A stretch of DNA of 64,000 nt from Octopus vulgaris (lineage: Eukaryota). Under the pieces are notes generated by a model, which worked only from the letters and a program-made list of their open reading frames with translations, had not been told where the DNA came from and did no database searches. The position numbers were made by a program, and so were the translations under genes. Where the stretch lies: NCBI GenBank assembly GCA_951406725.2, contig OX597834.1, positions 18,476,001 to 18,540,000 of the forward strand. The letters are read 5' to 3'. This document shows, one piece after another, positions 1 through 64,000 of this stretch (position 1 is its first letter; every line of letters starts with the position of its first letter).

Positions 1-87
1 TTGTTTGTCTCCTCTGTGTTCAGCCCCTTGTGGGTAGTAAAGAAATATATATATATGTGTGTGTATGTGTGTGCATATGTGTACAAC

Positions 88-89
<2 letters not shown>

Positions 90-138
<49 letters not shown>

Positions 139-255
139 GAGTATACAGCCCCACACACACACACATGTGAGTATACAGCCACACACACACATGTGAGTAT
201 ATACACACACACACACACACACACATATATGAGTATATAGCCACACACACACACA
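90..255. repeat. (AC)n microsatellite interrupted by a repeated TGTGAGTATACAGCC unit
   Basis: Read directly from the sequence. Confidence 0.95.
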
Positions 256-1139
256 TTTGGTTGTACTGTTGTTTTAATCCTTTCTCTGGGTAGATGTTGT
301 TGCTCATTGTCGCTGCAGCTTTTGTTATGTTGTACTCAACGACCTCAACTTCTGCACTATAGTTTTAAATTCAGGTAGTTTATCTCAGTTGCCGTTTCTA
401 TGTTGTTATCTAAACACAGACACGTGCAAACACGCGAGCACACTGACACAACTGCACGCACACACACACACACAAGCATATACACATACGCACACGTGCG
501 CGCGTGTGTAATATCCCTATATCGATCGCATCATTGTGAGTACTTGAAGGGCTACAATCGTCGAGTCTCCTCTTCGGTTGAAATAAAATCTTGGGGTAGG
601 AAAATAATAATTGCCAGGGAAAACCCTTTCATATTCTATATTTCAGAAGGTCGGTACCACTTCTAGGAAATGCCCATATTCTGCTTGAAAATACTATGTA
701 GTTTTGAAGGATTTAGTCGAACAAATCAACCCCAAGCTATACCAGTCACCGGACTGGATACCATACCAAAGACTCCGGTGTCTCTGTCCAGATCAAGAAC
801 CCAATACTGTAACAGCTTAGGGTTCAAAGGACTACAAATTTTCGATACAGTACTAAAAGGTCTCAGAGATACTACGCAATAAACATAATTTGAAACAAAC
901 ATTTTGAAACGATTTTCACTTTGTAATATCATTCTGCTATTAAAGAGGAAAACCAACATTGAACTTGAATAAATCTAGAAAGAAAAAATTAAGGGGAATC
1001 AGGGAGCCGCTTCGAGCCAACGGAGGAACTTTAACACTCTCACACGTCCTGTTGAAAATAGCTAAATCTGACCCAAATCACATCACACCATGGAAATATG
1101 AATAGATAAATGAATAAGTAAGCAACAGTTGTTTCAGGT

Positions 1140-1345
1140 TCTGGCACCAAACCGCAGTTTTAGTGGTAAGGAGACAGCTGTTTACTTCGTCTCCAGTACT
1201 GGATAGGTACTTTGTTTTATCGGGCCCGAAAGGATGAAAGCAAAATCGACCCCGGCGTTATTTGAACTCAAAATGTAAAGTGCTAGAAGAATTGCTCCTA
1301 AACATTTTGTTCGATGCACACTGACGGTTCTGCTCGCTAACCGCC

Positions 1346-1444
<99 letters not shown>

Positions 1445-1484
1445 CGATGACGATGACGATAACAAAAACAAAAACAACAACAAC

Positions 1485-1541
<57 letters not shown>

Positions 1542-1900
1542 CCTTTCTATTAAAGGCACAAGGCCTGAAATTTTGGGAGAGGGGACTAGTCGATTACATC
1601 GACCCCAGTGTTTCACTGATACTTAATTTATCGACCTCGAAAAGATGAAAGGCAAAGTCGATCTCGGCAGAATTTGAACTCAGAACATAAAGACAGACAA
1701 AATGCTGCTAAGCATTTTGCCCAGCATACTAACGATTCTGCCAGCTCACCGTCTCAAATTTTGACACAAGGCCAGTCATTTCGGGAGTTGAGGGGTAAGT
1801 AGATTACATCGATCCCAGTGCTTGACAATTATTTATTTTATCGACCCCGAAAGGATGAAAAGCCAAATCGACTCTGCAGAATTTGAGCCCAGAACATAAA
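1140..1900 (-). mobile_element. Three head-to-tail tRNA-derived Nin-domain SINE copies separated by a compound (AAT/GAT/GAC/AAC)n tract at 1347-1540
   Basis: On the minus strand: A-box-like GAGCTGGCAGAA, B-box GAGTTCAAATTC and core GCCTTTCATCCTTTCGGGGTCGATAAA..AAGTACC; boundaries approximate. Confidence 0.8.
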
Positions 1901-2587
1901 CCAAAGTCAATAAATGGAACCTAAGAAAGTTTATTCAGATTACAGCCCTTTATATAATAGTTCGAATCGCACCGAAATCACTTTTGCCTTTCAGCCTCCA
2001 CTGTGCGATAAAATGAAGTACCAGTCAAAAACGTTAGATAAAATGCATTCCTAAAATAAGATCTGAATGAAATTATAAGAGACGACCAAGATATATGTTA
2101 AATAAAAACATTGGTAGCCGAGTCGTCTTTTGGAGACGTTACAGCACCACACAAAATACCAGCAGTATTTAGTCACTGTTCTTTATGTACTGAGTCCAAA
2201 TCTCACCGAAATCAAATTCGTTTTTAATCTTTCTAGAGTCGATGAAATGACAGTGAAATTAGTAAAGTAGGCTTAATTATTTTTTATCTTCAATTAGGTC
2301 TAGAATGGAATAAAAGAGAAGTAAGGGAAACAACTCTGCACTCAAACATACAACCCAGCGAAATTTAGTGATTTAACAGCGAAGGCAAGCCAGTTTAAAC
2401 TTCGATGTCACTGTCATCCTTTTCCTTATAAAAGTTTAATAAACTTGTTTTCTACTAAAAGTGTTGAGTAATACGTACATTTAGTGTCAGATTGTTTCAT
2501 GCATAACTTGACGCAAAAACAAACAATAATGTGTGTGCTTGTGCATGTGCGTCTGTGTGTATCTTTTACATGTTTCAATCTGCCGCC

Positions 2588-2985
2588 ATGCAGTTTTGAA
2601 GGATTTAGTCGAACAAATCAACCCCAAGCTATACCAGTCACTGGACTGGATACCATACCAAAGACTCCGGTGTCTCTGTCCAGATCAAGAACCCAATACT
2701 GTAACAGCTTAGGGTTCAAATGGACTACAAATTTTCGATACAGTACTAATAGGTCTCAGAGATCCACGAGGAGTAGATGTAGTAGATGTGGATGTATTCA
2801 AACAATTGGACGAATTGTTGTCTAATATCGCAGATGAACGTACATCACAGCAAGAAACGCAAAGAAGGGCATCTCTATCCAACTTATTGCTTCACCAGGA
2901 CCGATTCTGGAGACAGATCTGGGAAGTGGGTCTAAAATAAACAAGCAGTGCCCCAGCATGGCCACATCCTCTGGCTCAAACTGTT
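2588..2985 (+). mobile_element. CR1-like LINE 3' end fragment (partly duplicated at 696-877)
   Basis: Degenerate reading RTQYCNSLGFK...DVDVFKQLDELLSNIADE, typical of CR1/L2-group RT C-termini, followed by a GTGCCCCAGCATGGCC tail. Confidence 0.6.
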
Positions 2986-3139
2986 AATTAAATATTAGAA
3001 TTTACATATGTAAATTCATGTTTATATATTTATATATATATCCACAATATACATAAACATATATATGCTTACACACACTTTTACATATATACACATGCAT
3101 ACATACATACATACATACATACATACATACATACATACA

Positions 3140-3200
<61 letters not shown>

Positions 3201-3606
3201 CAAATTAAATACACAACCGAAAGAGCCACTAATAGTTTCATGTTATTATGATACTTGAACAGGCATATTTATAAAATACACCATGTATCTTAAATCAGTG
3301 TGTGTGTGTGTGTGTGTAATTAAGTAAGTAAGGCTTTACAGTTTACGTCAACCAAATTCCCATTAACAAGGTATTGGTCAATCCGAGGCTATAGCAAAAG
3401 AGACCTTAAATTGTCGCGTAGTGGGATTGAAGCAGCACTATATTTCTTCGAAGCGTACTCCTTTGTCACAGCCAAGTCAGTTTGAATGTTAAGAAAAAAA
3501 AAATGGAAAGAAATAATTGGATTTTTTAATAATATAGTATAAATAATTGCATCCGGCTAATAATTTTATAACCATTAAGAATAGACATCTACTATTTTCA
3601 TTTTGC

Positions 3607-3990
3607 AGAGTGGCTGTGTGGTAAGTAGCTTGCTTACCAGCCACATAGTTCCGGGTTCATTCCCACTGCGTGGCACCTTGGGCAAGTGTCTTCTACTATA
3701 TCCTCGGGCCGACCAAAGCCTTGTGAGTGGATTTGGCAGACAGAAACTGGAAGAAGCCCGTCGTATATATGTATGTGTGTATATGTTTGTGTGTCTGTGT
3801 TTGTCCCCCCCACCATTGCTTGACAACCGATGGTGGTGTGTTTACGCCCCCGTAACTTAGTGGTTCAGCAAAAGAGACTGATAGAATAAATACTAGGCTT
3901 ACAAAAGAATAAGTCCTGGGGTCGATTTACTCGACTAGAAGGCGGTGCTCCAGCATGGCCGCAGCAAAATGTCTGAAACGAGTAAAAGAG
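3607..3990 (+). mobile_element. tRNA-derived CORE-type SINE (Octopus OR2-like)
   Basis: TGGCTGTGTGG A-box, GGTTCATTCCC B-box, CORE-like GGCACCTTGGGCAAGTGTCTT, tail GGCGGTGCTCCAGCATGGCC..GAGTAAAAGAG. Confidence 0.8.
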
Positions 3991-4007
3991 AGTAAAAAGA
4001 GTAAGAG

Positions 4008-4200
4008 TAAGGTGGTGAGCTGGCAGAATCGTTAGCACGCCGGACAGAATGCTTAGCAGCATTTCGTCCATCTTTGCATTCTTAATTTAAATTCCCCCGA
4101 GGTCCACTTTGCTTTTCGTCCATCCGGGGTAGGTGAGATAAGTACCAGTCGAGCACTGGGGTCAATGTAATCGATTTACCCACACCTCGAAATTGGTAGC
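4008..4200 (+). mobile_element. Nin-domain SINE
   Basis: GGTGAGCTGGCAGAATCGTTAGC head and diverged core. Confidence 0.75.
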
Positions 4201-4209
4201 CATTTTTTC

Positions 4210-4541
4210 TTTCTCTTTTACTTGTTTCAGTCATTTGACTGCGGCCATGCTGGAGCACCACCTTTAATCGAGCAACTCGACCCCGGGACTTATTCTTTGT
4301 GAAACCCAGTACTTATTCTATCGGTCTCTTTTGCTGAACCGCTAGGTGACGGGGACATAAACACACCAGCATCGGTTGTCAAGCAATGCTAGGGGAACAA
4401 ACACAGACACACAAACATACACGCACACACACACATATATATATATATATACTACAAAATTAGAGAATGGAGAAACATACTTAAATCAATAAAACATCAA
4501 CTATCCGATGATACCCATTGTTGGGTACCTATCTGGCAGTA

Positions 4542-4603
<62 letters not shown>

Positions 4604-4766
4604 GACGGGCTTCTTTCAGTTGCCATCTACCAAATCCACTCACAAGGCTTTGGTCGACCCGAGGCTATTGTAGAAGACACTTGCCCAAGGTTCCACACAG
4701 TGGGACTGAACCCGGAACCATGTGGTTGGTAAGCAAGCTACTTACCACACAGCCACTCCTGCGCCT
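4210..4766 (-). mobile_element. CORE-type SINE with a ~90-bp insertion inside its (TA)n tract
   Basis: Reverse complement of the 3607-3990 family. Confidence 0.8.
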
Positions 4767-5442
4767 ATGTACCAAAATTTGAAACCAATTATTATATTGT
4801 CAGCAATCTTTTGAGGTCGTGGATGATTTTACACTAGAGTCAACAACTTTTGACCAACACGCACGCATGCCAAGGCGAAGTCTTTTAAGTCCGACCTCAG
4901 GCCGAGCGTTTGTTATTTCACGCGAGATGAGATGCTGCGTTGGTTACTTTATGTTACTTACTATGCTTACATTTATCCTTAAGATATTCCTTTTATGCTG
5001 TTGGCTCTATTGTTGACGATCCGTCTCCACCTGTGTTAGATATTTGTCAATGATTTTCCCTCATACACATTAATACCGCACTTAACTCAAATTTCCTTTA
5101 AGTACGTCTTTAAACCTTTTCCTTTGTGTATCCTCATATGCGTTTTCCTTTATTCAGTCTTTGCAGACGACGGTCTGGCATTCTTACGATACAGTCAGTC
5201 GTCGAAACTGATATCGTGTAATCGTTGTTTTAATGCGGGGAAATATTGGCTCGTTCGGGCACGCGGACATTTTCTTTGCTCTGCCATTGGATGCTCTCAT
5301 GGTTTTGCTGAAATCTCATTTGTGGTATATGTCCAGCTTATGGATATGTTATCTACAACTTGTCCACAGCAACAACCTTATAATACAATAACATTTATTT
5401 GTTTGTATCAGATCATAGTATTCATATACCCATAATGATAAT

Positions 5443-6005
5443 AATATAAGTGCCCTGATGCAGTACCAGGCAGTGGCTCTCATGGCTTCTGATCTTAACT
5501 GATTGGAAGTGTTATCATGTACATTGTTTTGTCTTGGTATAAAAGATGGGCTACAGCAAATATTCTGCTCAATACCACAGATTTGCTTGTCAGTTGTTTG
5601 ACTTTAACCAGTTGAGCATGTCCCTTAATGGCTGACGATATGTGCATCTCTGATCACGAGCAGAAGCAGTTGGGGAGCATCATAGCCATGTGTTGAGAGG
5701 GATTCTGTGGGGTTTGAATAATTCACCTCTGGAAACATGGGTGGTTCTTTCAACATCCTTAAACAACCCTTATTCAGGGACCTTTTGAGCGGGATGGGCT
5801 ACTCAACTTGAAGAAAATTCTAACTGGGCCCCACCTGCAAGGTCATGTGCTGTTTATCTTGATATGAGATCACCATGTCGCGCACATATGGTTGTGATGC
5901 ATGTGCCTGGTGTACCCTTATCAGACGGGTAGTCATGATGGGTATATTGGGCTTCGTATATTTTACCCCAGTATCACTTTGATGGCATGAACTGCTTTCT
6001 CACTC
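5443..6005. mobile_element. ~560-bp interspersed repeat embedded in a (TAA)n microsatellite
   Basis: Sharp boundaries against TAA-rich tracts on both sides, no ORF; family not identified. Confidence 0.5.
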
Positions 6006-6058
<53 letters not shown>

Positions 6059-6569
6059 TAAAAATAATAATAACAATCCTTCCTTTTTGGGCACAAGGCC
6101 AGCAATCTTGAAGCAAGAGAATTCGATTACATCGACTCCAATGCTCAACTGGTACTTATTTTATCGACCCCGAAAAGATGAAAAGCAAAGTCGACCTCGT
6201 GGAATTTGAACTCAGAACGTAAAGGTGGACGAAATACCGCTAAGTATTTTGCCTAGCGCGGTAATGCTTCTGCCAGCTAAGCACCTTGATGATGATGATA
6301 ATAATGATGATGATGAGGAGGAGGAGGAGAAGGAGAAGGATGATATGTCAGGTTTCTGCATTTGGTCTTTTGTCCAATCCACAGTTCCAGTCCCACGGTG
6401 TTTGAAGCAGGAACTACATCGTAGCTAGAAATGCACGTGCGTCGGAAACTCAAGATTTCGTGGGATTTTCCTATTCAAACAGTTAAGATGATGGAACATA
6501 AGCCAGATAGTAACAGACAAGGAAAATCGAATTCGATTGATCCATCATATCCATTAATAATAATAATAA

Positions 6570-6915
6570 TTCCGGGACGGGACCCCCTTCGGTCACGAAA
6601 CTGACCATGGGATTGCACCTAGAAAGTTACCCTCCTAGTCACAAGTCTGGGCATGGTTGTTTATGGAAGACCAGCAGTCGCCCATGCATACCGGCCTCCC
6701 CTCTCCCCGCCACCAGTGTTATCCAAGGGAAAGGCAAAGGCCGCTACAGCTTGGCACTCGTGACGTCGCAACTAATTTCTACAGCTGAGTGAACTGGAAC
6801 AACGTGAAATAAAGTGTCTTGCTCAAGAACACAACACGCAGCCCGGTCCGGGATTCGAGCTCACAACCTCACGATCGTAAGCTCGACGCTCTAACCACTG
6901 AGCCATGCGCCTTCA
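6570..6915 (-). mobile_element. tRNA-derived SINE, distinct subfamily
   Basis: Minus strand GGCTCAGTGGTTAGAGCG (A-box)...GCTCGAATCCC (B-box)...TGTTCTTGAGCAAGACACTT. Confidence 0.75.
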
Positions 6916-6939
6916 ATAATAATAATAATAATGATAATA

Positions 6940-7270
6940 ATAAAGTACTACATTGGAAATGGCAAAGAAAGTGGCAAGACGTAGTATGAGCACAAACCGT
7001 AGAGAATGGCGGGCTCAAAAACCTTCAAAATCCTGTGGGATTTCTCAATCCAAACAGATCATGTGCTTGAGCATAACAAACCAGACCTAGTGGTGGTGGA
7101 CAAGGTGCACCACGTGTGCTGTATAGTTGAAGTTGCATGCCCCTCTGACCCACGAATAGTCAAGAAGGAGGGCGAAAAAAAATAGATATATACAATTTTC
7201 TTGAGTACGAAATAGCCCGGCTATGGAAAATGCAGAAAGTGCAGATAGTGCCAATTATTGTTAGGTCCTT
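6940..7270 (+). mobile_element. R4/Dong-like non-LTR retrotransposon fragment (restriction-like endonuclease domain)
   Basis: KILWDFSIQTDHVLEHNKPDLVVVDK...IVEVACP...KKEGEK...EIARLWKMQKVQIVPIIV, the RLE PD-(D/E) motif, with a frameshift; follows (TAA)n. Confidence 0.8.
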
Positions 7271-7273
7271 GCA

Positions 7274-7532
7274 TGTATGTGTGTATGTATGTATGTATGT
7301 ATGTATGTATGTATGTATGTATGTATGTATGTATGTGTGTGTGTATGTATGTAAGTGTGTGTATGTATGTATGTATGTATGTATGTATGTATGTATGTAT
7401 GTATGTATGTATGTATGTGTGTGTGTATGTATGTATGTATGTATGTATGTATGTAGTGTGTGTGTGTATGTATGTATGTATGTATGTATGTATGTGTGTA
7501 TTATGTATGTATGTATGTATGTATGTATGTGT
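7274..7532. repeat. (TATG)n microsatellite
   Basis: Read directly from the sequence. Confidence 0.95.
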
Positions 7533-8063
7533 GTTATACATTATCAGTTCAGACACTTCTCCCTCTACATCAGTGGTTCCCAAACATTTTCGCGATGCGG
7601 CCCTCTTGGCACGCAGGCCACGTTCCTAGCGCCCACCTCCCACTCATCACCACGTACATAGACCACTTTCTGAAGCAAATTCAAAATAAACGTATTTCAC
7701 AAATAAAACTTAACCTAATTAACCCATTATTTTGTTGTTTATACATCCATTGTCTCCTTTTGGTTTCCACCTAATCGCTCCAATTTTCTTCAATGCACCC
7801 GGCCCCACAAATGGATCTTTCCATCGCCCGCTTTCCAACATTTTACATCTTGTCACTGATAACTATCTCTAAGGGAGGTAATTGACAACAATACGAATTG
7901 ATTGCTTGACTTATTTCCCTTTATAACACGTAATCGTTTGGACACGAACATTGGTGTGTTTGGATTACGTTGTTATTCTTGTAAATTATCCTTTAAAAAC
8001 AGCCAAACAAAGCAACACCATTACTTTTGGATTAATAACAAAGAATAACAATATATTACAAAG

Positions 8064-8206
8064 ATGTCTGTTGAAGAATTACAGCGAAAAATTCATCAGC
8101 TTGAAGAAAAGTTGGCTGTTTATGAACAGCAAGATGTCACATCTGGTCTCAAACGAACGAAAATCGACGTAATGAGCTCCGAAGTCGTTGATTCCAACCC
8201 TTACAG
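8064..8206 (+). CDS. UBA5: UBA5 coding exon 1
   Basis: ATG at 8064; MSVEELQ...VVDSNPY; donor AG|gttag. Confidence 0.93.
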
Positions 8207-11200
8207 GTTAGCATTTATATTTATTCTTCGTAACTTATTCATTCAAGAAATATCTTTCTATTCATTCAAGAAATATCTATCTCACCTATTTGTATTAGCA
8301 ATTGCCTTTCCATAACGTGAGCTCTATGTGTTGGTCATCAAAACAACTGCGAACCGGTCTGAATTCATTCCTGTATCTAATTTGAAACTGTTCTGAGTTC
8401 ATCAGATCCCTCTGATATCGACTTAACATTTAATTTCATCCCTTTATGGTATGAATATCTATACCCTTTCCGTACAAAAATTGCCATTGTGCTGAGTTGA
8501 AACGACTCTAATGTCTACCATATGTCAAATTTGCTTTAATTAGTATGAAGCGGTATACCAATTATTGTTGCATACAAGTTTGTTACTAATACTAAACAAA
8601 CAGTGTTGGTACTTCGATACACACCACAGCTTATTATAAATCTAATTTATTTATTTGTTTTCTTTCTAAATTTTCCTTTTTATTTATGCAAGTAATGCAT
8701 AATGAATGTATGTGGGTGATGAGGGATGAGCCATTTTCAAAGGCGTGGGAGAACTATAATTAAGTATCGTACTTAATACATTGGCAAATTTAGAGATTTG
8801 GTAATTACCAACCTGTTTTCCAGAATCAAAGTATATCTTAGTTAAATTGTAAAATACGTCGTAAAAATGACAATGGACACACATTTAACGCTAAGTCTGA
8901 CTCGGTTGTAACACGTGTACTTCCTATGATGATGAGAGTTTAAATTAAAAAAAAAAAAAAAAGAACTTGAAATGAACTGAAATTTGGTATAGCGCTTTTT
9001 CTACGTATTCATTGCTCAATATTATTATTGCTAAAAGTTGACATCCGTCTTAATTAGAAACTGAACTCCTGTAGTTTAGAAGATATTCAGATGGCGATGA
9101 TGATCGTTAGGTCTGATATGTTCACATTAGCGGACGCTTTGATCAGTCCCCGATTCATAAATAAGGATGTATCTATGTTTCAAGAGTAATGAAGGAATGT
9201 TTAGACATTATTCATTGTTGATTTTACAAGCGTGGATTAGCACTTCACCATCGCCGCACTCCAGCTATCAGCTGGATTCTGCAGATGACCAAGTTTTGTA
9301 ACTTCTAGTGTTAGGAGATGAAAATCTGTTAATCCATCGTTCTGAATTAGCTTTATGTCCAGCTTGGGATTAGCATTTTCCTCAAAATCTATCGTTTCGT
9401 GTAAGACCAGAGAAAATTTTATTCTTATATCGTATATTTATGGAAAGATGTCAATGTAGTGGTGCTTACCCTTCTTTAAATAAACTATGGAAAGTTTTTG
9501 CTCAGTTTTAAAATCTTGTCATTTACGACATGGCTAAAGTAGACAAGTTTATTGCAAACTGTTTTTATCAGGACATTTTAGGGATAAGGTAGAAATTTGA
9601 GAAACTTAACCTACTATAACATAAATTCCTTCTCAGCTCTGAAGTGAGTTTTAGGACTGTTGTTTAACAGGTGTGTAATTTAGTTTCATTGGAACTTAAT
9701 GAATGAAAGAAAAATCCCACTTCTACTGATAGATCCCTAGTCTATAATGGATGATCCCAGTTATGGGTCTAGTAACTATACAGAATTGGAGATTCTTTTT
9801 CACCATCATATTAAGGTTGTGTTGTCAGACCTTTCATCTTGGTCAGAATAATAAACTCAGTATGCTGTATCACTGCAAACTTACACCAGAATATAGTTGA
9901 TATTTTCCTAGGGAGATTACATATCAAATGATAATGGTTATATATCAAATCTATTACATGCAGCTTATTTTAACACTACTATCTTCTGTAGAATTCATTT
10001 TATTGTAAGCATTTGGTTTATGTTTCCAATTTGAAGATAATTTCCTCCTTTCTTGGTGAAAAAATTTCACTTCCCTCATTTAACTAATGTGGGAGGAGGG
10101 TCTGCATTAGTAACTGACTCAGTTATAAAATAAAAACCTTACTCTAAAACAATTTGGGGATTACAAACTTTAGAGAAAACATAAAAATATAATAATAGAT
10201 AGATAATACTTTCAGTCTATCTGGATTTAATTCAACTTCAGTGCACTCAGAACCAGTCATCAGATTGTTTATATTTCTCAGTCAGTATTTAAAATAAATC
10301 ACTTGTATGAGAAAAATTACAGAATACTATAGAAGAGATGAATTAATAGTTCTAGATACTTGGGTAAAAGATTGGTAGAATTGTTAGAACATCAGACGAA
10401 TTCCTTGTGGTATTTAGATCCTGCCAAAGTTAGCTTTGCCTTTCATCTATCCAACAGCTCAATAAAATAAAATATTAGCCAAGTACTGGGGACATTTTAA
10501 TAAATTATATCCTTGAGCCTATGTTAGAAGTTATAGCTCTATAAAAGGGTATACCTCTAGTCTTGTTCTGAAACAATTTGGGTATTATAATCCCCAAAAG
10601 AGAACAAGCAATTCTGACAACTGAAGAAAAGCTAAAAGCATATAATTATAAAGAATTAGTGTTGTTTCTTTTGTATAACATTCTGCTATTCTAGATCTCT
10701 TCTTAATAAAATAATTCTATTTCCCCTCAACAGTCGATTAATGGCATTGAAACGTATGGGAATTGTTGACAATTATGAGGTGAGTGTAATTTTTAGTTTC
10801 ATATAAAAGTAAAGTTTGTTGAAGGCAAAAAAGATGTTATAAATAAAAATATCAAGCATCTGTATAGAGGTTTTGTTGATTGTAATTAATGTAACGTTTG
10901 CTAAAGCCCAAGCTGCTCTGTCTATAATTATTACAGATTATTCATATTTTAAGCAATGACTTTCAATATTTCTTTTCCTCACTATGACCAGCTGCAGCAA
11001 GTCCTCTTTTGGTTATCTCTCTATATATAAACGGCAGTTTGTCTGTCTGTGTGGCTGTCAGGTTGTACCCTCACCCTGACCACGGCTTTCAACCGATTCT
11101 GATAAAACTTGACACACACATAGCCCAATGTCATAATTCAAAACTAACGCAGCGAAAATTTTGAAAAGTTCCCCCAGTTCTGAAAAGAATCGATAAATTC

Positions 11201-14200
11201 GACATGGGGTCGAGAATCTAAGCTTTTTATATGCAACACATTTTCTGTCGGGAGACAGCTAGGAACATCGTATACATAGAAGTATTCGAGTGAAGAGAAG
11301 ACATTGCAACCTACACATGCGCCTTCGTTCCATGGAGGGAAAGAACTAGATTGAGATTAGTCGTTGCCTACTAGGGACTCTTACATACTCGGGCAACGCC
11401 GGGCTATGCTGCTAGTCTGCTATAAAACAATGACCAACATAAGTTTCCCTCTCACATTGTTGTGCCATAGCTATTAACATCATGGCCCTAAGCTCATGAT
11501 ATCAATATAGTCATTATATTGTGCCCTTAGGGAAAGTATAGAACCTTACTTGTTTCAGTCTGTCTAATCAATTGGAAGGTTCTACTACTACTTTGTGGTT
11601 GAGTAATTAGCAGAAAGAACTAAAACCAGATAGTTTTTTTTTTTTAAAGCATATACTCTTTTACTTGTTTCAGTCATTTGACTGTGGCCATGCTGGAGCA
11701 CCGCCTTTAATTGAGCAACACAAACCCGGGACTTATTCTTTTGTAAGCCCAGTACTTATTCTATCGGTCTCTTTTGCCGAACCACTAAGTAACGGGGACA
11801 TAAACACACCAGCATCGGTTGTCAAGCAATGCTAGGGGGACAAACACAGACACAAACACACACACACATATATATATACATATATACGACGGGCTTCTTT
11901 CGGTTTCCGTCTACCAAATCCACTCACAAGGCTTTGGTCGGCCCGAGGCTATAGTAGAAGACACTTGCCCAAGGTGCCACACACAGGGACTGAACCCGGA
12001 ACCATGTGGTTGGTAAACAAGCTACTTACCACACAGCCACTCCTGTGCATATGTAAAATATGAGTTTGTAAATTGTTGTAAAATAGTTTAATTCTTTGCC
12101 TGTCCTGTGTATCACCATTTGAAACACAGATCAAATTTCTTTGGCATCCATGCATCATATATGATACACGTTCCCACTTTTTTTCAACCACCAGAGTGAC
12201 TTGTGAGAGGAAAGCTTTATAATACTCAGTATTATGAAACAAGGGTTAACTAAAAGTCACAAAACAAACGTTGGACATTTGGGACAAACTTATGAAAATG
12301 CTTCAGACAAGCAACAGGTTAAAATATCTTCTGTGACACAGACAAATATTTATGGGTGCAGGTATTGCTGTGGGGTTAAAAGGTTCAATCTCATTGTATA
12401 TATATATATTTCTATATATATATTTTTTCCAGGATATTCGTAATTTTTCTATTGCTGTTGTTGGTGTTGGAGGTGTTGGCAGTGTGACAGCTGAAATGTT
12501 GACAAGATGTGGAATTGGAAAGGTATTTATTTGTTTTTATTGTTGTTTTGGTCATTATTAAAAATAAAAAAAAAAGGAAAACGCAGCTTCCCTTCCTTCT
12601 CCCCTTTCTCTTCTTCATATCAGCATGTAATCTTTGTCTTAAAATTATCCTGCAGTCTCTTGTTGGGGGTTATGCATGTACATACACATGTTTCAATGTA
12701 TCATCTGTTCAGACATAGATTATGTGTGTGTCATCATCATCATCATCATCATCATCTAGCGTCCGCTTTCCATGCTAGCATGGGTTGGACGGTTTAATTG
12801 GGGTCTGGGAGGCCAGAAGGCTGCACCAGGCCCAGTCTGATCTGGCAATGTTTCTATGGCTGGACGCCCTTCCTAACGCCAACCACTCCATGAGTGTAGT
12901 GGGTGCTTTTTATGTGTCAGACGGGGCTGGCGAACAGCCATGGTCAGATGGTGCTTTTTACGTGCCACCGGCACGGGGGCCAGGTGACGCTGGCAACGGC
13001 CATGATCGGATGGTGCTTTTTACGTGCCACCAGGATGCTGTGTTTGGTTATTCATTCAAATATATAGATATATTGTATATATAGTTTACTTTAATAAATT
13101 ATCTTCCTCTAGATCTCTCACTTGTTTGTTACCCAGAAACAAGGTTGGCAACCCAGTGTTTTCACAGGGTTTAAATTAAGACTTTCAGCTCCATAACTGT
13201 TATTTTGAACATTTAGTCAGTTGGATTAACTATACAGGTGACTAGGCCATATCCCATTCCATCAGATATTTTAAGTTTGTCAGCAGTAATTCCTGATGGA
13301 TCAAGGGTTTTCCCTGTTTTCACATCCTTAACTGCTTTATCTATCAAACTGTTGTCAACTAGAATGGCTGGCCCTCTATCAGATTAACATCTAGAAGATG
13401 CTTTCTCCACATTTAGCAGCCTTTCATAGTACTTTCATGTCTCTTTCTTTTCAGGATTGCTAAGTGCAACTGTTCTTTTATCCATCTATACACATTTCTT
13501 ATTTCTTTATTGCCCACAAGGGGCTAAACATAGAGGGGACAAATAAGAACAGACAAAGGGATTAAGTCGATTACATCGACCCCAGTTCGTAACTGATACT
13601 TAATTTATCAACCCTGAAAGGATGAAAGGCAAAGTCAACCTCGACGGAATTTGAACTCAGAACGTAGCGGCAGACAAAATACCTATTTCTTTACTACCCA
13701 CAAGGGGCTAAACACAGAGGGGGCAAACAAGGACAGACAAACGGATTAAGTCAATTACATTGACCCCAGTGCATAACTGGTACTTAATTTATCGACCCCA
13801 AAAGGATGAAAGGCAAAGTTGACCTCGGTGAAATTTGAACTCAGAACGTAGCGGCAGACAAAATACCACTAAGCATTTTGCCTGGCATGCTAACGTTTCT
13901 ACCAGCTCACCACCTTCTATACACATTTCTGTCACACAACATCTCAGTTTTCTCTGATATGCTGCTTTGCAATTCCAAACCCCTTATCCTGTGATCTGCA
14001 TGATGTAGAACATTAGCATACTTCTTTCTTTCTGTTTCTCCCTCAGCTAAATATACTAAATATACCTGTGTAGTAGCTTCTCTTCTAGCTATCTGGTGTA
14101 ATTCTCTGCTGTCACCATTCTTCAAAGCCTGTTTTCTTCATTTTTATGGGTCAGTCTATTTCATTGTTCCACTACCATGTCACTCTTGGTCTTGCTAAAA

Positions 14201-17200
14201 CTTTGCACCTGTTACAATTTTGGTCTGTTGCTCTCAGTAGGCTGTCCCATATGTTATGCATTCTTTCTTATGCATCTCCATCTCCTCCTCTTCATTCTCA
14301 TCAAATGCTTCAATTGGGACTTCTCTAAATCTTTGACTGCTTGATAGATCTTTAAACTTCTAGTCTTTCTTTTCCTGTCTGGCTTGTGTCTCTGAGTCCA
14401 TCTAGCTTTAAGAATCATCAGTTTACATTTGCTTTCCATCCTGGCATGTATAACTCCATGAGATTCAATGAATTGGAATGGAATTTTAGTATAGTTTCTG
14501 TGGCTGGTTGCTTTTCTTAATACAAGCCATTTTGGAGAGTGTACTGGGTGTATTTTTTTCATGCCACTAGTAGTATATATATATGTGTGTGTGTTATAGT
14601 GATATGTGTATACACACATACACTAATTTCTGTTTGACCATCAGTCTCAACCAAGAGATGACCTGGACTGATCAACATGAGATCTAATATTTTGTGCATT
14701 CTCTGTTTCAGTTAATTTTGTTTGACTATGATAAAGTAGAGCTGGCCAATATGAACAGGCTATTTTACCAACCTCATCAAGCTGGAATGAGTAAAGTTGA
14801 AGCAGCTGAGAGAACATTGAAGTATGTTATCTTACCTTTTTTTCTTTTCTTACACTCAATTTGCTTGCAAATATCATTTTGCATAACTGTTGTCCTTGTT
14901 TTTGTTGTTATATGGCCACAGTGTCTTTTTATCATTTGCTTTTTCCCTTGTGTTGGAGTAAAGCGAACAAGTCTATAATTAAACAAATTAGTTCAAACCA
15001 TGACTACCCCATCTTATTTCAGGATGAGTGGATCACTAAGTGCATTTTCCTATTTACATTTTAAGACGGTAGGGTGTTGTTTAGAGAAGATTTGGCTGTC
15101 TTTTACTAGTTTGTGTGGGTATACAGAGACTGGCTTAAAGGATCATAGTCAAGGGTAGTAATTATGAAGCATTTGCACTGCTGTTGATTACAGCAATTAA
15201 AAAGTAAAGAAGATATCAGGAACTGTTTGTGAGCTGAACAGACTTGATTATTGTCACATTAAATGTTCTCTCTGTAGTTTTCAATTGTACACAAATTCCC
15301 AGGCACAAGACGAGCAGATTTCATTGCTGGGTGAGATTTGGAAGATGAAATATTGGGAAAGAGAAAGTTGGAGTTATTACAATAATTGACTTGAGATCTG
15401 AGTGATCTGTTAGAATATTTATGACTAGTCTTTTCTGTATAAGTACCTTGTTCTGTCTGTTTGCAGAGAAATCAATCCTGATGTGCAATTTGAAGTCTTT
15501 AATTACAACATTACTACAATGGACAACTTTCAACATTTTATGAACAAAATTAAGTAAGTCTTCTTAAATTTTTAACATGCTATTTGGGTTTTATTATGGA
15601 AGGTAGCATCAAGAGAGTTGCAGGTTAAATGCCTTGCAAGATTTAAAAACGCCATTTTAAATTCTGAGTTCAAATTCCAATAAGGTTAACTTTGCATTTC
15701 AACTCTGTAAGGTCAGTAAAATAAATACCAATCTAATACTAGCATTAATTTAATCACATGTACCTGTCTGAAAAATGCATAGCCATATGTTAAGTTTAAA
15801 CACAGCACATCCATTTAAGGTATTATCTCTTGATGAATACTGTAGTAAATTTGCTTTTTCACAATGTATTTACATTAAGTATGATACACATATGGCTAGT
15901 TTAATCTACTATTGCTTCTGTTGTATTTAATGGATTTTATTCGGCCTGGTGGCTAATTGCAGCACCAGTGATTGTTCATCATTGTTTTTCTGTATTATAG
16001 CAATGGATTTTGTCTTAGCAGTGAGTACATGCTACTAACAAATCTCAACAAGGCAGAAATGTACATCTAGCATCCTCACTGGTGGATGATTTCTGTCTAC
16101 TACTGATATATTTGTGTTTCAAGCACAGTCTATTCATAAGAGATATTATCTCCAGACAAATGCCACAGTAAATTTGCTTTTTCACAATGTATTTACATTA
16201 AATATGATACACAGACAGCTATTTTAATTTACTACTGCTTCTGTTGCATATGACAGAAAGATATATAATAATAATAATAATAATATGAGGGGATATTATT
16301 CCAAACTTACAGGGAAAAATTCAATTTCAACTAAATGAAATTTCACAAAATATAATATATATATATGAATTAGAAAAAACAAACACCTTTTATCAATTCA
16401 ATAAGGAAAAAAAATTATACCATTTAGAAAAATTACATATTATAGAAAGATTAAATATAAGATAAAACATATAACAATGATTAAGTAATGTGCAAAATAG
16501 TAAATAAAACGTATAACACATACACTCATACATTTGTTTACTTTTTACATCAGAACTGGTGGAAAAACTGAAAATTCTCCTGTGGATTTAGTTCTGAGTT
16601 GTGTTGATAATTTTGAAGCAAGAATGGCTATCAATACTGTAAGTATCTTAAAACTATTTGTTAAATTCTTGGGAACTTGAGTTCATAGAATTGCCACCCT
16701 GGGTCTTTAATAAATATTATAATAAATATTTCGTTTTTCATTTGACAGGCTTGTAATGAATTAGGTCAAGTTTGGATAGAGTCTGGAGTAAGTGAAAATG
16801 CTGTGTCTGGACACATTCAGCTTGTCATTCCAGGAGAGACCCCATGCTTTGCTGTAAGTTACTGTAACCCCTTTTTTTTCCATTTCATTATTGTAACATT
16901 CTTTTTAATATCTTTTGTTTTCTGTTTGTGTGTGTGTCTAACTTCAAGAACATTTTATATTCCATCTCTTGATACGCATCTTTTTATGTCCAACTAAAAC
17001 AAAAAAAAATCTTTAATCTCTTTTACATTTTACAGCTATTTAATTTTGGAGAGAAAAAAGACATTGGTACATTTCTACATATAACTCTCAGATGGACTAG
17101 ATTTGATTTTTTTTTAAAATCATGTTTACTTTTGGCAGTTATGAATAAATTAGTCAGTTATGTTTCATTCTGTGAATCTGTATGCACACACGTTCTTGTA

Positions 17201-20200
17201 CACACACACACACATGCATGAATATACATACACATATAAATATAAACTTCATAGTTATGCTGTATAAGTGTTATTTAAGAAATAATTGTGTGTTTGAATT
17301 ATATTTTACTAATGGAGCCCATGGAAATCCCATCATCACCATCATCATTTGATGTCTGTTGTCCATGCTGACATGGGTTGGATGGTTTGACTGGACTGGC
17401 ATGCTGGAAGGCTGCACCAGACTCCAGTTTGATTTGGCATGATTTTCTATGGCTAACACCAACCACTCTAAGAATGTAATAGGTGCTTTTACATGCTACT
17501 GGCATGGGTGCCATTTCAATGACACTGGGGTGCTTTTACGTGCCACTGGTATGTGCAATGACTGTAATTTTGCTTGGTTTGATAGCTCGTCTTCTCAGAC
17601 ATGACATAATGTCAGAGGTCTTGGCCATTGCCTCCGTGAGGCCCAACACTCGAAAGGAAGCTATGTTTTATAAATTTTCTTATATTTTGATGCATAAATT
17701 TATAGTTCTAAATAACATTGTTTCATTATTGTAAATGTTTAAATTTTGGTTTAAGATTGTTGAAAGCATAACACTTGAACTTGTTTCATTGTGATTAAGA
17801 TTTCGATTATGTCTTAAATTTTGTACTGTAGTTAAGGTTGTTTAAAGAAAAACACTTGAGCACATTTATGGAGGTAAATTACCATGCCAGTGCCTACTAT
17901 ATATATATATATAAATAAAGGAAAAAAAATCCCAAAGCCTCTGGAAACAAAAAACACAGGGTATAAAACTTCAGCTACACTACAGTTAAGTAAAAAATAA
18001 ATAGTCAAAACTATGGTTGTTAAACTTTTGCTCTGTCATCTTTGGTTTCAGCTGGCGAAATTTTTTTACATTGTGATTAAACTAGAGTTGAATAGGCGCA
18101 GAAACTTGTTATGTTTCCATGTGACTTGCCTTTCAAGACCATTAACACAGGATGAGTTATGGATAAATAATACATGGTTTGATGTCATATACAGTTGTTC
18201 ACTAAAATTAGGTCCAAGAGAGCCTTTTGCAGCAACTAAGGATATATGATATATACATGCCATCATGTGTGTGTGTGTTGCTTGTTATATTTATTTTTTT
18301 CTTTTTACTTCAATCAAGTGTGCCCCTCCTTTGGTTGTTGCAACTAAAACTGATGAAAAGACATTAAAGAGAGAGGGTGTCTGTGCTGCTAGCCTTCCTA
18401 CCACCATGGCAATTGTTGCTGGTTTCCTTGTACAGAATACTTTAAAGTAAGTAAGGATTTCTTTTCTCTTTTCTAAAACATGATGATATACTGTATCTGC
18501 CTGTCCTTATTGTTTACTGGTATTTATTTAATTAAACTTACTGAATTTAATGATCTAGTTAATCTACAGCAACTTCTGAACACAGTTTTGAGAGGTACCT
18601 CTTCAAACACCCTAAAGTACTGCTCTTAAAGTACTCACTTTAAGATCAAGTGATTTTAAAATTTTGCAATGGTTGATGTATAACCCTTAGTATAAATATT
18701 TCCAGTTTAATTGAAGTCTTCTCATCTATGGTACAGCTGAAACCTTAAACTGTATGAGTTGTATCATGATATAAATGTGAGGAAGTACAAGACTTTAGCT
18801 ATACTATAGGTATGTACTAAGGCTTAAAATAGCCAAACTATAGATGTTTCAGTAAGATCTGAACTTTTCATTGTAGTCAGTAATCTATAACCTTTTGTCT
18901 TTTACATGCAAACTTTCATGATTGCATTAATTGATGGAGCATTTTGTTTTTATGATTATTTTCTTTAGAAACTGATTACTCCTCTGGCTCAGTCTGTGAT
19001 GTGTGAGTAAACTGTAAAGCTAATAAGTAATTTATTTCACATAGAGGTTAGAGGTGAAATATATAGAATCAAATGTCTGGATTTTCTGATCAATTATTTA
19101 AAATCTTCCTTAAATCCTTAAAAATGTTTTAGCCCAAAGGCCGCGGCCATGCTGGGGCACCACCGCTGGTATATTATTTGTATATTTTTTCATGAGAAAT
19201 TCATGATATTCATGTCTCTTCCAAAAACTTTCCCGACATAAGTGAAGGGAAATGGTTTCAACCAGGAATTTAAAACAGAACATCCACATCGCTCACCAAA
19301 TACTGTTTTGGATAACTTAAAGGTTTCCAGTTTCAACTCTCTACCTTTTGGTATCATTCAACTTACAAGAAATAGCAGCGAAATCTTTTCTTTCCATCTT
19401 ATATCAAGAAAGGACACATAAGATAAATGAAGCTCAAGACTTGACCATAAAAGAGAGAGGGTGGTCATAACTGGAATATCTTTAAATATTATTTCATGAT
19501 TAGGGTTGACTTGCGGATATGCAACAACTCTTCCATTATCATAAAACAATACGATTCTATGCTGGCATGGCAACCTATTTCAAGAAGTGGACCCATGAAA
19601 CAGGGCTCTTCATCAGGTAGGCTACATTACTAAAAAGATTAGAGGTAATTTTTCGTTTGGCATGCCATTCAGAAAGTTCTGCAGTTTGCAGTTTGCCCAT
19701 AACAGCTCAACTTGATAAAATTAGCAGCTAAACAAACCTTCAAATCACATTCTACCATGGCCTAAAAAAGAAGGGTCATTGGATAGTCACTGAAAGGAAG
19801 ACAAGAAAATCACAACTAGAACAGCTTTTATTATTTTTGCTCAATGAGGACTGACTTGGAACTAAATAACAGCAAATCTGTTATTATTTCAAAAATGGAT
19901 TTGTTGTTAATTCGTATTTATCTCTTTACACAGATATCTCCTGAAATTTGGAACAGTCACTCCTTACCTTGGCTACAATGCTCTTGAAGACTTTTTCCCA
20001 ACAATGAGAATGAAACCAAACCCTCAGTGTGATGATAGATTCTGTCTTAAACAACAAGAAGAATACAAGGTGAGAAAACGTCTTAGTGATAACAATATAA
20101 AAAAAGATAAATTCTCTCTCCTGTATATTAAACAGTGTTCTCATTTGGTGCACCATAACATATAGCTAGGTGTGTTGTGAAAATAAGAAAACTATATTTA

Positions 20201-22055
20201 GAAAGTTAATTATACATATATTCTTTAATTCACTGCTTGTATGTAATCGGTAAGGTTTAGTTAATGTTCTATTGTTTCATTATTTCCAGAAAAGAGAAGC
20301 TTTGAAACCAAAAGAAGTTTTACTTGAAGTAGAAGAGTCCCCAGTTGAACATGAAGAAAATGAATGGAGTAAGTTAAGTTCGTCATGTAAAATTTGGATT
20401 ATATCTCTCCTACTTTTTACTAGTTTTAAGTTTTGTTTTGTTATATTGTATGAAATGACTATGAAGTTAAAACGTATGTGCTTATATATGACAGTTGGTG
20501 TGTTGTTTGTATGAGACAGAATAAGAAAAAAATGTTCAGTTTTAATATTCAGTGATAGAAAACTAGCAAGTGGTAGAAGTACCAGATTAAATGTCTTACA
20601 CTTATTAGTTTTCTCCCTGTGTTATTATTCTGAGTTCTAATTCTGATAGGATCAATTTTTTGCTCTTCTTTCATCCAGAGGCAGATAAATAATACACAAG
20701 TTGATTCAATTCATTAGACTTTGTGTTATTGTGTTATTGTAAAGAGAAAGAGGAAAAAAAAAACAATGTTGGGATAGGGTATAGTTGATTAAATCATCCC
20801 TAGTATTTGACCTATACTCTAATTCACTGATCCCAGAAGAATAAATGTAGAGTCATCCTCTGCTGAATTTGAACCCTGAATGCTGTTGGAAACACATACT
20901 TCAAGATACTTTGTTCAACACTTTACTGAGTCTACTAATCCACAGTTCTAATTAATAAATCAATCAATAATAATGATGGTTTCTAATATTGATGATGATA
21001 ATGATATTAAGGTAATATAAGATTTCTTCTTTAATTCCTCAGAAATAGAACTGGTATCTGAAACAAGTGAAGAGGAGCTGAAGGCAGCTACAGGAGACAC
21101 ACCAATTCTTAGTGAAGGACTCAAGTTGGCATATACTGTTCCAGATAACAATGTAAGAACAGTTTAAGATATTCCCTTTTGTTCTTCACATGTTAATTTT
21201 ACTATGATGATTTTGTTAAAGGACTTTACAATTTGTAGATGAATTATTTGTTAAGGGAGAAAGAGTTAGAGACCTACAATGACATGACCCTTTTTGTTAG
21301 TAACACAGCTGAGATCACCTCAAGTTATGTTCCAAAAACCAAAATAACGATAAATTCAATTAGTTTATTAAATCCTTCCAAATTATCGTCAAAATTAATT
21401 TGGAAAATATTAGTGTATTTTATCAGGGTTAAGTGTACTAAGCTGAATTGGATTCAGTGAACCATAATATTCATAATGATCATCATCAAGACTTTTACGA
21501 TCTTGTTATTATCACAGGTGTGGTTGTTGTTTAGTGCCCTGGAACATCTATGGTCAAATGTGCCCCAGTTTTGTCCATTCTTCTTTTATTATTTTTTAGG
21601 TATTGTATATCTGTGACCCCCATTATCTACCCCATCAGATAAATTTCTTCAGAATGCTTAGATACATTTAGCATGAAGTGACGAAAAGAACAAAGTTAGG
21701 TTTTTCAGTTTATGGTCATGATCAAGAAAAACAAGACAAATGGACTTTGTCCATCTTTAGTACTTCTTTGTTTTCGAATTTCTTTTGACTCCTCAAAGTA
21801 AAAATTACAACTAATTACAAAATTGTCTTTTTTTTCCTTAGATGAACACGCAAACTTAACCAAATAATAACCTGAAATATTTCTCTCCCCATCTCTCTGA
21901 ATGTTTCTGTCCTATTTTCTTCTGATAATTCTCTGGTCATCATAAAAATATTTTTCCATTACTGGTTTTTATTTCAGACGTCAGGAAAAGATGCAACTGT
22001 CGAAACATCAGGAGTTAGCATAGACGACTTAATGTCTCAGCTGAAGTCTATGTAG
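8064..22055 (+). CDS. UBA5: UBA5, ubiquitin-like modifier-activating enzyme 5 (UFM1 E1); whole gene span, 12 coding exons, 1197 nt, 398 aa
   Basis: Joined exons read [10 protein letters not shown]...[22 protein letters not shown]...[10 protein letters not shown] (Gly-rich ATP-binding motif)...[15 protein letters not shown]...[12 protein letters not shown]...CFACAPP...VCAASLPTT (catalytic Cys)...[10 protein letters not shown] (Zn ligands)...EWKIELVSE...[12 protein letters not shown]. All introns are GT-AG and phases are consistent. Confidence 0.97.
10734..10779 (+). CDS. UBA5: UBA5 coding exon 2
   Basis: cag|T CGA TTA ATG... = [16 protein letters not shown]; donor gtgagt. Confidence 0.95.
11016..11415 (+). 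mobile_element. Non-autonomous Helitron (400 bp) in UBA5 intron 2
   Basis: A|TCTCTCTATATATAA... 5' end, subterminal hairpin CTCGGGCAACGCCGGG, CTAG|T 3' end, no TSD. Confidence 0.8.
11655..12050 (-). mobile_element. CORE-type SINE in UBA5 intron 2
   Basis: Near-identical to the 4210-4766 copy. Confidence 0.8.
12433..12522 (+). CDS. UBA5: UBA5 coding exon 3
   Basis: [30 protein letters not shown]; ccag| acceptor, |gtattt donor. Confidence 0.96.
12731..13035 (-). mobile_element. SINE with RTE-like (GAT)n tail
   Basis: (CAT)n-GTCCGCTTTCCATGCTAGCATGGGTTGGACGG...GCCCTTCCTAACGCCAACC; further copies at ~17330, 46580, 55375, 59262 and 63302. Confidence 0.7.
13210..14350 (-). mobile_element. Degraded RTE-clade LINE fragment interrupted by a SINE dimer
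   Basis: Minus reading [10 protein letters not shown]...[23 protein letters not shown]...SGITADKLK, the region preceding RT in RTE elements. Confidence 0.65.
13500..13915 (-). mobile_element. Dimeric Nin-domain SINE with 15-bp TSD
   Basis: 184-bp unit repeated; flanked by TCTATACACATTTCT at 13485-13499 and 13916-13930. Confidence 0.85.
14712..14821 (+). CDS. UBA5: UBA5 coding exon 4
   Basis: [36 protein letters not shown]; donor gtatgt. Confidence 0.96.
15467..15553 (+). CDS. UBA5: UBA5 coding exon 5
   Basis: [28 protein letters not shown]; donor gtaagt. Confidence 0.95.
16554..16638 (+). CDS. UBA5: UBA5 coding exon 6
   Basis: [28 protein letters not shown]; donor gtaagt. Confidence 0.95.
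16749..16853 (+). CDS. UBA5: UBA5 coding exon 7
   Basis: [35 protein letters not shown]; donor gtaagt. Confidence 0.96.
18319..18446 (+). CDS. UBA5: UBA5 coding exon 8 (catalytic Cys)
   Basis: [42 protein letters not shown]; AAG acceptor, gtaagt donor. Confidence 0.95.
19934..20069 (+). CDS. UBA5: UBA5 coding exon 9
   Basis: [45 protein letters not shown]; donor gtgaga. Confidence 0.96.
20290..20368 (+). CDS. UBA5: UBA5 coding exon 10
   Basis: [26 protein letters not shown]; donor gtaagt. Confidence 0.92.
21043..21152 (+). CDS. UBA5: UBA5 coding exon 11
   Basis: (K)[36 protein letters not shown]; donor gtaaga. Confidence 0.92.
21978..22055 (+). CDS. UBA5: UBA5 coding exon 12 (UFC1-binding C-terminus, stop)
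   Basis: [25 protein letters not shown], resembling the vertebrate SLEDLMAKMKNM end. Confidence 0.92.
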   Translation, partial: TSGKDATVETSGVSIDDLMSQLKSM

Positions 22056-22077
22056 TTGTTGTTGCTCTCCACTTTAT

Positions 22078-22083
22078 AATAAA
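22078..22083 (+). terminator. Candidate proximal polyadenylation signal of UBA5
   Basis: AATAAA about 20 nt after the stop; further AATAAA copies near 22967, 23030, 23243 and 23419 could be distal sites. Confidence 0.45.
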
Positions 22084-24654
22084 TGAAATACAAAACCTGT
22101 CTATTGAAGAACACCAGAACTGATTTGATTGTGCTGAATACATGGCTCTTTGAGATGATGTTCTAAGACCATTCTTAATTTCTCTGAGATATAATAATTT
22201 GTAATATATATTTATACAGTTGTGATCATAATTTTAAAATGAATGCTACTGATGTATTCATGTGTTACTATCTACCAGTTATGCTGTGCATGACTTTTAC
22301 ATTCCTGAACACCAGCTTGATAATAACTACTATTCTTGCCAATTTGGAATGCAATCATAAAATGAAGATGAAGATCAACACCAAAACCAGTGGATAACCA
22401 AAAGGGTACCAAGGGTATCTTTCTGACAACACATATATGCACACATACATGTATATATGCTTATTTGAAAACATTTTCTTCAATTTATAACGTAAGTTAT
22501 TTAACTAATTTATAAAATTGGAAGAGGGTGGAGAATCAGTTGGACTTAGAAAAATATCCAACTGAAAATTATGCTTTTGTATTCCTGCATTAACTAATGA
22601 AAAAACCAGGGCAACAGGTCTTTTCTAAAAACTTGCTGTCATGGTTGTATCAACCTGTAGTCTTTTTAAGTTGTTCATTAATATGTTTTCAGTTTCTTAC
22701 ATCTATTCAATTGTTATCTTCTCAGTTGCTAACTTGGCTTTTAAATCCTTCAGCTGTACTTTAAAGGAAGTTCACTGTATGACTAACAGATCTGGCAGGT
22801 GTTTCTGAAAAGTTTCTCATGAAATGTTTGCCACAAAATCATTGTCAATTCTATGATTGACATCAGTGTAATATAATGTCTTTAATAACATTTCACACAT
22901 ATACACAAACATTTGGTTGGTTGAGAGTTGATTTCTCCCATTTACAATGTCTTCATATTCCAGCAGAATAAAATCAACTGTTTTTACCCTATCAAAGAGG
23001 GGAATTAACAGATGTTATTACTTGGCAAAAATAAAATAAAAATTAGCAGGCAACAGTAATACACCTGATTATACATTTAAAATGTGTTATATATATATCA
23101 GTGGAAGATTATGTGGATCATACAGGAAGGTCAAAATTCTCACAATACCATTGATATGTATCATTTACAAAAGAAAGGCATATGTTCCCTTTTTTTTTTT
23201 CCTAGGTAATGTTAGACCATATGTAGCCTGTCTTATTCACCCAATAAAATTCTTGATTGAATTTACCTGCACTGTATAAATTTTGTAGTTTTTACTTAAA
23301 GCCAGTCATTTCCAGCTGGGTTGAACAAATATTTTTCTCAACAGCACTAGAGTTATGGGTATATTTCTTCAATATGCATTATTTAAAAAAACCTGCTAAC
23401 TGTATAAATTATTTCAGGAATAAAAGTAAGTCTTGTTAAAATCTTTCTTCAGTAAAAAATATGGAAATTTCTCTTTGCAAAACAACAAAAATCTAACAAA
23501 GCATTCACCTTCTTTATAGCTAATTCATTACACAGGTGGTGGTTGTTTAAACCCACATCAGTGAGTAAACATTCCACCCACAACTATTCTGTCTTTTTAG
23601 GGGTGTATAGGACAACATTGTCTAATGTGATCTTTTTTTTACCCCAAGATAGTAACGTGATGTATGAGAGATTTGGCTGCTATTCTTAGCAGGTTAAGAA
23701 AACATGTAAAAGCACACTTATGGGTAGATAAATCTGATGTCAAAGGGATGCAGGGTTTAATTAAAGCAGGTTGGCTTCAAAACTCCAAATTATAACCTAC
23801 CAAGCAACAAGATGATTAAATAATTTAGAATAATTATGTTTTTATTGTTATTATATAATTTGCATGAAGATTAGCTACCTGAGAGATATGGATCCAAAAC
23901 TTCCAATATTGGGTGTTTATTTGACAGGAGATTTGTTAGAGATTGCTAATTAATGGAAGTACCACAGCAGTTCACTTGCTGAATGTAATGTGAAACATGA
24001 TTTTCACCCACATCCTTTCTTTCAATGTCATTTCAAGTGTTATAAATAAAATATATTAACCAGATACAGCTTAAAGGAAGTTTCTGATGGTGCACAAGTG
24101 AGATGACAGAAGATAATAATGAGTAGCAGAGTTGTCAGCTGCGAGAAAACAATGCTGTTATGTACATGTGATGCATATGAAGGATAACAACTGGACTCTG
24201 AAGGCTCAGTTGATCCAAGCTGAAGGAGCCTACAGAAGAGGATGACAAGTAATGAAATACTGTGCCAGAGCAGAGCCATCCAACTCATGCCAAGATGGAA
24301 AAACAGACATAAAATGATGAGGTAGCCATCATTGAACCACTCTTAATGATGAACAGTCCTACAATGGCTTGAGTGTAAATCTGACAATTTAACAGTATCT
24401 CTAAGCATTGTTCATGATATCCAAGAGAAAGATTTCAGTGTAAGGTGCTATCTTATTAGAATGAAGTGATCAATAATAATGAATGTGAGGAGGATTGCAG
24501 ATGATTTTAACCATCCCTGCTTTATCCCTGGTATATATTTTATTGAAACTGGAAGGATAAAAAGCAAAGCCGATAGGTAGAATTTTAAGTAAAAGCACAT
24601 GGGATTGTAATAATATATTGCAAGACAACCAGTTACCATCTCAACACCCTGATA

Positions 24655-24860
24655 ATACTAATAATAATAATAAACTAAAAGGAATGTAGAAACTACCCAA
24701 ATATAAAGACTTGGGAATACAGATGGTAACCAGAATGTAGGGACTGAAAACAGAAAAATTCCCTATAAGAGGTTCCATGGGAATGCTTTTAAAAATGTGC
24801 AAACATATATAACCCAAACTGCAAGAGGTACCCTGTGCACTAAAGTTCTTTCAACACAAC
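24655..24860 (+). mobile_element. Degraded R4/Dong-like RLE C-terminal fragment after (TAA)n
   Basis: KLPKYKDLGIQ..TRM*GLKTEKFPI resembles the RLE C-terminal EKxxKYxxL..IxRxW motif. Confidence 0.5.
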
Positions 24861-25869
24861 AGAAAATAAAACATTGCATAAAGCCAACAGACAGAGAACT
24901 GTGTCTTGTGATGTGAAAAGTGCAATAAGACCTGAAATAACAATATTTAGATCAGAGAGAGAAGAGTTGTTGGGAAATAAAGAAATTGATTTAGCACTTA
25001 GTTTCCACTTTCTAGATTTTGAGTTCAAATTCTAATGGCATTTAGTTTGCTAAACATGTAATAAAATAGTGCCAAAAATTGTGTAGTACCTCTGAGCAAT
25101 GTTAATGGTATTACTGACAGTAAACATATGCCATGTGCACCAAGGCAGAAACATTTAACAGTTTTCCATAAGGTAAGGAGCCAGTTCTCGCAGTTAAGTT
25201 AGTCATCTGCAATATGCCACTCCCCTCAATATTGTCACAGCGTGTAAGAAAGATAAGCAACAAATATCAAAGAAATAAATAAATGCTAGAAACAAAATTA
25301 TGAAGAAATATTTATTAAAAAATAGTTGTTAGGAAATACCGCCAAAAAATGTTGCAGCAAAATTTCTGTGGAGGTGGTCACATTATAGGAATTCGTTGAA
25401 AATAGGAAAAAAAAAAAAAAATTATAATCTAAGGCATTTTTCTTTTTTTTTGGCTTAAAGTGAAGGAAAACAATTTTTTTTTAATGTTAGTGTAGAGAAA
25501 AAGAAAGCATTTTTATTTTGCTTCAGTGTATGCACGAGAATATAGTTGAATTCCTAACATAACAGTTTATTTTTCATATTCTGAATCCAATATAATTTAG
25601 AAATAAACTACAATAGTTTAAAACTAATAAACATGTGAACACATGCTCCAGCATACAAAGTTTATGAAGAAAAAATATAATTAATATACATGTCTCTGTT
25701 CTTTTTTTAACATTAATGTTATTAAACTACAAATGAGCCAACTTAAAAGTTCCAGCAGCCAACGTTCCATTGTAAATCACAGTGTTTGTTTCAACAGCTC
25801 TCTGATTTCACCTAAACCATGAAATATTACAAAATATTTGGGAGTGGGAGGGCGGGGTTAATATAATTT

Positions 25870-26260
25870 AATCAGGGATGCAGGGGCAGTGGCCATGATC
25901 TGTGCAGGCCTCACTCACAAACTGATATTTGCGGTCCTGGTAAGAAAGAATAAGGAGTAGTTGTTCCATGCAGAAGGGTCTGGGTGGTGAGATCCGGTGA
26001 AGGTGTCAGGAAAATGAGAGACAGATGTGTCTGGGAGGAGAAGATATACAACTAACAGTTTTGAAGCAGCACATAGGCCATTGTAGTAGCAACGGAAGAG
26101 GAAAATGCACATCTGTGAGACTAGGATTGCAGCATGTTGCTAAATGAATCATTACCATGCTATTCACTGTCCTTCTTTTGGCTGCAGTCTTGGATGCATA
26201 TACGTCCAGCAGCAGTAGCACTGTCCAAAATATATGTGAGTAGTTCTCCAAATATTCAGA
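25870..26260 (-). mobile_element. Degraded CR1/L2-group LINE RT C-terminal fragment
   Basis: Frame-broken ENYSHI.WDSA...LQS*SHR...LFRCYYNGLC...NYSLFFLTRTAN, matching the EYCSHIW...SHRR..LFYRYY.G.C...SFxPRT pattern. Confidence 0.6.
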
Positions 26261-26829
26261 GAGAGAGAGAATGCATGTGTGATTGTTATTTTATAAGTGA
26301 ATTGAATTTTTAAAATTGAGTGTATTTTTAATGTTAACCTATTGTTTCCACTGTTGGTTTATCCTTCATTTAGTCTTAGGGTAGAAGTGTCAATTGTTTT
26401 ACGCTGAAGACAGACTGAGGTCAAGTAGGGTACAATACTTTAATTAGAAATTGACAGCAGAAAGACAAAAAAAAAGCTGAACGAAGTCTATTTGAAATTA
26501 ATCTTGTGTTGAAAAGTAGTAAAAATGGGAAAGTAAAAATTTTTTTCTTAGTGAATAAAGTGTTAGTAACAAATACCTGCAATATAGAGAATATTTATGT
26601 ATCAGAAATATAAGGCCTGAGATTTGTGGGGAAGGGACAAGTCAATTACATTGACCCCAGTGTTCCACTGGTACTTATTTTATCGATGGCAAGAAGATGA
26701 AAGGCAAAGCGGACCTTGGTGGCATTTGAACCAAGAACCTAGCCAGAAGAAATGCTGCAAAGCATTTTGTCCAGCATGGTAATGGTTCCGCCAGCCCACT
26801 GCCTTGATTAATAATATTAGTGAGCTTAA

Positions 26830-27008
26830 CCCTTTTGTTACCATATTTATTTCGAGATGCTCTGTGTTTCTTTCAATAACTTTAAATATAACAAATAACT
26901 TGGTTATCTTTAAGCTAGTGTTAGGAACATAAACTGTGACTAAGGTTTGGTGGAAGATCTTGTGCTACAGAGCGAGAGGCAGTTTCAGCCAGGTTGGTAA
27001 TGAAAGGA
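26830..27008. mobile_element. piggyBac-type MITE (diverged copy)
   Basis: TTAA|CCCTTTTGTTAC...GTAATGAAAGGA|TTAA; same family as 38435-38650. Confidence 0.7.
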
Positions 27009-28559
27009 TTAAAATGCTGCACAGCTAACCTCATGGTCATGGGTACAAATTTCAGGGCAACACAAACCTCTACTTGCCTCAGGTGTAAACTCAGCATTAT
27101 TAAATCATGTTAGAATGATTTAGCAGAAAGGTATTCTCCAAGTGTGAAGAACAACTGCTACTATTTAAAAAATTTTAATTAAAAAGAAAATACTGTTGCA
27201 GCCATGCTACTATCCAAAATTACTGTGAAACTGCAATATAGATGTATGTATGTATGTGTTAATTATATTTTTTAATTTAGAGATAGCTTACATCCACATC
27301 CATTCATTCACTGTCAAAAGAGGAAATCAAACTACACTGACATGCATACTAGTAATTAGTAGAGAAAAGATACAACTTGAGCAGTCGTAAACAGCTAAAA
27401 TCGCCATGACAAGTCATTTAGCATGAATTCAGTCCGCACCAAGTTAGTCCAATAAAGTTGAAAGGAAGATATTTGCTGCATGGTTGGGTCCACAAAAGAT
27501 GATCAAATTGATGGTGTTGTTCTTGTGGACACTATTACTCCTCCTCAGAGATGCTGACCATTGTAAGTGCAATGGTTAATAACGACGGAATTTCTTGTCC
27601 CAATTTCCAAGCCAGGTCAAAGAAGAAGATTAAGGTGAGATTTACTTCTTTGGCAAACAGATTGTAATCAAAACTATCAAACACCAAAGATATCATTAAA
27701 GCAAATACCATATTCCAATGTTGAAATTCAAGTGATATGCAGTTAAGGCAGTCACAAAACGTGAATGTTCCCCAAAAGGTACTTGGAGACCTTCCTTAAA
27801 TGGGGAAACCAAAAGTCTGGATCTTCAGAGCACTGGAAAAAAAAACAAGGAGCAAGGTAAGTGGAATAGATATATGACAAAGAATTTCATTGGTTTAATA
27901 ACAGAAAAGACTTTTGCAGGTAACAGTCAAGCCTCAATTAAGACCAACTGATACCTACAGTGAAGTTCAAATGTTTTCCACTCAACCTTTATATTGCGTG
28001 ATTGACAAAACAATTTAAACAAAAGTCCTGAATTTGAAATAGATTAAAAAGTTTTCTTCCGGGACAGAGTCCAGAACTGTTTCTAAATTTTATACATCTA
28101 CCACTAAATAACAGCAAATAATATAAACAACTTTTTTTACTTAGAATCCAGCATGATCCTTTGTTTCCAGACTCCCATGAAAATAAAAGTATTTACTTAT
28201 ATGTTTAATTTCAGATGAAAAAATAAATATATTTTTGTTTACCAAAAATATGAGGCCAAAAGTAGAAAACAAAACTATTAAGGAATGAAAACATTGTAGG
28301 CAGTTGGGTGATAGCTAGTTACTACATCCAGTAAGGTACTGAAGTTAGGGCATAACTACACAATTCTGTCCCCACTGACTTTCTTCCCTCATAACTTTCA
28401 TAAAAAAAAAAGAAAAAAAAAAAGAGAATATATTTTGATGAAGTTTTCTACAAATATGCTTCAGATGTTGTAGATTCTGTTTCTATGAAATTTATTGTAA
28501 AAAAATTGTTCTCTTCCCAGAGCAGGAAGAGAAGTTTCGAAAAATTGACCCGAGTAGGT

Positions 28560-28870
28560 TTTGTTTCCTAACTTTCAGAAAAACGGGTATTTTTTAATGA
28601 AATTTTCTACAAATGCTTTTCAGAGTATGCAGATTACGATTATATTGGAAATCAATAAGAAAAATGATGGGCGTGTACACATTTATACTAACACACATCA
28701 CAATTTTCATTCTGTAAACATACTGAATGTGTGTCAGTATGTATCAGTGGGGCCCATCACTTTTTTTTTTTTTCATGTTAAATTAATCGTAATCTACACA
28801 GTCTGAAAAGCACTTGCAGAAAATTTCATAAAAAATATACCCATTTTTCTGAAAGTTATGAGGAAACAAA
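28560..28870. mobile_element. MITE-like element with ~110-bp imperfect inverted arms (partial extra arm at ~28385-28500)
   Basis: TTGTTTCC(TCA)TAACTTTCAGAAAAACGGGTAT... mirrored by ...ATACCCATTTTTCTGAAAGTTATGAGGAAACAA. Confidence 0.6.
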
Positions 28871-29810
28871 TTCCGGGGGAAGGCACACTTGTGAAGGTTT
28901 GCCGAAGTTCGATCAACCAAATACTTTTATTACAATCCTAATTGACGTGAGCAAATAATAGCAATAAACTAACCCAAGTATATTAAAAGTTGGCAGACGA
29001 GATCGATCAACTGTAAATACACGAGACACAGTTACTTTTCTGCAAATTATGGTCTCTTTCATTGCATTCAACTTTGTCCTGGTTGTGGTGAGAACCACGA
29101 AGCTCATCGTAGACCTTGCATTGCGCAGGTAGATAATAATTGAGGTGTACCACACGTTTGTCACGAGAAATTATCATTGCAAAAGGGCTATATTTCCCAA
29201 GGAAAACTATTTCATTGCAAGTCATCAATCTCGTGTATTATTGAGCATATGACATGACGAACATGAAAGTAATAACAGTTGATGGTAAAACTGGAAAAAC
29301 TAATACCCTGATGTTATATACAGAGCATTCTATTAAAATTCCAATTCAATTCGATGACATTGGTCCCACTGTTGAAACTGATGAAAGCACTCAGTCGGAC
29401 ACTAATGTTTGCCATTCCATGAAAACTCGTTAGAGTCCAGGAAGTTAGTTAAGGTGTTTTTTTCTTTCTGATTGCATTAGATGATAGAATAAATGCAACA
29501 CTGTTAGATGTCCCGTAACATTCCTTTACTGTTGAAAGCGATCTCTGGATGCTATACAAAGCCTTCAATCTGATTAGTTTTAAGTACGTGATGATCAATA
29601 ATTCCATTGTTTGATCTACTTCCACGTGCAACAAACCGTAAATGCAGTGGAATTATGTCAAAAGAAATGAGATGACAATTATCCTACATAATTAGAATCG
29701 ATCTTTTAGTTTGAGGTGTTATACATTTTTAAATGATGGATTTGACAATTATATTACAAAGTATTGGATTAGTTTACAGGTTGTATGAAAAATAAACAAA
29801 ATAAAACTTT

Positions 29811-31307
29811 ATTTTCGCCCTCAATAATATACAGATTGACCTGACCCTAACACGGTAAATACTTGCACTTTCATCAGATCTTGGAAACGAAAAAGCGCTC
29901 AAAAGTTGGACATTTATAATGCTGATTTGTAAAAGGATTTAAGTCCTATATCCGTATCAGATTGAAAATGGGAAATTAAAAACCTAAACGGAAACAACGA
30001 AATGTGCTTAGTTTCTCCATATACGTTGCTGCTACAAAATTCTGTACAAAGATGACAAAACAGTCGGCGATGGTTGCAAAAAAAAAAAAACAAAAAAAAA
30101 ATGCAATGACGTGGAACGAGTGATATTTCGTTCTCTTCACACTTGAACATATGCGAAGAACTAAATTTAGCAACTGATAACAGATGTCGGGAGAATATTA
30201 TTCTTTGTAAAAATGAGCTCTATATATTCATTTGAAGAATTTTAGTATGTGCAATCTCTAATACATTTAATAGTGACTGCTTTATACCTTACGGAAAATT
30301 ATTTTTAGAAATAATAATGCAGATAATTGTTGCAGCAGCTGCATAAATCTGAATTTAACTACATTTTACCATCTGCATTTCCGCTTTCATTTTCTGTCTT
30401 TAAAGTTTCACATTTTATCTAATCTGACACAAAAATATGAAGTAACCAGGGTCCGTGTCCGATTCTGTCTGGTCTTTAACTTGAATCACAAGTAGGAAAT
30501 GACGGAGAATCTCAAAGGAAAGTTGACTCGAATGAGATTTGAACTCAAAACCTAACTAAATACAGCAAAAAGGTCGTCCTAGAATCTTTATAAGTTACCA
30601 TTAACTGGCCAAATAATTAGAGGGGTGGGTGGGGAAAGCAACAGAAGATTAAACTGTAAATAGTTATGAAATTAAAGGACTAAAATAATTAAATAGCTTT
30701 GAAGTTGTCAACAACATCTGTTAATGTTGACAACTCAGCAGGCCAGACACGGCCGGGGTTCGTGTAACAAAACTCTCGAAATATCGATGTCATTAAACAC
30801 AGGATCAACAATGAAGATAATATAAATAATACCTAATAACAATATTGAAATATTTGAAAGAAGAAACACGTTTCCATTACTCACTGGGCAGTAAAGACTG
30901 TAAGCCTAAAACAAGGTTAGCCTTTTCACATGGCGCATCAAAGAGCGGTGTTACTTATAAAATAGTTCCTAAGGAAAATATGTCCGTGTTAGTGGAAAAC
31001 GTTATTTGAATTCTACTTCGTTATACGATACGTTTTATAATTTCTGGTCAATAGTTTTACTTGTCTTTTCGCTCTTTTCCTCTATAATGTAACGTATATG
31101 GAGAAACTAAGCACATGTTGTTTCCGTTTAGGTTTTTAATTTCCCATTTTCAATCTGATACGGATATAGGACTTAAATCCTTTTACAATCAGCATTATAA
31201 ATGTCCAACTTTTGAGCGCTTTTTCGTTTCCAAGATCTGATGAAAGTGCAAGTATTTACCGTGTTAGGGTCAGGTCAATCTGTATAAATATTATTGAGGG
31301 CGAAAAT
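29811..31307. repeat. Long inverted repeat: arms 29811-30027 and 31091-31307, spacer 1063 bp
   Basis: Arms align as reverse complements with three small indels and no substitutions that I could find. Confidence 0.92.
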
Positions 31308-31844
31308 TCAGGACTTGCAGACAACGCGTTGTCTAATGGAAATTAATAAAGTTATCTACGAAAGAAGGGGCCGGCATATTGGTTGTTTGCGAATGATGTG
31401 ATTGATATAGCATTCGAAAAAGAAATCAACGGAAAAAACGAAGTCATCGATAGTTTTATATTTCCAATCTGATATTGTTTAATAAAATGATCCAGACCTG
31501 TTTGTTGGAAAGTCAAAGGACGTGGTGGTGCGCAACGAGAGACAGAGAAACAGTTTTACAGACCATAGAAAGTCGAAAGTTCACAAATGTGAAGTTTCAC
31601 CTCACTGTGTTCAGGTGTCAAGGCCTTTCGGTGTCAGTTTTCACCTTTCTACTGTCCTTAGTTCAGTTGATGACCCCCACCTCATCAAACCATTCCCAAA
31701 AATGTATAAACATTAACCAATGTGAGATAAAATAAGATGTGATAATTGTTTGTCTAGTGACACGATATTATGTACAATGTATACATTAAGAAATTTAAGA
31801 AAAGATATTTATGAACAAAAGCAAAAACTGTGAAGAGGAGAGGT

Positions 31845-32012
31845 CAGCGGCGTAGTTTGGTGTATACATGTGTGAAGGAGTTCTCCCCGGGTGGGGCAAT
31901 TTTATGAAGATAGGACCTGATGTATAGGCTGTCGGGGGGCGAGGAGACCCGGGGTATTGAGACGACAATCTCAAGGACTACTCTGGGTGCACACACCCTA
32001 TCTACGCCACTG
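31845..32012. mobile_element. Short MITE (hAT- or Harbinger-like termini)
   Basis: CAGCGGCGTAG...CTACGCCACTG termini; imperfect 8-bp flanks GGAGAGGT/AGAGAAGT. Confidence 0.55.
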
Positions 32013-32279
32013 AGAGAAGTGAAACAACTTTTTTTTGTTTGAGCTAAAATATTGGCTCCGATAAAAGCTTGTTAACTAACTTGTTGCTTTACCTCAGGCC
32101 TATCATATCTGTTCAGGTGGGGGTATCAAAATGGACTTTAGCACTACATACTGAGTACCTCTGCTACGTCACTGAAAACTATATGATCGACTGTGACATC
32201 CATTTATAGGAAATTAAGAGATTTCTCATAAAGATGATAGCGATAATGAATTATAAGTAAATTTTCCTTTTATATTGTA

Positions 32280-32792
32280 CTAGCAGTATCGCCCGGCGTT
32301 GCTCGGGTTTGTAAGGGAAATAACTATATAAGCATTTTTAGAGAATTACTTCCCTTATAGATGCCAATTCGGGCTTTCTTAGCCATTTCTGTTTTGGTGT
32401 CTTCAAGCCATGAAGTCGTTGTTCTAAAAGAACGCTGGTCTCCTTGACAACGCTTTACGACGTTGATTTCCTTACACTCCCTTCCCCACAGCTTCACGAG
32501 GGAGGGAAGAAGGGGGAGAAGCAAACAGGTGCAGGTGTGACCATGGACGCCAACTCCGCCGCCATCGACACACGAAAAATTATGCATTAAAATGGAATAA
32601 AAAATGATGTTAAATTATTTTTAAAATCGTAGACTCATCGTAGACGCGCGCTAATACTCAGACGGGCTCGATATGAATCACGACTATAAGATACCCGAAT
32701 TTGGTTAAACTGCACCGCAAAATGTGGGAGTAGTTAGGAATCTAAATCGAAGGGGGCAGACACTCACACAACTACAGTTTTATATATATAGA
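32280..32792 (-). mobile_element. Non-autonomous Helitron (513 bp)
   Basis: Minus strand A|TCTATATATATAAAA...CCCGAGCAACGCCGGG..CTGCTAG|T. Confidence 0.8.
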
Positions 32793-33297
32793 TATAACAA
32801 CAGAAAATGGACTTCTGAAAGATAGAATTATCTACAGTCAATTGTCGTCACTATGTTCATAGCTTTGGAATGATTTGATAACCTTTCTCCCTTTTTTGGT
32901 CGGATTTTCGCTTTGGTTCACCATTTATTTTGACCAATTCCTTTCCATGTCATGTACCTTCTCCCACCGTTGTGTGTTACCTACGGAAGAATAGTTGGAG
33001 AGAGTACTGAAACGTAAAAGTGGATATAGAGGTGGTGAGAGATAGAGATGAATAGGAAGAAGCTACCGGGATTTTCAACTAACGAGGGGATACGAGGACT
33101 ATATGGGGTTGACATTCGAGAAGGAACGGAGTACAAAAGGTGATAAAGGGTAGAAACGAGGTCGCCCAGAAGTGGGACTCAGTGGTTCCATTCCATTTAT
33201 TCATTTTTATATTATCGTTCATCTTTGTCACATGTTTGTTTTTTGATTTGTCGTTCTATGTCCCCTCTATGTTGGCCCCTGGTGGGCAATAAAGAAT

Positions 33298-33517
33298 CAA
33301 GAAACGTTAGCATGCCGGGCGAAATGCTTAGCGGTATTTCGTCTGTTTTTATGTTCTGAGTTCAAATACCGCCGAGGTCGACTTTGCCTTTCATCCTTTC
33401 GGGGTCGATAAATTAAGTACCAGTTGCGTCCTGGGGTCGATCTAATCGACTGGCCCCCTCCCCCAAAATTTCGGGCCTTGTGCCAAGAGTAGAAAGAATA
33501 TTTTCCAGCTTTATGTT

Positions 33518-33567
<50 letters not shown>

Positions 33568-33850
33568 CGTGATCGACCAGGCTATCAGATGTTGCTACAC
33601 ATCGCTGGTCACAATGCGCTTCGCATTGTTTTTTAGCCTTTAAATGACACCACCCCGCTGGCTGAGCGAGCTGGCCAATAGAAGAAATAGTGAGAGAAAG
33701 TTGTGGCGAAAGAGTACAGCAGGGATCGCCCCCACCCCCTGCCGGAGCCTCGTGGAGCTTTAGGTATTTTCGCTCAATAAACACTCACAATGCCCAGTCT
33801 GGGAATCGAAACCGCGATCCTACAACCGCGAGTCCGCTACCCTAACCACT
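33298..33850. mobile_element. Nin-domain SINE (+, ~33298-33500) and another tRNA-derived SINE (-, ~33565-33850) separated by (TA)n
   Basis: Family motifs as elsewhere; the second matches the 44468-44960 family. Confidence 0.75.
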
Positions 33851-34093
33851 ATATATATATTTAAATGAAACTTTTCTTTATACTTGATTTTAAATATGAC
33901 ACAATTAGATGTGAACGCTAAGCCACCATAGATTTCCTGAACCGTATCTATTATCAAAGCAATGAAAATAATTCATTTATAACGGTCGAATAGTTATTTT
34001 TTACAATCTAGCTTATCCTTCATTTATTTCATTATATAATTTTCTTCCCTTGCATATTTAAGTATTGTTTTTCCCCTTTTATCTAAATTCATA

Positions 34094-34458
34094 TCTCTCT
34101 ATATATAAACGCCAAAATGTCTGTGTGTGTGTCCTTTATACAAATCCACAATTTTTCAGTTAGAGGGCTCGCACTTTCTATGGTCATTCAAAACCGTTCA
34201 AGGGTGGTCGTGCACATCTTTACATTTCCACAGTCACCCCGCAAAGCCATTAAAATAATCAATAGAAGTGACTTTTTTGTAAATTTTCTATCCAAAACCC
34301 AATCAAAATGCCCGAAACTTGATACGCCAATTGAATGCCAGCTAGCTGTATGTGATTGGTCGGAGATTTGGACAGTACTTGCGTGTATGTGCGCACGCAC
34401 GCAGCTGTATATGCATGCACTAGCACTATGACCCGGCGTTGCCGGGTCATAGTGCTAG
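34094..34458 (+). mobile_element. Non-autonomous Helitron (365 bp) ending in a perfect 19-bp hairpin
   Basis: A|TCTCTCTATATATAAACG...CTAG|T; same 5' end as the 11016 copy. Confidence 0.8.
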
Positions 34459-35112
34459 TATTATATATTTTACATACATTATATTTTTCTTTACTTTATA
34501 TCCCTTTACCTTATTATTTTAATTTTATCTTATCTTTACTTCCATCAACAACCCACTAACTTAATACATAAGCATAGAATATTTAATTCAACTTCTTAAA
34601 CTTGTAAGTACTTCGTCTGCATCCTTTCAAGAAATATGTTAACCTTTGTTGTATAAGCTCATAAAGTCCTGACGAAATTCTACCCCTCATAGTTGAAAAT
34701 GACGACCAATTATTAACAATTGACCCTACTCAGATGATTAAAATTATGAATTAACTAGGGGCATGAATCGAAACAATTTAAAATATTTGTTTAATTCCTT
34801 TAGCTATTAGTTATACAAGGCATGGGCAACCCTTTTCGAGAAGCGGGCTGCGTGAGACATGACCTATCATCGGGATATTTTTCGTTAGGTGTGCCATTTG
34901 GAAGGTCTCGCGGACTACACTCTGCCCACGACTAATTCATACTATTTAAGTGAGGTGTTACAATTTTCTTGACATTTTGCCTTGACCAAAACTGACTTTT
35001 CCTTTTGACATTAATTTACTTACTTTATAGGTATTTTTACTTATTGATTTATTGAATCGAGGTAAAAAAAAAAGTCAATGGGGTTTTGTCCGGTAGGGGT
35101 GGGGTTTCGGAT

Positions 35113-35345
35113 ACCTATTTCTTTATTACCCACAAGGGGCTAAACATAGAGGGGACAAACAAGGACAGACATAGGTATTAAGTCGATTACATCGACCCCA
35201 GTGCGTAACTGGTGCTTAATTTATCGACCCCGAAAGGATGAAAGGCAAGGTCGACCTCGGCGGAATTTGAACTCGCAATGTAACGGCAGACGAAATACTG
35301 CAGAGCATTTCGCCCGGCGTGCTAATGCTTCTGCCAGTTCGCCCC
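35113..35345 (-). mobile_element. Young Nin-domain SINE
   Basis: Near-consensus copy with the AAAGAAATAGGTAT tail variant. Confidence 0.8.
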
Positions 35346-35519
35346 ATAAATCAAATGTGACTTTTTTTTTTAGCCAAAATTGTGTCTTTATATTTTTTTT
35401 ACCAATTTATTTCCGTCCTCCAATGGTCATTTAATCGTAAAGAGGGAAAAAATATTGCCAAGTATTTTGTCCAGTATGCTAACAGATCTGCCAGCTCGCG
35501 GCCTTTTGCCGCTGTGTAA

Positions 35520-35622
35520 TAGTAATCAGAGAAGTTTTTATTCAGGGTAGATTCGAAAGTGAGGCTAGCTTACAAGTGACTGTTCCAGTGGCATATTTTC
35601 TATGGATCAAAACCGCGAAAAT
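35520..35622 (+). other. Putative non-coding first exon / promoter-proximal region of FAN1
   Basis: Non-repetitive, CpG-containing stretch ending in a strong donor AT|gtaagt, followed by T-rich intron-like sequence; the FAN1 ATG exon has an acceptor and so needs an upstream exon. The 5' boundary is a guess. Confidence 0.4.
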
Positions 35623-36269
35623 GTAAGTTTTTCAGTCCAGATATTTACTTTTATTTTAGTCTTTCTTCAATTAAGTTTACTGGGTTCAGTGGTTTCTTTA
35701 GCCCTTATTCTATGTTTTCGCTACTGGGTGTTTATTTACTAGTTGTAATATCTCCTGTCATTGTTTTTCTCGTATTTAATTTCTGAATGTTAGTACTGAC
35801 ACGTTTTTTGTAGTCCGTTGTCAGTTCTTAACCGAGTGGGAGTAAAATTATCAATTTTCCCGCTGTGACCACCTCGTGTTAATGTTTTCACCAGAGATAG
35901 TTGTCTAGAAGCCACATTTTCTAATATGTTGTTCGCTGAGTGTAATTTGAAGAAGATTAAGTAGCTACTTTTTGCAGAATGTGGCTACATCGCTGTCACA
36001 TGCGAGTGTTAGTCGGTTGTACAACCCTAGGTCGGCTATTTTCAACAGACCATGACATTATTTTTATAGCACGAACTGAAGAAATAAGCAAAATTGTATC
36101 GGAGGTATAGAGGCAATAAGTTTCATCATCATCTAAATATAAACTTAACAAATATAGGACTTGCTAGAAATTTGACTCTGGTCCTGTGTCTCGCCTTACA
36201 TATGTATGTTGTTTACGCTCTGATAATGCAGTTCTTTAATTAGAGGCATTCCCGACGTGACTACCTTGT

Positions 36270-36730
36270 CTTTTTAAATGGGAAAGACTTCTGCCCGCCC
36301 CCCATTTTCTCTCAAATTTGTTAAAAAATTTTTTTTAGCCAAAAATTCCTCGTTTTCGGATACGGAGGTTCCGGAAAATTGCCAAAAATCGGCATTGTGA
36401 AAATTTTTCCCCCAGCTTCTTCAATTTTGATGTTTTTCCCCAACATTAACCTTAAAACCCTAACCCTAACCAACTGTAACCCTAAAACCCTAACCGTAAG
36501 TACAGAAATGTTTTGAAATTTTTGTCTTAATTCGTATTTTTCTGCATATTTAGAAAAGAAAAAATTCTTTAAAAAAAATTTTACAAAGATTTTTGCAAAT
36601 TTTTTTTCAGAATCATAATCTCCGTATTTTCTTGCATATTTTGAGGGGACAAAATTTTGAAAAAAGTTAAAAATGAAGGAAATGGGGGTAAATTTAGAAA
36701 TGTCGATTTTTGCCAATTTTTTTGCACCTG
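36270..36730. mobile_element. AT-rich non-autonomous DNA-element-like repeat containing degenerate (CCCTAA)n
   Basis: Internal AACCCTAACCCTAACC at ~36457-36495 and homopolymer-rich quasi-palindromes; superfamily not determined. Confidence 0.45.
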
Positions 36731-38434
36731 TCTATTTTATATCCTTCAGGTTAGATTCTGTCCTGATCAAACAGGTCCTCTTATTTTCGGGAATAGTGTG
36801 TCCAGACTGTAGTATCCCACTTGTCCTTTATTCTTAATAATATAGTGTTATTTGAGAGGTTTAGCTGCTACTTCTAGCAGTTCGAGCAACCATGCTACTT
36901 CGTTAGCCCCTCTTCTGCTCTTGTCTGTCTAATTCAAGATAGCCGTTGTCTTTTCTAACTCCACACTGCAGCTTAATTGTTATAGCTTAGCCCCAGTGTC
37001 GGATTGAACTAGGTTAAGAACGACTTCGCAAAAGTAGTTCTTATGCAATAGACCTATGAAACAAGGTATGCCATCCATGACAAACCCATCGGTTTTGTCT
37101 TTTTTTTTTTTTTGTTTAAGGCGATAGGGTATGATTTAACTGTTATTTTCAGTACGCCAACCACGCAAGTGCTTCTTCATTGGCTGATCTATCTAATTTA
37201 TAAAAATGGTTGTAGGAAATTATTCTGGGACTTCTTCTGCACAGTGTTCATAGGTTTAACCAATTCTTTTCTTGTGTATTACATGTCACATACAGGACAT
37301 ATTTCCCTGGCGTCCATACCCCAGAGATGATGACCCATTCCCATTTTATTTAACCAGCACTTATGAAAAGAAAGCTTTTTTGGATAGGCAAAGGATTAAT
37401 GCTGTGAACCAAGAGAATTTAGTTAATCATAATTTCATCCATAGTGTGGAGGAAACCACCACCATTAACTTAATAATTAATTCTGGTCAATAATTATAAT
37501 CCCAGTCTTATTTAGGAGTGAATAATTATCATGGCAGCTTCAATTATAATCAGTGGCAGTGTGGTATAAATGTGTTTTAAATGGATTAGGGAACGGAGGG
37601 AGAAAAACATCAATGACTTCTCTCAAGACCATTGAGACTATCAGGGAAGAAGCTAACCTCAGATCAGAGACCTGGAGTGAATATTTGCAAGAGGGGACTC
37701 TATTAAAGGCATTCAAGAGCTAGGTGGGTGTGTTAAACCAGGTAATGGATGAAGTCTACCATCCAGGAACAGGCATGGACCGTCCAGTGGATCTTCACAC
37801 TGTTTTAATTTTATTCTCAAAACTGGTTGACTCAGTGCTCATGGTAGAAGACATTTGCCCATGGTGCCAGTGTTGCAAAGCAAACTTCTGAGCAGCACAG
37901 CTGTACGTAACCTGACATGCTCTCCCCCATCTTCTCTCTCTATTAGCATAGTTTGGGAAGAGAAAATGATAGACTTATTACACAGAGCAAAACTGGAAGT
38001 TCCTATGAGACTACCACCTACTGATGGTTATGAACAAAGTTCCTGCCAGACTATACCTACATACATATATTGTACAGGCATTGACTGAGGGCTTAAGAAG
38101 TTCCCTTCTCAACTACATGGTTGTCAGTTTAGTCTTACTGTGTCTTTTATTATAAACCCTTGGTTGTGAGTGGATTCACGAGACAGAAACTGAAAGAAGC
38201 CTATCGTGTGTGCATGTGTCTGCCCTTGTCTTGGTATTGTGTGATAGTTTTAATTGAGTGTCATACAAGCGATATCCTTCATTTCTAATCTTGTCAAAAA
38301 ACATGTTCAGTAATGGAGAAACATTACTTTACTTGGAAACAGGTGAAGTTTGGTGACAGGAAAAGCATCCAGTTGTAAAATCTGCTTCAAAAAATTCTAA
38401 CCAACTCTTATGAGCATAGAAAAGTAGATGTTAA

Positions 38435-38650
38435 CCCTTTTGTTACTGTATTTATTTTGAGATGCTCTGTGTTTCTTTCAATTAATTTTAAATATAACAA
38501 AGAATTTAGTAAAATAACTTAGTTATCATTAAGCTGGTGTTAGGAACATTAATTGTGACTAAGGTTTGGTGGAAGATTTTAATTCAAGACTTATGAAAAC
38601 AAGATATTTGTACTACAGAGCCAGATTCAGCCGGGTTGGTAACGAACGGG
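38435..38650. mobile_element. piggyBac-type MITE (216 bp) inserted in a SINE tail just upstream of the FAN1 ATG exon
   Basis: TTAA|CCCTTTTGTTAC...GTAACGAACGGG|TTAA. Confidence 0.8.
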
Positions 38651-38709
38651 TTAAATGATGATGATAATGATACACACAATGTTATTTTGAATTCTTAAAT
38701 TTCAGAAGA

Positions 38710-38920
38710 ATGGCTCGTAAAAGCCATAAACTCCCAGCAAAAGAAAGTTCTTCAAATATGGGAAAACAGTGCAGAATTGAGCACTTTTTTAAGAAATCCA
38801 CCGAAAATCACTCTGGAGACAGAAAAGATGTCAACAGTGTTGAAGTTAAAAAGACCTGTAGCTCAGAATCTCCTGTGAATGCCCATAAAAGAAAACGAAA
38901 TCCATCAAATGATTCAGAAG
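38710..38920 (+). CDS. FAN1: FAN1 coding exon 1 (PIP box, basic NLS-like stretch)
   Basis: ttcag acceptor just upstream; MARKSHKLP...[11 protein letters not shown]...[12 protein letters not shown]; donor AG|gtaatg, phase 1, matches the next acceptor. Confidence 0.75.
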
Positions 38921-41900
38921 GTAATGTAGTTTTGCTTTTTTGTTGTTTATTTACAAAAAGAGGGGCAGCACCACCAATGGCCTTTGTAGACCCTTAGAGA
39001 ATTAGTGATTGATGCGGTTGGTGTTTAACTTGAACCTCTCTATGTTACTTTGTTTTGGATAAATGTCAACAAAGAGGATTTCCTGTTTTTGTGTAATGCT
39101 GGTTATATGGGTCAGTCGGATGATGCGATGATGGGAGAAGGAGTTTAGTTGGACACAAAATGTTAGTTCAAAGTAGCATTGGAAGAGACAGAACGAAGAC
39201 GCAGCACATGGGAACCAATGTTTGTAACATGTTGGTGCCAATTAAATGGATAGCCATTTTTGAATGCAGTCTAGTTCATATCTGTGTGTGTGTGTGTGTG
39301 TAGCAGCAGACCTGTTCCAGATGTGTCTGGTGAACTGCATCTGAACTTTGTTGAGAGCTTTTCTTACCAAATATTTTATGGCTGGATTCTCTCAACTGAT
39401 TGAGATTGTTGTCACCTCTCACACTCAATGTCTTCTGCTCTCTCGCTCTCTCTCTCTCACTCACACACACACTGATGTTTTCCATTACTTTCTTTCCTGT
39501 TTTTAACCTCTATATTAGCTTCCAGGTTGAATCAAGTAAGTCTTGGAAGAAGCAGGATAAGTTGGGTTGTTTACCTGTAATATTGGCACTGTGACCATAC
39601 CAACAATAATATATGGCTGTCTTTCTTACCAGCAGTGAATTATAAAATTGATGTAAATGGTATCTCTGTGTTTACACCATAGACAAATATGCTGAGTTGG
39701 CTAGGGAGCCTTTACATGCATTTTTGATCTGCCAGAAATAGCAGCCAGATTTTTTTCAAATCCCACATTTAAATGCCATAGAAAAGACTACATTGCATAA
39801 CACAGTCCTGGATTCCCTGAGTGTATGAAAAAAATAACAGAATGGTTCAGCTGAAATACCTTTCATTGTAGATCTGCTTCAGAGTTGACAAGGGTTTAGG
39901 CAACGATGAATATTTGTGTAGCGATAACATTTTTTGCTTCTGTATTTTTATATATTCTCTTTTTTTTTTCTCTCTCTCTTCTTTTCTCCAGGGATTGAAT
40001 CCTTCTTCAGCAAACAGAATTGTTTGGATACAAAAAGTGAAACATCTAAATCACATGGAAGAACTTCCCTAAAAACTAGACTGTCTTTAAAGAGGAAAAA
40101 GAAAAGAAGTGAGGAACCGAGGGCGAAATTATCTAACGGTGTTATTGAAATAATTGACATAACAGAAAATGGAACGGAAGATTGTTTAACAAATTCATTA
40201 GTTTCAAAGGATCGAATGGAATCTGCAAGTCCTGGTCCAATACCTAATCCATTGTCATTAGATGTTAATGAGAATGATATTGACTTATCAGATAATCACT
40301 TGATATCAAATAAAACTGAAGTTACACCATCAACAACAACAAGAACACAATCATTACAACATGCATTGCCATCAGATGGTGACGACAAACTCTGTGATAA
40401 TGAACTGCAGTCAGTGTCAGAACGAAATATTCTGTCTTCACAAAGTGAAACAAATGAGGCCAGCAGGCTCATGTCGATTAAATCTGAATGAACCAGGAAC
40501 AGACAGGGTTTTGGATTCTGTCATTGTTAAAGAAACAGTGGACTGTACGGGCATAAATTTATCCAGTGAATCAAAATCATCAAAAAATATAAGCAAATGT
40601 CTACTGGCAGAACAAGCAGGTGATAAGCAGCAGGAGCAGAAACAATTAAATTTACCTGATTTTGGAAAACCAGTCTCTTCAGATTCTTCTAGCATTGACT
40701 CATCTCCTGCAGATGGTCTCGAAAGCTCTGTAACTAAATGTAAATCTGATGAATTTCTTGATGAAGGAACAGGATCTCAACCTGAAGAGATGGAAGTTGA
40801 TGGGGATACAGATGTCAAGTTCCGTGTCCCTTATTACCTGGAGAATTTTATGGCAATGATGTCACAGGTGTTAGAAGATGACTATTACAGATCTCTCTTC
40901 AATGAAGATGATATGAAAGTTGTTGAGAAATTTTACAGACTCTCAGGTCAGTTTACAAACTTGGTTTGTTTCTAGAATTAATTAAGGAATGAGATTTTAT
41001 AGAATTAAGGAGAGAGAGAGTCTATAGAATTAATTAAAGATTCTATAGAATTAAGGATAGAGGTTCTATAAAATTAATTAATGAGAGAGTATCTGTAGAA
41101 TTAAGAGATTCTATAGAATTAATGAGAGATTCTATAGAATTAAGAAAAGATTCTATAGAATTAAGCAGAGAATATATAGTATTTAAAGATTCCTAAGAAT
41201 TAAGGTGAGATTCTATAGAATTGAAGATAGAAGGTATAGAATTAATTAAGGTTTAATGTGTAAGCCCCAAGCACATGTATGAAGATAATTGGGAAAATAA
41301 CATTTTAAAGATGGAATTTTTTGCTTCTGACAGAGGTTGCCCAGAAACTGTATGTACGGATGTTTTCACGCAAGTTGATGTGGAGAATGCAGATAAAGAT
41401 AAAGTACCCAGAGATTGCTGAAGACCTTTCTGGGTTTATAAATGAATTAATCGAAGCTGGTTTGGCCCACTCAGGTGAGAGTTTCAGAAAATTATCTTAT
41501 TGCATTTTCTCTTTCTTCTTATTGTTCTTGTATATAAGTATTTGTCTTAGTGGTTAGGATGTTGGGCTTACAATCATAACGCTGTGTGTTTGGTTCCTTG
41601 ACTGGGCGATATGTTGTGTCCTTGAGCAAGAGTACTTCCTTTCATGTTACTACAGTCTACTCAGCTGTAAATGAGTATCAACCCAATACTGGTGAAGCTT
41701 TTTCTTCCCCCAGATGCTTGTCATATCCTCAATGTTCCCCTGTGTCAAGAATGGGAGAGTTGAGAGCGTGTCTGTTTATGACTACATGGGCACCCAAATC
41801 AAGGAATGAAAGCATGTCTCACGGCTGTTTAGGTAACTGAGTTTCGCTGAAGATAGAATCTTTATAGAATTGAAGTGGGTTTTTCTTTGTCTTCTTCAAG

Positions 41901-44900
41901 ATTTCTGAAAGAAGAAATAATTAACAAAATACTCGACAGTTGTACAGTGATTCTTGTAAAAGGCCAGAAATTTGAGAAGAGAATTTAGTTGATTACATCA
42001 AACACGTTTGACTGGAACATTATTTTATCAATCCTGAAAGATTAAAAGCAAAGTTGGCCCTACCAAGATTTGAATTCAGAGCAACAAGAACCACAAGAAA
42101 TACCTCAAAGCATTGTGATTGACACTCTAATGAATTGGCCAGTTCTCTTAAGTAATAATGAAGATGATAATAATTTTATTAATTGGCACAAGGTCTGAAA
42201 TTTTGGGCTTTCTTTATTAGCCAATTTCATTAATCCCCTGTGCTTGACTAGCAATTATTTTATTGATCCTGAAAGGATGAAAGGCAAAGTCAACCTCTGT
42301 GGCATTTGAACTCAGAATGTAAAAGATGGAAGAAATATCGAAATGCCTTTTGTTGGTATGCTAACAATTTTACTAGTTCTAGATTCTACCAACAATTTGC
42401 TGCCTTAATGATACCAACGATAGCAACCCTTTCTTCTGTATGCATTGGGCCTGGAATCTTGGAGGAGTTGGGTAGATGATTACATTGACTCCAATGATTC
42501 ATTGGTATTTATTTCATCGACTTTGAAAGGATGAAAGGCAAAGTTGACCTTGGTGGAATTTCAACTCAGAACATAAAGATGGACAATATGCCACTAAGCA
42601 TTGTGTCCACTGTGGTGATTATTCAGCCAGCTCACCTCCTTAACAACACCAACAACTAATAATAATAATAATAATAATAGCAGCAGCAGCACATATTGTC
42701 TGCCCATTTGTATAATAATAATGTTTATAACTTTTGTTCCAGCCTGTAAATTTGGAAGTAGAAATATAATTGATTTAATCAGTCCCTAATTCTTCATTGA
42801 TATCTCTTTCATTGATCTTAGAGGAATGAAAGACGAAGTTAGCATAGGCAGGATTTGAATTCAGAACAAAAAAAAAAATAGTCAGAATAGTGCAAAGCCT
42901 TTCCTATGACCCTCTGCATTTCAACTTTTAACAAACTGTATCATTTTGTTCTTGTCCGTTATAGTAGCATCTATTTCATTTTCAGAACAAGACCTGACCG
43001 ACCTGGAGGAGACACTACACCTCTTGTCTTCTGCAGATTTGAGAACAGTTGCCAAGTCGTTTTACCATAATTGTTCCAACCAGACCAAGGTACAAATAGT
43101 CGACCTTTTACTGAAGCACTGCAAACAAAAGTCTGTCAGATCTCTCTTTGAACCAAATGGATTGCAAACTGTGGAGAAATCAATGATGAATCGGTAACAC
43201 TTTTGTTTTATTGTAATGGGAAAAGTGGCGGTGGGGGGGATATAAAGGTTTTTATTTACATTGAAGCAGGGGCTGTGACTTTTACAGATCCTCTGAGATT
43301 GGCTTAGCTAATGTTTTTTTATGAAGTTTATTGCTGCAGGAAAATCATGTGCAGGGAGGAGATTCCAGAGGGATGATATTCAGGGGAGGGAGGATATGGT
43401 GCAGTTGTTACTGTAAGTCCTAGGAAGGGAACACAGTATGGGTGACAAGTGGAGGAGAGATGAATAATTGGAGAATGTCTGAGTGAAGGGGACATTTGAC
43501 CAGTCATATAGTTAATTTGTTTTTACTTGTGCTTATCCAAACTAACATGGGTTAGATGAATATATTATTGAGGCATTGTTTTACAACCACATGCCCTTCC
43601 TGTTGCTAACCTTTACTCGTTTTTCAAATCAGAGATATCTGAAGTCTTGGTAGAAAAGCTAGAGAGAAGAGGCAGCATGTCTGTGGACCAGCTGTTGGTG
43701 TGTTAGAGTTAAAGTTAATTTTTTGGCTCAAAAAGCAAAAAGCAAGGCCATGTAGGGGGACATGGAGTTATGTACAGGGAGATTGTTCATGCAAAGAGTT
43801 CAGGCCATTTCTGGTCAAGAGAGACTTTGAACTGAGCGGTTGTCGGCATCTTCACTATCTCAGCTTATTCCACGGATCTGCAACCCAGACAGAGAAAGCT
43901 CCTCTCCTTCGATTGAGATGAAATCGTCGCAGATAGAGCTTTTCGGAGTGACCCCGCAGCCGACGCTCTGGAGCAGGAGTGAAGAACAGCTCTTTCGAGA
44001 GGTTACACTTTCCGCGGTGAATGAGTTGATAACAGCTAACTGGGTGGCCTTTCTGTCTAATTCCTAAAGAAATAGCAGTCAAATCACCCTCGACCATCTT
44101 TGAAAAAATAATTTACGCCTGAGAAAAGAACACACTGGAATGTCTGTCTTATAAGTCTATTGTTCCAGACTTAGGTCTGTTGGTCTAACGCCATCAACAA
44201 TGACAACATTGAAAGTTGAAATTTCTGTAACCATTTCTCGGATTATTTCATAAATTCTAATTGATGTTTATTTGATTTGTTACAGTGCCAAAAAACTTCT
44301 TGGAGCTTGCTTTAAGTTAGTGGAATCTCATCGCTCTGTCTTTGTACGTTTGCTAACTCTGTTCTCATTGTGTGTGAACTCTATGGATGATGAAACTGGT
44401 GGTGCAATTTCTGCACAATTGTAAGTTGCTAATTTTCATATTGCTCTTGTTATTATTATTGAAGTTGAGGCCCAGTGGTTAGGGCAGCGGACTTGCGGTC
44501 GGAGGATCGCGGTTTCGATTCCTAGACTGGGCGTTGTGTGTGTTTATTGAGCGAAAACACCTAAAAGCTCCACAAGGCTCTGGTAGGGGGTGGTGGTGAC
44601 CCCTGTTGTACTCTTTCGCCACAACTTTCTCTCACTCTCTCTTCCTGTTTCTTGAGTAAGGTGGAGGCACAATGGCTCAGTGGTTAGGGCAGCGGACTCG
44701 CGGTCAGAGGATCACGGTTTCAATCCCCATACTGGGTGTTGTGTGTGTTTATTGAGCGAAAACACCTGAAAGCTTCACGAGGCTCTGGTGGAGGGCGGGG
44801 TTAACCCTGTTGTACTCTTTCGCCACAACTTTCTCTCACCCTCTCTTCCTGTTTCTTGAATAACACTGCAATGGACTGGCGTCCAGTCCAGCTTGGGGAA

Positions 44901-47900
44901 ACTCATACGCCACAGAAACCGGGAAACCAGGCCCATGAGCCTGGCTAGGCTTGAAAAGGATGACATTTATCATTATTATTATTGGTGAGCTGGCAGAGAT
45001 GCTGACATGTCAGCCAAAATGCTTAGCGACATTTCATCTGTCTTTACATTCTGAGTTCAGATTCTGCCTTTCATCCTTTTGTGGTCAATGAAATAAGTAC
45101 CAGTTGAGCACTGGGGGGGTCGATGTAATCGACTAGTTCCCCCTTCCCCAAAATTTCAGGCCTTCCTTGAGCCTTTAGTAGAAAGGCTTCTTATTCTTTT
45201 ATTATAAAGCAGTGAGCTGCAGAATCTTTAGCATGCCAGGCAAAATGCTTTGCATCATTTTGTCCATCTTTACATTCAAATTCTGCCAAGGTTGACTTTG
45301 CCTTTCATCCCTTCAAGCTTGGTGAAATAAGTACAAGTTGGACACTGGAGTCAATGTAATTGACTTACCTGCCCCCACTCCAAATTGCTGGCTTTGTGCC
45401 AAAATTCGAAAGTATTATTAAAATACTTTGCAGTATTTGTTCCAGCTCCTATTCTGTGTTCAAATCCTGCTGAGATCACATTTGCCTTTTATCCCTACAA
45501 GGATAAATTGCTGGCTTTTGTGTCTTTATTAAATTTGTAAATAATACATCATTATTATTAAATTTGTATGTATATATGTATATGTATATATCTACGTGGG
45601 AAGATGTATGTTTCTGTTGGTGTTGGGAATTATGTTGTTTTTTTAGGCAGCGTTTAAGAAAGTTTATTCGGCATCCGATTTTAGCACATTTCTCTGATGG
45701 CTTGATTAACTCCCTAGCAGTTGCCAACTCAGCCTGGCCCAAGCGTAGAGATAGGAGAGTATTGTAATTCGTTTGAAACACTGTGTATTGTTTGTAAAAA
45801 AATAATGTGTTTTGAATGGCACAACAATGCAATTTAATAATAACAACAATGGACTATAATAACTGTTTGAACCATGTCTCAAGCTCATGTGTGTTGGCAC
45901 ATGCGTAGTGCTGCTTCAAACAATACACAATGCTTTGAGCGAACTACAATACTCCCCTATCTCTACTCCTGATCCAGAAATGAACTTGCACACATCCAAA
46001 GCAAGTGTAGTAGGACAGAGGACAAGGTGGCCCACACTACATGCTTCCTACAAATATTGAAAACAAACAGGTACCCTATATCCATTGTAAATTGGCTTGA
46101 GTATCCAAGACGACCAACACGCCGAAAACCCAGAAAACCCAGCAACACATACAACTAGCCTACTCTGGCCCCTCTCTGAGAAGACACCTCACAAAGAAAC
46201 GAGCAAGGGACAGCAATCAATACACACTAGCAAATAGTCCCATTTATGACAAGGATTTATGCCAACGGGTAAATGTTAACTCATTGTTGCTGCCACATGG
46301 CCATATCACCTGTTAGAATATTTACTCAAGTTCTAAATTTTCAGGTTTCAGATGCTGCAAGTAAACATTGGTCGTGTTGTGTTCCCCAGTTATAAAATTC
46401 ACAGACAGACAGAAATCTTCCAATCAAGAAATGACTTAATCAGGTAAAAAAAACCCAAAAATCTTATTACTACTCTTGTTTACATATTTTTGCTTCTAAT
46501 TCTTTTCAGTTAAGTCAGAGTAGGGAAGGGCAGTGCCTGTGACCCTTTTAAAATGGGATAATTGTCATCACATGTGCATGTTCCATTACTGGTATGGGTT
46601 GGACAGTTCGACAGGCTCCCATGGTCCCGAAGACTGCATCATGCTCCAATGCCTGTTTTGGCATGATTTCTACAGTTGGCTCAGAAACCTGGATGTTATC
46701 AAAGAAGCTTGAGAGGCGGTTGGATGGAACCTACACTCGCCTCCTTATGAGGGCTTAAAATCTCTTGTGGAAGCGTCATCCAACCAAAATGCAAATATAT
46801 GGGAAACTACCACCTGTGTCATCACTTGTGAAAGGTAGGAGAGTCCAGTTTGCTGGACATTGTTGTAGAGCTGAAAACAAGGCAATTTCAACTCTTCTCC
46901 TCTCAAAGCCATCTACTCGCAATACCAGAGGGCGCACACTCTCCTACCCTGATGTAATCTCCAGGGATACAGGCATCCAGCAACAGGACCTCCATAATGC
47001 TATGATGGACCGTGAAGTCTGGCGTAGCATGGTAAATTCCATTGTCTCAACCACGGTCGAACAATGATGATGATGACAGTTGGATGCCCTTCATAATGCC
47101 AACCAATTTACAGAGTGTCCTGGGTGCTGTTTTGTGTTGCTAGCACTAGTGAGGCCATTTAGTTTTGCAATGCTATGAATCCTGAGGTGGATGGGGGGGT
47201 GGGGTGGAGGAGCTGCATGACTACTCTCGTTTTAGAAAAGAGGGTTGGAGGGATTGAGTGAACAGTGATGAGGGAGGGTGTGGGAGATGACTGACCCTGT
47301 TGAGCAATAGAACAGTCATGATGAAACTGATGTTCATTAGAAATTGGTGTTACTCAGCTGAAAGAGGTATGGGATTCTCTGATGAATGCACAAAATATGC
47401 ATAACTAACTACTGTTTTGACTATTACATAAAATTTAGTGAAACCTGACTGGATTATGATTTAGATATTTTGATTAGTACAGGCTTCCATACTTTACAAA
47501 ACCAACAAAGTAATGGGTTATATGAAACAAACAAGTAACTACTGTCTTGGCTATTACATAAAATCTAGTAAAACTAAACTGGGTTACAACTGGGACATTT
47601 TGGTTTGTGCAGGCCTCCATACTTTACTACCCTGCTTCCACTAAATCTGTGTATTCTTCTGGTATTTTCCTAGATATGGTGATGCTATTCAACTGGACAG
47701 TGAGATGGTTTCCAGAATGGAGAAGAAGGATTTGTCTGGTGCCTATGAAGTCTACCTCAAAGCCAAAATGCTCTACGATGAAAACAAAAAGGACAAAAGA
47801 ATAAAAATGTAAGTTTTCTTTGAAAACTAATTTTTTTCTCTCTCTCTTTAAACTTGTGTGTGTGTGTTTGTTTGCATTTGTCATCATCATCATCATCATC

Positions 47901-50900
47901 ATCATCATCTGGTCAGGCTTGCTCAGACAAATGTCTTTCAATTGCTACTTTCTTGTCTATGGTCACAGGTCCTATGGACAATTGCGGTGCCAGTCAAACT
48001 GATGAATTTCCCAGACCAAGATTCTTAAGAGTGTAATTTGTTCTCAGAAGTTGGAAGAAATCCAAAGACAAAGTATTTTTTATGCTTTGCTTCTTTATTT
48101 GAGACTGTAGGATATAATTTGTAGGAGATTTGCTTGCTATTTCTAGCATATCAAGCAACCCTATAAAGGCTCCCTCATTGGATCAAAGTTATGCTATATA
48201 TGGATGAATAAATGTGTTAGTTATATATATTTCTTTACTACCCACAAGGGGCTAAACATAGAGGGGACAAACAAGGACAGACAAAGGTATTAAGTTGATT
48301 ACATCGACCCCAGTGCGAAACTGGTACTTTATTTATCGACCCTGAAAGGATGAAAGACAAAGTGGACCGCAGCAGAATTTGAACTCAGAACGTAACGGCA
48401 GACGAAATACCGCTAAGCATTTCGCCCGGTGCACTATTGTTTCTGCCAGCTTGGTAAAAGATAGCTGAGTTGATTAGATGTTGAATAACTAAATTAAGTG
48501 GTCAGCATTTTATGTTCTGCCCCTGGCATTGGATTTAGGAACCACTGGCTGAGATGGTCCATTTAACTGGAAGAAAGTTCTGCTGACTAGCAAAATCTAC
48601 TTCATTTCAAGTAGTTACTCCAGGATGATGATATAGTTCAGTGACAAACAACCTTCTTCAAATGGTGGCCTCAAAAATTCATGAGCAAAACTTCAAGGAC
48701 CCCCCAAATATAAATTTACTTTTAATTATGTTAAGGCGATGAGCTGGCAAAATTGTTAGCACATTGGAGAAAATGCTTAGTGGAATTTCTTCCGGTTCTG
48801 AGTTCAGATCCTGCTGAGGTTGACTCTCATTTATCCCTTGGGGCCAATAGAATAAGTACCAGTTAAGTACTGGGTTTTATGTAATTGATTTCCTGCCTCC
48901 CCTCAAATTTGCTGGCCTTGTGCCAAAATTAGAAGGACTTGTGTAACAAAACAATCATCATCATCATCATTGCTTTCATCATCAGCTTTCCATGCCAGCA
49001 TGGGTGGGACGGTTTGACAGGCAGAAGCCTGCATCAGAGAGGACAGACAAACGGATTAAGTCGATTATATCGACCCCAGTGTGTTACTGGTACTTATTTA
49101 ATCGACCCCGAAAGGATGAAAGGCAAAGTCGACCTCAGCGGAATTTGAACTCAGAATGAAGCGGCAGACAAAACACCGCTCAGCATTTCGCCCGGCATGC
49201 TAACGTTGCTGCCAGCTCGCCGCCTTCCTAACACCAGCCACTCAGCAGAGTGGACTTAGTGCTTTTCACATGGCACAAGCACAGGCAAAGTCAAAGAAAT
49301 TAATCAAACATTATATAATTAAATACATGTAAATTTACTTATAATTGATTAAGATTTTAGATTGTCTTGTGTAAAAAATAGTGACATCTTAGGCCTTATA
49401 ATTGCACTTAAAGACCACTATAACTTTGGTTTGGAACACTTGTGGTCTGTCTGGGTCTTGATGAGCATTACTGGTATAGTCCATTTAGTGATAAGTAGGT
49501 ACCATAGGATAGTAGCATAGTCTAGTCAAAAGTAGCTGTAGAATGGTACAGTCCTCTTAGCAATGAATTGTTACAGCAGAGTGGTATAGTCCATTAAGTA
49601 GGTACCATAGGATAGTTGTAGAGTTCATTTATGGATAATTATGTACTGTAGAATGGTATAGTCCACTTAGCTGTAAGTAGGTACCCAAGATCTACTTAGG
49701 TACCCATGATCTACTTAGCAATAAGTAGATACCACAGGAGGGTGGCATAGTACACCCAGGTAAAAACTCATTAATGCTGTTGCTATCATGCTATCTTTTG
49801 TTATTTTTGTTTGTTTAGGTGGGACAAGAAACTACCCCTATTTCTGAGACATTGTACCACTGGGTATGTTTGTTCCCATATCCTCTTCCAAGGGGTTGAA
49901 TTGCTTCAAAGACAAAGGAACTACAAAGAAGCTATTGTGATATTAGAGGAGTTACTGTCCCAGGACTTATATGGCTGCAGCCACAGAGGTCGTTGGTATG
50001 ATCGATTGGCCTTGAACTTGGACCAACATTTGCGGTCACCAGGCAAGGTAGAGCAATTAGTCTTGTTCTTTTGAAAACAAAGTTTCCATGTTTTCCCTTT
50101 CAGCTACCCTACACCTCCCCTCTTTTCCTTTCCTTTTCTCCCCCTCTCCTTTCCCTCCCTCTCTCCTTCCCCCTTCTCCTCCTGCTTGATCTGGACTGAC
50201 TTAGTGGTGGTGGTGGTGGGAGTTGAACAGTAACAAGGAGAAAACTCATGACATAAAAAAGGCACCCGAGGAGCAATGCATACCCTGGGCACAGATAAAT
50301 TTTTTCTCAAATTATAGTGTGGCTTGCCACGTGTTGCTTATCCACACGTTTTAATTGAACTGAATTAAGCTTTGTAAGTGTTTGACTAAAAGAGGATTAG
50401 AAGCCGAAATAGATGACAGCTAAAAGTAGACTTGATCGATGTCTACACCAAACACATGAGTAAAATTTGCATATGACTAAATAAATGATTGTTCAAATAA
50501 TATTCATGATTATGAAAAAGAAAGTGAACAAAATGAAATACTTATAGAAAATGTGGCATAGAATTTCAGAAGTGTTTTCAGCATCTTTCAATGATGGCAA
50601 GCGAATCAAACATACTGTAGTTCGTTGTAAGATATATTGGGTTATCCCATAAATAATGCAGTCTTTTCAGTTCCATGAACTAAAAGTCGGAGGGAGACAG
50701 GATAAATTGCCTGCATCAACATGCTATAAAAGCAGGCCGTAAGTTTATCTTGTCCTAATTGTTAGTGCAAGTTTTGAAGAGTGCAGTTCGATTTTAACAT
50801 ATTTTTCCAAAGCTATAATGGAAGTGACAAAGGAGCATATTTGGCATATTTTGCTTTATGAGTTCAATAAAGGCAACAACACAATGGAAAGTGCGAGGAA

Positions 50901-53900
50901 TGTTAATGTAGTATATGGGGATCGGACAATAAGCGTAAGCCAGTGTCAACAGTGGTTTCAGAAATTCTGAGCCGGAAACTACAGCTTAGAAGCTGAGCCA
51001 TGTCCTGGAAGATCTGTAGAGCTTGATAAGGACATCCTGCAAACCCTGGTGTAGCAAAATCCCATCGTAACTGTTCAGGAACTAACAGAGAAGCTTGGAT
51101 TTGGTCATTCAACCATTCATTGACACCTGCATGCCATTGTAAAAGTCAGCAAATTGGGTCAATGGGTTCCTCACAGACTTTGCGAGTCTAATCGTGTGCA
51201 CAGAGTGAATGTTGTAGGTGTTGTTGTCAAACTGTGAACACCCAGGACCAAAGCTGCATAATGTCACATTTGATGCTCTACTGATTCCACCAGTCTACTT
51301 TCTTGCATTTGTATTTTATTGACTCTGAAAGGATGAAAGGCAAAGCTGACCTCATTCGAGGCAGCAGCTGACTGGATGTGACTGGGAGTGGGATGAAGGG
51401 TCTCCAGAGGCTCAGCATCAGCTTGGAGGACGCAGAGGGACTGGTATGGGACTATCAGTGATGGAGAGCACTGATGGACCTGGTTGGCTCTACACATGAT
51501 GACCTCAGGGTCCCACTAAGCAAGCAAGAGTTTGAAACACCAGGTAACTTCCATCTGATGATCCAATGCCTGTTCACCATATATAATATGTGTGTGTGTG
51601 TGTGTGTGTTTGTGTAAGTGTGTGTTTGCATGCATATATGCACATGTATGTGTGTTTATAGGTTAAAATTTATTAATTTTCTTTTTGTTATTGTTTTATT
51701 TCCAGGCTCTGGACATAATAGAAAAAGGTCTGAAGGACTCTTTGGTTTCTGTTGGCCATAGATATTCTTTATATTTAAGAGCAGAAAAAATTTGCAAAGA
51801 TTCCAAATCTCGCTGGCACAAAAGATTAAAGAAACTCAAACATGAACCTGTTGTCGAAGCTCCTAAGGTATGTTTCACACCTTTACAGCTGAATGAATTT
51901 TTCTATTTTACCAATTACAGGTACAACACTAACTGATGGTTCAGAACCTCTTATAGTTTACACTAATTTACCCTGATACCTGTATTTCAATTAATTCTTT
52001 TCATAAATTTAATATATGTTTAATTTAAGGTGGTCATGCTGGGTGAAATGCTTTATAGCATTTCGTCCATTCTGAGTTCAAATTCTGCTGGGGTTGGATT
52101 TACCTTTCATCCTTTCAGGGTCGGTAAAATAAGTACCAGTTGAGTGCTGGAGTTAATTTAATTGACTTTAGCCCCTCCCCACCAAACTACTGGCCTTGTG
52201 AGTGCTGACCAGGGTGACTACCATGTTTTAGAAAAACCAGTTAGCCTGAGAGACTTGATCTCAAAGGTTCCAGAAAATTAATTACCTTAATTAATATATT
52301 CGTTTTGTTTGTTTTAATTTTGATTTCTTTATAGGGTAATCTAAATGGATGTAACAGAGTAATATAAATGGATGCCTAGTTTTATATCTTGCTATTTTTA
52401 GTTCAATTCTTACAGAATTTAACACTGCCTACCATCCTCCTGGGATCAATATTAATTGTAATACACTAAGGTCAGCAGTATTGTGTCTATATTGTATTTG
52501 CTGAAGAACTGTGAAGTTGGTTACAGGTTCCTTAATGAACCAGTTTTTCATTGATTCACTGCATTAAAGGGGGTCAGTTTGTGCAGCTTGGACAACAAAT
52601 TCCACTCTCTTTCTCTCTATGCACACACACATATGATGGGCTTCTCTGTTTCCATCCACCAGAGTCACTTGCAAGGTCTTGGTTAGCCTAGGTCTATAAT
52701 AGAAGACTTACCCAAGTTGCCTTGCAGTGGGACTGAACCCTAAATGATGTACTTGGGAAGCAAACCTCATAACCACACAACCATGCCTTCAAAGAGGGAA
52801 AAATAAATGTCAAACAGTGAAGATAAATGAAAATAACAAAATAACATGAACTGCTTATTGAGATGTTGTGAACTGAATGCTTAATTTTAGAAATAATAAA
52901 CTGGTGTATTTATTTAATATTTCAGGTATTCATCACTGGTAAAACATTAGAATGTGGTTTACCTGGTGTCAGGTATCAGTTTATTACTAATAATTACGAT
53001 GCAACAGATGGTACTTCCTCTGAAGATGTAGTAATGTGTCCTGTTGAAATTCTTGTTCTTAATCATTACAAGAACAATGGCTATCCACAAGGTAAGAAAC
53101 TTAATGCTAACACAGGATCTTGTCCTCACTTGGTAAATCAATCAATCAACCTTTGACTTGGTTGAGCAACCAATCCCAACCAGTTGGGATTCACATTATG
53201 GGTTCGGCTATTCATCCTCTCGATTGCTGGATGCAAAACGTAGCTTGCAAAAACCTCCATCACTGGAGGTTCCATTTACATCTTGCAAAACCCTCTGTCA
53301 CAAGGTTATCCATTTACTGCTGAATGGACTGTGCAATGTGAAAGGAAGTGTTTTGCTCAATAACACAACACATAACCGGTGTGGGGAGGGAAACCGTGAT
53401 CTTGCGATCACGAGTGCAACACCCTAACCTATTTCTTTATTACCCACAAGAGGCTAAATACAGAGGGGACAAACAAGGACAGACATAGGTATTAAGTCGA
53501 TTACATCGACCCCAGTGCGCAACTGGTACTTAATTCATCGACCCCAAAAGGATGAAAGGCAAAGTCGACCTCGGCGGAATTTGAATGCACAACGTAACGC
53601 AGACGAAATACCGCTAAGCATTTCGCCCGGCGTGCTAACGTTTCTGCCAGCTCGCCACAATACCCTAACCACTAGGCCATGCACCTTGATAAAACTGCCC
53701 AATGATGCAGATGGAATTTAGGGGATTCTTGTCAACAAATTTGGTTTCTTTACTTCTGATGTTGTGAGAGATTTAGTTGTTAAATTGTGTAGGTCAAGTG
53801 TTAATGAAGATATTATTTAATTAAATGTCATGTTGATTAATTTCACGTCGTTTGTCTTGTGTTGCAGGTCTTCATGCTGAAGGTTCCATCATGCATTTCC

Positions 53901-56900
53901 TTTTTGCTCTGTTCTTCTTCGATATCCTTTACATGGACCTACCCGATGTCTTCATTAGTCCCTTTCAAGCATGTCCCCTCGACATGGCGTCTCCTGACTT
54001 CTATTTAAACAGAAAAGAAGCAATCGATGAGCGTTTGAAATTCATCTCCACTGCATCTCTACAGGTGAGGCTTTGTGCGTGTGTGTGCGTATATATTTAC
54101 CGTAAATCCTCGAGTATAGTCCGCCCTTGAGTATAATACGCAGGGGATTTTTAGGGGGCTGTACCTCTGAAAAACCTAAACCTTGTGTATAATACGCACC
54201 CTTTCTCTAACTTGAGTCGTGCGTACATTCTTCCTGTCAGTTGTGAGAAATTAAAGTCAATCACTTGACTACCTGAACAGAAATATTCATCAATCCTATT
54301 CACTTTTCTTACTTATTGATCCTATTCACAGAAATATTCATCAATCCTATTCACTTTTCTTACATTCTTTCTCACTATCTATAATGTGTGTGTGCAGATA
54401 TAATAATTGAAGATGACCTGAGACGCATGCTCAGTGTCTCTTTATGCATTAAATTATCAAATTATCCAATTTTTCTTTCTTGAAAAAGCAAAAAATATGA
54501 AAACGTTCAGAGTTGTCTCCCTTGCTTCCATATCCCAGAGATAATGTCGGATAACCTTACAGTATTTTCTCCTAATGGCTATCTTCAACCCTGCTGTGAT
54601 AATTTGTGATGCTGTACCCACCTAGGTCACACATATGACCAAAGGCATTCCAGCTATGACTACCCTGACTTTTTCTTACGTTTGGGGAACCAAGACCACG
54701 TTTATGCAGCGTACCCTTTGCTGGCTGAGTGATTAGAAGGACATTTTGCTGCTGTTTGTTGCAAGTCTTACAATCATGTAGAGACCTCAGTTGTTTAAAG
54801 TACAGGAGTGGGTTGGACCACCTAGGGTCACTCATTGCTATTGCTTAGTTTTAGCTGCGCAGCTCACCTTATACAACAGGAGGTGGTGGTGGTGCACATT
54901 TCACATCATACAACACTAATACTATCAAGGGACAGCATGAACACCACAACGTCCTCTTCTGAACTAAACATCTTAGGCACCATGCCTCTTTTGGAAAAGG
55001 CAACTGATAAGCAGTTATATCTTTCAAGATACCAAAATATCGGTAGCAAGCAAAATAATAGGAATTAATGTAAGAACATGTTTTCGTGTTGAACATAGAG
55101 CATTTACATCTTTCCACAGAGATGCCCGGTTGAGTAAGTGGGTATTGTGATGAGCATGGAAGCCATGGGTGGATGTAAACCTGAGTGAAGGTTTTGGTGG
55201 TAGTAGCAAATATTCGAACTGGAAACCTGCTATGTATGGTGGGTACAGATTGACTTGAGCACTGCAAATTGCTATGGACCCAGATTTTAAAGCTATTGTT
55301 TAGCTACATTGAATTCATCTTAGATTCTTTTAATACACCTTGTGTCATGTATAACATCCATCCATCCATATGTATCATCATCATCATCGTTTAATGTCTG
55401 CTTTCCATTCTGGATGCTCTCCCAAACGCCAACCACTTCACAGTGTGGACTAGATGCTTTTTACATGGCATGGATTGCATTGTTAGAAATGAACTGACAA
55501 GCCAGATGTCTTTGCCAAGCTCCAATGCCAGCCACTTCACAGAGGGTACTGGGTGCTTTTTCATGGCACCAGTACTAATGAGTTTACTAGGTACTTGTAA
55601 GACAAGGCTCTTCATATTGAGGGATATGAAAGTATGTGAGGGGTGGGGAATAAGAGCAGGTATCTTGTTGAAGGTGAATACATGGCTTCTCCACCTGGAG
55701 AGAGAGAGATACAAGGTACTTGGTGAATATGAAGAGAGATTAGAATAGGGAACAAAAGTTGTGGGTAGATTGGTAAGTGCTTTAGAGTGAAAAGTGTGAA
55801 TAATGATTAGAGATAGGAATTTAGTTGGATGCAGTGAATATCAGTTTGAGGGAGAGGAAGTGAAGGAAGGAAATAGAGGTGGGTCGGGGGGAGGCAGTGA
55901 CAAGGGACAGTAGTTGGGATATGGATACACTGTGGTGTAAGGCTAGACAGGGCCTCATTTTTTTGAGGTGGAAGTGTCTTCTTTAGTACAGTGTATCACC
56001 AATCATCTCAACCATGATTTGTTAAATTGTTCAATCATTTTGTGTTTCTTCTTGCAGGAACTAAACGAGCAAATAGCAAAAGTGTGGGAAGACAATTATG
56101 GCTGCCTGTTTGCAGGTGGCAAGTGGGAGATGTTTAATTCACTTTCCGAATTGCAGGTTTGTTTACATTTGTTACCATAGAAACAACTGAAACTGTTTTG
56201 TCATTCTTCTCTCTCGCTTCCACTTCATCTCTTTCTATTTCCATTCTTTTACTTAAGGAGACACAACAATCAGAAGAAATCATTAATATGTGTGCTAACA
56301 ATGGAGTCACTAAATGTGTTAGAGATAGCAGCAACTTCTCCCTACTATCACATTATGCTATCATCAAAAACAGAACACATTGCATAGTGTAGTCCTAGGG
56401 AAACTTATTCTCTGTTCAATTCCTGTGCATAATTCTATTTACTGTTCAGGCATTTTCTCATGAATTGTAGTGCACCTGAGTGTTGTATGTAATAACTTCA
56501 TTATAATAATAATAATTATTATTATTGTGGCAGCGAGCTGGCAGAATTGTTAGCGTGCTGGACAAAATGCTTAGTAGCGTTTTGCCCATCGCTATGTTCT
56601 GAGTTCAAATTCCACTGAGGTTGACTTTGTCTTTCATCCTTCTGGGGTCAAATAAAATAAGCACCAGTTGAACACTAGGGTTTGATGTAATCGACTCATC
56701 CCCTCCCCCAAAATTGCTGCCCTTGTGGCAAAACACGAATCCATTATTATTATTCATGATGTCTGAAGAACAAAAGACAAACGCTGAATGGTAGCCACTA
56801 AAGCACAAAGTCAGCTCAACCATTTTCAACCATGGGCTACAAACAATGTTTTATATTGCTGTTATTGTTTAGCCCTTGGTCAGTCTTGACTGCTCAAAAG

Positions 56901-59900
56901 CATTCTAGCAATGACTATCCGATCCTTCTCTCAGACATTGTGTATCTAGGGCTGCTTTATCCTATGTGTCCCTTCCTTTTCAAGGCTGCAGGGTGCATTT
57001 GGAAGACTTGGTTCTTATTTCTAACATGCTGAATGACTTCATATTAGTTTCCTCATTGTCTTCAATATTGTTGGAAGTATGGTAGATTGGCAGAGATGTT
57101 GGGTTGCTAGGCTAAATAGTTAAATGTAGTTTGGTTTCAAACCTCTACATTCTGCGTTCAAATTGTGCCCTTGTCTTTCATCCCTCCAGATTTGATAAAA
57201 TAACTACCTGTTGTTCATCCACCTGAAATTCACGGCCTAAAGCTTATGCATGAAAATCCTTATGTATCAATAGTTGTGACTGTGTAGTAAGAAGTTTGCT
57301 TTCCGGCCACATAGTTTTGGGTTCAGTCCCACTAGATGGCACTTTGAACCAGTTTCTTCCTCTATAATCCTAGGCTGGCCAAAGCCTTGTGACTGGATTT
57401 GGTTGATGGAAACTCAAAGAAGCCCATTGTGTGTAAATGTATAGTGGCACTAATTACCTGGTGTTTGAACTCAGTATACACTGTCATGGTTGGAATATCT
57501 TTGATCATGGACATACTTGATCAGGGCTGACCTGGGGTTAAACAACCTTTCCTACCACGACTTGCTAGAAATATTGTCCAGATGTCCCCTGATTCACATT
57601 CTACTTTCTTAAAAAAAAAGGACACCTTACATATTGTTGTCCAATGTAGAGTACACAATGCCTGGGAAAGAAAAGATGGGGTGGTCATATTTGTGCCATC
57701 TTTGTTCATAAGCTTGCTTAATCAGTGCTAACACCCTCCTGCCGCTCATTATCCCTTCTTTGTTTCACTGTCAAACTCTGCTTTATAAAAACTCTCCCTC
57801 ATCTTTTCTACCTGTACACAGGTGTGAAAAATATTTTGTTTCTTTATTTATTTCTATTTTAATTAATTCATTGTTTTTTTTCATTTAATACTAGGGTTTG
57901 GTTAGTTGTATGGAAGGTAAGATTCTGGCAGGAATCTTTGGAAGGTATGCCAAAAATCCACGTCACACTCGAAGTGGGTTTCCTGATTTAACACTCTGGA
58001 ATGTAAACACAAAGAAATTCAAGGTTTGTTGCATTTTTATAACTTCTCTTTCTATACTTTATCCTGTATACACTCACTCTACATCTCCTTTATACACCCT
58101 CCCTTAATAGTTTAATCTCATACAATCACGGTATTTGATAATAAACTGTGTCTGTGTTCTTTAGTTTTGCTTGAACTAAATCAGGGAGATTCAGCTTGAC
58201 ACAGAATGTGACGAGGCTGGCCCCTTTGAATTACAGGTACCAATCATTTTTGCCAGCTGGGTGGACTGGAGCAAATATACGTTGTTCAAGGACAACTTGC
58301 TGTTGGGAACTGAAAGGAATTGAACTCATCACCTTGAACCGAATAACCTAACCACTAAACCATCTGCCTTTGACCACTGACAAATAAGTAATCTGCAGTG
58401 CAGCTTAATCTCATTTATTCCTGATTATAAAGAGGAAGTTCTTTATTTCTGTTGTGTGTTGTATGGCATCTTGGTTGGTCTTTGACTGGTTCTGGTATCA
58501 TATCAGTTTTTCTATGAGAAGGGGTTGCTTGCCCCAACACTTTGTCCTTCATTTCTGAGGAAAGGGACATTGTAAATAGTCTCCTTATAACCCTTCTCAC
58601 AGCACAACAAATCAGATTCCCACAGAGAAAGTGAGAGAGTATTGACACCAGTACACAACTGGTATTTATTTGTTGACATGCGAAGGATGTAAAGCAAAGT
58701 TGACTTTGGCAGGATTTGAACTCAGCACAGAGAAATTTGAAACAAATACCACAAGGCATTCTGTCTGATGCTCTACCCACTCAGTTTATTAGTTTGAAGA
58801 CATTGAACTAAGTTTTTTGGATTGAAAGAGAAAGAGAAAACTAAAATCTAAAGCTCTTTTGTATTAGTGTTAGTAAATAATTGTATTAAAATGTTGAGAG
58901 GACATGCGACGTATGTGATTGAATACACGCAATTTATATAAAATAAAATCTCTCATTCATGCAAGAATGGGAAAATTGATATTAAATGATGATGATGATG
59001 GTCGTGGTTGGAATGCCTTTCATCATGAGTCTACTCAATCAGTCTCACTTGGGCTAAAAACAACAACTGTACATTTTATTGTTTCTCTTTTAACAATATT
59101 GATCTCCATTAAATTGGATATTTATGTTCCCATTAACTGTTCTATAGCAATCTATTGAACAGTCAGACTTCATTGATTTCATTCTGTTTGATCTCTTTCA
59201 TTGTTTTCTAACTTTGATATTTCATAGATTTTTTTTTCTATGTTATTGTTAAACTATTCCATCATCATTTAACGTCTGCTTTCCATGCTGGCATGGGTTG
59301 GATGATTTGACTGAGGATTGGCGAAGATGGCTGCACCAGGCCCCAATCTGATCTGGCAGAGTTTCTACAGCTGGATGCCCTTCCTAACACCAACCACTCC
59401 GAGAGTGTAGTGGGTGCTTTTATGTGCCACTGGCAACAGCCATGCTTAAGTGGTGTTTTTTACGTGCCACCTGCACAGGAGCCAGTCCAGCGGCACTGGT
59501 AATGACCTTGCTCAAGTGTTTTTCATGTGCCACCAGCACAACTGCCAGTAAGGCGATGCTGGTAACGATCACGTTTGAATGGTGCTTTTTATGTGCCACC
59601 AGCACAGAAGCCAAAACCTTGTACACCTTATATCTAGTTTAGCGTTCTAATTTTTGTTTAATTTGGAGTTCTGATAATATTCTTGGAAAAGCAAGAATGC
59701 TGCAACTTGTTTTTCCTTCTCAGTTTTGCTAGCTGAGGACTGCAGCAGCAAGAAGAAATAAAGTGTCTTGCTCAAGGACACATGCTGCCAAGAATTGAAC
59801 TCACGACCTCGAGCCATCTATCCCAACCTCTTAGCCACACACACCTTCAAACAAATGAGATAAAAGAGAATGCGTGTAGTTCCTAGTGGGAACTGAACCC

Positions 59901-62552
59901 ACATCTACTTGATCCATAGCTTATATGTATCGCTTGTACTTGTATGACTTCATCATTTAACATCTGTGTTCCATGCTTGCTTGTGTTAGGCTATTAGAAA
60001 AGGCAGGTGAGCTGGCAGAAATGTTAGCACGCCGGGCGAAATGTGTAGCCGTATTTCATCTGCCGTTACGTTCTGAGTTCAAATTCCACCGAGGTTGACT
60101 TTGCCTTTCATCCTTTCTGGGTCGATAAAGTATCAGTTTCGCACTGGGGTCTCTGTAATCGACTTAATCCCTTTGTCTGTCTGTCCTTGTTTGTCCCCTC
60201 TATGTTTAGCCTCTTGTGGGTAGTAAAGAAATATATTAGACAAGGATCCAATGGTCTGAAGGACTGCATTGTACTCCAGTATTGCTTTGACATGGTTTCT
60301 GTGGCTGGATACCCTTAATGCTAAGGCGCAGTATAGCTGAATGGTTAAGAAGTTCATTTTGAAACTACACAGTTCTGGGTTCAATCCTACTGTGTGGCAT
60401 CATGAATTGACCTGTATTTCATGAGTGAAATTGAGTCATAAGAAACTGTATCGAAGCCTGTCAGATTGTACCTGTAATTCAAAAGTGAGAATCTTGTTAT
60501 AGACAGTTTCATGCTGATTCTACCTGACAATTAATGATAGGGTTTATATTATTGTGCTCAGCCACCTCTCACATTAATTCAGGAGCTAGTTTGAGTCCTC
60601 ATCATTTATAATTTTTCTAAGTACTAAAAAAAAACAACAAAAAAAAACAGCGACGCTTAACCCATCTGCTAAATGAAGAGGTACAGTACTGCCTTCGTAC
60701 ATCCAACAATAAACAGTCTTAGGATGGTTCTATTGTTGGAACAGGTGATGTATTTTCTATTGTTAACCACTTAAACGAACTCCACTCCTTCATAATGGTT
60801 ATCTTTGTTCATCCAGATAATTAAAACGAACAGGATTTTAGGAACTTCTGTTGGGCTGTTTCCCCAAAAGTAATCTACATAATTGTCCGCATGTAGAAAT
60901 AACTCGTGTGTTCTGTTGTGTCTGGGGAGAGTCATTTTCTTTTTGTGCCTTATTTAACTCACTCACCGGTAAAATTTCCACTTATTTTTATTTTCCTAAA
61001 ATTTTCGTCGCGTCTTGTAACCTTTTCAATAGTCTTGACTCAAGACTATTGAAAAGGTTGCGAGACGCAACGAAAATTTTAGGAAGATAAAAATAAGTGG
61101 AAATTTTACCGGTGGTGAATGTTTTAAATCATAAGGCACAAAAAGAAAATGACTCTCCCCAGACACAAACGAACTAACCCTTGTGTTTATATATTGGCTT
61201 CATTCAGTAAGTGGGTATTTCTCAGTTGCCTCTTTAAATCATTTCATGTCTCTACTTTTCCATGGTGTCAGACGGTATCTGATAAGGCACATTTTCTACG
61301 GTCGGTTCCCCTTCCTGTCGCCATAACTAAATCAGTCTTTACGAAACACACAAAAACGAATAATCTCGCTTGTATGACGATGATGCTCATTTACAACCAT
61401 CACGTGCTGTCTAGGCAATGGTATACATTGACACGGATTTTATATCTACCAAGCTTTTGGTTGCCCCGGGGCTACCAGAAGAATACACACATACAAGGTG
61501 ACTTGAACCTAGAACCACATGGCTGGGATGCAAGCTTAACCCACACAGCTATTACGAAATGTGTTAGTGATTGCTAATCTAAATGTTAATATTCTTATTT
61601 ACAGATCTCCGAAGTCAAAGGCCCTGGTGACCGTTTGTCTACCAAACAAATGTTGTGGTTGGATTATCTCATCAAATTAGGAGTTGATGCCGAAGTCAGT
61701 CACATAAAACGTAAGCGAAAACCTTACTTTTATTATTTCTGAGTCGTCGTCGTCATTTAACGTCCGTTGTCCATGCTGGCATAGGTTGTACGTTTTACAA
61801 CTGACGGTCAGGGTTTCTAACCACGCTCGTGGCAATCATGCTGACTGCAGAAACCTAATTACGTGTAGAAATAGTTTGAAATAAAGACTGCGGCATATAG
61901 TGAAGGGAGGTAACTCAGGATGGCTTGTATTTAGAAACTGCAACATATGCGAAGGGAGATAACTCAAGATGTAAAGGGAGGTAACTCAGGATGTAAAGGG
62001 AGGTAACTCAGGATGGCTTGTGATATTGTTTTATTATGGACTGGCTGAGTACTTGAGTCGATATGCATCGACACCTTCCTCTACAAAGAGAGGGCGTGCT
62101 ACTTCAGCATGGTTGCAGTCAATAACCGAAACTAGGAAAAAGGATTGTTAATAATCTTAATATCTATGTTTAGTGTACTTGAAACCTCAAGTACTGCATT
62201 GTTTAGTTCTTATTTGCAGCTGATTTTATGACGTAAGGTTCGTCTTATAAAGTAGGTTAGTGGGATAATTTTAAGACAAGTGTGTGGTTGTTTAATGGAC
62301 AGAAAAAAAAAAAAATCAAAGATACGGATATAATTCATGCTGTTTCTGTTTTAATATAGATTAATAATATGGATTATTAGACAAGCCTATTGAAACCCCC
62401 TTACAATATGTTTATATATTAATGATTCCTGCTGAAGTTAGTATGATAAAGCTAAAAGTCACATGGAGACCGTCTGTGTTTACTAAAATTTTATTTTGCA
62501 TACCTTTTTTACAGCTGTTGGAACTAAGAAGTTGCAGCCACAGTCAGAATAA
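38710..62552 (+). CDS. FAN1: FAN1, Fanconi-associated nuclease 1; whole gene span, 15 coding exons, 3010 nt as assembled (one frame break in exon 2), ~1002 aa if corrected
   Basis: PYYLENF...[20 protein letters not shown]; SAP-like [16 protein letters not shown]; TPR region [16 protein letters not shown]; GLHAEGS...FQACPLDM; VRR_NUC PD-(D/E)xK motifs SGFPDL and [17 protein letters not shown]. All GT-AG junctions are in phase except within exon 2. Confidence 0.95.
39992..40946 (+). CDS. FAN1: FAN1 coding exon 2 (955 nt, contains a frame break between 40304 and 40491)
   Basis: Strong pyrimidine tract and ccag acceptor; frame [10 protein letters not shown]...SIKSE* and frame B ...EPGTDRV...[11 protein letters not shown]...KFYRLS; donor G|gtcagt. 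Confidence 0.8.
40970..41250. repeat. Degenerate ~20-24-bp minisatellite with palindromic core ATTCTATAGAAT (~13 units)
   Basis: Read directly from the sequence. Confidence 0.85.
41334..41474 (+). CDS. FAN1: FAN1 coding exon 3
   Basis: [32 protein letters not shown]...GLAHS; donor gtgaga. Confidence 0.95.
41950..42880 (-). mobile_element. Cluster of ~4 diverged head-to-tail Nin-domain SINEs in FAN1 intron 3
   Basis: Repeated GAAAGGATGAAAGGCAAAGT..GAACTCAGAA motif. Confidence 0.7.
42986..43193 (+). CDS. FAN1: FAN1 coding exon 4 (SAP-like domain)
   Basis: [26 protein letters not shown]...KSMMN; donor gtaaca. Confidence 0.93.
44286..44420 (+). CDS. FAN1: FAN1 coding exon 5
   Basis: [29 protein letters not shown]...AQ; donor gtaagt. 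Confidence 0.92.
44468..45420 (+). mobile_element. Tandem pair of tRNA-derived SINEs (44468-44960) followed by two Nin-domain SINEs
   Basis: GGCCCAGTGGTTAGGGCAGCGGACT..GGTTTCGATTCC heads repeated; Nin cores downstream. Confidence 0.75.
45540..46260. mobile_element. Penelope-like element fragments in inverted arrangement
   Basis: Minus reading [24 protein letters not shown] (PLE N-terminus-like), plus reading [11 protein letters not shown] (LxxNGYP-like), and a 50-bp inverted repeat at 45744-45794 / 45917-45965. Confidence 0.5.
46345..46443 (+). CDS. FAN1: FAN1 coding exon 6
   Basis: [33 protein letters not shown]; donor gtaaaa. Confidence 0.93.
46680..47075 (+). mobile_element. 5'-truncated RTE-group LINE 3' end with (GAT)n tail and 8-bp TSD, nested in a SINE
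   Basis: [25 protein letters not shown]...[12 protein letters not shown]...[11 protein letters not shown]; TSD ACAGTTGG at 46672-46679 and 47076-47083. Confidence 0.8.
47674..47808 (+). CDS. FAN1: FAN1 coding exon 7
   Basis: [32 protein letters not shown]...; phases fit both neighbours; donor gtaagt. Confidence 0.9.
49470..49760. repeat. Degenerate ~40-bp tandem repeat (GGTATAGTCCA.TTAG....AAGTAGGTACCATAGGA)
   Basis: Read directly from the sequence. Confidence 0.65.
49819..50047 (+). CDS. FAN1: FAN1 coding exon 8 (TPR region)
   Basis: [15 protein letters not shown]...[21 protein letters not shown]; donor gtagag. Confidence 0.95.
50637..51210 (+). mobile_element. Mariner transposon relic: 5' TIR and pseudogenised transposase N-terminus
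   Basis: TA|TTGGGTTATCCCATAAATAATGC end; from ATG 50818 [19 protein letters not shown]...QWFQKF*AG...GRS...[10 protein letters not shown] (mariner WVPHEL motif) with three in-frame stops. Confidence 0.85.
51706..51867 (+). CDS. FAN1: FAN1 coding exon 9
   Basis: [30 protein letters not shown]...EAPK; donor gtatgt. Confidence 0.94.
52926..53091 (+). CDS. FAN1: FAN1 coding exon 10
   Basis: [14 protein letters not shown]...[20 protein letters not shown]; donor gtaaga. Confidence 0.93.
53427..53657 (-). mobile_element. Young Nin-domain SINE inserted into an older SINE
   Basis: Near-consensus copy; the ACCCTAACC host motif is repeated on both sides. Confidence 0.75.
53868..54064 (+). CDS. FAN1: FAN1 coding exon 11
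   Basis: [40 protein letters not shown]...ASLQ; donor gtgagg. Confidence 0.96.
54098..54200. mobile_element. Tc1/mariner-group (pogo/Tc2-like) terminal fragment
   Basis: TACCGTAAATCCTCGAGTATA... with repeated GTATAATACGCA subterminal motifs. Confidence 0.45.
56058..56156 (+). CDS. FAN1: FAN1 coding exon 12
   Basis: [33 protein letters not shown]; donor gtttgt. Confidence 0.92.
57895..58023 (+). CDS. FAN1: FAN1 coding exon 13 (catalytic PD motif)
   Basis: [43 protein letters not shown]; donor gtttgt. Confidence 0.95.
60002..60232 (+). mobile_element. Nin-domain SINE
   Basis: Full head, core and GTAAAGAAATA tail. Confidence 0.8.
60916..61168. repeat. ~250-bp near-perfect palindrome (foldback MITE-like) in FAN1 intron 13
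   Basis: Arms 60916-61038 and 61040-61168 centred on GTCTTGA-C-TCAAGAC. Confidence 0.9.
61605..61710 (+). CDS. FAN1: FAN1 coding exon 14 (catalytic ExK motif)
   Basis: [35 protein letters not shown]; donor gtaagc. Confidence 0.96.
61900..62020. repeat. Short tandem repeat GTAAAGGGAGGTAACTCAGGAT (~4 copies)
   Basis: Read directly from the sequence. Confidence 0.8.
62515..62552 (+). CDS. FAN1: FAN1 last coding exon
   Basis: tttttacag| (P)[11 protein letters not shown]; phase matches and the sequence resembles the vertebrate VGAKSQSLS end. Confidence 0.85.
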
Positions 62553-62726
62553 GAAGTTGAAGATAGGTTTGACCATAGAACAATTTTATTTCACCAGTTA
62601 ATACAATGTTTCATCCCAGATTACCATCATTGTAACTTTTTTATTTATTTATTTTTTTTTTTACGTATATGTAGATATGTATTATACTTGTAAATATATA
62701 TATATATATATATCTGGAAAATATTT

Positions 62727-62732
62727 AATAAA
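62727..62732 (+). terminator. Candidate FAN1 polyadenylation signal
   Basis: First AATAAA after the FAN1 stop. Confidence 0.5.
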
Positions 62733-63077
62733 TTTTGTTATTGAAAATTACTGAAGCCTTTGATGCAAATCTCAAATTTTTACAGAAAAAGAAAGCAGTT
62801 GTGAATTGTCTTTTTATGCCTTTTGGAAAAGCATGAAAATCATTCTTTAACTTTTTTTTTAAAAACTTGGTGTTTGTAATACTGTTTCAGTGTTGATGTT
62901 GTCATTGTTAGAGAGAAGAAAAAGCGAGAAAAACTGACGATAAGTAGTTAATTATTTACATAAGATTATTAAAAACAAAAGGAAAATTTACAGGAATGCT
63001 AGATTCAAATTGAATGTTGATATGAAGACATGAGATTAATACATAAAGATTTAATATGAAGATGATGTAGATGCTTT

Positions 63078-63232
63078 TCATTTCTTTGGTCTGAAGACAT
63101 TGTCCTCAAACTTGCCAAGTACATTTCCGGCTGGTCTGTAATTGGCCACCACAAAGTAGCTGCCGTCTTCAGCACAGCCTCTGCCAATACCCAACTCCTT
63201 GCTGCCCTTCCACACCACTTGGGTGAAATGAC
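63078..63232 (-). CDS. GLIPR2: Last coding exon of a CAP/SCP-domain protein, GLIPR2/GAPR-1-like; the rest of the gene lies beyond the window
   Basis: ttttttcag| GHFTQVVWKGSKELGIGRGCAEDGSYFVVANYRPAGNVLGKFEDNVFRPKK*; CAP signature motifs GHFTQxVW and YxPxGN, and a GAPR-1-like ...PKK end. Orthology versus paralogy is not resolved. Confidence 0.88.
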
Positions 63233-64000
63233 CTGAAAAAAGAAAATCTTTTAGTAATCATAAATTCAAAAAAAAAATCATCCGAAGATGTTCTGTAAAA
63301 ATCATCATCGTTTAACGTCCGCTTTCCATGCTAGCATGGGTTGGACGGTTCAACTGGGGTCTGGCAAGCTCGAAGGCTGCACCAGGCCAGTCAGATCTGG
63401 CAGTGTTTCTACAGCTGGATGCCCTTCCTAACGCCAACCACTCCGAGAGTGTAGTGGGTGATTTTATGTGCCACCAACACAGGTGCCAGACGAGGCTGGC
63501 AGACGGCCAGGCTCGGATGGTGTTTTATGTGCCACCGACACAGGTGCCAGACGAGGCTGGCGAACGGCCACGCTCGGATATTGTTTGTTACGTGCCCACA
63601 GCATGGAGGCCAGTCGATGCGGTACTGGCTATGGTCACGTTCGGATGGTTTTCTTATGTTCTTCTAAATCTGTGATTCCCTACATGGGGCACATGCCCCA
63701 CCAGTAGGGCATAGTAATATTTTGGCGAGGCATGCGTAGTGTCTTGTTGATTTTGTACACAATAAGAGAAAGGGGACAATTCACAAATGAGTTACTAAAA
63801 GAAATTCCTTACATCCATTTTCTGGCCAATTTTATCAAATTTGACACTTTAGAGACATCAAATCAGCATGTCATAACCAAAAGATCTGATGTCTCTAAAG
63901 TGGAAATCATGTAATTGCAAACCTGTGTGTGGGGGGTATAGAACTGTACAAATGAGTTACTAAAAAAAAAAATTCTTTATATCCCTTCTACTCTTTTACT

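What the first reader, a model, noticed from the sequence alone, without database searches (positions are those of the whole stretch)
40304..40491. FAN1 has a single frame break sitting on a +1 shifty-stop-like site (AAA TCT GAA TGA ACC)
Seen: exon 2 is 955 nt but is entered and left in phase 1, so it is 1 nt too long (or 2 too short). Frame A ends SIKSE* at TGA 40489-40491. Frame B is open from 40304 and carries the conserved PYYLENF core. Skipping T40489 gives ...KSE-EPGTDR..., and amino-acid composition suggests the switch is at this point. All 13 downstream exons, including the PD and ExK catalytic motifs, are intact, so the gene is not decayed. Inference, in order of likelihood: (a) an assembly indel, e.g. 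GAAAAT collapsed to GAAT; (b) a segregating loss-of-function allele; (c) an unseen small intron or downstream start (e.g. MEVDG at ~40790); (d) programmed +1 frameshifting at a stop, as in antizyme (UCC-UGA) or Euplotes, giving a 236-aa PIP/NLS peptide plus full FAN1. FAN1 is an established modifier of microsatellite expansion, which would make (b)-(d) notable in so microsatellite-rich a genome.
Basis: partly seen in the sequence, partly recalled or inferred. Interest (0 to 1): 0.72.

Follow-up and report, generated by a model that had tools for sequence, protein, structure and literature searches.

The report
Octopus FAN1 frameshift: one stray base
The octopus DNA-repair gene FAN1 is broken in this assembly by one extra letter that lies 24 bases before the proposed "slippery stop" and is missing from every public data set that covers the spot, so it is likely an assembly error in an ordinary gene rather than a new way of reading genes.

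Summary
Coding exon 2 (39992-40946, 955 nt) is 1 nt too long, and the assembled gene stops at TGA 40489-91 after 236 aa. Eight public runs were laid. All 7 that cover the site (6 studies) lack one base at 40465 and show no indel at the TGA. The O. bimaculoides orthologue independently places the switch at 40465-68; the proposed skip at 40489 ranks 59 of 180. Without the extra base the gene gives a 1002-aa FAN1, and the TGA is an out-of-frame triplet across Asn-Glu codons. Spliced contigs cross the exon with no extra intron. Exact antizyme-type TCC-TGA triplets occur twice by chance further down this intact gene. Programmed frameshifting and a hidden intron are rejected. An assembly error is most likely (~0.8). 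A rare null allele remains possible (~0.17), because no listed run carries the window's haplotype. One earlier, unchecked scan note reports a similar run-absent frameshift elsewhere in this genome. Side finding: the molluscan FAN1 proteins examined lack the UBZ finger, and the cephalopod-type ones carry a canonical PIP box.

The parts
38710..38920 (+). FAN1 coding exon 1 (ATG 38710; acceptor at 38706, so a 5' exon lies upstream)
   Evidence: tblastn 93% to O. bimaculoides P0002 1-71; spliced contigs of X1, X2, X13 join it to exon 2 (table 8)
38767..38790 (+). canonical PIP-box-like motif QCRIEHFF (residues 20-27); PCNA binding predicted, untested
   Evidence: pattern Q-x-x-[ILMV]-x-x-[FY]-[FY] (consensus recalled) found in the window and in 6 of 6 cephalopod-type homologues
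39992..40946 (+). FAN1 coding exon 2, 955 nt in the window; one base shorter in all covering runs
   Evidence: boundaries; one base left out at 40465
40090..40107 (+). basic cluster KRKKKR, NLS-like by eye, untested
   Evidence: translation; similar cluster in P0002
40465..40467 (+). the actual frame break: one surplus base (A40465 against the runs, or one of GG 40466-67)
   Evidence: 7 of 7 covering runs lack a base at 40465; skips at 40465-68 give the top four scores against P0002
40459..40459 (+). window-private G (all 7 covering runs read A), 6 nt from the break
40489..40491 (+). TGA: first out-of-frame stop after the surplus base; in the intact frame it straddles Asn and Glu codons; not a recoding site
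   Evidence: no indel here in any run
40410..40566 (+). 157-nt GT..AG 'intron' used by public model P0004 to bridge the break; not seen in spliced contigs
   Evidence: splicing it out reproduces P0004 exactly; X1, X2, X3, X13 contigs cross it unbroken
41334..62552 (+). 13 downstream coding exons (41334-41474, 42986-43193, 44286-44420, 46345-46443, 47674-47808, 49819-50047, 51706-51867, 52926-53091, 53868-54064, 56058-56156, 57895-58023, 61605-61710, 62515-62552): rest of HTH, then SAP, TPR and VRR-NUC domains; PD motif in exon 13, EVK in exon 14
   Evidence: model; Pfam on P0004, whose last 666 residues equal the window's; human FAN1 structures, E 4e-144

Best explanation
The window's FAN1 exon 2 carries one surplus base at 40465-40467 that all seven covering public runs and the O. 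bimaculoides orthologue lack, and this base is most likely a consensus (assembly or polishing) error in an ordinary single-copy FAN1 gene. Without it the gene encodes a 1002-aa structure-specific DNA-repair nuclease (disordered N-terminus with a PIP-like box, then HTH, SAP, TPR, VRR-NUC), translated normally. The TGA is merely the first out-of-frame stop after the error. Shown: site of the surplus base, intact frame in runs and orthologue, no intron in spliced contigs. Inferred: that the base is an error rather than a private allele. One inferred route: the window's A-G-G at 40465-67 is the union of two alternative alleles at a CpG site (G-G in the runs, A-G after a CpG transition), or a doubled G, as a consensus over a heterozygous site would give.
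For:: X12, X15, X19 each lack one base at 40465 (X9 had no cover). X1, X2, X3, X13 likewise, at depths 3 to 99. That makes 7 of 7 covering runs of 8 laid, from 6 studies and 3 organism labels. P0002 follows frame A up to SETN and frame B from [10 protein letters not shown], eight codons before the TGA; of 180 single-base skips that restore a full ORF, 40465-68 score best (4838-4839) and 40489 ranks 59th (4796); the restored protein is 935 of 1000 identical to P0002. No other decay: 13 intact exons, 660 of 666 identical to P0006. Single copy in G000. Frameshift errors in genes of long-read assemblies are routine: under 3% of genes even after improved polishing, and polishing at heterozygous sites is a recognised trouble spot (10.1101/2021.07.16.452324, passages).
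Against: No listed run carries the window's haplotype, so the individual's own reads were not tested. The top word share is 0.83, as expected for the common haplotype (0.823), whereas the window's haplotype with only the break removed would give about 0.96. The window has other private letters (40277, 40343, 40459). At 40277 its Asp matches O. bimaculoides, and at 40696 and 40731 it shares letters with X19, so it likely represents a real, rarer haplotype that could carry a real insertion. The site is not a long homopolymer. Two of the seven contigs have depth under 5. The A-allele needed for the 'merged heterozygote' route was not seen in any laid run.
Confidence: 0.8

Rival explanations
1. 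A real, rare loss-of-function allele: the assembled individual carried a 1-nt insertion at 40465-67 on a divergent haplotype. The mRNA would stop after 236 codons with 13 junctions downstream, so it would likely be destroyed by nonsense-mediated decay, with at most traces of a PIP/NLS-bearing fragment; in a heterozygote it would likely be recessive.
For: The window's haplotype is not among the 20 listed holders (top share 0.83) and carries letters that match the outgroup or X19, so it is likely genuine and was not sampled. The premature stop ends at CDS nt 711, and the last junction is at 2972. FAN1 deficiency in people causes disease but is compatible with life (PMC7990447, abstract and passages).
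Against: Absent from 7 of 7 covering runs. No second lesion or excess change in the downstream 666 codons. Consensus indels are a priori more frequent per gene than null alleles (inference and general knowledge).
Confidence: 0.17
2. A hidden intron (40410-40566, as in public model P0004) or a downstream start (ATG in frame B as in P0001, or MEVDG as in O. sinensis P0006) gives a functional FAN1 despite the extra base.
For: Public models exist for each. The 157-nt stretch has GT..AG ends and restores the frame.
Against: P0001 and P0004 carry the window's private residues and are reproduced from it, so they are not independent. Four spliced-type contigs cross 40410-40566 unbroken. In those alleles, removing 157 nt would itself break the frame. 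The orthologue P0002 keeps the whole stretch. Contigs drop rare forms, so a minor isoform is not excluded.
Confidence: 0.02
3. Programmed +1 ribosomal frameshifting at GAA-UGA (antizyme- or Euplotes-like) gives a 236-aa peptide plus full FAN1.
For: Only the sequence look: a UGA with an open +1 frame behind it.
Against: The break is not fixed in the species: 7 of 7 covering runs are in frame, and the TGA is out of frame there. The orthologue has no stop. The P-site codon GAA is not among the antizyme sites in the passages read (UCC, CCC, GCG, CCG, UUU, AUU, GUU; PMC1874602), and it matches the +1 codon at only 1 of 3 positions. Euplotes stops are UAA/UAG, with UGA read as Cys (PMC4759687, abstract and introduction). 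Better-looking sites arise by chance in the same gene. A shift at 40489 would put eight wrong-frame residues in place of the conserved SCRLNLN.
Confidence: 0.005

Closest known systems
Metazoan FAN1 (Fanconi-associated nuclease 1; human structures such as PDB 9cma, 4ry3; O. bimaculoides XP_014768704.1 = P0002)
   Same: HTH, SAP, TPR and VRR-NUC domains in the same order; PD and EVK catalytic motifs align with human FAN1, E 4e-144; 93.5% identical to P0002 once the surplus base is skipped.
   Different: The window copy has one surplus base in exon 2. No UBZ zinc-finger pattern in 0 of 6 cephalopod-type and 0 of 26 other molluscan homologues, against 18 of 18 vertebrate ones; a canonical PIP box instead of the non-canonical human one.
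Consensus indel errors in long-read animal assemblies (as measured in the Merfin preprint, 10.1101/2021.07.16.452324)
   Same: A single-base indel in an otherwise intact, conserved gene; absent from independent reads; annotation works round it with a false intron or a downstream start (P0004, P0001).
   Different: Not in a long homopolymer; not checked against the source individual's own reads.
Antizyme +1 shifty stop (UCC-UGA) and Euplotes +1 frameshifting
   Same: Superficially, a stop codon closing ORF1 with an overlapping +1 ORF2.
   Different: Not conserved, not fixed in the species, wrong P-site codon, and the true frame switch lies 8 codons upstream of the stop.

Membership tests
FAN1 nuclease family | HTH, SAP, TPR and VRR-NUC domains in order | tested here: met
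   Pfam PF21315, PF21169, PF21170, PF08774, all above the curated cut-off on P0004, whose last 666 aa equal the window's
FAN1 nuclease family | PD-(D/E)xK catalytic residues | tested here: met
   GFPDL and EVK align with human LPDL and EVK
FAN1 nuclease family | N-terminal UBZ zinc finger (vertebrate FAN1; not universal in the family) | tested here: not met
   no CxxC in the N-terminus of P0002, P0003, P0004; UBZ pattern in 0 of 32 molluscan and 18 of 18 vertebrate homologues
FAN1 nuclease family | structure-specific nuclease activity | not testable with these tools
   needs an assay
Programmed +1 frameshift (antizyme type) | two-ORF arrangement fixed in the species and conserved in orthologues | tested here: not met
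   7 of 7 covering runs and O. bimaculoides are single-ORF
Programmed +1 frameshift (antizyme type) | shift site at the codon 5' of the stop, of a known shift-prone type | tested here: not met
   the codon is GAA; the frame switch maps to 40465-68, not 40489
Programmed +1 frameshift (antizyme type) | 3' stimulatory structure and measured frameshifting | not tested
   not folded or measured; moot once the site proved absent from the runs
Programmed +1 frameshift (Euplotes type) | shift at UAA/UAG stops in a code where UGA is sense | tested here: not met
   the stop here is UGA (PMC4759687 abstract and introduction)
Assembly consensus error | absent from independent reads of the species and from orthologues | tested here: met
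Assembly consensus error | absent from the assembled individual's own reads | not testable with these tools
   no listed run carries the window's haplotype

The most novel reading that the evidence does not exclude
A wild octopus carried a genuine FAN1 null allele (1-nt insertion at 40465-67) on a rare, divergent haplotype: a natural loss of a repeat-stabilising nuclease segregating in a repeat-rich animal genome, with which repeat instability could be compared between carriers and non-carriers.
Probability: 0.17. Interest if true: 0.3.

Novelty: not a real feature. Interest (0 to 1): 0.07.

Why it matters
Practical only. The public O. vulgaris models that match this window (P0001, 807 aa, wrong N-terminus; P0004, 934 aa, unsupported intron) are work-arounds of one base, and the real protein is likely about 1002 aa. 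It is also a caution for this scan: any +1 indel ends at a stop with an open +1 frame, so a 'shifty stop' found that way carries no information until the switch point is mapped by reads or an orthologue. If the base were a real allele, it would be a natural FAN1 null in an invertebrate, of modest interest for repeat-instability work.

Tried and rejected
Run X9 (labelled a holder, share 0.78) gave no contig over the site; a filter leaves records out, so this says nothing. No listed holder is on record as RNA; the RNA nature of X1, X2, X13 is read from their spliced contigs. The tool's joint table was empty, so the exon 1-exon 2 join is read from adjoining record coordinates in table 8, and exon 2-exon 3 from the loose ends behind 40946 (X1, X2, X13 shown). 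A search of G000 for a second copy or alternative haplotype found one match only. A search for a separate N-terminal FAN1 piece of 30-549 aa, to explain the short O. sinensis model, found only an unnamed exon-1 read-through fragment, P0008. A paper search for 'FAN1' with 'octopus' returned 3 unrelated conference proceedings (listing only); most subscription papers are not in that library. A scan-note search for 'FAN1 nuclease octopus cephalopod' returned nothing. Rejected: a collapse at the TGA (no indel there in any run); a pseudogene (no other lesion); the P0004 intron; programmed frameshifting. No structure prediction or RNA folding was run, because neither bears on a base that is absent from the reads. 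No supplements were consulted.

Full report
1. Observation. The window holds a 15-coding-exon FAN1 gene on the + strand, 38710-62552, all introns GT..AG. Exon 1 is 211 nt. Exon 2 is 39992-40946 (955 nt) and is entered and left in phase 1, so it is 1 nt too long. As assembled, translation stops at TGA 40489-91 after 236 aa. Frame B is open from 40304 and holds PYYLENF. From the Met at 40790 the model gives 666 aa without a break, 660 of 666 identical to O. sinensis P0006. Pfam finds HTH, SAP, TPR and VRR-NUC above cut-off, and the catalytic motifs align with human FAN1. The exon has one match in G000.

2. Where the break is. One search listed 20 runs that hold the exon (9 studies). I laid 8 of them. 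In one search, X12, X15 and X19 each have a contig across the site, and each lacks one base at 40465; X9 gave no cover. In one search, X1, X2, X3 and X13 show the same single gap. So 7 of 7 covering runs, of 8 laid, from 6 studies and 3 organism labels, lack the base. All 7 also read A where the window has G at 40459. None shows an indel at 40486-40491. Two contigs have depth under 5 (X1, X15); the other five have depth 10-99. Independently, O. bimaculoides FAN1 (P0002, 1001 aa) follows frame A as far as SETN and frame B from [10 protein letters not shown]. Scoring every single-base skip between 40304 and 40491 against P0002, 180 restore a full ORF. With the base skipped, the protein is 1002 aa and 935 of 1000 identical to P0002. 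In that frame the TGA straddles Asn and Glu codons.

3. The 'shifty stop' is chance. After any 1-nt insertion, translation ends at the next out-of-frame stop, and skipping one base there restores the frame by construction. The downstream 666 codons hold 40 such stops, 26 of them TGA. Two are exact antizyme-type TCC-TGA (53995, 57984) and two are AAA-TGA. The window's site has GAA before the stop, which is not among the antizyme sites named in the passages of PMC1874602 that I read. Euplotes uses UAA and UAG as stops and reads UGA as cysteine (PMC4759687, abstract and introduction).

4. Hidden intron or downstream start. Two public O. vulgaris models match the window letter for letter. P0001 starts at an ATG in frame B and includes the wrong-frame stretch. 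P0004 is reproduced exactly by removing a 157-nt GT..AG stretch, 40410-40566. They are work-arounds of the same sequence, not independent evidence. In one search, contigs of X1, X2 and X13 join exon 1 directly to exon 2 (adjoining record coordinates) and continue into exon 3 (loose ends behind 40946). These three and X3 cross 40410-40566 unbroken. Contigs drop rare forms, so only the main form is shown. The O. sinensis model (P0006) starts at MEVDG. I could not see its DNA. A break at the same base would offer upstream frame-B ATGs, as P0001 uses, so its cause is probably different (inference).

5. Error or allele. This is the open part. The top word share among holders is 0.83, matching the 0.823 computed for the common haplotype; a run with the window's haplotype would reach about 0.96 or more. 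The window has private letters at 40277, 40343 and 40459. At 40277 its residue matches O. bimaculoides, and at 40696 and 40731 it shares letters with X19. It is therefore likely a real but rarer haplotype whose own reads were not tested. For an error: no other lesion in the gene; absence from every covering run; the known frequency of frameshift errors in long-read assemblies and the known trouble at heterozygous sites (10.1101/2021.07.16.452324, passages). Also, the window's A-G-G at 40465-67 equals the union of the runs' G-G and the A-G that a CpG transition would give (inference; that allele was not seen). For an allele: the site is no long homopolymer, and FAN1 loss is survivable in people (PMC7990447, abstract and passages). 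If real, the stop lies 13 junctions upstream of the last one and would likely trigger nonsense-mediated decay. My odds: error 0.80, rare null allele 0.17, cryptic splice or start 0.02, programmed frameshift 0.005. Two earlier AI notes on this genome (e1-9943601, e1-8821724) also ascribe frameshifts to the assembly. I did not check them and do not count them as support.

6. Comparison with what is known. The gene is an ordinary FAN1 orthologue. FAN1 as a modifier of repeat expansion, acting with PCNA, is established (PMC7990447 and PMC10438374, abstracts and passages), but nothing here links this base to the genome's microsatellites. One side result: among homologues, a UBZ pattern is present in 18 of 18 named vertebrate proteins and in 0 of 26 named non-cephalopod molluscs and 0 of 6 cephalopod-type proteins. 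I grouped 50 of the 104 hits, and two of the six are unnamed and placed by similarity. A strict canonical PIP box occurs in 6 of 6 cephalopod-type proteins and 0 of 26 other molluscs, which have a relaxed PIP-like motif in 25 of 26. The review read says the UBZ is well conserved in multicellular eukaryotes, so molluscs look like an exception; I did not search the literature for this.

7. Verdict. The recoding idea is refuted and the frame break is most likely an artefact. Novelty: not a real feature. Interest 0.07.

Noticed in passing
window 38710-40790 and homologues P0002-P0109: The molluscan FAN1 proteins examined lack the UBZ zinc-finger pattern (0 of 32, against 18 of 18 vertebrates), although a review calls it well conserved in multicellular eukaryotes. 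All 6 cephalopod-type proteins have a strict canonical PIP box near the N-terminus; so do 9 more of the 104 hits, mostly crustaceans where named. Other molluscs have a relaxed motif (25 of 26). Pattern matching only.
   Followed up: partly
window 40277, 40343, 40459, 40465: Four window-private differences cluster within 190 nt of exon 2, while exon 1 matches three runs without a difference; either a divergent haplotype block or a locally poor consensus.
   Followed up: partly
P0006 (O. sinensis FAN1 model): Starts at MEVDG and lacks the whole N-terminal third; the cause (gap, separate indel or isoform) could not be seen.
   Followed up: partly
window 40312-40435, run X19: Two alleles in one run, one with an in-frame 6-nt deletion in the Thr-coding ACA repeat at 40338; the disordered part of exon 2 is highly polymorphic.
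   Followed up: no
window ~35600-35622 and 38706-38721: A candidate 5' exon ends at a GTAAGT donor at 35623. If it is spliced to the acceptor at 38706, an ATG near 35602 would form a short out-of-frame upstream ORF overlapping the FAN1 start. No RNA evidence for this join was obtained.
   Followed up: no
window 61605-61740: Public model P0001 reads through the exon 14 donor at 61710 to end [10 protein letters not shown]; the conserved end ([11 protein letters not shown]) is in exon 15 at 62515.
   Followed up: partly
window 14688-14830: Exon of a ThiF-family gene on the + strand (Pfam PF00899, E 7e-7); looks like UBA5 by recall, not tested.
   Followed up: no
window 40975-41260: Degenerate short-unit minisatellite in intron 2, just behind the exon 2 donor (seen by eye).
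   Followed up: no
window 39724-39770: Short intronic repeat matched by several unrelated contigs in all four runs; probably a dispersed element.
   Followed up: no
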